Part shown: positions 1-32,000 of the stretch, piece after piece
Position numbering within the stretch: the stretch's first letter is position 1
Layout: each line of letters starts with the position of its first letter
Origin: Flavobacteriaceae bacterium
GTDB lineage: Bacteria > Bacteroidota > Bacteroidia > Flavobacteriales > Flavobacteriaceae
Reading direction: 5' to 3'
Length of the DNA stretch: 32,000 bases
Assembly: GCA_965224465.1 (NCBI GenBank)
Contig: OZ245049.1
Location: 2,880,001-2,912,000, forward strand
Position numbers and translations under genes: made by a program
The notes under the pieces: generated by a model
What the model was told of the DNA's origin: nothing
The model's input: only the letters and a program-made list of their open reading frames with translations
Databases searched by the model: none

Positions 1-522
1 ATAACAAAACAAGATGAAATAAATAAATTCAGAAAAAAATACGACCTACTAAATTTTATTTTTGGCCCCTGGCTTATACTCAAAGGACCTTTCTTAACTT
101 ATGAGGCATATAAAATAAATCGCAATGGAGGAATAGACGTAACGAAAGACATAATGGCAAATTTAACCCAAGAATCTCTCGAAAAAAACGAAATAGAGAT
201 TAAAACCATTCATACTATTTATTCAAAAGTTTCCAAAAATGACAAACGGGACATAAAAACTGCAATACAGAGAATAAATTTAAACAAAGTACCCTTAAAA
301 AGGATTTACACAGCACTATTTATAGATGTAGCTCCAGGGAATCCTCCACACTTTGTAATAGGAATTGAACTTTATAATGATAAAACAATAGCTATTGACT
401 ATATAAAAACATGCCTTCAAACTGTTTTTTACAAACACGTACACTTTGAAATAATCGACTTAAAAATAAATAATGATTATTGTAAAAAGTTAATCGAACA
501 AGGAGATAGGATATACGGGTAA
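1..522 (+). CDS. hypothetical protein, probably the 3' portion of a gene starting upstream of the window (first in-window ATG is at 154)
   Basis: Frame +1 has no stop from nt 1 to the TAA at 520-522, and no ATG/GTG/TTG before 154. The upstream translation (..YDLLNFIFGPWLILKGPFLTYEAY..) looks protein-like. No confident motif. The C-terminal half only vaguely resembles SseB C-terminal-type domains. Confidence 0.5.
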   Translation: MTKQDEINKFRKKYDLLNFIFGPWLILKGPFLTYEAYKINRNGGIDVTKDIMANLTQESLEKNEIEIKTIHTIYSKVSKNDKRDIKTAIQRINLNKVPLKRIYTALFIDVAPGNPPHFVIGIELYNDKTIAIDYIKTCLQTVFYKHVHFEIIDLKINNDYCKKLIEQGDRIYG

Positions 523-747
523 TACCAACTGTATTTTTGTATGTCTTGTTTAGAAATAGAATTATTTCTTCTTAATTCTAGACAAGAAGTTTAAGATAGC
601 AATGGATCTATTTTTTAACAATAAAAAAGTCTAAAACATTTCTAAATCAGGAAACAAGGCGCATAAACTCACCTCTTCCATTGCAGCTAAATCAATCTCC
701 AGTTGCTCCTGTTTCCTAATTCGTTTTACATCCTAGCTCCAAAAAAA

Positions 748-1614
748 CTACTTCTTGATAAAAGCAATAGTATTTTTTACGACCCTTTTCAAATCGCTTG
801 GCATTACAGTTTCTTCCCAAGGCTGCGTACAACCAAAAGTATGGTTGGCATTGGGTATCATTTCTAATTGCGCATTGGGATTCCATTGCCTTAAACACGT
901 TGCTTCTATAGGCGGCACAACAACATCGCTTTCTCCTTGAACGATAAGTTGAGGGATGGACAATCGTTTGACAGATGCTTCTATGGTAAGACGTGCTTCG
1001 TTTTCTTTAAAATTGGTGTAGAAATCAAACAAATGTGGCATTTGCTGCTTTGTCCTTGCATTTTCTATATACGCCACCCCATTAGACTCCCATGCTTCCA
1101 AGGCGTCACCTTTTGGAAAACGTGCTGCAAAATCAGAAACTCCAGCCCAAGTAACCACACGTGTTACGCGAGTACTTTCACCTGCTTTTACCAACACAAT
1201 ACCACCACCTCTAGAATGTCCTATAAGTGTAATATTGTTCAGATCAATAACCTCTTTAAACTCCGCTTGCGAACTTATATAATTTAGCATCGTTTCTATA
1301 TCGTCCAACTCTTTGGTAAACGTATTTTCTCCAAAGGCAGCTAAATCAGGAAAATCAATAGGGTTCTTCATGGTTCCACCGTTGTGGGAAAAATTAAACT
1401 TCGCAAAAAACAGATTGGCATTTACAAAATCATCAACCATCAAATTCCAAGCACCCCAATCCTTAAACCCTTTATATCCATGGCAAAATATCACCACAGG
1501 TTTTTGTTTCTTATCATTTTTAAAATAGAAATCCGCCAAGATTGATTTGCTATTCTCTTGCGCTATTTGTACATTTTTAATTGCTTGCATTGATTTACGA
1601 TGTATTATGGACAC
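748..1614 (-). CDS. alpha/beta-fold hydrolase (serine hydrolase)
   Basis: 288-aa ORF with nucleophile elbow GHSRGG (GxSxG), a CHGYKGF segment and a late His in ..NANHTF... Its start lies 4 nt after the stop of the upstream nuclease gene, suggesting one operon. Confidence 0.85.
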   Translation of the reverse strand: MSIIHRKSMQAIKNVQIAQENSKSILADFYFKNDKKQKPVVIFCHGYKGFKDWGAWNLMVDDFVNANLFFAKFNFSHNGGTMKNPIDFPDLAAFGENTFTKELDDIETMLNYISSQAEFKEVIDLNNITLIGHSRGGGIVLVKAGESTRVTRVVTWAGVSDFAARFPKGDALEAWESNGVAYIENARTKQQMPHLFDFYTNFKENEARLTIEASVKRLSIPQLIVQGESDVVVPPIEATCLRQWNPNAQLEMIPNANHTFGCTQPWEETVMPSDLKRVVKNTIAFIKK

Positions 1615-1618
1615 TGCT

Positions 1619-4357
1619 TTAAAAAGGCAAATCCGTTTTTTCTATAAAAGGAATGTTTTTATCAAATATCTCTGCCATTATCTCAGCAAAAACAGAGGAG
1701 AATTCCGCTATTCTTTCTTTGTTTACAACTCGGTCTTGCTGCCCTCTTTCAGCTGTAAAATTCAAGGGTAAAAATCCAGTATTCAAGTTTTTAAAGGAAT
1801 AGATCCCAGCCTCCAACCCCTGCAACTCTATTTTTTTATCATCTTTTAAAAACATATAAGCATACATCAACACCTGTAAAGGTTTTGCATATTTATAATC
1901 AGTTTTTAACAAGGATACATCTGGAACTTTTAAATCTAACAGCGTTACCTTTCCAGTTTTATAATCTATAATTCTTGTAATCGCATCCAATTGATCTATC
2001 CTGTCTACCGACCCTCTCAGATTTACTATAAAAGGCAATGATTCATGTTCAAAGCTACACCTTATATCTTTTTCTAAACTAATAATTTTTAGTTTTTTTC
2101 CTTCTTTTAAAAGTGCCAACTCTTGATTTAAGAATCGCGTGATATGGTTTATAGAAACTTCAAATATCAATCTATTTTTCCCAAAACCGAGTTCTCCTTT
2201 TTTAAAGAACACTTCAAATTGTTTCTTTATTTCATCTTTTAAAAGACCTTTCATACTTTTAACCGATGCTTCAGAAAGATAGCTCCCCAAATACGGTTTG
2301 TATAAATAATACAACGTTTCATGAATTACGGTTCCCATGGTATTACTCGCCACGGTTTCTTCTACTTCTGCAGCTTCTTTAAGTCCCAAAACATAGCGCT
2401 GATAAAACGCAATAGGATTGTATAAGTACGTAGCCAAAGCAGAAGGAGAAACACCACTTTTAGCCCATGCTTTCAGGGATTCAATCACTTCGTCTGTTTT
2501 AGTAATATGAAGAATGGAATTCTCTAATTTGGACACAGAAGGACTGATTAAATGTTCTTTTACATTGTCGTAATAATAACTTAGTTGGGTAATAAAACGA
2601 CTCTTTTCCCCTGCTCCAAAGGCATCTGGTTCCGTATTATACAATAAATAAATATGTTTTGCGCGTTGTATCAATCTATAAAAGTGATAGGAGAAAATAG
2701 CATCTTTTTCTTGATAGGTAGGAATCGCAAACATTTTTTTAATCTCAAAAGGCAAAAAAGACTGCTCTCCTTTACCGTTTGGCAACACGCCCTCGTTTGT
2801 AGAGGTTACTATAATAGTATCAAAATCCAATACCCGCGTTTCTAACATCCCCATTAACTGCAAACCATTTAAAGGCTCTCCTTGAAAGGACAAACTCTCC
2901 TGCTGCGTCAATAGCTTATAAAACTGTTGTAACACACGTATAGATCCAATATATCCATATGCTTTATTCAAGTTATTTAACTGCTTAAAAACGCTTAAAA
3001 AACGATATGAAAACTCTCGATCTAAACCTGTAACATGATGCATCCAGAACTCTAATAAAGAAATCTGACGATCTAGTATCTTCGGTATCTCTAAACAGAT
3101 ATCAAACAGCCCCGAAAAATGAGCATCCACATCTGCTAACAACTTCTGAATTAGCGCTGGTTTTAAGAAAACAACATTCTGTTGAACCATTTCTTTTTCT
3201 AATTGTTCAACCTGAGCTTCACAGGACAAATGACCAGCCAATTTTTTTATATAAGGGTGATTTAGCAAGGCCAATACATCTTTAAAATAAAACGCTTCTT
3301 TTTGAAATTTATCAACATTCAAATGCATTTTAAAATACAAATCAAAAAAGCTAGATAAGCCTATTTGATGAAGTGGAAATCCCATCGTAATATTTACCTT
3401 TCCAATAGAACTTGGCAAAGAGGTAAGCGTTAAAGGCAATAAGTTTTCGTCAGCTAAAACCAAGGCAGTGTTTTGTGGAGTTTCAATTTTCTGTAATAAT
3501 TCTCCTACAAATTTAAGCTGAGTTACATTTTTAGGCGCCCCTATGCAATTGATTGTTTTTTTACTAAAATCTATTTCTTCTATCCAATTGAATGGATGTT
3601 CTTTATAATAAGGCCATGTTTCTTTATAAGAACGTATAAAAACACCTGCCTCGTTTGACGGGTGCATGATGGCCGTACTTGTATCCCAATACACTTTTGC
3701 CAATTGATGTTCTAACAATGTTTGAAATATGGTTTCTTCCGCTTTATTTAAGGCGTTGAAACCCACAAAATACGTCATCGTACCAGTAGTATCAGCTACA
3801 TATTCCTCAAGATTAGCCGTTGCTACACGATACAGCAATCCTTGATATCCAATTTTTTTTACCTGTAATTGTTCTGTAATAGATTGGTAATAACTATGAA
3901 GTTTTTCGAAAAAATGCAAGTATTTAGTCGTTAAGATTGTTGGTTTTTCATCATCAGCTAACCAACTTTCCATGCGCTTCACATCACTTAAATAGGTAAA
4001 TATCTGGTGTGAATCTACAAGGTAACTATCAATTTCATTAAAATCGTGTAATGCTGTGGTTGCCCAATGGATAAAACTCTCAAAAGGTTCTACCTTATCT
4101 TTTGGTGTTTGCTTTAAGTACACTTGGTAAAACTCAAATACCAACTGTACGGAATCTACCATACGCAATCCTGCCATTTTTTGAATATACCCCTCGATAC
4201 TTATAATTTCAGGTAAAAACCCAGCAGTTTTTAATTGCCTTTTAAATTCTTCTTTTAAAAAAAGACACGATCGTTGACTCGGTAAAACAAACAACGCGGA
4301 ATCAACATTGGCATTTTTTAGTACATCGGTAACTACATTAGAAAGAAAGGATGACAT
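1619..4357 (-). CDS. PD-(D/E)XK nuclease family protein, AddB/RexB-like (no Walker A motif)
   Basis: 912-aa ORF. The C-terminal RecB-type nuclease signature is present: ..GTVIHETL.., RGSVDRIDQ..RIIDYKTGK (D..(D/E)xK) and LQVLMYAYM (QxxxY). No GxGKT motif at the N-terminus and no Cys cluster. Confidence 0.85.
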   Translation of the reverse strand: MSSFLSNVVTDVLKNANVDSALFVLPSQRSCLFLKEEFKRQLKTAGFLPEIISIEGYIQKMAGLRMVDSVQLVFEFYQVYLKQTPKDKVEPFESFIHWATTALHDFNEIDSYLVDSHQIFTYLSDVKRMESWLADDEKPTILTTKYLHFFEKLHSYYQSITEQLQVKKIGYQGLLYRVATANLEEYVADTTGTMTYFVGFNALNKAEETIFQTLLEHQLAKVYWDTSTAIMHPSNEAGVFIRSYKETWPYYKEHPFNWIEEIDFSKKTINCIGAPKNVTQLKFVGELLQKIETPQNTALVLADENLLPLTLTSLPSSIGKVNITMGFPLHQIGLSSFFDLYFKMHLNVDKFQKEAFYFKDVLALLNHPYIKKLAGHLSCEAQVEQLEKEMVQQNVVFLKPALIQKLLADVDAHFSGLFDICLEIPKILDRQISLLEFWMHHVTGLDREFSYRFLSVFKQLNNLNKAYGYIGSIRVLQQFYKLLTQQESLSFQGEPLNGLQLMGMLETRVLDFDTIIVTSTNEGVLPNGKGEQSFLPFEIKKMFAIPTYQEKDAIFSYHFYRLIQRAKHIYLLYNTEPDAFGAGEKSRFITQLSYYYDNVKEHLISPSVSKLENSILHITKTDEVIESLKAWAKSGVSPSALATYLYNPIAFYQRYVLGLKEAAEVEETVASNTMGTVIHETLYYLYKPYLGSYLSEASVKSMKGLLKDEIKKQFEVFFKKGELGFGKNRLIFEVSINHITRFLNQELALLKEGKKLKIISLEKDIRCSFEHESLPFIVNLRGSVDRIDQLDAITRIIDYKTGKVTLLDLKVPDVSLLKTDYKYAKPLQVLMYAYMFLKDDKKIELQGLEAGIYSFKNLNTGFLPLNFTAERGQQDRVVNKERIAEFSSVFAEIMAEIFDKNIPFIEKTDLPF

Positions 4358-4375
4358 ATTTATAATTTGTATAAA

Positions 4376-4410
4376 AATAAAAAAGCCATTTCAAATGAAA
4401 TGGCTTTTTA
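4376..4410 (-). terminator. rho-independent terminator downstream of the OmpA-family gene (bidirectional shape)
   Basis: Perfect hairpin AGCCATTTC-AAAT-GAAATGGCT (4384-4405) flanked by an A-run and a T-run, 26 nt after the stop at 4436. Confidence 0.65.
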
Positions 4411-4435
4411 TAAAATATTTTAAGTGATCTTCAAA

Positions 4436-5845
4436 TTAGTTTATCAATTTGATCTCAACTCTTCTATTATTAGCTCTTCCTGAACGAGTAGCGTTAGAAT
4501 CAACTGGTTGATCTTCACCGTACCCATTTGAAGTTAAGTTAGAAGTAGAAATTCCTTTAGTAACTAAATAATCTTTTACAGCATTAGCTCTAGAAGCAGA
4601 TAAACGTTGGTTACCAGTTCTAGATCCTGTAGAATCTGTATGACCTTCAATATGGAATTTAGCATCTGGATATTCATTCATAATTGCAGCAATCATGTCT
4701 AAACGTGCATATGTTTTAGATTTAAAAGTAGATCTAGAAGTGTTAAAGTAAACAGTTCTTGCCAATTCTTGCAAAGCAGCTTTTGTTTCTTCACTTACAA
4801 CTTTAACTTCTGGACATCCATTATTAGAAGCAACACCTGCAACTTGTGGACATTTGTCAACATTGTCTAAAACACCATCTTTATCAGCATCTCCCCAAGG
4901 ACATCCGTTGTTTGCTTTAGGACCTGCAACTTTAGGACATTTATCTTTAGCATCAACAATTCCGTCTCCGTCAGTATCAGGACATCCGTTGTTAGCTTTT
5001 GTTCCTTTTACATTAGGACATTTATCTTTGCTATCAGCAATACCATCACCATCAGCATCAGGACAACCGTTTAAAGCTGCAAGACCTGCAGTGTTTGGAC
5101 ATGCATCATCAGCATCAACGATACCATCGTTATCTGAATCTGGACAACCTTTAAATTCTTTTAATCCAAATACTTCTGGACATGCATCATTTTTATCAAA
5201 GATACCATCACCGTCAGTGTCAGTTCCACCAAATTTGATTACGATACCAGCAGCATGTTGAAAGTGTTGTTTTACATATTGGCTATCAAAAGAATGCTTG
5301 TATGTAGATTGGATGTTTAAACCAATATTGTCAGAAAACCAAAAGTTAACTCCAGCTCCTCCGTTAAAAGTTCCTGTTCCGTTTGTGTTTTTAGTTACAT
5401 CAATCCAAGTATAACCTCCACCAATAGATACATAAGGATCAAACCAAGCAGTTTGTCCAATAACATTGTTTAAGTCATATTTAATTGTACCATCTAAACC
5501 GAAATAAGATAAATCAGCAGCAGAAACGTCACCAATTTTTTCGATTTTATTTAATGTACCAGCAGCTTCAAAGCTAAAACCGTCAGCTAAGTATCTTCCA
5601 ACACTCAATCTTGAGATAGAAGGGATCATGTTGTAATGGTCGTCCGCATTAAAGAACTCGTCATACCAAACAGTAGACTCTCCAGCAGGAGTTACCATAC
5701 CTTCAATGTTAGCAGGGTAAAAATCCACTGCATTTACACCGAAACCAATTGCCCAAGGATTACTTTCGTCCTGAGCATTAACGTTACTCAAACCAGCAAC
5801 GACTAATAAAGCCACCATGGCCATCTTTAAATGTTTCATTTTCAA
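4436..5845 (-). CDS. OmpA-family outer membrane protein with five thrombospondin type-3 (TSP3) calcium-binding repeats
   Basis: 469-aa ORF with a signal peptide (..LSNVNAQ) and an N-terminal beta-barrel-like region. Five DxDxDGxxDxxDxCP repeats are present (e.g. DTDGDGIFDKNDACP, DADGDGIADSKDKCP). The C-terminal OmpA peptidoglycan-binding domain shows ..HIEGHTDSTGS...NQRLSASRANAV...NRRVEI. Confidence 0.92.
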   Translation of the reverse strand: MKMKHLKMAMVALLVVAGLSNVNAQDESNPWAIGFGVNAVDFYPANIEGMVTPAGESTVWYDEFFNADDHYNMIPSISRLSVGRYLADGFSFEAAGTLNKIEKIGDVSAADLSYFGLDGTIKYDLNNVIGQTAWFDPYVSIGGGYTWIDVTKNTNGTGTFNGGAGVNFWFSDNIGLNIQSTYKHSFDSQYVKQHFQHAAGIVIKFGGTDTDGDGIFDKNDACPEVFGLKEFKGCPDSDNDGIVDADDACPNTAGLAALNGCPDADGDGIADSKDKCPNVKGTKANNGCPDTDGDGIVDAKDKCPKVAGPKANNGCPWGDADKDGVLDNVDKCPQVAGVASNNGCPEVKVVSEETKAALQELARTVYFNTSRSTFKSKTYARLDMIAAIMNEYPDAKFHIEGHTDSTGSRTGNQRLSASRANAVKDYLVTKGISTSNLTSNGYGEDQPVDSNATRSGRANNRRVEIKLIN

Positions 5846-5958
5846 TAATTTAATTTAATGTTCTTTTTGTTTTTTTATAATCTCTCGCTCCATCATAGAC
5901 AGAAACTAAGGACAAATCTACAAAATAATATTGATAGTGCACATTTTTTAAGAGATTT

Positions 5959-7152
5959 CTAGATAACATCTAGCAATTTACCTACTTTAATAAAAGAATG
6001 TACCGCTTTATCTAAATGCTCTTTAGTATGTGCAGCGGATAATTGAACTCTAATTCTCGCTTTTTCTTTAGGCACTACAGGAAAAAAGAAACCTATCACA
6101 TAAATACCTTCTTTTAACAACATATTCGCCATGGTTTGCGCCAATTTTGCATCATATAACATAACAGGAACAATGGCAGCATCTGCACCGACCAAATCAA
6201 ATCCAGCTTCACTCATTTTAGTTCTAAAATAATTAGTATTTTCTTCTAACTTATCACGTAAACTGGTATCCTTTGTAAGCATTTCAAAAACCTTAAGAGA
6301 TGCACCGACTATTGCTGGCGCCAATGAATTCGAAAATAAATAAGGACGTGAACGTTGGCGAAGGATTTCAATAATCTCTTTCTTACCTGTGGTATAACCA
6401 CCCATAGCTCCTCCCAATGCTTTCCCAAGGGTACCCGTAACGATATCTACACGATCCAGCACATTTTTCAATTCCACCGTTCCTCTACCCGTTTTCCCAA
6501 TAAAACCAGCAGCATGGCACTCATCTACCATCACCAAAGCGTCGTATTTATCAGCTAAATCACATATTTCATCTAGTTTTGCAACAATTCCATCCATTGA
6601 AAACACACCGTCGGTAACGATGATCTTAAAACGATGCCCTTTTTCGTTTGCCGCAATTAACTGCGCCTCTAAAGACTCCATATTATTATTATCGTACCTA
6701 TAGCGAGCTGCTTTACATAGGCGTACTCCATCAATAATAGAGGCATGATTTAATGCGTCTGAAATAATCGCATCTTCCGCCGTTAGTAAGGGTTCAAAAA
6801 CACCACCGTTAGCATCAAATGCTGCAGCGTATAAAATAGTATCTTCTGAGCTATAAAAATCTGCAATTTTCTGCTCCAATTCTTTGTGAATATCTTGCGT
6901 CCCACAAATAAAACGTACCGAAGACATTCCATACCCATGTGTATCCATTGCATCTTTCGCAGCTTGGATCACCTCTTTATTATTAGAAAGACCCAAATAA
7001 TTATTGGCACAAAAATTAATTACTTCTTCGCCTGTAGACACCTTAATAACAGCATCCTGAGAAGAGGTAATAATACGTTCTGACTTATACAAACCTGCAT
7101 CTTTAATTTCTTGCAGTTCTTTCGCTAATTGAGATTTTATAGTTCCGTACAT
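5959..7152 (-). CDS. kbl: glycine C-acetyltransferase (2-amino-3-ketobutyrate CoA ligase), PLP-dependent
   Basis: 397-aa ORF. The N-terminus ..[21 protein letters not shown]...[10 protein letters not shown] is typical of Kbl. The PLP-lysine context GTLGKALGG and the alpha-oxoamine synthase pattern DECHA..G are present. Confidence 0.9.
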
Positions 7153-7287
7153 CGTTTTGTTTTTTTACGAAATTACAGATTTAAACCAATTAAAAGGCGG
7201 TTTTTTTATGAAAAATAAAACGCGTTTTTCGATAAATAGAATTTCTTTTGAACACGTGTTAAATACTAGCTACAACAAAACCCGATA

Positions 7288-10200
7288 TTAAGTAACAGAT
7301 ACCACTATAATATCATCTCCAAGATACACCAAAAACTTTTTAACAACATCATAGCCCAACGAAGTAAGGACATTTGCGTAATGCAACACCTGACTGTGGT
7401 GTTTTTTTTCTTCTAAACCAGTTTTATAATCAATAATGGCTACTTTATTTTGGGGATAAAAAACCAATCGATCTGGAATAATAACATTCCCAACATCGGT
7501 TAAAATTTCCCGTTCGTTAAAACTACGTAACCCTGGCTCATAACAAGAAAGCAACTCTGGATGTGTTACAATGGCACACAAAATTTTCCTAAACATTTGA
7601 ATGGTGAAGCTTTGAATACTTCCGTCACTTTCATAAGCATCCAAGACCACATCCACATCCGCTATCGAGGACACATCTGCCAACATAGCATGGACTAAGT
7701 TCCCATAATTAATTGCCTCTCCTTGAGCTGTACCCCACAATACAGATGCTTTTGTAACAACCGATATTTCTAGGCTGTCCCAAGAACTTGAAACAAATTG
7801 CTTTTGAGCCAATAAAGTTAACTTATTAGAGACTTTTTTTGGTGAGCTCTTTCGCAAAGCATTCCCAAAGCCATAGGTGAGTTGATCGGACTCCCAAGCA
7901 CCTAAATCTTTTAAAAAATGAATAAAATATCCTGAATAAAAATTTAAATTCTCTGCGCCTTTTTTTGAAATTTTATATTCAGAAATAACATACAATTGTT
8001 CTACTGCCCTTGTTAGTGCAACATACAGAATATTTAAATTATCCAGTTCTTGTTCTTCTCTATGCTGTATGTATTTTGCATTCCCTTCTTCTCCTGTATA
8101 CTTGAGTTCTTTTTTTAAGCTCACTAACAAAGCATCAAAAGGACTGATTATTTTAGAACTTTCTAACCATGTCTTCGGATTCATATCTTTATATATATCC
8201 AAATCATAGGGGAAAATAACGACTGGAAACTCCAACCCTTTGGCTTTGTGCACCGTCATAATATGCACCGCTCCACTTGTAGAAGGAGCTACAATACTTA
8301 AACTATCTTTTTTTCGTTCCCAAAAATCTAAGAACTCTAATAACGTAGCACTGTTATTTTGTTGATATTCCAAAACTACATCTAAAAAAAACTGTACATA
8401 CGCATCGGAACCATTTACTAATTTAAATGATTTAATCAACTGCTCTACGCCATTATAAAAAGAATTCTGAAAATACGTTTCTGTATTAAAATGAACACCA
8501 TACGCTGTCATTTTTTCAAAATAATCGACCGTAGCCAATCCTTTAAATTCTGATAAAAAGACATGCAAACTTTTAGAACTCTCCACATGTTGGTATAAAA
8601 AGTACAACAATTTTACTTTGACTTCTTCATTCTCAGGAAAACAAAGCACTCTTAAACAATCCACCAAAAACAATACTACAGGACTATTCTGCAATTGCAA
8701 TGTTTCCGAAGAGATAATACGAATACCACGTTCGGATAGGTATTTAGCAACAGCAACTCCTTGCGAACGTTTCCGAACCAATACACACACATCACTTTTA
8801 TCAAAACTTGGATCTAGATTGCAAATCACATCATGAACCTTGGCAGGAAAATCAAATTTTTTAGTTTCTTCGTCTTTCTCTAGAAAGGACAACTCCACAT
8901 ATCCACCTTTATTTTTATTGTGTTCTTGATAGCTACCACTGGCATATAAATTGGCATAATCTGTATGTGATAAATGCGTAGAACAGTGGGTGAAAAAGTT
9001 ATTATTAAAATCTATTACTTCAGAATAAGAACGGTAATTTGTCCCTAATTGCTGTAACTTCTTGGGAACATGAAATGGATTGGATGCTTTCCCTTTTCCT
9101 TTGTTAGACAAATCTATAAATTGCTCTGCCTTTCCTCCTCTCCATCTGTAAATACTTTGTTTGGCATCGCCTACCAACATCAATTTACCAAATTCACCGG
9201 CATCATTTTGACTGGACAAGGAATTGCTTATTAACGGAATAAGATTTTGCCATTGCATCTCCGAAGTATCCTGCATTTCATCAATAAAATAATAGCGATA
9301 TTTTTCACCAATACGTTCATAAATAAAAGGCGTAGGTTCGTCCTTAATCTTATCACTAATCAACTGATTGAACTCTGCATTTAATCGAATATTGTTTTCG
9401 TCTTTAATTGTTTGTAATGCTTGGTTAACATGATTCAAAACAGCCAATGGAACCAAGCCTTGCAGCACCAAATTTAGGAGTACATACTCTTGATAAACAA
9501 TTTCTGACTTGCTGTATAAAACAAGTAAGGATGGTAAAATAGCTTCAATACTATTTTTTATGTGATCCGGCTTAGATTTGGTATAGAAGTTTTGATTTTC
9601 CACATGATTTTTCAATGTGTTTTGATCAAAAAAAGTAGCTTTATTAAAATTGTTTTTTAAATGATAAAAATGATTCGAAAACATAGAACGATAAAAATCC
9701 TTGATCTCCAACCCTGCATTTTCAATCTCCGAAACGCCCTGAACTCCAAGATCCAAAAAGGCAGCTTCTAAAACTAACTTCCGCGCTGAAAGCGTTTTTT
9801 TATAGGCATTAAAATCTGCAACTGTTTTTTCTTTAAGTCCGTTTACAAAACTAATATCGGTTTCATTTAACAAGATCCGACCAACATTTCTAAGGTCTTC
9901 CGTAATGTCCCAAGCCTTGTCTTCTCCAGCTTTTTGAATGGAAAATCGAATGAGAAGATCCGTTAATTCTGCTTGTTGTCCGATGGTAGAAATCAACACA
10001 TCTACAGCTTCGTTTAACAAAGATTGCGCATCCATCTCTACCTCAAAATTGAGCGGCAAGCCCAAATCAAAAGCAAAAGTTTTTATCAGTTTGTGGGTAA
10101 AACTATCAATAGTAGTGATACTAAAAGCCCCGTAATTTTGAAGTATTTTTTCGATTACATTTTTTGATCTACCAATCAATAACTCAGCATCGCAACCCAT

Positions 10201-10443
10201 TTCTTCTTGCAGTACAAAAAACAAATCATTCTTTTTCCCTTTAGAAAAATCCTGCAAATTCTCCAGCACACGAGATTTCATTTCATTCGCCGCTTTGTTC
10301 GTAAAAGTGATCGCTAAAATTTGCTGAAAACGAAACGCATTTTTTGTAGAAAGTACAATTTTCAGGTACTCTTTCACCAATGTAAATGTCTTACCACTAC
10401 CTGCTGAAGCATTGTAAACTTGAAATAGATCTGTTGTTGGCAT
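7288..10443 (-). CDS. UvrD/AddA-like ATP-dependent helicase with C-terminal PD-(D/E)XK nuclease domain
   Basis: 1051-aa ORF with Walker A ASAGSGKTFTL, motif Ia TFTNKAANEM and DExQ box IDEMQDTS. The C-terminal nuclease motifs are GNLVHAML, IPDRL..AIIDYKTG and SQVLHYANVL. Confidence 0.9.
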   Translation of the reverse strand: MPTTDLFQVYNASAGSGKTFTLVKEYLKIVLSTKNAFRFQQILAITFTNKAANEMKSRVLENLQDFSKGKKNDLFFVLQEEMGCDAELLIGRSKNVIEKILQNYGAFSITTIDSFTHKLIKTFAFDLGLPLNFEVEMDAQSLLNEAVDVLISTIGQQAELTDLLIRFSIQKAGEDKAWDITEDLRNVGRILLNETDISFVNGLKEKTVADFNAYKKTLSARKLVLEAAFLDLGVQGVSEIENAGLEIKDFYRSMFSNHFYHLKNNFNKATFFDQNTLKNHVENQNFYTKSKPDHIKNSIEAILPSLLVLYSKSEIVYQEYVLLNLVLQGLVPLAVLNHVNQALQTIKDENNIRLNAEFNQLISDKIKDEPTPFIYERIGEKYRYYFIDEMQDTSEMQWQNLIPLISNSLSSQNDAGEFGKLMLVGDAKQSIYRWRGGKAEQFIDLSNKGKGKASNPFHVPKKLQQLGTNYRSYSEVIDFNNNFFTHCSTHLSHTDYANLYASGSYQEHNKNKGGYVELSFLEKDEETKKFDFPAKVHDVICNLDPSFDKSDVCVLVRKRSQGVAVAKYLSERGIRIISSETLQLQNSPVVLFLVDCLRVLCFPENEEVKVKLLYFLYQHVESSKSLHVFLSEFKGLATVDYFEKMTAYGVHFNTETYFQNSFYNGVEQLIKSFKLVNGSDAYVQFFLDVVLEYQQNNSATLLEFLDFWERKKDSLSIVAPSTSGAVHIMTVHKAKGLEFPVVIFPYDLDIYKDMNPKTWLESSKIISPFDALLVSLKKELKYTGEEGNAKYIQHREEQELDNLNILYVALTRAVEQLYVISEYKISKKGAENLNFYSGYFIHFLKDLGAWESDQLTYGFGNALRKSSPKKVSNKLTLLAQKQFVSSSWDSLEISVVTKASVLWGTAQGEAINYGNLVHAMLADVSSIADVDVVLDAYESDGSIQSFTIQMFRKILCAIVTHPELLSCYEPGLRSFNEREILTDVGNVIIPDRLVFYPQNKVAIIDYKTGLEEKKHHSQVLHYANVLTSLGYDVVKKFLVYLGDDIIVVSVT

Positions 10444-10503
10444 CCTGCTAAATTAAACTGCAAGATACTAAAACTAGTTCATAGGAACAGCTACAAAATA
10501 TGC

Positions 10504-11112
10504 TTAATAATAACAACCTTTACCACCATGACCACGGTTATTTAACAATCCAGACATGCGCATAATTAAAGTCATCGAATATAAAAAATGGGCAGGTACA
10601 TATTGGTTCGATTCACTGGTATGTTTGTACATTCCTTGAAAATTTAAACCTACAGAATCGTTGATCCAAATAGAAGTTCCTAAACCACCATTGAATGTAA
10701 CTTCTCCATTTTTACTAACAACAGTATAACCTGCACCAACAAAAGCATAGGGTTGTACGCTAAAATCTGCTGGTAAAAAGGCATATTGTCCAGAAATATC
10801 AATCCCCATATATTTAAGGTTCCTTTTCAACTCTGTGTCCCCTACTTTACCTATACTATTAAAAGAAAGTCCTAAGTCAAGGGCAAATTTTCCTACAAGA
10901 TGTGTAGTCGCATGAATTCGAGGTCCCGAAATAGACCAATGATCTGCTGCATTCGCAAACTCACTAAACATTCCATCTGGATTCCCAGCTTTGGTTGGAT
11001 AAAAATCAACAGCCGTAACTCCTACACCAAATATCCATGTATCGTTTTCGGTTTGAGAAAACAATTGTAGACATAAAAACAAGGTAAAACTTACTAAAAT
11101 ATTTTTTTTCAT
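10504..11112 (-). CDS. small outer-membrane beta-barrel protein, paralogous to the N-terminal domain of the OmpA-family protein at 4436-5845
   Basis: 202-aa ORF with a signal peptide (..LQLFSQ). Blocks WIFGVGVTAVDFYP, ADHWSISGP, FNGGLGTSIWINDSVGLNFQGMYKH match WAIGFGVNAVDFYP, DDHYNMIPS, FNGGAGVNFWFSDNIGLNIQSTYKH in the 469-aa protein. Confidence 0.75.
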   Translation of the reverse strand: MKKNILVSFTLFLCLQLFSQTENDTWIFGVGVTAVDFYPTKAGNPDGMFSEFANAADHWSISGPRIHATTHLVGKFALDLGLSFNSIGKVGDTELKRNLKYMGIDISGQYAFLPADFSVQPYAFVGAGYTVVSKNGEVTFNGGLGTSIWINDSVGLNFQGMYKHTSESNQYVPAHFLYSMTLIMRMSGLLNNRGHGGKGCYY

Positions 11113-11236
11113 TTGCGTATTATTTGGTGTTTAAAAAACACATTTTTAATTCTATATTAGAAACGACATATTTTTACAAATAGTATATCCTAGGGTAAAA
11201 GACCTAAAAAACACACTATTTGCAAAAACGAATTTA

Positions 11237-11671
11237 TTAAATTTTATTCACCTCTTTAATGGCAATCGTAAAATTCTCTAAACTATTATTATTTAATACT
11301 AGATGAATTGCTTCATCTGTTACTTTTTCTACATTACCAACAGAGAAGCCAATACCAACACCAATACGGCGTAACAACGTAGCTTCTGCACCTGTCACTT
11401 CATTATCTGCAAAAATCATGCGTGTTAAATCGTATAAACGCTCTATGCGAATATCATAGCTCTGAGGAGTTGCAATCGCATACTTTTCTGGCGCTTTTAT
11501 GATTTCCTTGTAATGTTCTTCTAAAATATGGAAGCGTTTTGCTAATCTTTTTAACATTATTTCTTCCTCCGTAGAAATGACATCATCTACTAATGCTAAA
11601 CGAACGATGCTCGCAAAATGCATAACATCTCGTTCTTTTTCGCCGTTAAGGTTAAAGTTTGAAATTGACAT
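11237..11671 (-). CDS. hypothetical protein, tentatively TerB-like (tellurite-resistance TerB fold)
   Basis: 144-aa ORF, divergent from mfd. It has two helical half-repeats with acidic/hydrophobic patterns (LALVDDVISTEEEIMLKRLA / IFADNEVTGAEATLLRRIG) like TerB-family proteins. The assignment rests on pattern only. Confidence 0.55.
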   Translation of the reverse strand: MSISNFNLNGEKERDVMHFASIVRLALVDDVISTEEEIMLKRLAKRFHILEEHYKEIIKAPEKYAIATPQSYDIRIERLYDLTRMIFADNEVTGAEATLLRRIGVGIGFSVGNVEKVTDEAIHLVLNNNSLENFTIAIKEVNKI

Positions 11672-11759
11672 ATATAGTTTTTTGCAGCAAATATAAGTAT
11701 TAATTTCAGTTTCAAAAACATCGACACAGCATCTTCTTAAAATTAACTGATAGATTTCT

Positions 11760-11767
11760 TATATTTG
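11760..11767 (+). promoter_or_regulatory. candidate Bacteroidota -7 promoter element TATATTTG (TAnnTTTG) upstream of mfd
   Basis: Exact match to the TAnnTTTG consensus, 15 nt before the TTG start at 11782. I did not see a clean -33 TTTG element. Confidence 0.3.
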
Positions 11768-11781
11768 CAAAAAATTTCATA

Positions 11782-14700
11782 TTGAGCAAGGCACATATCT
11801 TAAGCGAAATACAGGCATCGAAAAAAGTTCAAACTTTTATCGAAAACCTTGATAAATCAGTAACGCAACTATCTATATCTGGCCTTGTAGGTTCTTCCTT
11901 ATCGTTTGTTGTATCAGAAGTTTTTAAAAGCACAAACATTCCTTTTTTACTTATTTTCAACGATAAAGAAGAAGCTGCGTATTACCTCAACGATTTTGAA
12001 GCTTTGTTAGGCGATAAAAACGTACTGTTCTACCCCGGATCTTACCGCAGACCATACCAGATAGAAGAAACAGACAATGCCAATGTACTCATGCGCGCAG
12101 AAGTACTCAACCGCATCAATTCAAGAAAAAAACCATCACTCATTGTCACCTACCCAGATGCATTGTTTGAGCAAGTTGTCACCAAAGCAGAATTAAACAG
12201 AAGTACTTTAAAAATAGGAATTACGGACAAATTAGACCTCGATTTCGTAAATGAAGTTCTTTTTGAATACCAATTCAACCGTGTAGATTTTGTAACCGAA
12301 CCAGGGGAGTTTTCGGTTCGCGGAGGGATTATTGATGTGTTTTCATTTTCGAATGATGCGCCTTACCGAATAGAATTTTTTGACGATGAAGTAGAGAGCA
12401 TTCGAACTTTTGATATTGAGACTCAATTATCAACAGAAAAAATCAGTAAGATTTCCATCATCCCAAATCTCGAAAACAAGACAATCAGTGAGAAAAGAGA
12501 AAGCTTTCTAGAATACATTGCATCCAACACCGTAATTTTTGTCAAAAACACAGAACTCATTACAGGCAGACTAGACACTTTATATTCAAAATCTGAAGCA
12601 GCATTCCGTGAACTAAGTGGCACTATAGAACGCGGAGAACCAGCGCAACTATTTTGCAAGAGCACGCGCATCATCCAGCAATTAGAAAAACACACTTTTG
12701 TAAAAATAAACACAAATACATCAACGCAACTAGTAACAGACGCTACAAACATTGGTTTCTCTACAAGTCCACAACCTTCCTTCAACAAACAGTTTAACCT
12801 TTTAATCGAAAACTTACAACTAAACACACGGAAGGGCTATCAAAACTACCTGTTTTGCGACAATCAAAAACAAGCCGATCGTTTTGATGAGATTTTCGGC
12901 GATGAAAGTGATACTATCCAATATGAAACAATCGTTTTTCCATTATTTCAAGGTTTTATAGAAGATGATTTAAAAATTGCTTGTTATACCGATCATCAAA
13001 TATTTGAACGCTACCATAAATTTAGGTTAAAAAACGGATTTTCTAAAAAACAATCCATCTCTTTAAAAGAACTCACCAGTTTAGAAATTGGCGATTATGT
13101 AACTCACATAGACCACGGAATCGGAAAATTTGGAGGACTTCAAAAAATAGATGTAGAAGGCAAAAAACAAGAGGCAATCAAATTAATGTATGGTGAGCGC
13201 GACATCCTATACATTAGTATACACTCTCTTCATAAAATTACAAAATTTACAGGAAAGGATGGGAAGGCACCTAAACTACACAAACTTGGCTCTAATACTT
13301 GGAAAAAACTCAAGCAAAAAACCAAGACACGCATCAAACATATCGCATATAATTTAATTGAATTATACGCCAAAAGAAAAATGCAAAAAGGTTTTCGATT
13401 TAACCAAGACAGTAATTTGCAACACGCACTGGAAGCAAGTTTTATGTACGAAGACACACCAGACCAAATTACCGCAACCCAAGATGTAAAGACAGACATG
13501 GAAATAGACCGACCAATGGACAGGTTGATCTGTGGAGATGTAGGTTTTGGAAAAACAGAAATTGCCATCAGAGCAGCATTTAAAGCTGTAGACAATGGGA
13601 AGCAAGTCGCTATTTTAGTCCCCACAACTATTCTTGCATTTCAGCATTTTAAAACATTTAGCGAACGCTTAAAAGATTTTCCCATAACGGTAGATTACAT
13701 CAATAGATTTAGAACAGGAAACCAACGAAAACAGGTTCTTACAGGTTTGGCTGACGGCAGCTTAGACATTGTAATTGGGACACATCAACTCACTAGCAAT
13801 TCTATCCAATTTAAAGACCTAGGACTGTTGATTATTGACGAAGAACAAAAATTTGGTGTTGCCATAAAAGACAAATTAAAAACACTCAAAGAGTCCATAG
13901 ATACACTTACATTAACAGCTACCCCGATACCAAGAACCTTACAGTTCTCCTTAATGGCAGCCAGGGACATGTCCATCATAAATACGCCTCCTCCAAATAG
14001 ACACCCCATAGAAACCAACGTCGTACGCTTTAATGAAGAATTAATAAGAGATGCTATTAGTTATGAAATAGCCCGTGGTGGACAGGTGTTTTTTATACAC
14101 AACCGCATCGAAAACATCACCGAAGTCGCAGGCATGCTCCAACGATTAGTTCCAGACGCAAAAATAGGTATTGGGCACGGCCAAATGGAAGGGAAAAAAC
14201 TAGAACAATTGATGCTTTCGTTTATCAATAACGAATTTGATGTTTTGGTAGCCACTACCATTATAGAAAGTGGACTAGACGTTCCAAATGCCAACACTAT
14301 GTTTATCAATAATGCCAACAATTTTGGACTCTCAGACCTACATCAAATGCGCGGACGTGTTGGACGATCTAACAAAAAAGCATTTTGTTATTTTATCACG
14401 CCACCCTTCCATATGATAACAGAAGACGCAAGAAAACGGATCAACGCCATTGAGTTGTTTTCAGATTTGGGAAGTGGAATTAATATTGCCATGAAAGATT
14501 TAGAAATACGCGGTGCAGGTGATATTTTAGGCGGTGAACAAAGTGGTTTTATCAATGATATTGGTTTTGATACGTATCAAAAGATACTAAGTGAAGCCAT
14601 CGACGAACTGAAAGAAAACGAATTCAAAAACCTTTACAAAAATGAAAACAAAAAAACGACTAAGGAATTTGTAAAAGACATTCAGATAGACACCGATTTT

Positions 14701-15132
14701 GAAATCCTATTCCCCGACGACTATATCAGTGTGATTTCGGAACGATTAAGCTTGTACAGTGAGCTTAGTAACATCAATACCACAGAAAACCTACAGCTTT
14801 TTGAAAGCAAATTAATTGACAGGTTTGGAGAACTTCCAATTCAAGTAACAGACCTGCTAGATTCCGTACGCTTAAAATGGGCTGCGAAACACATTGGGCT
14901 AGAACGATTGATTTTAAAACGAGATAAAATGATTGGGTACTTTATTTCCAATCAAGACAGTTCTTTTTACGAATCACCCATTTTTACGCGCGTATTGAGT
15001 TTTGTACAATCACAACCCAGAAAATGTACCATGAAAGAGAAACAAACAAAAAACGGGCTTCGATTGTTATTGAGCTTTAATGAAATAACTTCCGTTCAAA
15101 AAGCGTTGAACATCCTAAAAGAAATTCACTAA
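11782..15132 (+). CDS. mfd: transcription-repair coupling factor
   Basis: 1116-aa ORF with a TTG start. It has a UvrB-homology N-terminus, a CarD-like/RNAP-interaction region (..GDYVTHIDHGIGKFGGL..), Walker A GDVGFGKTE, DEEQKFG, TATPIPRT, and helicase motif VI QMRGRVGRS. Confidence 0.95.
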   Translation: MSKAHILSEIQASKKVQTFIENLDKSVTQLSISGLVGSSLSFVVSEVFKSTNIPFLLIFNDKEEAAYYLNDFEALLGDKNVLFYPGSYRRPYQIEETDNANVLMRAEVLNRINSRKKPSLIVTYPDALFEQVVTKAELNRSTLKIGITDKLDLDFVNEVLFEYQFNRVDFVTEPGEFSVRGGIIDVFSFSNDAPYRIEFFDDEVESIRTFDIETQLSTEKISKISIIPNLENKTISEKRESFLEYIASNTVIFVKNTELITGRLDTLYSKSEAAFRELSGTIERGEPAQLFCKSTRIIQQLEKHTFVKINTNTSTQLVTDATNIGFSTSPQPSFNKQFNLLIENLQLNTRKGYQNYLFCDNQKQADRFDEIFGDESDTIQYETIVFPLFQGFIEDDLKIACYTDHQIFERYHKFRLKNGFSKKQSISLKELTSLEIGDYVTHIDHGIGKFGGLQKIDVEGKKQEAIKLMYGERDILYISIHSLHKITKFTGKDGKAPKLHKLGSNTWKKLKQKTKTRIKHIAYNLIELYAKRKMQKGFRFNQDSNLQHALEASFMYEDTPDQITATQDVKTDMEIDRPMDRLICGDVGFGKTEIAIRAAFKAVDNGKQVAILVPTTILAFQHFKTFSERLKDFPITVDYINRFRTGNQRKQVLTGLADGSLDIVIGTHQLTSNSIQFKDLGLLIIDEEQKFGVAIKDKLKTLKESIDTLTLTATPIPRTLQFSLMAARDMSIINTPPPNRHPIETNVVRFNEELIRDAISYEIARGGQVFFIHNRIENITEVAGMLQRLVPDAKIGIGHGQMEGKKLEQLMLSFINNEFDVLVATTIIESGLDVPNANTMFINNANNFGLSDLHQMRGRVGRSNKKAFCYFITPPFHMITEDARKRINAIELFSDLGSGINIAMKDLEIRGAGDILGGEQSGFINDIGFDTYQKILSEAIDELKENEFKNLYKNENKKTTKEFVKDIQIDTDFEILFPDDYISVISERLSLYSELSNINTTENLQLFESKLIDRFGELPIQVTDLLDSVRLKWAAKHIGLERLILKRDKMIGYFISNQDSSFYESPIFTRVLSFVQSQPRKCTMKEKQTKNGLRLLLSFNEITSVQKALNILKEIH

Positions 15133-15136
15133 TACC

Positions 15137-15865
15137 ATGCTAAAAAAAAACATCTTAACTTATTGTTGTTTTCTACTCATAGTAAACAATGCTTTTGCGC
15201 AAAAAACCGCAAATCCTAGACCTAAAAATTCAAGCTTAAAAAAAATGATACTTCCAGCGTCTCTGCTTACACTCGGTTTTATTTTAAACAAAAGTAAGCA
15301 AGAAAAGGACCTCAACAAATCTATTTTAAAAACTGTAAAAACTGACTTTTACACCAACGCTGATGACTACTTAGTACTCACTCCTGGAGTAATTGCAATT
15401 GCAGCCAACATTGCAGGGATAAAAGCAAAAAACCACTGGTTTGACCAAGGAAAAAATGTGTTTATTGCCGTAACTAGTACCTACTTAATCACAACAGGTC
15501 TCAAACAAATATTCCATAAAACGCGTCCAGATCTATCCAATAACTACGCCATGCCTTCTGGACATTCTGCACTTAGTTTTGCGGCCGCTACTGTCCTTTA
15601 CGAGGAATACAAAGACAGTAATCAAACCATTGCCTATAGCGGATTTGCAACATCAAGCGCTGTCGTATATCTACGTATGGCAAATAACCGCCATTGGATT
15701 TCTGACACACTTGTAGGTGCAGGAATTGGAATAGCTGTAGCAAAACTCGTATACCTAATAGAGCCATTAAAGAACTTTAACCCTTTTAAACACACACATG
15801 GCGTAACCGTGTTTCCAACGATTCACAAAAATGAATTTAGCATATCACTTAGCAAAACCTTTTAA
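15137..15865 (+). CDS. PAP2-family phosphatase (membrane/secreted acid phosphatase superfamily)
   Basis: 242-aa ORF starting 4 nt after the mfd stop. All three PAP2 motifs are present: KQIFHKTRPD (Kx6RP), PSGHSA, and RMANNRHWISD (Rx5Hx3D). Confidence 0.85.
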   Translation: MLKKNILTYCCFLLIVNNAFAQKTANPRPKNSSLKKMILPASLLTLGFILNKSKQEKDLNKSILKTVKTDFYTNADDYLVLTPGVIAIAANIAGIKAKNHWFDQGKNVFIAVTSTYLITTGLKQIFHKTRPDLSNNYAMPSGHSALSFAAATVLYEEYKDSNQTIAYSGFATSSAVVYLRMANNRHWISDTLVGAGIGIAVAKLVYLIEPLKNFNPFKHTHGVTVFPTIHKNEFSISLSKTF

Positions 15866-16054
15866 AAACACCCCTAATTTAAAAATACAATATAAAATTA
15901 ATTTCAACCAAAACACAACAATAAACCCTTATAACATTACTGAGTCTATCATTGGTGTAAGGACTTCTATTTGTTTCTTTTACAGCACTCAAACAACCAC
16001 ACAAGAAAACAACAGAGGAGATATATACATTTTTTTTCACTACATTGCATCATC

Positions 16055-16627
16055 ATGAAAAAAATATTCCTCAAATTAATATTTCTGTTTATTGTTTCCA
16101 ACCAAATAAACGCACAAAGCAACACATATACAAGTATTGAAATTATCGCAATTAACACAAGTTCTCAAGCAGGAGAAGGCGATTTGTATTTTGATGTTAA
16201 TTTATCGCTATGGTATATAGGCTTAACAAACGGTAAATTAAAAGAAATCCTACCCCCACAAACCCTTACGTACGACAACCTTACAGGCACCTTAAACATC
16301 TCAAAAGGAAACTCAGTAATCATTTCAAATACAGTCGCTGTAAAACAGATTGAGACATCCTATACGGTGACTCCTGACGATGCAGGAACCGTAATTTGTG
16401 TTGATAGTACGTCAGGCACCACACTCACCATTCCAGATACGCTTCCTATAGGTTTTCATATTAGTATTTATCAAATAGGCACAGGGCAAGTAACAATTAC
16501 CGGATCTGGAACTCGGATTATAAAACACAGACTCAACAGGTATAAAACCGCTGGACAAGACGCAGGAGTAGGTCTAATTTGCACCAAAGGAGCAACAGCT
16601 CACCTTACTGGAGATCTTTCTAACTAA
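16055..16627 (+). CDS. small secreted protein of unknown function (cassette A, gene 1)
   Basis: The ORF track opens at 15971. The in-frame ATG at 16055 gives a canonical signal peptide, MKKIFLKLIFLFIVSNQINAQ. It is a paralog of 19080-19601, sharing AGEGDLY, PIGFHISIYQIGTGQVTITGSG, HRLNRYKTAGQDAGVGLICT and HLTGDLSN. Confidence 0.8.
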   Translation: MKKIFLKLIFLFIVSNQINAQSNTYTSIEIIAINTSSQAGEGDLYFDVNLSLWYIGLTNGKLKEILPPQTLTYDNLTGTLNISKGNSVIISNTVAVKQIETSYTVTPDDAGTVICVDSTSGTTLTIPDTLPIGFHISIYQIGTGQVTITGSGTRIIKHRLNRYKTAGQDAGVGLICTKGATAHLTGDLSN

Positions 16628-16676
16628 TCTAACTTTACCTTATTTTTAGCCCCCTCAAAAAATTAAAACACCCCAA

Positions 16677-17639
16677 GTGATAGATGTAACACCCCCCTCA
16701 AAGCATTTGAAAAATTGCTGTCTTTATTTACTATTGTTTTATAGCATCGTAGGTTTTACTCAGATAGGAAACTACAACCAATACCCTACCCTAACACCAC
16801 AACGTCCTATTGACTTAACAAGTAATTATCTTTTGGATACACACTTGAATAAGATAAGTTTTGCGTACTCATTTCGAAAATTAAAATCAGACTACACAGG
16901 ACCTCTAGTACGCTTAAGAAGGGGGAACGACAATGAAGAACGTAATTTCTACGTTCAAGACACAGATGCATTAATTGACATCAACGCTATTAACAATTGG
17001 CTGCAAGGGAATAATGCTTTTATGGTTATTTGGTACGACCAAAGTGGACAGGAACGAAATGCCATTCAAAACACCAAAATTTACCAACCACGATTTATCC
17101 CAAACGTGATACGTCCCTATTTCGTAGGAGATGGCAATAACGACTATCTAGTTGTTGAAACCAGCATGCAAGTCCTCACGAAAAATGGAAGGGAAGGAAG
17201 TGTATTTATAAGCTGCTTCGCCACCAACAAGTCTCAATCTATTTTTGGAGCAAAATCTAACAGCAATAACAAAGATAGGTGGTCTGCTCACCTTAATTGG
17301 AACAATGGTAATGCCTACTGGGATCCAGGTTATTGTTGTCTTAGCGGGAGAAATTTCAATAATAATGCAAATATACATTTATGGAAATTATATACATTTA
17401 TACGCAAAACAGCAACCGCTCAAGCACGTGTAAATGGGACTATTAAGACAAATTTTAATTTTTCTCCTAGTTACCGATTTACAAAAAACACCTATTTTGG
17501 AATACTACGTGCCTTGAACAATGGCTCCGACGGACATGCCAACAACAGGATTAACGAAATGATTCTCTACAATGATAAATTAGGGAATGCCACCACTGCA
17601 AATATCGAAAACAATATCATCGCTTATTGGAATTTGTAA
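16677..17639 (+). CDS. secreted protein with a GH54 catalytic-domain-like (AbfB 'ArabFuran-catal') / concanavalin-like fold (cassette A, gene 2)
   Basis: 320-aa ORF with a GTG start at 16677. An alternative TTG at 16707 gives signal peptide MKNCCLYLLLFYSIVGFTQ. Motif pattern: FAYSFRKLKSDYTGPLVRLRRGNDNEE..WYDQSGQERNA..QPRF..GNAYWDPGYCC..ILYND. From memory this resembles the N-terminal part of fungal GH54 arabinofuranosidase catalytic domains. It is a paralog of 18169-19077. Confidence 0.75.
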   Translation: MIDVTPPSKHLKNCCLYLLLFYSIVGFTQIGNYNQYPTLTPQRPIDLTSNYLLDTHLNKISFAYSFRKLKSDYTGPLVRLRRGNDNEERNFYVQDTDALIDINAINNWLQGNNAFMVIWYDQSGQERNAIQNTKIYQPRFIPNVIRPYFVGDGNNDYLVVETSMQVLTKNGREGSVFISCFATNKSQSIFGAKSNSNNKDRWSAHLNWNNGNAYWDPGYCCLSGRNFNNNANIHLWKLYTFIRKTATAQARVNGTIKTNFNFSPSYRFTKNTYFGILRALNNGSDGHANNRINEMILYNDKLGNATTANIENNIIAYWNL

Positions 17640-17643
17640 TCTC

Positions 17644-17745
17644 ATACTAAATACATTTCTAAGTGACGGTTTAGGAATGGAATTGTATTTTGTTTTAGCT
17701 AGGTGAAAAATGGATGAATAGCCATAGCTATCATTCTATTTTTCA
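17644..17745 (+). repeat. dispersed ~100-nt intergenic element, copy 1
   Basis: Aligns end to end at roughly 75-80% identity (by eye) with the reverse complements of 27841-27942 and 27470-27575. The core AGGTGAAAAATGGATGAATAGCCATAGCTAT is near-identical to copy 3. It starts 5 nt after the stop of the + strand gene. Confidence 0.7.
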
Positions 17746-18168
17746 ACAACGATAGCACGTAGAATAAATCATACTACTGTCCGTAAGGCTTCTTAAATCA
17801 GGAAGGTTGCCTCACTTCTAAGCACTTCCTTTACCGCATCACATTACAACTTCCATCTCTAGAATTATATCAGGTGAATATCGACATGAAACAAAGGAAA
17901 TAATAATAAATATTCTAGACGTAAATATTCAATGATACCTTTAATTAAATAACCGTAAACTATTGATATAAACTAAATTTAGATAATATATAAATTCAAG
18001 TTTGTTGACATTATAATTCGTTACTTCCGTGTCAATCTTACGCCTCATAACAACTTCCATTTCTGAAATTACAAAGGGTTTTCTATGAAAACATTTATAG
18101 TTCTATAGGATCTAAAACTAAACGGATCCAAGTTCTATTTCCTACTTGGATTTAAGCCTTTAGAAAAA

Positions 18169-19077
18169 TCAATTCCCCCAGTATAACATCATATTTAATT
18201 CAATCGGCTCATAAAACACAGGACTCATATCTATTTTATAGAGGATAAATTCGGTAAACCTCGTCGTCGCAAAACTATGATTTGCACCATTAGAAAAACA
18301 TATTCCAAAATTATGGTTCTTTGAAAACCTATCAGAAGCGTTAACCGATCCACTATTTTTTAATACATTATCCTTTCTTAGAATTACTTTGTCCAACTTA
18401 CGAACAAAAGTAAATTGCGCCCAAGTATTATCAGGATTCACAAAACTTCTTGGACCAGTACAGCAAGTACCACCATCAAAATAAGCATTTCCATCATCCA
18501 AATTTAAGTGAGATGACCAACGTTCACCACTCAGAAGAACACCAAAACTATTTTGACTTTTACTTGTTGAAAAAAAATACCCTATCACAGTTCCTTCTTT
18601 CCCATTATTGGTCACATTTTGCATATTTCCACTAGCAACAATCAATTTATCGTCTATACCATCCCCTGCTAAATAAGGACGTATAGGATCTGGATAAAAA
18701 CGAGGTTGTTTTGTACTATTTCCTTGTCCTGCATCACCTGCAATACCACCTTGATTGTACCATTTTTGAACATACACATTAGCCGTACCCCTCCAGGCAT
18801 TAATAGCTTCGACATCAACCATTCCTTGACTTGTAGCAGAAAAATTTGAAAATGTATTATCCGAATCTCTTCTTAAACGAATTAGTGGACCATTGTAATC
18901 AGTAATTATTTTTCGCATAGAAAAGGCAAAACTCAACATACTTGACTCAATATCGGGAATCGCAACTTGATCAACTACCAAGGGCGTCATAGTAGGATAT
19001 TGATTAAAATAGGCAATTTGAGCACCTGCATCTATACAACAACTTAAAATAAGTAAAAAAACAAGTCTATTTAACAT
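18169..19077 (-). CDS. secreted GH54-like/concanavalin-like protein (cassette B, gene 2), paralog of 16677-17639
   Basis: The ORF is open to 19128. The ATG at 19077 gives signal peptide MLNRLVFLLILSCCIDAGAQ and lies 2 nt after the upstream gene's stop (TGAtcATG). Shared blocks with the paralog are FAFSMRKIITDYNGPLIRLRRDSDN, WYNQGG, QPRFYPDPIRPY, DGNAYFDGGTCC and ILY. Identity by eye is ~40%. Confidence 0.75.
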   Translation of the reverse strand: MLNRLVFLLILSCCIDAGAQIAYFNQYPTMTPLVVDQVAIPDIESSMLSFAFSMRKIITDYNGPLIRLRRDSDNTFSNFSATSQGMVDVEAINAWRGTANVYVQKWYNQGGIAGDAGQGNSTKQPRFYPDPIRPYLAGDGIDDKLIVASGNMQNVTNNGKEGTVIGYFFSTSKSQNSFGVLLSGERWSSHLNLDDGNAYFDGGTCCTGPRSFVNPDNTWAQFTFVRKLDKVILRKDNVLKNSGSVNASDRFSKNHNFGICFSNGANHSFATTRFTEFILYKIDMSPVFYEPIELNMMLYWGN

Positions 19078-19079
19078 GA

Positions 19080-19601
19080 TCAATTTTTTAAATCTCCCGT
19101 TAAATGATATGTGTTTAGCGCCGTGCATAAAACACCAACACCCGCATGTTTCCCTGCCGTCTGAAAATAATTTAGACGGTGAAAAACGGTGACTCCAGCA
19201 GCACCAATAATCGTGATTTTCCCATCACCTGTCTGATAAATACTAATATGAGTCCCTATAGGAGTACCTGCAGGCAATGTAAATTCAACATCTTGAGTAC
19301 TCTCTATGGTAAAAGCCATCCCACTTTCAACTTCTTTTAAGGTATAAGAACCTGTTTTATGTATTATTTTTGCATATTTAGTAATCAAGATTTTTAAAGA
19401 ACCATCAGACGCTCCAATATATTGAATATCATTGGTAATGTCTTTGTACATATCCCCTTCTCCAGCTGTTTTACTAAAGTGAATTCCCGCTATTTCAACC
19501 TCCGTATAATTCTGACCATAGCACATACCTACCGATAATAAAATAGGGCTCAACTTGTAAATAGCGTATTTATTTCGTAACTTACTGAAAAACAGAATCA
19601 T
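19080..19601 (-). CDS. small secreted protein paralog (cassette B, gene 1), 5' end interrupted by an IS; the first 18 codons are IS-derived
   Basis: 173-aa ORF sharing AGEGDMY, PIGTHISIYQTGDGKITIIGAAG, HRLNYFQTAGKHAGVGVLCT and HLTGDLKN with 16055-16627. Codons 1-18 (MILFFSKLRNKYAIYKLS) lie inside the IS left end (from 19547 upward). The native N-terminus is displaced to 20646-20673. Confidence 0.7.
   Translation of the reverse strand: MILFFSKLRNKYAIYKLSPILLSVGMCYGQNYTEVEIAGIHFSKTAGEGDMYKDITNDIQYIGASDGSLKILITKYAKIIHKTGSYTLKEVESGMAFTIESTQDVEFTLPAGTPIGTHISIYQTGDGKITIIGAAGVTVFHRLNYFQTAGKHAGVGVLCTALNTYHLTGDLKN
19539..19546. repeat. target-site duplication TAAAATAG (left copy)
   Basis: Identical 8-mer directly abuts both IS termini, at 19539-19546 and 20638-20645. 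Confidence 0.8.
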
Positions 19602-20637
19602 TATGGATAATTCAGCTATTTTAAAATATTTTGACTGTCTAGATGTAACTAAGCAGGATATTTTGCTTAAAGAATTTCAGTCTCTTTGCAAATCAGGAAG
19701 TTATGTAGATATTATTAAAATGAGAGGGAATGCTTTAGATGACAGAAGGGGTGAATGCCCTTACTGCAATGGCTATCACTATATAAAAGCAGGTGTAGAT
19801 AAAAACAGCAGGCGTTATAAATGTAAAGATTGTAAACGTACTTTTACTGAATTTACCGGCAGTTGGCTAGCTGGGATACACAAAAAGCAACGCATACCAG
19901 CCTTTTTAAAAACACTTGAATTGAATTTAAGTTTGGTTAAAACAGGAAAGGATCTTTCCATAGATCCAGGGACGGCATTTAGATGGCGTCATCGTTTTTT
20001 ATCTGCTATGTTCCAAGAAACCACAGGTCATTTCAAAGGAATCACCGAGAGTGATGAGACCTTTTATTTACACAGTCAAAAAGGTAAAAAGTGTGTACAT
20101 AGACCTCCCAGAAGTAGATCCGAAAAGAAAGGGGCAGGTATAACAAAAGAATACGCAACGGTATTAACAACCCAAGATAGAGCAGAACTATGCGTTTCTA
20201 AATTTACAAATATGGGCAGAATTACCAAGAGTAATATAAAAAACACTATCGGAAGCATGGTAGATAATAGAACCGTATTTTGTTCTGATGGACACCGTAG
20301 TTTTACTGGGTTTAGTAAGGATTTACATTTAGAGCATCATGTTTTAAACAGCAGTAAAAACCAACGAGTCAAAGGGACTTATCATATTCAGCACATCAAT
20401 AGTTTGCATAGTAGGTTAAAGACATTTTGTAACGTAAAATTAAAAGGAGTATCCACAAAATATCTTCAAAAATATTTAAATTGGCAAACAATTAAAGATT
20501 CATATCGTAAAGAATCAAATTGGGTAGTTACTGTCCTTAAGTACTCAATGAAACGTTCAAATGCAATTAAAATATATAACAATATCCAAACTGATTATAA
20601 CAAAATTTTTATAACAACGCTAAATGCTAGTTGAGCC
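19547..20637 (+). mobile_element. IS1595-family insertion sequence (1091 bp)
   Basis: Imperfect terminal inverted repeats: GGCTCAACTTGTAAATAGCGTATTTAT on the left versus the reverse complement of the right end, GGCTCAACTAGCATTTAGCGTTGTTAT (20/27, first 9 nt identical). There is one transposase ORF whose stop lies in the right IR, and a perfect 8-bp flanking direct repeat. Confidence 0.85.
19603..20634 (+). CDS. IS1595-family transposase (N-terminal zinc ribbon plus DDE domain)
   Basis: 343-aa ORF with zinc ribbon CPYCNGYHYIKAG..RRYKCKDCKRTF, followed by DDE-type blocks ITESDETFYL and VFCSDGHRSF. Size and architecture fit IS1595 (ISXO2-like) transposases. Confidence 0.85.
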   Translation: MDNSAILKYFDCLDVTKQDILLKEFQSLCKSGSYVDIIKMRGNALDDRRGECPYCNGYHYIKAGVDKNSRRYKCKDCKRTFTEFTGSWLAGIHKKQRIPAFLKTLELNLSLVKTGKDLSIDPGTAFRWRHRFLSAMFQETTGHFKGITESDETFYLHSQKGKKCVHRPPRSRSEKKGAGITKEYATVLTTQDRAELCVSKFTNMGRITKSNIKNTIGSMVDNRTVFCSDGHRSFTGFSKDLHLEHHVLNSSKNQRVKGTYHIQHINSLHSRLKTFCNVKLKGVSTKYLQKYLNWQTIKDSYRKESNWVVTVLKYSMKRSNAIKIYNNIQTDYNKIFITTLNAS

Positions 20638-20645
20638 TAAAATAG
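20638..20645. repeat. target-site duplication TAAAATAG (right copy)
   Basis: See the left copy. An 8-bp TSD is the length expected for the IS1595 family. Confidence 0.8.
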
Positions 20646-20673
20646 CTATAAAATAAAATATTTTCATTTTCAT
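20646..20673 (-). pseudogene. displaced original 5' end (start codon plus first codons) of the IS-interrupted gene 19080-19546
   Basis: Removing the IS and one TSD copy joins 20673..20646 in frame to 19546. This restores ATG AAA ATG AAA ATA TTT TAT TTT ATA GCT ATT TTA..., giving MKMKIFYFIAILLSVGMCYGQ, a canonical signal peptide similar to the paralog's. Confidence 0.7.
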
Positions 20674-21050
20674 TTTTCCCTTTTCAGTCCATGTTTTGCA
20701 AGACAGCAACAATCAAATTGAGAGCAATCCTGTTATAGCAAGTTACAAAAAAAAACGACATCTATTCATTTAATCATCCATACATGCCTCTAAAACTTGA
20801 TGAATTTCAACAATATTTGATTTTATTATTTAATAAAAAATAGGGATTTAAAAAGCTTAAAACATGATGATTTACGAGTATTAACACACCGTAAAATCAG
20901 CATAAAATAATTAAACCAAACTAATTATTATTTAATTTATATCCCAAAATTAGGAGCATTTAACTCAGAAAAGAAAGCAACGAAAAAACAAGTATAATTA
21001 GTTACATTACAATCCTTTATATTCTGTAATAATAAAAATTAGATAAATAC

Positions 21051-23492
21051 CTACCGATCCGTTTTCTGTATTTTCAACGCACAAAAAGCAGATTTTAATC
21101 CTTTTCCTGTTACAAGTACACTTGCCTTACCTGTTGTATGTGACGCTTGAACAATAAGCACCAACTTCCCACTAAACAACTTCATGGTAGGTTTATGAAA
21201 CAGCTCCAAAGATGTAGCATCCCCATTACAAGCAGCACGATAGACAGCATCTCCAGAAACCTTAAATATTAATTGATCGGTAGCTGTAGGGCAGGGTACA
21301 CCCATTTTATCCACTACAGACACCGTGATATATACCAAATCTTTACCGTCGGGGATGAGTGTTTTTTTATTCATATGGAGGACTATTTGATGAGGAATCC
21401 CTGCTGTTTTAATGGTTTTTTTCATGACAGCATTTCCTGCTGCATCAAAGGCAACAACTTTAAGGCTTCCTGGCTCGTATCTCACATTCATCCACATCAA
21501 ACGATACCGAGACAATTTACTAGACCTGTTTTTAGTCTGTATCCCCATACTTATACCATTCACAAACAATTCTGCACTGTCATAACTTGTATACACGAAT
21601 ACAGGCGTAATTTCACCTTCCCTTCCTTCCCAATTCCAATGCGGCAATATATGCAACGTTGCGTCCTTGGTATTCCATCGACTGCGGTAAAGATAAAAAC
21701 GATCTTTCGGCAAACCAGCCAAATCACTAATTCCAAAATAAGAACTTCGTGAAGGCCAATATTCATCATAAGGAGTCGGTTCTCCTAAATAATCGAATCC
21801 TGTCCATACAAATTCACCAATCACCCATGGTTTATCATCTTGTAAGACAAAATCATCCTCAGGTAGGTTCGACCAACTACAATACTCCAAATCATAAGAA
21901 GAACTCTGAAAATCTGGATAGTGTTTCATGCTCCCTTCTTGTACAGCAAACTTGTAAATCCCTCTAGAGCTAACAGTAGAAGCTGTTTCAGAGCCTAAAA
22001 TAATTTTCTGAGGAAATGTAGCAAACGCTTCCTCGTACAGATGCGTTCTATAATTGAGTCCTGGAATATCCAACAAGGCTCCAAAACCTGACTTCATGGT
22101 TGCTTTTACTTGATCCATACCAACAGTAACAGGTCTAGTTGGGTCTTCTCTATGAAAAATATCTTGTAATTTCTGAGCCCAAGACGCTCCTTTTTTTGTC
22201 CATTGCTCAGGAACTTCGTTTCCTGCACTCCACATCACAATACATGGATGATTTTTAGTTGCCTGCACCAAATTAACAATGTCTTTTTCTACATCCTTTT
22301 CGAAAAAACGATGGTATCCATTTTCTACTTTTGGCGTAGACCATTCATCAAAACTTTCGGCAAGAAAAAGGAATCCCATTTCGTCACATAATTCTAATTG
22401 CTCAAAAGACGGCATATTGTGCGCACTCCTAATCGCATCCACTCCCATATCTTTTAAGATCGTCAATTGCCTGCGCAAAGCCGCTTTATTTACAGCAGTT
22501 CCCAGAGGCCCCAAATCATGGTGTAAACAAACGCCTTTAAATTTTCTAGTTTTCCCATTCAATCTAAAACCATGTGTTCCATCATATTGTATGCTCCGAA
22601 TTCCAAATCGTGTACGGAGTATATCTTTAAGCACCCCCTTTACATATACTTTTGAAATAGCAGTATACAAATAAGGGCTTTCCGGGCTCCATAATTGCGG
22701 ATTTTTAACGATTAATTCTTGTCTAGATTCACCTTCCAATGCATTGTTTACCAAGTTTTCGGAAAGCAGTACTCCCTTCTGGTTTACAATACACGTTTTT
22801 AATAACATCCCAGTACCTAGAAGCGATGTTTTTATGGATACAAGTGCTTTTTCTAAACTGATAAACGGAGTCGTTATTGTAATTCCCCATTGCTTGATAT
22901 GCGCTTGACTTTTTACAATTAATGAAACATTCCGATACAAACCTGCACCAGGATACCAACGAGAAGATTTTTCTTTGTTAGACAATACAACTACCAAAAC
23001 GTTATTTTCCTGAACAGAAGCAGAAATATCAATATAAAAATAACTGTATCCATAATTCCATTCCCCCACTTTTTTTCCGTTCAAGAAAACTGTTGGTTCA
23101 CTCATCGCACCTTCAAACAAAAGGATGATTTTTTTATCAGAAAGTTCCTCCTTTGATAACTTAAATTTTTTGCGATACCAAGCAGTTCCAATATACGGCA
23201 AAGCACCCGTTCTTCCCGTTTTCTCCGTAGCTTTTGTTTCTCCATTTTGAACAATCGCCACACGTTGCTTATCTATTTCCTTGTCAAAAGGCCCATAAAT
23301 TGCCCAATCGTGTGGAACAGAAACAGTTTCCCAATCGGAATCGTTATACTTAAATTCAAATGCATCCTTACAAACCCCCTTCTTGAATTTCCAACCATCA
23401 CTCAACACCCTCGTAGTACGTACCTGAGCGGTACAAAAAAAAGAGATTGCAAAAAAAATAACTACAAAAACAATACGCTGCATTTGAAACAT
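21051..23492 (-). CDS. glycoside hydrolase family 2 (beta-galactosidase/beta-glucuronidase-type)
   Basis: 813-aa ORF with a signal peptide (..FFCTAQ). GH2 sugar-binding N-domain (WKFKKG..DWETVSVPHDW), TIM-barrel region with NHPCIVMWSAGNEV (acid/base Glu in NE) and later ..GEFVWTGFDYLGEP (nucleophile region). Confidence 0.9.
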   Translation of the reverse strand: MFQMQRIVFVVIFFAISFFCTAQVRTTRVLSDGWKFKKGVCKDAFEFKYNDSDWETVSVPHDWAIYGPFDKEIDKQRVAIVQNGETKATEKTGRTGALPYIGTAWYRKKFKLSKEELSDKKIILLFEGAMSEPTVFLNGKKVGEWNYGYSYFYIDISASVQENNVLVVVLSNKEKSSRWYPGAGLYRNVSLIVKSQAHIKQWGITITTPFISLEKALVSIKTSLLGTGMLLKTCIVNQKGVLLSENLVNNALEGESRQELIVKNPQLWSPESPYLYTAISKVYVKGVLKDILRTRFGIRSIQYDGTHGFRLNGKTRKFKGVCLHHDLGPLGTAVNKAALRRQLTILKDMGVDAIRSAHNMPSFEQLELCDEMGFLFLAESFDEWSTPKVENGYHRFFEKDVEKDIVNLVQATKNHPCIVMWSAGNEVPEQWTKKGASWAQKLQDIFHREDPTRPVTVGMDQVKATMKSGFGALLDIPGLNYRTHLYEEAFATFPQKIILGSETASTVSSRGIYKFAVQEGSMKHYPDFQSSSYDLEYCSWSNLPEDDFVLQDDKPWVIGEFVWTGFDYLGEPTPYDEYWPSRSSYFGISDLAGLPKDRFYLYRSRWNTKDATLHILPHWNWEGREGEITPVFVYTSYDSAELFVNGISMGIQTKNRSSKLSRYRLMWMNVRYEPGSLKVVAFDAAGNAVMKKTIKTAGIPHQIVLHMNKKTLIPDGKDLVYITVSVVDKMGVPCPTATDQLIFKVSGDAVYRAACNGDATSLELFHKPTMKLFSGKLVLIVQASHTTGKASVLVTGKGLKSAFCALKIQKTDR

Positions 23493-23565
23493 GGATTGAA
23501 CGAATTTAAAATAATTTTATAAAAATACACAATTCAATTATTATTAAACGTATTATATACCTTAA

Positions 23566-24096
23566 TTATTTAAACAGCTCATAAACTTCATTTGCTGGAT
23601 CGTCATCATCCTTTTTACGTATATTCAACATAAAACCATTGTTGCGTAATAAAGCCTTAGACCTAACATTATCCGAATGGGTGTACGCTTCTATCATTTC
23701 AAAATCACAAGCCTTAAACCCATAGTTTACCACTAGTAAAAGCGCTTCATTCATAATTCCTTTTCCCTGATAACAAGGATGTAAAGCATATCCCAATTCT
23801 GCGGTTTTCATATCATTAGAATAATTCCATAAACAAATACTTCCAATCATTTGATCTGATTCAGCAACACAAATACACCAACTAATTGATTGAACTTGGT
23901 CATATTCTCTAGCTATTTTATCTATAAAGTTCAATGCATCAGAAAGCGATTTTGTCTTGCAATCTTCGGGACGTTCAATAAATTTATTCACCTCCGAATC
24001 TGAACGAAGGAAATAGATTTGATCGGCATCAAGTTTTGTAGTTTCTCGAAGGATAAGACGGTCTGATTTTAATATTGGAAATATAGGTGTTTTCAT
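23566..24096 (-). CDS. GNAT-family N-acetyltransferase (RimJ/RimL-like)
   Basis: 176-aa ORF with an N-terminal ..DRLILRETTKLDADQIYFLRSD.. pattern, a QGKGIMNEAL motif-A-like segment, and a size typical of the Acetyltransf_3 type. Confidence 0.8.
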   Translation of the reverse strand: MKTPIFPILKSDRLILRETTKLDADQIYFLRSDSEVNKFIERPEDCKTKSLSDALNFIDKIAREYDQVQSISWCICVAESDQMIGSICLWNYSNDMKTAELGYALHPCYQGKGIMNEALLLVVNYGFKACDFEMIEAYTHSDNVRSKALLRNNGFMLNIRKKDDDDPANEVYELFK

Positions 24097-24964
24097 TTTT
24101 TTCTATTTTGTGATATTGCTATTCTAGCACTTCAAAACAACAGCAATCACGCTTGTTCTTCCGTGGTTTTATAACTGTTTTTAAGCTAATTTACTCGTAA
24201 TTCAACTGGAATATTCCCCTATGATTCTTTAAAAATTCTCCACAAACATAGCACTGTAATTTGTACCTAGCCACAGCGCAGCAACATAAATAAATAATAC
24301 ACATTCTAATCCTTAATAAGCTTATTCTATGTAAACTATGCAACGATTAGCCTGACGCCAACTTTGTAGGGTCACGGCATGAATACTAATATATATTCTG
24401 GAATACACTCGAAAGCTAGCTTAAATATAATATTGTGAGCTGCATTAGCTTCCCTTTTTAAACAATCCTATATACTTTTTTGTAGCAAATGGGATACTCG
24501 TTTTTTTGGAGGCAATCAATTGTCGTAATTACCTTTCCTTTTTTTATCGAAAAATTATGTGCCACTATACTTAAAGCAGGCGCTAACTTATAACTTTAAT
24601 AAGACGCAGTTAATCGCGATCTAATGAACTATTTAAGTCATCATATATAATGATTACATTTACAGAAAACACAACACTCATTAGGTGACATAATACCTTT
24701 TCGTTTTGTTTTACCTTATCATTAAAGGAGCAAATACTCTTTTTAGGAGCACTACAAGCTACTAAAGATATTATTAATACGTAAATAAAATTACTTTTTA
24801 TAAAAATATAATGACTGATAAATCTATTCTCAACACCTTATATAGCAGTGTTTTCTTGATTTTACATACTAAAACTTTCTTTTTTTATTCTTTTTTATTT
24901 GCAAGAGTGATCAGTATTTCTGCACTAATTCAAGCTATTTTACACCGTTTTATAGCCGCCTAAT

Positions 24965-25594
24965 TTATGATTCTATTGGAGTTCCTTTTTCGTAATAAAT
25001 AATTTTCTTAATAGCGCCCTGTTCATCATAATCACACCATTTCCCTTCTTTTTTTCCGTTTAGATAATTTCCTTCTTGTTTTAAAATTCCTGATTTGTAG
25101 TAATAATCTTCACACTTACCATTGCCTTTAAAGCCGAATGTGGTTTTATAAAGTATCTCTCCTTTCATATTGTAAACTCTATACCTTCCCAAAATCAAGC
25201 CTTTATTCCAATTTTCAGTTTTTACAAGTTTGTTTTTAAATGTAGTTTTCCATAAACCATTTTTGTAGCCATTGAAGAAAAATCCTTCTAAATAAATATG
25301 CGTACTTATTCCTTTAAACCCATAATTTAAAAGTACATCGCACTCAATAATTTTCATAGAACGATAAGGTTGAGGCTTTTTAACTTTCCTTTTCCTAATC
25401 ATAATTAGATATTCACTATTTATAAGTACGTTACTTTTTTTGATAAAAGAGAAAAATTCTTTACCTGATTTAATAGTGGTTCTTAAGTTTAAAGAATTGA
25501 CATAAATAGCAGGCATCTGGACTATTTCTTTATGTTTTTGACCGAAAACGTTAATGCACAGCATTAATACGATTACAAGAAGTATCTTTTTCAT
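24965..25594 (-). CDS. secreted MORN-variant/YwqK-family repeat protein, candidate immunity protein for the upstream metallopeptidase
   Basis: 209-aa ORF starting 5 nt after the stop of the 569-aa gene. It has Sec signal peptide MKKILLVIVLMLCINVFGQ and repeats of the YwqK/MORN-variant type (GYKNGLWKTTF.., EGNYLNGKKEGKWCDYDEQGAIKKIIYYEKG). Confidence 0.65.
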   Translation of the reverse strand: MKKILLVIVLMLCINVFGQKHKEIVQMPAIYVNSLNLRTTIKSGKEFFSFIKKSNVLINSEYLIMIRKRKVKKPQPYRSMKIIECDVLLNYGFKGISTHIYLEGFFFNGYKNGLWKTTFKNKLVKTENWNKGLILGRYRVYNMKGEILYKTTFGFKGNGKCEDYYYKSGILKQEGNYLNGKKEGKWCDYDEQGAIKKIIYYEKGTPIES

Positions 25595-25599
25595 CTTCT

Positions 25600-27309
25600 T
25601 TATTTAACGCTATAAAATTTAATTATATCATCTTGCATTGCATTCCATTGATATTTCCAAAAGGAAGTTTTATTATTATCATAATCCATGATGTTTTCAG
25701 TTTTTGTTTTCTCAAAAAAATAGGGGTTTCTATAATATGTATTCAAATAACTCCTACAGTTTTTATAATTTTCTTTATAAGTATTCCATTTAACTACGAT
25801 TTCGTCCTTAGGCACATTGTTTGCAATCATAGAATTCATTGAATCATCTACTTGCTTAATAAATGTATTCATTTTAAATACATCTTCGTCCGTTGATTTT
25901 TCTTCAAATGAATGTGTAAGTCCTAGAACATGGGAAACTTCATGTACAAAACTTTTTTTATCCCCTAAATTTGATTGATAAATAACAAGTCGTTTTGCAT
26001 CAATCTCAGAGATTTCTCCTTCACCACCAACTTCTTCTTTTTTCAAGGGAGATAAAAACAAAACTAAACCTCTTTTTTTAGCTTCAATTGGATGTTGTTT
26101 TTTAAATTCTTTATCAAATTTCTCTAAGACCTCTTCGCCTTTAAAAACACAAGATTCTTCAACAATCAAATCATCTTTAATCCACTCATCCTCATTTATA
26201 ATAACGTCATGAACCTTGCCAATAGAACATTGTAATAAAGCTTGATTTAAAGATTGATTGTTTAGATATTCTTGTAAATTTTGTAAATCTCCGTTTAAAT
26301 CTTTGCTTTTATCTCCAAAACCGTGAGAACTGTCTATCATATCCTCAATTGCCTCTTTGTCTTTATCTTGAGAATTGCCTCTTAATATACGAACTGGAGT
26401 AATATTAAAATGTAATTGCTTGTGGTTATCATTTTTAAAAACATTCAATTTCCCAATCTCTTCATCATCTTTATCTAGTAACGAAATAACCGTGTCATTA
26501 CTTAAAGGTGATTCACAAATTATAGATATTTCTTTACCATTAGCTTCTGATACTTTGAGTTGGTTTGGTTCAAATTTTATTCCTCTTTGGGGAGGAAGTT
26601 TGATAATCTCTGTGTTTTTTGAGACACCTTCTATTTCTGTAATTATCAATTTTAGTTTTACCCCTTTTTGATTAGGAAACATGCTTAACCAAGGTACAAA
26701 ATAATCTGTATCATGAATTTTTGTAGGCGTGTATTCTTTTTTAAGTTTATTATAATCTTTACAAATAGTCTTGTAATTGTCTCTCATCCAATCAAAACCA
26801 AATTCGCCTTTATAGTTATCTGGTCTTTCTAGTTTTGCTGTAAATTTAAAATCTATGACTTCTTTCTCCTCATCGCTCTCTAAAACAGTAGGTTCAACTT
26901 CTACAAAAGGATCCTCAAATACCCAATTTTCTATTTTTTTAACGCCTTTTATTTTAATTGCGCCACACGATATCGCTAAATTAATGTGCAAGGGTAAATT
27001 GTCTTGATTGTCAAATTCTTCCGTAAGATCAATAATATAGGCTTTATGGAATTCTACTTTGTACAAAATTTTAAATTCATCTCTGTCATAAAATATTAAT
27101 TCACCACTAAAACTAGCATTTGGTGAGAACATATAGAGATACAAGTCGCTATCAAACCCAGTAGATTCAAACATTAAATGGAATGGGCTTTTACGAGTTG
27201 TTGTCGTAGGGTTGCCCGTAATATCTATTAGTTTGTATAAGGTGTATTCTGCCTTTAATAAGGTTCTTTCTTTTCCATCTATAATGGCGATGCCTTTAAA
27301 ACTACTCAT
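25600..27309 (-). CDS. TssD/Hcp-like N-terminal domain fused to a C-terminal metzincin-type zinc metallopeptidase domain (candidate T6SS-iii specialised-Hcp effector)
   Basis: 569-aa ORF. Residues 1-~130 follow the Bacteroidota TssD pattern (..GKERTLLKAEYTLYKLIDITGNP...HLMFESTGFDSDLYLYMFS..SGELIFYDRD...VEFHKAYIIDLTEEF...LAISCGAIKIKG..IENW). The exact motif HEVSHVLGLTH (HExxHxxGxxH) is at aa 456-466 (nt 25912-25944). A candidate Met-turn NIMDY is at aa 539-543. No signal peptide. Confidence 0.65.
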   Translation of the reverse strand: MSSFKGIAIIDGKERTLLKAEYTLYKLIDITGNPTTTTRKSPFHLMFESTGFDSDLYLYMFSPNASFSGELIFYDRDEFKILYKVEFHKAYIIDLTEEFDNQDNLPLHINLAISCGAIKIKGVKKIENWVFEDPFVEVEPTVLESDEEKEVIDFKFTAKLERPDNYKGEFGFDWMRDNYKTICKDYNKLKKEYTPTKIHDTDYFVPWLSMFPNQKGVKLKLIITEIEGVSKNTEIIKLPPQRGIKFEPNQLKVSEANGKEISIICESPLSNDTVISLLDKDDEEIGKLNVFKNDNHKQLHFNITPVRILRGNSQDKDKEAIEDMIDSSHGFGDKSKDLNGDLQNLQEYLNNQSLNQALLQCSIGKVHDVIINEDEWIKDDLIVEESCVFKGEEVLEKFDKEFKKQHPIEAKKRGLVLFLSPLKKEEVGGEGEISEIDAKRLVIYQSNLGDKKSFVHEVSHVLGLTHSFEEKSTDEDVFKMNTFIKQVDDSMNSMIANNVPKDEIVVKWNTYKENYKNCRSYLNTYYRNPYFFEKTKTENIMDYDNNKTSFWKYQWNAMQDDIIKFYSVK

Positions 27310-27469
27310 AGCTTATCAATTTTTTATAATATAAATTAGTTCGTACACTTTTGTTCACCATTTATGTTTTTTAATTGGCGCTCACCATATTCTCCACGCT
27401 ACTAAACGTATAGCAATAACAGATCCAACGGCTCCATATAAATCGTGACTTTAGGACACTATGGTTGTT

Positions 27470-27575
27470 AAAAAACCATAACAATATCGATGGCTATTCA
27501 TCGATTTTTTATCTAGACTCAACAAAATATGATTCATTCTCAAAACAATCATATAGAAATATATTTGTTATGATA
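27470..27575 (-). repeat. dispersed ~100-nt intergenic element, copy 2 (most diverged)
   Basis: The reverse complement (..ATAACAAATATATTTCTATATGATTG...CTAGATAAAAAATCGATGAATAGCCATCGAT..) aligns along its length with copy 1. Confidence 0.6.
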
Positions 27576-27840
27576 CAGCAACAAAAACTACGCTAAACAC
27601 AACAGAATAGCATAGAGTACACAATACAGACTTGCTAATACTTCCACTAAATTGTCTAGTAGAGACACTATATAAGCACATTTCAAATATACAAAAAATA
27701 GTTATATGCAATTGTTTTTTTAAAAAATAATCTCGGACTATTTTCGGTATTACAAACACAAGACATCACAGCCTGGTAACAGCAATTACAACCCAAATAA
27801 CCGATATAAATAATTTATTATAAGTTCTATTATTCTTAAA

Positions 27841-27942
27841 AAACAGAACCATAGCTATGGCTATCCATCCATTTTTCACCTAAAAAAACACAAAATTATT
27901 TCATTTCTAACCCATCACTTGGAAATGTATTTGGTATAACAC
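27841..27942 (-). repeat. dispersed ~100-nt intergenic element, copy 3
   Basis: The reverse complement (CCAAATACATTTCCAAGTGATGGGTTAGAAATG...AGGTGAAAAATGGATGGATAGCCATAGCTATGG) matches copy 1 at about 80% by eye. Confidence 0.7.
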
Positions 27943-28100
27943 AATGCTTATGAACAAACGGTTATAAATAAACCTCTAAAATATTAAAACCAGCAACTAA
28001 CTAAAGCTACCATTTTACAGACCTCTATAAACCAAGAGACTTATATTGTTGGTTTTTATAGCATAGAACGATGGCTAAACAATCATTTAAAAATACATTT

Positions 28101-28643
28101 TTATTGGACGCCTTGTTTTGGAGACCATTCCTTTAAAAAAGCCAATACTTTCTCTGTACTATGTCCTTTACCCTCTTCCAAAACCCCACTTTCTTGGGTG
28201 TGGATTCTTTTTCCTGTTGCATCAAGTATCACAAAAACTGGAAAACCGAAATTTTCTGGATTGTCCAATTTATCAAGTACTTCTTTATTCTTATTTTCTT
28301 TGCTATAATTTAAGTGATAAACCACAAAGTTTTTTTCTATCACAGATTTTAAAACCTCGGTAGTCTTTACTTTTTTATCAAACAAAATACACCAACTGCA
28401 CCAGTTCCCTCCTACCTGTAAAAGCACGTTTTTATCATCTTTAGCAGCTATAGCAATGGCTTTATCTATTTCAGCTTGGGCATTATCTTCTGGATGGTAA
28501 AGCTGTTTGTTTTTTACTTTTTTCTTGACAGATGTATTACTATTCACTTTCCCCTTGACAGATGTATTGCTATTTACAGTGCAACTGCTTATGATGATTG
28601 AAAAGACAACAAGTAGCACACGTGTATATTTAACCTTGATCAT
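28101..28643 (-). CDS. thioredoxin-fold lipoprotein (thioredoxin-like, CxxC = CSWC)
   Basis: 180-aa ORF with lipoprotein-type signal ..FSIIISSC, a Lys/Ser-rich linker containing a tandem 10-aa duplication, then GGNWCSWCILFDK, typical of Thioredoxin_7/DUF255-like thiol-disulfide proteins. Confidence 0.8.
   Translation of the reverse strand: MIKVKYTRVLLVVFSIIISSCTVNSNTSVKGKVNSNTSVKKKVKNKQLYHPEDNAQAEIDKAIAIAAKDDKNVLLQVGGNWCSWCILFDKKVKTTEVLKSVIEKNFVVYHLNYSKENKNKEVLDKLDNPENFGFPVFVILDATGKRIHTQESGVLEEGKGHSTEKVLAFLKEWSPKQGVQ
28515..28583. repeat. tandem ~30-bp duplication inside the thioredoxin-like gene linker
   Basis: CTTGACAGATGTATTACTATTCAC / CTTGACAGATGTATTGCTATTTAC, encoding NSNTSVKGKV / NSNTSVKKKV. 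Confidence 0.7.
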
Positions 28644-28702
28644 TTCTTATATAATTTTCCCACAATATACAAACTAATGATTCGCAATGCGTTAATTATA
28701 AA

Positions 28703-28735
28703 ACAAAAAAACACGTAGAATTACGTGCCTTTTTG
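28703..28735 (-). terminator. rho-independent terminator after the esterase gene
   Basis: Hairpin CACGTA-GAAT-TACGTG (28712-28727). On the minus strand it is followed by a T-run of at least 7, and it lies ~22 nt downstream of the stop at 28758. Confidence 0.6.
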
Positions 28736-28757
28736 AAATGGTTATTTAAAATTTTGT

Positions 28758-29600
28758 TTAAAGCACTTCTTCATGAAAGAATTCAGAAAAAAATAGCATT
28801 TGATACAAAATAGCTTGGTTCCAATAGCTCCAACGATGGCTGCCTGGACGAATGACGAAATCATGAGGAATATTTTGAGCCAATAATTCCGCATGTAATT
28901 GCATGTTTACTTTATAAAAGAAATCATCCACACCACAGTCAATCATCAATTTAAGATCCCTTCCTTTTAACAATCCTATCATATTTACAACCGTATTCTC
29001 TTCCCAGTTTTCTGGATGATTTTCCAAACTCCCCAAGCGCAAGGATAAATCCCAATTATTAGGAAACGGACGGATATCTACGCCTCCACTCATACTTCCG
29101 GCAGCCCCCCAAACATCTGGATGCTTAAAACTTAAATACAAGGCACCATGCCCACCCATACTCAATCCTGCAATCGCACGATGGGATTTACTTGGAATAC
29201 TATTATACGTTGCATCTACACTAGCAATCAACTCTTTTGAGACATACGTTTCGTAACGCATAGAAGCATCAATAGGACTATCGAAATACCAACTTGTGCG
29301 TCCTGCATCTGGACAGACTATCACAACATTATACTGATCCGAAAGAAGCTTCATAGCATCGGAATGCTCACTCCATGAAGTGTAATCACCTCCTGCCCCA
29401 TGTAGTAAATAAACTACAGAAAAACCTTCTTTCTGATGTGCATAGCCATCAGGAAGAATTACCAAATTTGGAATTGTTTTATGCATGGCATCACTCCTTA
29501 CATAAAGTGTGTCAATTTTATACGCAAATAGACTACTTACATTTAGCAATGCAAGTAAAATAGGAATCTTAAATTTCATCTTATACTTATTTAATACCAA
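28758..29600 (-). CDS. esterase-family alpha/beta hydrolase (esterase D / S-formylglutathione hydrolase-like, secreted)
   Basis: 280-aa ORF. The likely true start is the ATG at 29579, giving signal peptide MKFKIPILLALLNVSSLFA. Features are YLLHGAGGD, nucleophile elbow GLSMGGHGA, and a C-terminal ..GSHRWSYW.. His. Confidence 0.85.
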   Translation of the reverse strand: MVLNKYKMKFKIPILLALLNVSSLFAYKIDTLYVRSDAMHKTIPNLVILPDGYAHQKEGFSVVYLLHGAGGDYTSWSEHSDAMKLLSDQYNVVIVCPDAGRTSWYFDSPIDASMRYETYVSKELIASVDATYNSIPSKSHRAIAGLSMGGHGALYLSFKHPDVWGAAGSMSGGVDIRPFPNNWDLSLRLGSLENHPENWEENTVVNMIGLLKGRDLKLMIDCGVDDFFYKVNMQLHAELLAQNIPHDFVIRPGSHRWSYWNQAILYQMLFFSEFFHEEVL

Positions 29601-29601
29601 C

Positions 29602-29637
29602 TACAATCCAAAATGACCGTTATAAATAGTTTGTTTT
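29602..29637. repeat. 36-bp direct repeat, copy 1 (partner at 29829-29864)
   Basis: TACAATCCAAAATGACCGTTATAAATAGTTTGTTTT versus TACAATCCAAAATGATTGATATAAATAGTTTATTTT (32/36). Confidence 0.6.
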
Positions 29638-29828
29638 TAAACCGTTTCTTGGAAATGTCTTTGGTTATAATAGATTTATTCTCTTATCTCAAATGACAGA
29701 TGTACGTTTATGAACATCGTAAATACACCAAGGTTTCACCTTGTTTAAAAAACAAAAGGATAGCTACAGCTACCCTTTTATTTTTACGTATCCTTAGTAC
29801 TCTAATTCCTAAGTAGCTATTATATAAT

Positions 29829-29864
29829 TACAATCCAAAATGATTGATATAAATAGTTTATTTT
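29829..29864. repeat. 36-bp direct repeat, copy 2 (overlaps the stop codon of the alpha-2-macroglobulin gene)
   Basis: See copy 1. The repeat period is 227 bp. Confidence 0.6.
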
Positions 29865-32000
29865 ACCACTTGTATCCATTTTCCTTGTGTTCTTGTAAAG
29901 AAATCGTGATCGTACATAGCTTGTGCTTGCACCCCAAACAGGTAATAATGACCTAAATAGGAGGCGTTCAATTGGACATTAAAGGTCTTGGTTCTTCTAG
30001 ATGCCAAATCAAAGTAAAAACTAACATGATCATCACGAATATCTGTGAAGTCTGCCTTGCTAGAAGATCTATTAGAAAAACCAGTAAAACGTGTATTCAA
30101 AATTTCCCATCCAGAAGGAAAAAACTCGGTCAATGCAATATCTTCTACCAAACGACTTTTCATATTTTCTACTGTTACTACAGCCATAAAATTAGTCCCT
30201 TGTTCTAACTGACTTACATCTAACACATTTCCTTTTGTATCCTTATACTTTACACTAATTTTAAGTCCTCTTTCTTCCGTTAATTCCTGTCCTAAAGGCA
30301 GTTTCCCAGAATTGATAACCGTTACAAAAACGACCGAAGATCCCGTATTAGATATTTTTAAAGTATTCAAACCATTAACAATATCTAATTTACGTTGTAT
30401 TAATGCCTTAGAAGATTTCAAAGCACTTGTTTTTTTATCATTTAACTTAAAATCAACCTCAAAATCTGAACCACCATTTTCCGACACCATCGTCGCCATT
30501 GCTAATAAAGAATAGGCGGTAGTTTGAGTACTCATCCAAGTATCAGAAGACAGGTCTTTTGCCAGATTTTTTGCAAGTTCCCTATATCCTTTATTTTTTA
30601 GTAAGACCATTGTTTCCATAGCCATTGCAAGGTTTCTAGTCGCAGAACCATAGGTGTAATAATCACGATTTTTAAGTGTAAAATCCATGCCAGCACTATT
30701 CACTAATTGTTGGGCAGCCTTAGGTTTACTCGCCAAGGCGTAAGCTGCAGCCAATCGCCATTTCCCAGGATTGGACAATTTACTGTATTCGCGCAACCTA
30801 TTCATGGCACTTAAATCGGGACTCCCTGCCAATGCAAGGGTATACAACCTATAAGCTTGCGCCAAATCTGAATAATTATAAGAACTTCCAGCACGCCAAT
30901 TTTTAGCTGCTTTTTTCTGATATTTTATCCATTTACTCATAAAGGTTAAAGGAAGCACGTATCCTTTTTTCTCCGCTGCAATCATAAAATGACCTGCATA
31001 GGTAGTTCCCCAGTCGTTGACGTAACTTTGCCCTATCCAGTAACTCATACCTCCATTGGATAATTGAAAACGATTCAATCGATCAATTCCTTTTTGAATA
31101 TTGTTATGAATTTCTTGTTTTTTCTGTAAGCTTAGATCAAAAATAGTTTCCAAAAACAATTGAGGAAAAACACTCGAAGTTGTTTGTTCAATACATCCGT
31201 GAGGATACTGAATCAAATATTTCATACGCTTGGTAAAATTCATAGGAGGCAGTAATGAAAACTCAACAAGAGCCGTATTTGTACCTTCAAGACCAAACGT
31301 AGAGAAGCTCATGGTGTTTGAGGATTTACCGTTCAGATCAAGGCTTAGCAACTTACTACTAATAGGATTAGGGTTTACCACATCCATTTCCACTGCATAA
31401 CTAGCTTTTTTACCATTTCCTTTTGCAATCACTTCAATGGTCTGTATCCCTCTAGATTTTGTAACCTCTAAGTCAAAAAACACCATTTTCTCATCTGGTT
31501 CGGTAAATACTAACTGTTTTGACGCATCACCAATAATACGAATACCATCACTCAATTTCAACCTAACTTTTACATTTTTAACCTTTTTACTCATGGCAAA
31601 AACAGTTACTGGAAGCCTCACCTTTTCCCCAGGGCTTAATTTCCGAGGTAAAGATGCTAAAACCATCAATGGTTGACGCACAGGAGTGCTTTTTTCTGCA
31701 CTTCCATAAGCAGCATTGGAGTTATCAGCGGCCACAATCATGGTACGTACTGCACCGATGTATTTCCCCATTTTAATGTGATGTTTTGCTGTTTTACCCT
31801 TTGCAATGGTAAACGGACCTAAATAAGTTACAACAGGCTTAAAACGGTTTGCTTTTTTGTTTTTAGCACCACTTGCTGCCTCATCACCACCAATGGCAAA
31901 TATTTGATCTAAACTACCTCCAAAAGCACCTATTACATCATCAAACATGTCCCAGGTTTTTACTCCCAGAGCTTCACGTTGATAAAACTGATCCCAAATA
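29858..32000 (-). CDS. alpha-2-macroglobulin family protein, C-terminal ~713 aa (gene continues beyond the window end)
   Basis: The reading frame is open from the stop at 29858-29860 to nt 32000. The thioester motif YPHGCIEQTTSS has CIEQ at nt 31184-31195. The following helical thioester-domain region (..LSNGGMSYW...WGTTYAGHF..) and the C-terminal receptor-binding-like domain fit bacterial A2M. Confidence 0.9.
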   Translation of the reverse strand, partial: IWDQFYQREALGVKTWDMFDDVIGAFGGSLDQIFAIGGDEAASGAKNKKANRFKPVVTYLGPFTIAKGKTAKHHIKMGKYIGAVRTMIVAADNSNAAYGSAEKSTPVRQPLMVLASLPRKLSPGEKVRLPVTVFAMSKKVKNVKVRLKLSDGIRIIGDASKQLVFTEPDEKMVFFDLEVTKSRGIQTIEVIAKGNGKKASYAVEMDVVNPNPISSKLLSLDLNGKSSNTMSFSTFGLEGTNTALVEFSLLPPMNFTKRMKYLIQYPHGCIEQTTSSVFPQLFLETIFDLSLQKKQEIHNNIQKGIDRLNRFQLSNGGMSYWIGQSYVNDWGTTYAGHFMIAAEKKGYVLPLTFMSKWIKYQKKAAKNWRAGSSYNYSDLAQAYRLYTLALAGSPDLSAMNRLREYSKLSNPGKWRLAAAYALASKPKAAQQLVNSAGMDFTLKNRDYYTYGSATRNLAMAMETMVLLKNKGYRELAKNLAKDLSSDTWMSTQTTAYSLLAMATMVSENGGSDFEVDFKLNDKKTSALKSSKALIQRKLDIVNGLNTLKISNTGSSVVFVTVINSGKLPLGQELTEERGLKISVKYKDTKGNVLDVSQLEQGTNFMAVVTVENMKSRLVEDIALTEFFPSGWEILNTRFTGFSNRSSSKADFTDIRDDHVSFYFDLASRRTKTFNVQLNASYLGHYYLFGVQAQAMYDHDFFTRTQGKWIQVVK

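Follow-up and report, generated by a model that had tools for sequence, protein, structure and literature searches.

Two convergent cassettes for a fiber-like protein and a GH54-fold partner in a Flavobacteriaceae bacterium

Organization of the locus

The window, which is the whole stretch of 32,000 nucleotides that was analysed, contains two cassettes in a convergent arrangement: cassette A at 16055-17639 on the plus strand and cassette B at 18169-19601 on the minus strand. Their neighbors in the window are Mfd, a PAP2 phosphatase, a GH2 gene and an insertion sequence (IS). Cassette A consists of a gene for a small protein of 190 residues (16055-16627, plus strand), which is present in the list of open reading frames (ORFs) and matches the family profile with an E value of 2e-48, and a gene for a large protein of 320 residues, read from a GTG codon at 16677 (16677-17639, plus strand; ORF list). 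An alternative TTG start at 16707 would shorten the latter protein to 310 residues. The large gene of cassette B, assigned from the ORF list, BLASTP and synteny, encodes 302 residues from an ATG codon at 19077 (18169-19077, minus strand). The small gene of this cassette, as now encoded, occupies positions 19601-19080 of the minus strand (ORF list). The converging cassettes are separated by a 529 bp spacer with a GC content of 30% (17640-18168), in which searches found neither a gene nor an RNA family nor any significant repeat.

The original prediction that the two cassettes encode the same two types of protein is borne out by the four ORFs, which have the coordinates and strands expected. The similarity between the cassettes, first put at about 40% by eye, is far above chance. 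BLASTP gives 38% identity for the two small proteins (E value of 7e-37) and 39% for the two large proteins over 309 residues (E value of 8e-68), and all of the motifs listed as shared are seen in the pairwise and family alignments.

The insertion sequence in cassette B

The IS is 1091 bp long (19547-20637, plus strand) and contains an intact transposase of 343 residues (19603-20634). The transposase scores 151 bits with NCBIfam model NF033547 (cut-off of 75) and 35.8 with the N-terminal zinc-binding domain (cut-off of 28), and it also matches the Pfam family DDE_Tnp_IS1595. The terminal inverted repeats of the element are 27 nt long and imperfect (78% complementary), and a perfect 8 bp target duplication, TAAAATAG, is situated at 19539-19546 and 20638-20645. 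The DDE transposase, the terminal inverted repeats and the 8 bp target-site duplication together identify the element as a member of the IS1595 family.

The insertion point lies at codon 12-13 of the small gene of cassette B. The first 19 codons of this gene as it is now read (19601-19545) fall in the left end of the IS, which thus supplies the N-terminus of the protein, so that its apparent signal peptide is an IS chimera. Signal peptides had been proposed for all four proteins. Inspection of the N-termini, from which these calls were made, upholds the proposal for three of the proteins but not for small protein B in its present form. In-silico removal of the IS and of one copy of the duplication gives a normal signal peptide, MKMKIFYFIAILLSVGMCYG/Q, starting from an ATG codon at 20673-20671. 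Native codons 13-164 are situated at 19080-19546 (minus strand), and the severed native 5' end, comprising the start codon and 12 codons of the signal peptide (MKMKIFYFIAIL), is situated at 20638-20673 (minus strand). The native promoter region is presumably contained in 20674-21050.

The small protein

The signal peptide of small protein A, MKKIFLKLIFLFIVSNQINA/Q, is followed by an N-terminal motif of about 45 residues (AGEGDLY...WYIG..G.LK), a 24-residue insertion that is confined to its subgroup, and a C-terminal beta-sandwich domain of about 95 residues. The N-terminal motif is common to many other secreted fiber-like proteins. The family profile, which also matches small protein B (E value of 2e-50), has YT, IS(I/V)YQ, R-L, TAG...AG(V)G and H(L)TGDL as its invariant or near-invariant motifs. 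The length of the small partner varies across loci from 161 to more than 1800 residues.

The small family had at first been described as unrecognized, which does not hold. Most of its relatives carry the precomputed Pfam label PF26696 (PTL_trimer), and the C-terminal domain is a common phage tail-fiber domain. The window's own small proteins (P0022 and P0026) have '-' in place of this label; the family profile shows clear homology of the small proteins to PF26696-labelled members over the C-terminal domain.

An AlphaFold2 model of the small protein, predicted as a monomer, has a pLDDT of 87. Comparison of this model with the PDB using Foldseek found the capsid spike of phage Pa223 (E value of 4e-7), the N-terminal region of CBA120 TSP4 (E value of 1e-5) and also the baseplate of Klebsiella phage KP1, while the T4 baseplate entry 5iv5 is a far weaker match (E value of 0.17). 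The matches to TSP4, 5iv5, 6O38 and 4DNY overlap the published list of XD1 homologs (PMC8825819). In BFVD, 406 phage proteins, including tail fibers and minor tail proteins, match the model with E values of 1e-3 or lower, superposing over about 100 residues with an rmsd of 1-1.5 Å. In PHROGs, the small protein matches tail and virion proteins at their C-termini (best E value of 9e-11), and tblastn locates matches at the C-termini of 162 minor tail proteins of Gordonia phages. Judging by its trimeric structural neighbors, the small protein is probably a trimer.

The large protein

In large protein A, a signal peptide is followed by a beta-sandwich of GH54 fold with a D-x-G-x-CC motif. The earlier description of this protein as GH54-like is correct with regard to the fold. 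The five best Foldseek matches of its AlphaFold2 model (pLDDT of 87, pTM of 0.81) are all GH54 AbfB, with E values of 3e-12 to 4e-11 and TMq of 0.58-0.60, followed by lectin-like domains of tetanus/botulinum toxin and trans-sialidase. Alignment of the large family to GH54 using hhalign extends over 240-246 columns with a probability of 92-93%. The description does not extend to the Pfam family or the catalytic residues. The PF09206 (ArabFuran-catal) scores of 21.9 and 15.6 bits are below the gathering cut-off of 25, and the match is limited to residues 66-131, which correspond to profile positions 19-84 (66 positions of 315). A PDB profile search gave an E value of 1.4e-3 over the same 65 residues.

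GH54 AkAbfB of Aspergillus kawachii (PDB 1WD3) has the same beta-sandwich fold as the large protein (E value of 3e-12, TM of 0.60) at a sequence identity of 12-13%. Its N-terminal 65 or so residues are recognizably homologous (...Y.G.L..L.R.SD... and (W/I)YDQSG), and the H-x-N and F-D-x-G loop is common to the large protein and the substrate-pocket region of GH54. The Cys-Cys pair of the large protein is six residues away from C176-C177 of GH54. Unlike AkAbfB, the large protein lacks a CBM42 domain, is found in bacterial hosts, and is encoded by a gene that is always paired with a fiber gene.

Glu221 is the catalytic nucleophile of GH54, and Asp297 is its acid/base residue, reportedly as assigned by Miyanaga et al. 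2004. The numbering of GH54 residues was checked against the 1wd3 chain, and PDB entry 6sxr is the E221Q mutant. In the alignment based on a 75-sequence profile, which has low confidence in this region, D219, E221 and N222 fall in a gap; with a 22-sequence profile D219 is opposite Thr and E221 is in a gap. D297 aligns to N282 of large protein A. This column is Asn in 45 of the 75 sequences, the next most common residues being Ala, Ser, Thr and Gly, so that none of the five is acidic. The catalytic Glu/Asp pair of GH54 has been confirmed (PMC6887791). Because Glu221 and Asp297 are not conserved, the large protein is read as lectin-like and not as an arabinofuranosidase. The loss was called from a profile alignment at 20-22% identity, having low confidence around E221, and the active site may have been relocated rather than lost.

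These results bear on the alternative in which the large protein actively cleaves carbohydrates as a depolymerase, either descended from GH54 or convergent with it, and the small trimer serves as its scaffold, as in phage tailspike depolymerases. Phage proteins at equivalent tail positions are often depolymerases. An enzyme would be in keeping with GH54 being the best structural match, with the loop in common with the substrate-pocket region, with the invariance of GH54 D216 in the large family (75 of 75 sequences), and with the NCBI name of one relative, "arabinofuranosidase catalytic domain-containing protein". A GH2 gene adjoins the locus both in the window and in L004, a syntenic relative, but this neighbor is not kept at other loci. 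The gap at D219 and E221, the mostly Asn residue at D297 and the partial Pfam match below the gathering score argue against catalysis. Furthermore, giant proteins have as many as 15 large domains in tandem, as is characteristic of binding modules and not of enzymes. An active depolymerase is for these reasons thought unlikely.

Conservation of the gene pair

The pairing of the two genes is conserved beyond this locus. In 73 of the 74 species-level genomes retrieved with the small-family profile, the small gene is immediately followed by a large-family ORF of the same strand; the exception is at a contig end, leaving 73 of 73 testable loci with the pair. In the reverse direction, a small domain is directly upstream at all six loci that were found via the large protein. 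At most loci, -3 to +12 bp separate the two genes. The paired loci, those of Chitinophaga and Sulfurovum among them, are situated in unrelated neighborhoods, and the pair is present overall in more than 70 species. This supports the view that the small and large proteins are a conserved functional pair.

Such adjacency alone would also fit an enzyme with its scaffold, or a chaperone. In the latter case the large protein would be required for assembly of the small fiber, like phage tail-fiber assembly proteins, and would be absent from the final structure. The order of the genes, a fiber gene and then its tightly coupled partner, is that of phage fibers and their chaperones, and the part of the small partner that abuts the large gene is always its C-terminal domain. 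However, the large protein exceeds most of its partners in size, and its phage relatives in Gordonia phage Lucky10 (gp27) and Synechococcus phage S-CBS4 are annotated as virion structural proteins. Besides the tandem copies in giant proteins, large domains terminate PATR-repeat proteins, and one in P0176 is fused directly to a small-family N-terminal module (E value of 4e-14) without the small C-domain. The chaperone function appears distinctly improbable.

Signal-peptide-like N-termini are found in about all bacterial versions of the large protein, and 78 of 81 have the D.G.CC motif. A separate CHU_C protein is encoded 3' of the pair in 37 related loci and is absent from the window. The Pfam search found no Por_Secre_tail/CHU_C sorting domain in any of the four proteins at E values up to 1, and no lipobox in the small or large proteins. 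As there is neither a type IX secretion C-terminal domain nor a lipobox, the proteins may not reach the cell surface or the outside, and both could stay in the periplasm.

Relationship to phage tail proteins

The terminal beta-sandwich of the small protein is also found in phage minor tail proteins and tail fibers, such as gp28 of Gordonia phage BaxterFox and the 943-residue minor tail protein of a PinkBerry-associated phage. The C-terminal 95-130 or so residues of these phage proteins match the small C-domain with an hmmsearch E value of 3e-17 and 26-35% identity, and BFVD models of phage tail proteins superpose on this domain with an rmsd of about 1 Å. The phage proteins differ from the small protein in having 500-1000 residues, in lacking a signal peptide and in being encoded inside tail modules. 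In the records examined, the next gene downstream is not of the large family.

PHROG 10356, Lucky10 gp27 and the S-CBS4 protein have in common with the large protein its conserved N-terminal half (34-47% identity over approximately 90-150 residues), whereas the C-terminal halves have diverged. The genes for these large-like phage proteins of about 285-310 residues occupy the distal end of the tail module, where each comes immediately after a fiber or tail gene; in uncultured phage contigs the order is fiber, large-like gene, amidase. Unlike the bacterial proteins, none of 11 phage homologs has the Cys-Cys pair, and a signal-peptide-like N-terminus was found, heuristically, in one. The fiber encoded upstream does not match the small-family profile, and none of the GenBank phages inspected was seen to have a small-like domain next to a large-like one.

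The branched receptor-binding complexes of T4 gp10 and CBA120 TSP4, in which trimeric beta-sandwich modules carry other tail proteins (PMC8825819), are related to the cassettes through the match of the small model to the TSP4 N-terminal region. The best correspondence of the small protein within these complexes is an XD1-type module. XD1 is regarded as a spacer, the docking role being given to XD2 and XD3 (PMC8825819). The cassettes differ from these complexes in lacking a baseplate and in encoding proteins that the cell exports.

The phage-tail origin of both domains might also suggest that the cassettes are decaying cargo of a prophage or mobile element without a cellular role, their mirror layout being an accident of insertions. 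The absence of a counterpart of cassette A from L004 and the presence of an IS inside cassette B are in agreement with this. Nevertheless, the cassettes do not lie within a phage or prophage structural module, related loci have housekeeping surroundings, there are no other phage genes in the window, the ORFs are all intact except for the IS insertion, and the GC content of the cassettes is like that of their flanks. The signal peptides and the Cys-Cys pair of the bacterial versions are missing from the phage versions, save for the one N-terminus mentioned above. The breadth of the family, in more than 70 species, also speaks against cargo, which we consider highly improbable. A further argument against a prophage remnant is that 14 Aquimarina species have the pair at a single conserved housekeeping site of the core genome.

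History of the two cassettes

Comparison of the window with L004 by blastn shows that L004 has cassette B only. The stretch at 15820-18166, which contains cassette A, 235 bp 5' of it and the spacer, has no blastn counterpart in L004, and cassette A is thus the extra one. The flanks are 76-79% identical between the window and L004 and cassette B is 67% identical, large protein B being the ortholog of the product of the single large gene of L004. Sediminicola luteus is the nearest relative for both partners of cassette A, as L004/L005 is for both partners of cassette B. Since the partners of each cassette share one nearest relative, the cassettes evolve as units.

The two cassettes had been attributed to an old duplication. 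This is plausible, given the rare characters that large protein A shares with the B-clade large proteins, namely the loss of a conserved Cys and the motif RF(T/S)KN. A local origin is less secure: the identity of A to B (40-43%) is lower than that of A to Sediminicola (49-54%) or of B to L004/L005 (59-75%), and L004 has cassette B alone. Cassette B is the resident copy at the site, and cassette A a deep paralog set tail-to-tail beside it. The IS1595 element entered cassette B very recently, severing the promoter, the start codon and the first 12 codons of the small gene.

Proposed function

The best explanation, which we put forward tentatively, is that the cassettes encode an exported, phage-tail-derived fiber and its glycan-binding partner. 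Each cassette would represent one instance of an operon of two genes that is widespread, descends from phage tails and was taken over by the cell for export. The small protein would form a short, Sec-exported and probably trimeric fiber, ending in an XD1-like beta-sandwich of about 95 residues as in T4 gp9 and gp10 and CBA120 TSP4. The large protein, which would be made from the same transcript and likewise exported, keeps a sugar-pocket-like loop (H-x-N ... F-D-x-G) without the GH54 catalytic carboxylates, and has gained the adjacent Cys-Cys pair that is found only in the exported bacterial versions. It may function as a lectin-like, glycan-binding head that works with the small trimer and probably docks on it, the two proteins forming an extracytoplasmic module for binding polysaccharides or cell surfaces.

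A more far-reaching proposal, which at present seems doubtful, is that the pair is the core of undescribed surface fibers, made by the cell and derived from phage tails, in marine Flavobacteriia and some Sulfurovum. A shared N-terminal trimerizing or anchoring module would then carry interchangeable heads, of which tail-collar/gp10_C-like, fibrinogen-like and PTL_trimer-like ones are seen, and the free GH54-fold lectin would dock specifically on the PTL_trimer head. In the larger loci a type IX secretion (CHU_C) partner would serve to display the fiber. Were this the case, the fibers would correspond in bacteria to the branched receptor-binding complexes of phage, the two diverged cassettes would represent two binding specificities, and the IS insertion would be a way to switch off one of them.

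Biological significance

Marine Flavobacteriia such as Aquimarina, Tenacibaculum, Maribacter and Cellulophaga inhabit algae, particles and animals, and some are fish pathogens. Their recognition of surfaces and polysaccharides is understood only in part. The analysis defines a strictly conserved two-gene module of phage-tail ancestry, without a published function, and offers the hypothesis that it encodes a trimeric fiber and a catalytically dead lectin of GH54 fold. Annotation of the large family as "arabinofuranosidase catalytic domain-containing protein" is likely to mislead, and the same may hold for much of a superfamily of more than 15,000 sequence clusters. With two diverged cassettes side by side, one of them freshly interrupted by an IS, the window contains a natural experiment.

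Pairing of the small and large genes

A profile search of species-representative genomes with the small family of phage-tail-fibre-like secreted proteins found 74 loci, belonging to Aquimarina, Tenacibaculum, Maribacter, Cellulophaga, Sediminicola, Lutibacter, Dokdonia, Tamlana, Flaviramulus, Flavobacterium, Chitinophaga and Sulfurovum (four). An ORF of the large family of GH54-fold secreted proteins lies directly downstream on the same strand in 73 of them, bearing out the predicted co-occurrence of the two families across genomes; at the sole unpaired locus the sequence stops 156 bp past the small gene. In most loci the two genes are separated by -3 to +12 bp. Loci reached via the large protein have the small domain directly upstream in six of six cases. 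The small partner ranges from 161 to more than 1800 residues in length, and its C-terminal domain always adjoins the large gene. Pairing thus characterises the family as a whole, and is more general than is visible from the window alone. This recurrence speaks against one rival explanation, that the cassettes are inert phage debris.

The loci are of two styles. Bare pairs, including those of the window, occupy unrelated housekeeping contexts, and one such pair is found at a single conserved site in 14 Aquimarina species. Larger clusters (L009-L023, L031-L034, L050-L063, L076 and others, for example positions 1-7226 of locus L015) occur in Tenacibaculum, Maribacter, Cellulophaga, Lutibacter, Dokdonia and Sulfurovum, and carry one to five tandem fibre-like secreted genes. 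The products of these genes have an N-terminal motif of about 50 residues in common with the small protein and bear different heads at the C-terminus, some weakly similar to T4 gp10_C and some similar to fibrinogen/collagen-C (COLFI). In 37 loci there is also a gene, usually downstream of the pair, for a protein of about 385 residues with a CHU_C domain (type IX secretion, type B); the small and large proteins themselves both lack a type IX sorting domain and a lipobox. In locus L096 (1-5443), one of the six reached via the large protein, the small C-terminal domain ends a fibre protein that exceeds 1840 residues; two large paralogues in tandem come next, and then a CHU_C protein.

Structure of the small protein

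In the AlphaFold2 model of the small protein (pLDDT 87), residues 30-71 form a helix and a small sheet, and residues 79-173 a beta-sandwich. Foldseek matches the model to the capsid spike of phage Pa223 at E 4e-7, to CBA120 TSP4 in its N-terminal region at E 1e-5 and to baseplate proteins of Klebsiella phage KP1, and far more weakly to the T4 baseplate entry 5iv5 (E 0.17), CpaA and StcE. The list of XD1 homologues in the TSP4 paper includes TSP4, 5iv5, CpaA and StcE (PMC8825819), and this overlap indicates that the small domain is XD1-like, not XD2/XD3-like. In BFVD, 406 phage proteins match the small protein, typically over about 100 residues with an rmsd of 1-1.5 Å; tail fibres and minor tail proteins are among them, as is one Cellulophaga phage structural protein. 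In the PHROGs and tblastn hits the domain forms the very C-terminal end of long minor tail proteins. A scan of viral contigs with the small profile by a pattern method gave no relative, although tblastn and Foldseek did yield phage relatives, and a sequence-profile search of solved structures with the small family gave no match. The precomputed label PF26696 (PTL_trimer) is attached to most small relatives, excluding the two in the window. The small protein, whose family was not recognised in the original prediction, is therefore a member of a known phage-tail domain family, as seen from Foldseek, BFVD, PHROGs and the labelled relatives. Its N-terminal motif weakly resembles the trimerisation domains of collagens XV and XVIII (E 3-5), which gives a hint of likeness to these domains. 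None of the four window proteins scored above threshold in Pfam, NCBIfam or PADLOC.

Structure of the large protein

The AlphaFold2 model of the large protein has a pLDDT of 87 and a pTM of 0.81. GH54 arabinofuranosidase B accounts for all five of its best matches in the PDB (E 3e-12, TM 0.60); the lectin-like jelly-roll domains of tetanus and botulinum toxins and of trans-sialidase come next. When the large-family profile was aligned by hhalign to the chain of the GH54 structure 1wd3, the probability was 92-93% over about 245 columns, covering the entire catalytic domain; a global hhalign alignment to GH54 (probability 20%) was unreliable and was disregarded. The large family resembles GH54 in its N-terminal motifs, H-x-N, F-D-x-G (D216, invariant in the family) and a C-terminal Glu. 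However, D219 and E221 (GH54 numbering) fall into an alignment gap, the D297 column is mostly Asn, and the invariant Cys-Cys pair lies six residues off C176-C177 of GH54. The fold and ancestry are GH54-like, but the large protein does not qualify as a catalytic GH54 member, given the gapped D219 and E221 and the mostly Asn column at D297. The label "GH54-like" thus holds for the fold, on the evidence of Foldseek and hhalign, but not for the catalytic residues. The unmatched residues speak against the rival explanation of the large protein as an active enzyme, and the retained D216 speaks for it.

The large domain in bacteria and phages

An exhaustive profile search with the large domain found 15,403 representative clusters (50% identity) at E <= 1e-3, of which 7,722 reach E <= 1e-10. 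Among the superfamily relatives whose labels were checked, matches to the GH54 Pfam family PF09206 were weak or lacking. Many of the proteins are giants of 1-6 thousand residues with 3-15 tandem copies of the domain, and some PATR-repeat proteins carry it at their end. In protein P0176 (395 residues) the signal peptide and N-terminal module of the small family (E 4e-14) are fused directly to a large domain, without the small C-terminal domain and without the Cys-Cys pair.

Among the phage relatives of the large protein, Lucky10 gp27 and a Synechococcus S-CBS4 protein carry virion structural annotations; others are large-like proteins of about 285 residues encoded in uncultured phage contigs between a collagen-like fibre gene and lysis genes. 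The structural annotations speak against a further rival explanation, that the large protein is an assembly chaperone. The Cys-Cys pair is found in none of 11 phage versions, one of which has a signal-peptide-like N-terminus; the D.G.CC motif is present in 78 of 81 bacterial versions, and signal-peptide-like N-termini in essentially all of them. Restriction of the pair to the bacterial versions with signal peptides would fit disulfide formation outside the cytoplasm.

The gene order in contigs L082-L086 (for example positions 603-6562 of L083) is portal, 117-residue protein, collagen-repeat fibre, large-like 285-residue protein, 110-residue protein and amidase, the large-like gene having the position expected of a distal tail component or fibre partner. 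In contig L089 (3605-5764) a P2-like tail module encodes, directly after the tail-fibre gene, a 719-residue protein with a large-like N-terminal region and a C-terminal part that by eye resembles a GDSL/SGNH esterase.

Cassettes A and B

The four ORFs lie exactly where predicted: small A (16055-16627) and large A (16677-17639) on the + strand, and small B (19601-19080) and large B (19077-18169) on the - strand. Small A and small B are homologous (38% identity, E 7e-37), as are the two large proteins, with 39% identity across 309 aligned residues (E 8e-68), and the mirror arrangement of paired cassettes is real. The convergent spacer of 529 bp (30% GC) has no gene, Rfam match or meaningful repeat, its only ORFs being two of 39 residues; an Rfam scan of the whole window also gave no match. 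The GC content of the cassettes is 0.37 and 0.35, and that of the flanks is comparable.

Small A and large A stand unusually far apart (16628-16710), with 49 nt to the GTG at 16677 or 79 nt to the TTG at 16707, compared with the family norm of -3 to +12 nt. This gap shows no significant RNA fold (z 0.29) and holds two copies of CCCCCTCAAA, a repeat enrichment that is not significant. A sigma-70 promoter scan was at chance level, with 25 sites against an expected 22; five terminator-like sites, where 2.5 would be expected, are uninformative. Neither the upstream regions of small A and native small B nor the IS end contains the strict Bacteroidetes TAnnTTTG motif. No convincing repeats flank cassette A as a sign of mobile insertion; a 65-nt inverted match between small A and small B was rejected as a mobility repeat, being merely the homology of the two genes.

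Origin of the two cassettes

The related locus L004 shares the neighbourhood of the window cassettes, with Mfd, a PAP2 phosphatase, a single cassette and GH2. In a blastn comparison with L004, the left flank (10853-15819) is 79% identical, cassette B (18167-19466) 67% and the right flank (21159-24101) 76%; cassette A plus spacer (15820-18166) and the IS element (19547-20637) have no match. Cassette B is the resident copy, since it and not A matches L004 amid matching flanks. Its 67% identity, against 76-79% for the Mfd/PAP2 and GH2 regions, shows that it evolves faster than its surroundings. Judged from this comparison, cassette A may be either an addition in the window or a loss from L004.

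The nearest relative of cassette A is in Sediminicola luteus (small 54%, large 49% identity), and those of cassette B are L004 and L005 (small 75% and 64%, large 59% and 63%, respectively); in the same comparison A and B are 43% (small) and 40% (large) identical to each other. A third Cys, kept in 66 of 75 large proteins, is Phe or Tyr in the window copies (F268 of large A and its equivalent in large B), and also in L004, L005, L007, L008, L019, L063 and L078. The RF(T/S)KN motif occurs only in the window copies and L004/L005. In the neighbour-joining tree of large proteins the clades of A and B are sisters, but they lie apart in the small-protein and concatenated trees. The proposed old duplication is accordingly plausible from the rare characters and the large tree, but unproven because the other trees disagree. 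Whichever origin holds, the cassettes evolve as units.

Insertion of an IS element into small B

An IS1595-family element of 1091 bp (19547-20637) encodes a transposase of 343 residues (19603-20634; NCBIfam NF033547, 151 bits, cut-off 75). It has terminal inverted repeats of 27 nt and a perfect 8-bp target duplication, TAAAATAG, at 19539-19546 and 20638-20645. The intact element and perfect duplication show that the insertion is recent. The insertion point follows codon 12 of small B, within the region coding for the signal peptide, so that small B, which the original prediction credited with a signal peptide, is interrupted there. Once the element is removed in silico, small B regains MKMKIFYFIAILLSVGMCYG/QNYTEVEI, which is a normal signal peptide, and a length of 164 residues, similar to the orthologues (161-163 residues). 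The present ORF encodes 173 residues, its first 19 codons being supplied by the IS end, and the public gene call (173 residues) is this chimera. The insertion has moved the native start (20673-20671) and the promoter region 1.1 kb away. It has left large B and the remainder of small B intact.

Proposed action of the module

The small part would be a short, probably trimeric fibre, and the large part a lectin-like GH54-fold partner, both exported and of phage-tail descent. Joint action is suggested by the pairing, the tight coupling of the genes, the fusion protein and the phage analogies. Physical contact of fibre and partner, the trimeric state of the fibre, the binding of glycans and the place of the pair in the cell are inferences. 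Literature searches on PF26696, PTL_trimer, and PF09206 in a phage context returned nothing relevant. Phage-tail-fibre-like secreted proteins are known as a kind, and no paper was found on the small-large module, for which the best-supported reading is an exported phage-tail-derived module whose fibre and lectin-like GH54-fold partner would act together.

Follow-up and report, generated by a model that had tools for sequence, protein, structure and literature searches.

In this study, two adjoining genes of a marine Flavobacteriaceae genome were identified that probably form a T6SS-iii effector-immunity cassette, composed of a specialised ('evolved') Hcp effector and a periplasmic immunity protein. 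An earlier note on this DNA had proposed that the pair is an effector and its antidote, and this reading is now supported by the exchange of carriers among relatives of the toxin part, by its placement in T6SS-iii core clusters and by the conserved downstream partner. Both genes lie on the minus strand of the analysed stretch of 32,000 nt (hereafter the window). The effector joins an Hcp domain and a toxin domain in one polypeptide of 569 aa, and its stop codon is separated by a 5-nt gap from the start of the 209-aa ORF. The ORF coordinates, lengths and gap given in the earlier note proved exact to the nucleotide, and its positions for aa 1-130, HEVSHVLGLTH and NIMDY agree with the reading frame. 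A protein identical to the effector (P0001) is encoded on a contig of 5,241,564 bp. The features of the two genes are as follows.

25600..27309, minus strand: effector gene, 569 aa, with Hcp/TssD, linker, beta-rich domain and metzincin (ORF, stop codon counted in)
26920..27309, minus strand: TssD/Hcp tube-protein domain, aa 1-130 (PF17642 and PDB sequence matches)
26845..26919, minus strand: acidic linker, aa 131-155, EDPFVEVEPTVLESDEEKEVIDFKF... (low model confidence, ~20 first residues of the module model)
26371..26844, minus strand: beta-rich domain, aa ~156-313 (AlphaFold strands at module positions 20-175, pLDDT >90)
25603..26370, minus strand: predicted metzincin catalytic domain, aa ~314-569 (Foldseek, PDB profile search, weak Pfam matches)
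25912..25944, minus strand: zinc-binding signature HEVSHVLGLTH, aa 456-466, with H456, E457, H460, G463 and H466 (read from the sequence)
25681..25695, minus strand: Met-turn candidate NIMDY, aa 539-543 (conservation in homologues)
24965..25594, minus strand: candidate immunity gene for an exported repeat protein of the MORN-variant/YwqK type, 209 aa (ORF)
25541..25594, minus strand: signal peptide of the immunity protein, aa 1-18, predicted cleavage between VFG and Q (hydrophobic leader)

The effector N-terminus was matched by the Pfam family PF17642 (TssD) over aa 3-130 and profile positions 2-128 of 128, at 94.3 bits (E 6.9e-27) against a cut-off of 25.8 bits. In the PDB, phmmer aligned aa 4-132 with Hcp1 (6bdc, 3.7e-10) and with the Bacteroidales TssD proteins 7yw0 (1.2e-8) and 9qwl (~1e-8). 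Residues E14, D29, G32, P34, D53, F87, F99 and W129, which are invariant across fused, split and canonical Hcps, are kept. These matches bear out the Hcp/TssD identity proposed earlier, and judged by its sequence the N-terminus is a full-length Bacteroidota TssD domain. It has no hydrophobic leader, in line with the previous statement that the effector lacks a signal peptide. The linker at aa 131-155 is not conserved, and homologues have other N-termini there.

The remainder of the effector, aa ~156-569, is a single conserved two-domain module in which a beta-rich domain precedes the metzincin (AlphaFold module model: pLDDT 92.4, pTM 0.89). Among 39 homologues, H456, E457, G463 and M541 are invariant while H460, H466 and D542 are at least 90% conserved. 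A wider set of 59 module proteins from many genera, made up of the query and 58 proteins from fetched species-representative loci, showed H456, E457 and N539 to be invariant and D542 and Y543 to be conserved in at least 90%, and most distant family members carry N[IF]M[DS]Y. The zinc site and the Met-turn, as far as these alignments tell, are not chance motifs. Foldseek against the PDB matched the module model to ADAM17 (5e-5), VAP2 (2.8e-4) and ADAMTS-5 (2.9e-4; TM 0.51 for the catalytic domain, target-normalised), and further to ADAMTS-1, ADAMTS-4, profragilysin-3 and CpaA. The Foldseek probability was 0.99-1.0 for ADAM17, VAP2, ADAMTS-1 and ADAMTS-5 and 0.96-0.99 for ADAMTS-4, with E values of these matches ranging from 5e-5 to 5e-3. 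In a PDB profile search with the module, metzincins accounted for all of the 60 matches listed (the best 60 of 127).

Curated families gave a more diffuse picture. Family members weakly match M10, Reprolysin_3/4/5, M43, Astacin and DUF4953 of Pfam, scattering over seven metzincin models (15 of the 39 weakly match M43), and the query stays below the gathering thresholds of M10 (16.1 vs 24 bits), Reprolysin_3 (14.4 vs 22.4) and M43 (11.5 vs 23). No curated peptidase family model (M10, M12A, M12B, M43, Tox-MPTase1-5) reached its cut-off on the query, the Tox-MPTase families of Pfam did not match the effector at E up to 1, and NCBIfam gave nothing for it. Motif conservation, profile search and predicted fold nevertheless agree on the metzincin C-terminus that had been suggested before, and the C-terminus is predicted to be a metzincin-clan zinc endopeptidase with an adamalysin-like fold. 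Its boundary has to be moved, since the domain starts near aa 314 in the AlphaFold model and not at aa 430. With the metzincin clan (adamalysins/ADAMTS of M12B, fragilysin, matrixins of M10, pappalysins/ulilysin of M43) the effector shares HExxHxxGxxH, a downstream Met and the predicted fold, and the family pattern HExxHxLGLxHSF ... NxMDY is one that we take to be most like that of pappalysin/ulilysin. Unlike these metzincins, the effector has neither signal peptide nor pro-domain and would be delivered by a contractile system; the query subfamily also differs from them by a helical hairpin of ~60 residues that separates the Met-turn from the third His, seen in the AlphaFold model and in family comparison. 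Metzincins are protein and peptide endopeptidases, and peptidoglycan cross-links, previously named as a possible target, find no support here.

The most conserved motifs of the family, YKGEFGFDWMR and YFVPWLSMF, lie in the beta-rich domain, where G168, G171, D173, R176 and Y203 are invariant in the 59 module proteins. This domain has no Pfam match, and its fold matches in the Foldseek search with the module model were Ig-like or PapD-like and weak. It occurs together with the HExxH domain in 21 of 21 divergent proteins checked, VgrG fusions included. The GEFGFDW region was also considered as a marker of T6SS-iii cargo or adaptors in general that different toxins have in common; this was rejected because all 21 proteins also carry HExxH further downstream. 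The middle region, for which an adaptor role had been considered, is accordingly an obligate part of the toxin module, and it possibly has a role in substrate recognition. The location of the most strictly conserved residues could also suit the view that the beta-rich domain with its GEFGFDWMR motif is the real toxic or binding moiety and the metzincin a self-processing or releasing peptidase, and metallopeptidases of that kind are common in polymorphic and PVC-type toxins (PMC3482391). However, those peptidases sit N-terminal to variable toxin domains. In the present module neither domain varies and the two keep one order, with the peptidase at the C-terminus and no variable toxin behind it; the pTM moreover predicts one rigid two-domain unit. 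We therefore regard a releasing peptidase as most improbable.

The relatives of the module add to the reading of the pair as an effector-immunity cassette. The family comprises about 875 clusters at 50% identity and has no Pfam model; no description of it was found in a literature search, and the search for T6SS metzincins returned nothing pertinent. Among the 59 module proteins, carrier fusions involve TssD (15), the PAAR-like DUF4280 (7) and VgrG (3), and in seven loci (L003, L014-16, L023, L026 and L028) a stand-alone module directly follows hcp, with stop and start overlapping. The closest relatives of the query module are a stand-alone paralogue (75% identity), split forms (64%) and PAAR-like fusions (56%), and N-termini differ among these nearest relatives. 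Such carrier swapping, as read from the proteins compared, is how polymorphic toxins recombine. Of 64 loci, 53 had one or more T6SS markers within the fetched stretch. The gene order in Capnocytophaga leadbetteri (L037) is TssF, TssC, three Hcp, VgrG and module, and that in Algibacter lectus (L004) is a ClpV-like gene, Hcp, module, immunity and TssC.

A homologue of the 209-aa partner was found directly downstream of the module in loci L001-L013, with 38-63% identity, and this position is kept behind Hcp-fused, PAAR-fused and stand-alone modules alike; in L002, L006, L008 and L013 two partner copies stand in tandem. Weaker MORN-like ORFs follow the module in 11 more distant loci; in all, at least 24 fetched loci have a MORN/YwqK-type gene with a signal peptide behind the module. 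The 209-aa protein starts with MKKILLVIVLMLCINVFG, immediately followed by Q19, which is invariant in 28 homologues, and hydrophobic leaders were seen in all 28 downstream partners examined, by inspection and without a dedicated predictor. A Sec signal peptide, as previously proposed, agrees with these observations. Assignment of the partner to the YwqK/MORN type is probable: while MORN_2 (PF07661) reaches only 13.5 bits on the query protein against a cut-off of 29.6, 14 of the 26 orthologues in the corresponding position are matched by it with E no higher than 0.1 (best 5.7e-7), a MORN-variant repeat consensus is visible in the partner alignment, and relatives are named 'YwqK family antitoxin' or 'MORN repeat protein' in databases.

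The AlphaFold model of the partner consists of beta-hairpin repeats at moderate confidence (pLDDT 76.6). Foldseek with this model found nothing at E <=1e-3, its weak matches to MORN1 and junctophilin not being significant, and a profile of the immunity family found no match in the PDB. The family is small (32 clusters) and is co-distributed with the effector, and a literature search on MORN immunity proteins in T6SS found nothing pertinent. The downstream gene is probably the cognate periplasmic antidote. It resembles YwqK-type/MORN_2 antitoxins (PF07661, COG2849) in the shared repeat G-x-K-x-G-x-W-x-x-Y-x-x-x-G. In B. subtilis, YwqK is a cytoplasmic protein whose partner is an LXG toxin of the deaminase or nuclease kind, while the partner family described here is exported and paired with a peptidase.

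The fold matches may also be viewed differently. ADAM, ADAMTS, venom metalloproteinases, fragilysin and CpaA, the closest folds, all act on eukaryotic proteins, the module is carried mainly by marine or animal-associated Flavobacteriaceae, Capnocytophaga and Porphyromonas, and the only NCBIfam model matching the partner is a Leptospira MORN-type adhesin (2e-5, far below cut-off). The targets of the protease might thus be eukaryotic or extracellular, for instance matrix proteins of hosts, algae or grazers, and the partner an unrelated periplasmic or surface protein. We consider this very unlikely, because retention of the partner downstream across carriers and genera, with tandem copies in four loci, is a signature of immunity to antibacterial toxins, and because all partners are exported, which fits a periplasm-acting toxin as for VgrG2b/PA0261 (PMC6899460). 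Dual-kingdom activity of the protease is possible.

Within the window the presumed effector-immunity cassette stands alone, as had been claimed: Pfam scans of the 20 other long ORFs found no other T6SS gene, nor did tblastn with TssC, VgrG, Hcp, PAAR, ClpV and TssF seeds. Searches of the window likewise returned no orphan immunity fragments, no extra module copies and no Rfam match, and a repeat search around the cassette gave short AT-rich chance matches only and no island boundaries. One neighbouring gene of the cassette is kbl. Two candidate signals lie upstream of the effector gene.

27486..27505, strand not given: hairpin between the upstream thioredoxin-like gene and the effector gene (consensus scan)
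27684..27691, minus strand: candidate Bacteroidota -7 promoter element TATATTTG (pattern match only; low confidence)

The hairpin comes from a weak scan (2 sites, with 1.2 expected by chance). It may serve the thioredoxin-like gene as its terminator, in which case the effector-immunity pair would be its own transcription unit. The candidate -7 element is placed 375 nt 5' of the effector start codon; a sigma-70 promoter scan gave matches at chance expectation, and the sigma-70 consensus is not applicable to Bacteroidota. From the 5-nt spacing alone we infer that the effector and partner genes are co-transcribed.

The solitary position, together with a GC content of 0.28-0.30 in the cassette vs ~0.35 in its surroundings, which suggests acquisition, raises the question of whether the locus is a relic, stranded in a genome that has no functional T6SS-iii, with an undeployed effector and an immunity gene perhaps useful as acquired defence. 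A search with the TssC of Algibacter did not recover the source contig among the best 120 of 6003 matches, which plateau near 55% identity, but these best 120 carry no weight for absence. Against a relic, both ORFs are intact with every catalytic residue, and further members of both families are encoded on the same 5.24-Mb contig: P0003 and P0032 are intact module paralogues that retain HExxHxxGLTH, and P0203 is a second immunity paralogue. Where relatives share this orphan layout, moreover, the T6SS core is found elsewhere: Tamlana sp. 2_MG-2023 carries the Hcp fusion on contig 1 (L006) and TssC with TssD on contig 12, so that this strain combines a fused locus standing alone with a T6SS-iii core at another place in its genome. 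A 469-aa gene following an extended hcp in the Tamlana core cluster was checked as a module copy and is not one. A relic is, in our judgement, highly improbable, and an accessory cassette in use is preferred.

The toxin domains reported for evolved Hcps are nuclease and deaminase domains, DUF2235, a papain-like peptidase and some without assigned function. Evolved Hcp-toxin fusions have been described in Bacteroidales GA2 T6SS-iii loci (Coyne et al. 2016, PMC4714493), in a paper from which the words 'metallo' and 'peptidase' are absent, and Hcp-ET1-5 of Enterobacteriaceae are evolved Hcp effectors (Ma et al. 2017, PMC5711352, as cited in PMC13213661). Minor Hcps have also been found to carry an effector encoded next to them (PMC13213661, PMC13035841). 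The effector resembles evolved Hcps in its N-terminal Hcp/TssD joined to a C-terminal toxin with an adjoining immunity gene, and it shares TssD family and T6SS subtype with those of Bacteroidales. It differs from them in its two-domain passenger of 434 aa, and, unlike those of the GA2 variable regions, it is encoded at an orphan locus. Since evolved Hcps occur in Bacteroidales GA2 loci, the architecture is not new to the phylum and only the toxin family is, which corrects the earlier view of Hcp-toxin fusions as described mainly in Proteobacteria.

VgrG2b C-terminal domain/Tpe1 with PA0261/Tpi1 represents a T6SS metallopeptidase effector-immunity family whose immunity proteins are brought to the periplasm by a signal peptide, a lipid anchor or a transmembrane helix and bind the toxin to neutralise it (Wood et al. 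2019, PMC6899460). VgrG2b, the characterised analogue nearest to the effector, showed no peptidoglycan hydrolase activity, a further point against peptidoglycan cross-links as the target here, and its physiological substrate is not settled (PMC6899460). The effector is likewise a predicted HExxH zinc metallopeptidase fused to a secreted T6SS structural protein and putatively acts in the periplasm, while VgrG2b/Tpe1 belong to T6SS-i systems of Proteobacteria and the module family is set apart by its obligate beta-rich domain and its metzincin signature. PA0261 has no MORN repeats and is unrelated to the partner. VgrG/Tpe entries were not among the best 60 of 127 PDB profile matches (E up to 0.35) or the best 50 Foldseek matches, and the VgrG2b C-terminal structure is presumably in the PDB. 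The resemblance to the Tpe/Tpi family is functional only. Another parallel is offered by the periplasmic serralysin inhibitors (AprI, Inh, SmaPI; PDB 1smp), which are encoded beside the metzincin gene, block its active site and protect the periplasm of the producer. Like these, the partner is a small exported protein encoded beside a metzincin gene and would act as its inhibitor; serralysin inhibitors are beta-barrels and not MORN-repeat proteins, and their proteases use type I secretion and are not interbacterial toxins.

We propose that the TssD domain of the 569-aa protein would join the Hcp tube. Since a passenger of 434 residues cannot fit the tube lumen, the evolved Hcp would probably form a ring at the spike end of the tube or close to it. 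Sheath contraction would then carry the covalently attached passenger, putatively one conserved two-domain toxin made of the beta-rich domain and the metzincin zinc endopeptidase, into a neighbouring cell, where the peptidase might cleave at least one envelope protein or peptide in the periplasm. In the producer, the 209-aa protein would be exported by Sec, processed by signal peptidase I and bind the peptidase in the periplasm, thus protecting the cell and its kin. By comparison with relatives, the low-GC cassette would be an accessory 'orphan' locus relying on a T6SS-iii apparatus elsewhere in the genome. A wider proposal, towards which we remain slightly sceptical, is that the module represents a Bacteroidota-wide, undescribed T6SS-iii toxin family with Hcp, VgrG or PAAR-like proteins as carriers, which would kill by cutting a conserved envelope protein that the invariant GEFGFDWMR domain recognises and would be blocked by a new MORN-variant class of metzincin inhibitor.

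The cassette is a credible new bacterial weapon of familiar design and not a new kind of system, and it leaves the concept of how such systems work unchanged. Hardly any T6SS-iii effectors have been characterised in Bacteroidota from outside the human gut, and peptidase toxins of any T6SS are poorly understood. An abundant and confidently modelled family with obvious catalytic residues and an exported partner makes toxicity, immunity and substrate-trapping experiments straightforward. If the reading is true, a metzincin would be added to the T6SS toxin repertoire and a MORN-repeat protein would join the short list of natural metzincin protein inhibitors, and the fused, split and swapped carrier forms provide a natural series on how large cargo is loaded onto the T6SS-iii Hcp.

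The 569-aa minus-strand ORF joins an N-terminal TssD/Hcp domain to a metzincin module, and the ATG of its 209-aa exported partner, the candidate immunity protein, lies 5 nt beyond its stop codon. The ORF listing and the reading frame give the following features, with which the coordinates, lengths, gap and motif positions of the earlier note all agree:

25600-27309, minus strand: effector ORF, 569 aa (ORF listing)
26920-27309, minus strand: effector residues 1-130 (from the frame)
25912-25944, minus strand: effector residues 456-466, HEVSHVLGLTH (from the frame)
effector residues 539-543, minus strand: NIMDY (from the frame)
24965-25594, minus strand: partner ORF, 209 aa (ORF listing)

The effector starts with MSSFKGIAIIDGKERT, which can be aligned to canonical Hcps from its very first residue and has no hydrophobic leader, as expected for a protein said to lack a signal peptide. 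The proposed Hcp identity of this N-terminus was borne out by Pfam, where PF17642 (TssD, the Bacteroidota Hcp family) covers residues 3-130 (profile 2-128 of 128; 94.3 bits against a cut-off of 25.8), and by phmmer matches to PDB sequences of Hcp1 (6bdc, 3.7e-10) and Bacteroidales TssD (7yw0/8gra and 9qwl, about 1e-8). When the domain was aligned with hcp genes from related loci, one of them a canonical Hcp of a Capnocytophaga T6SS cluster, 8 residues proved invariant, and the effector retains all of them.

A search of 5.8 billion proteins found 65 relatives of the effector, and the conserved part spans residues ~155-569, from YKGEFGFDWMRDNY to past HExxHxxGLxHSF ... NIMDY ... FWKYQW. None of H456, E457, G463 and M541 varies across 39 sequences, in which conservation of H460, H466 and D542 is at least 90%. 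In 59 full-length proteins spanning many genera (the query and 58 from the fetched species-representative loci), the invariant residues are G168, G171, D173, R176, Y203, C265, G286, Q356, H456, E457 and N539. The family profile gave 127 weak matches to PDB sequences, the best 60 of which are all metzincins, led by leucurolysin (E 0.0027, 110 residues). Weak Pfam matches among the 39 members were to M10 (27/39), Reprolysin_5 (20/39), Reprolysin_4 (19/39), M43 and Reprolysin_3 (15/39 each), and DUF4953 'Met-zincin' and Astacin (10/39 each), with none to the Tox-MPTase families; the query passenger itself fell below the cut-off of every Pfam family. An AlphaFold2 model of residues 136-569 built from the family alignment (pLDDT 92.4, pTM 0.89) has a beta-rich region at model residues 20-175, followed by helices and an alpha/beta domain at 179-434. 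Its top Foldseek matches in the PDB were ADAM17, the snake-venom metalloproteinase VAP2 and ADAMTS-5, -1 and -4 (E 5e-5 to 5e-3, probability 0.96-1.0; TM 0.51 on target for ADAMTS-5), with weaker matches to profragilysin-3 and CpaA (E 3e-3 to 1e-2, probability 0.91-0.99) and weak Ig-like or PapD-like matches for the beta-rich region. Motif conservation, profile matches and predicted fold together indicate that the passenger is a metzincin-clan peptidase of adamalysin-like fold without a curated family of its own. The C-terminal metzincin of the earlier note thus stands, but its catalytic domain begins near residue 314 in the model rather than at 430. Between the third zinc-binding histidine and the Met-turn, the query subfamily has an extra helical hairpin of ~60 residues; this interval (25681-25911, residues 467-543) is ~75 residues long, against ~16-20 in distant members.

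In 21 of 21 divergent proteins checked, VgrG fusions included, an [FY]GFDW motif was followed 270-390 residues later by HExxH; 16 carry the full HExxHxxGxxH and 18 an N-x-M-[DS]-Y Met-turn. The beta-rich domain and the peptidase are thus the two obligate halves of a single toxin module, and the middle region is no adaptor. It might still be argued that the peptidase merely releases a toxin formed by the beta-rich domain, but the peptidase position is fixed at the C-terminus and no variable toxin domain is present, both of which argue against such a role. Among 1.84 billion 50%-identity representatives, the obligate two-domain module matched 1512 clusters at E ≤1e-3, 875 at ≤1e-10 and 157 at ≤1e-30, the weakest of which may reflect the generic zinc motif alone.

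Among species-representative genomes, 64 loci were recovered; they belong to Flavobacteriaceae (Aquimarina, Tenacibaculum, Algibacter, Tamlana, Lacinutrix, Flavivirga, Mariniflexile, Flavobacterium, Capnocytophaga), Weeksellaceae (Chryseobacterium, Apibacter) and Porphyromonas, Bernardetia, Crocinitomicaceae and Cryomorphaceae, and the fetched stretch held at least one T6SS marker in 53 of them. The carrier domains in the 59 full-length proteins were TssD (15), PAAR-like DUF4280 (7) and VgrG (3). Some stand-alone modules are located within T6SS core clusters or next to them: Capnocytophaga leadbetteri has the order TssF, TssC (781 bits), three Hcp, VgrG, a 152-aa ORF and the module; Algibacter lectus has a ClpV-like ATPase, Hcp, module, partner and TssC, with module and partner 64% and 61-63% identical to those of the query. 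Tenacibaculum and Aquimarina encode the module as a gene of its own, its start overlapped by the stop codon of a preceding hcp; there and in Algibacter, the hcp before the module has a C-terminal extension of ~95 aa:

L003:9124-9909, L023:9243-9932 and L004:9228-9920, and loci L014-L016, L026, L028 and L041 (Tenacibaculum, Aquimarina, Algibacter): extended hcp before a separate module gene

The extension is beta-rich (YFFENKNGERI...VILVIETENAEGETITIDL...), and the stand-alone modules bear an extra N-terminal peptide of ~25 aa, e.g. GIARFESGRGNTMEI. Judged by sequence, extended hcp plus stand-alone module is a split version of the query fusion, and the pair looks like a non-covalent Hcp-cargo docking that the fusion has replaced in the window. 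Identity to the query module is 75% for a stand-alone paralogue of the same genome, 64% for split forms, 50-62% for Hcp fusions and 56% for PAAR-like fusions, so that the nearest relatives sit on different carriers, pointing to the cassette swapping typical of polymorphic toxins (PMC3482391). The module also occurs at the C-terminus of very large proteins, which may be a fourth kind of carrier (L047:443-4429 of Mesonia, 1328 aa; P0292; P0330, 1969 aa with an N-terminal helix-hairpin-helix; P0350, 1868 aa), where 800-1500 residues without a recognised domain precede it. The sole non-Bacteroidota member among the fetched loci, in a MAG assigned to Steroidobacteraceae of the Gammaproteobacteria (L058:9422-11200), has 592 aa, HEILH, NIMSY and an unassigned 190-aa N-terminus, with no T6SS marker found within 10 kb, and could stem from horizontal transfer or from faulty binning.

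The 20 other long ORFs of the window, Bacteroidota housekeeping genes plus an IS1595 transposase, gave no further T6SS gene in Pfam scans, and tblastn of the window with six T6SS seeds matched the fused Hcp only; the pair is isolated there, as the earlier note had it. The cassette could then be a relic stranded in a genome that lacks a T6SS. However, proteins identical to the query's were found on a single 5,241,564-bp Flavobacteriaceae contig that also carries two module paralogues with an intact zinc motif (P0003, 446 aa, 75% identical; P0032, 437 aa, 40%) and a second partner paralogue (P0203, 61%), and the three intact modules in the genome make such a relic unlikely. Tamlana sp. 2_MG-2023 speaks the same way by analogy: on its contig 1 the same fusion of Hcp and metzincin sits with two partner genes, with no further T6SS gene within 10 kb, and the assembly has TssC and TssD on contig 12. 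On that T6SS core contig (L065:14304-16996), tssC adjoins a 231-aa extended TssD followed by 469-aa and 191-aa genes; as these are unrelated to module or partner, extended Hcps seem to carry different cargo families.

The cassette and its flanks (24000-28000) form a low-GC stretch, the cassette having 0.28-0.30 against 0.34-0.38 typical of the window, which fits horizontal acquisition. About 0.8 kb of non-coding DNA flanks it on either side, and a search around it for flanking or boundary repeats, tRNA genes and Rfam matches came up empty. About 5 kb from the cassette (19603-20634, plus strand, and 18169-19601, minus strand), an IS1595-family transposase gene adjoins two ORFs of 319 and 173 aa without Pfam match. 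An alpha-2-macroglobulin-like gene (bMG10, A2M, TED; 29858-31948, minus strand), probably running past the window end, lies 2.5 kb upstream; a periplasmic protease-trapping inhibitor near a protease-toxin locus is probably a coincidence. A thioredoxin-like gene (28101-28643, minus strand) contains a 30-nt tandem duplication (28513-28572), its product repeating NSNTSVKGKV/NSNTSVKKKV right after a lipoprotein-like leader.

The fold matches favour a protease aimed at eukaryotes whose neighbour gene is unrelated, yet the partner is conserved, duplicated and exported, which argues against this reading. By tblastn and blastp, a partner homologue (38-63% identity) lies directly downstream of the module in 13 loci (L001-L013), whether Hcp-fused, PAAR-fused or stand-alone, with two tandem copies each in L002, L006, L008 and L013; in 11 more distant loci its place is taken by weaker MORN-like ORFs. 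The partner family is small, at 32 clusters, and is co-distributed with the effector's close subfamily. The partner begins MKKILLVIVLMLCINVFG|QK (| marks predicted cleavage), and signal peptides are present in all 28 partners examined, with Gln right after the predicted cleavage in most of them and a lipoprotein-like appearance in a few. Q19 does not vary in the family alignment, and the C-terminal half repeats G-Y-K-x-G-x-W-K ... G-x-Y-x-N-G-K-K-x-G-E-W. Of 26 orthologues, 14 match MORN_2 (best 5.7e-7; query partner sub-threshold), and relatives are publicly named 'YwqK family antitoxin' or 'MORN repeat protein', all in keeping with the secreted MORN/YwqK-type protein first suggested. Its AlphaFold model is a run of beta-hairpins (pLDDT 76.6), with weak, non-significant fold matches to MORN1, junctophilin and SET7/9.

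On these in silico results (domain identities, catalytic-residue conservation, fold, carrier association, synteny and partner export signals), we propose that the TssD domain would incorporate the effector into the Hcp tube. The dimensions of the Hcp ring are such that its lumen cannot hold the 434-residue passenger. The fusion would probably occupy the end of the tube nearest the spike, a position also proposed for Bacteroidales minor Hcps carrying an adjacently encoded effector (PMC13213661, PMC13035841). Minor Hcps of Bacteroidales mix with the structural Hcp. Contraction would bring the effector into the recipient periplasm, where the zinc endopeptidase may cut envelope proteins or peptides; peptidoglycan, another substrate once suggested, is without support. 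The exported MORN-repeat partner would bind and inhibit the peptidase in the producer and its kin. Periplasmic inhibitors of serralysins exist, and form a second functional precedent beside VgrG2b/Tpe1 with PA0261/Tpi1. VgrG2b/Tpe1 acts in the periplasm and depends on catalysis; it showed no activity as a peptidoglycan hydrolase, and lipoproteins may be its targets (PMC6899460).

Hcp-toxin fusions are known from Proteobacteria, as the earlier note held, but 'evolved Hcp' proteins have already been described in Bacteroidales GA2 loci (PMC4714493), and both polymorphic toxin systems and T6SS-i include metallopeptidase toxins (PMC3482391, PMC6899460). Pfam has no model for the metzincin toxin family, and a search of 8 million full texts for T6SS with metzincin returned nothing relevant; the family, its obligate beta-rich domain and its MORN-type exported partner appear undescribed so far. 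While the concept itself is unsurprising, the Hcp-metzincin pair is a good and well-defined candidate for experiments.
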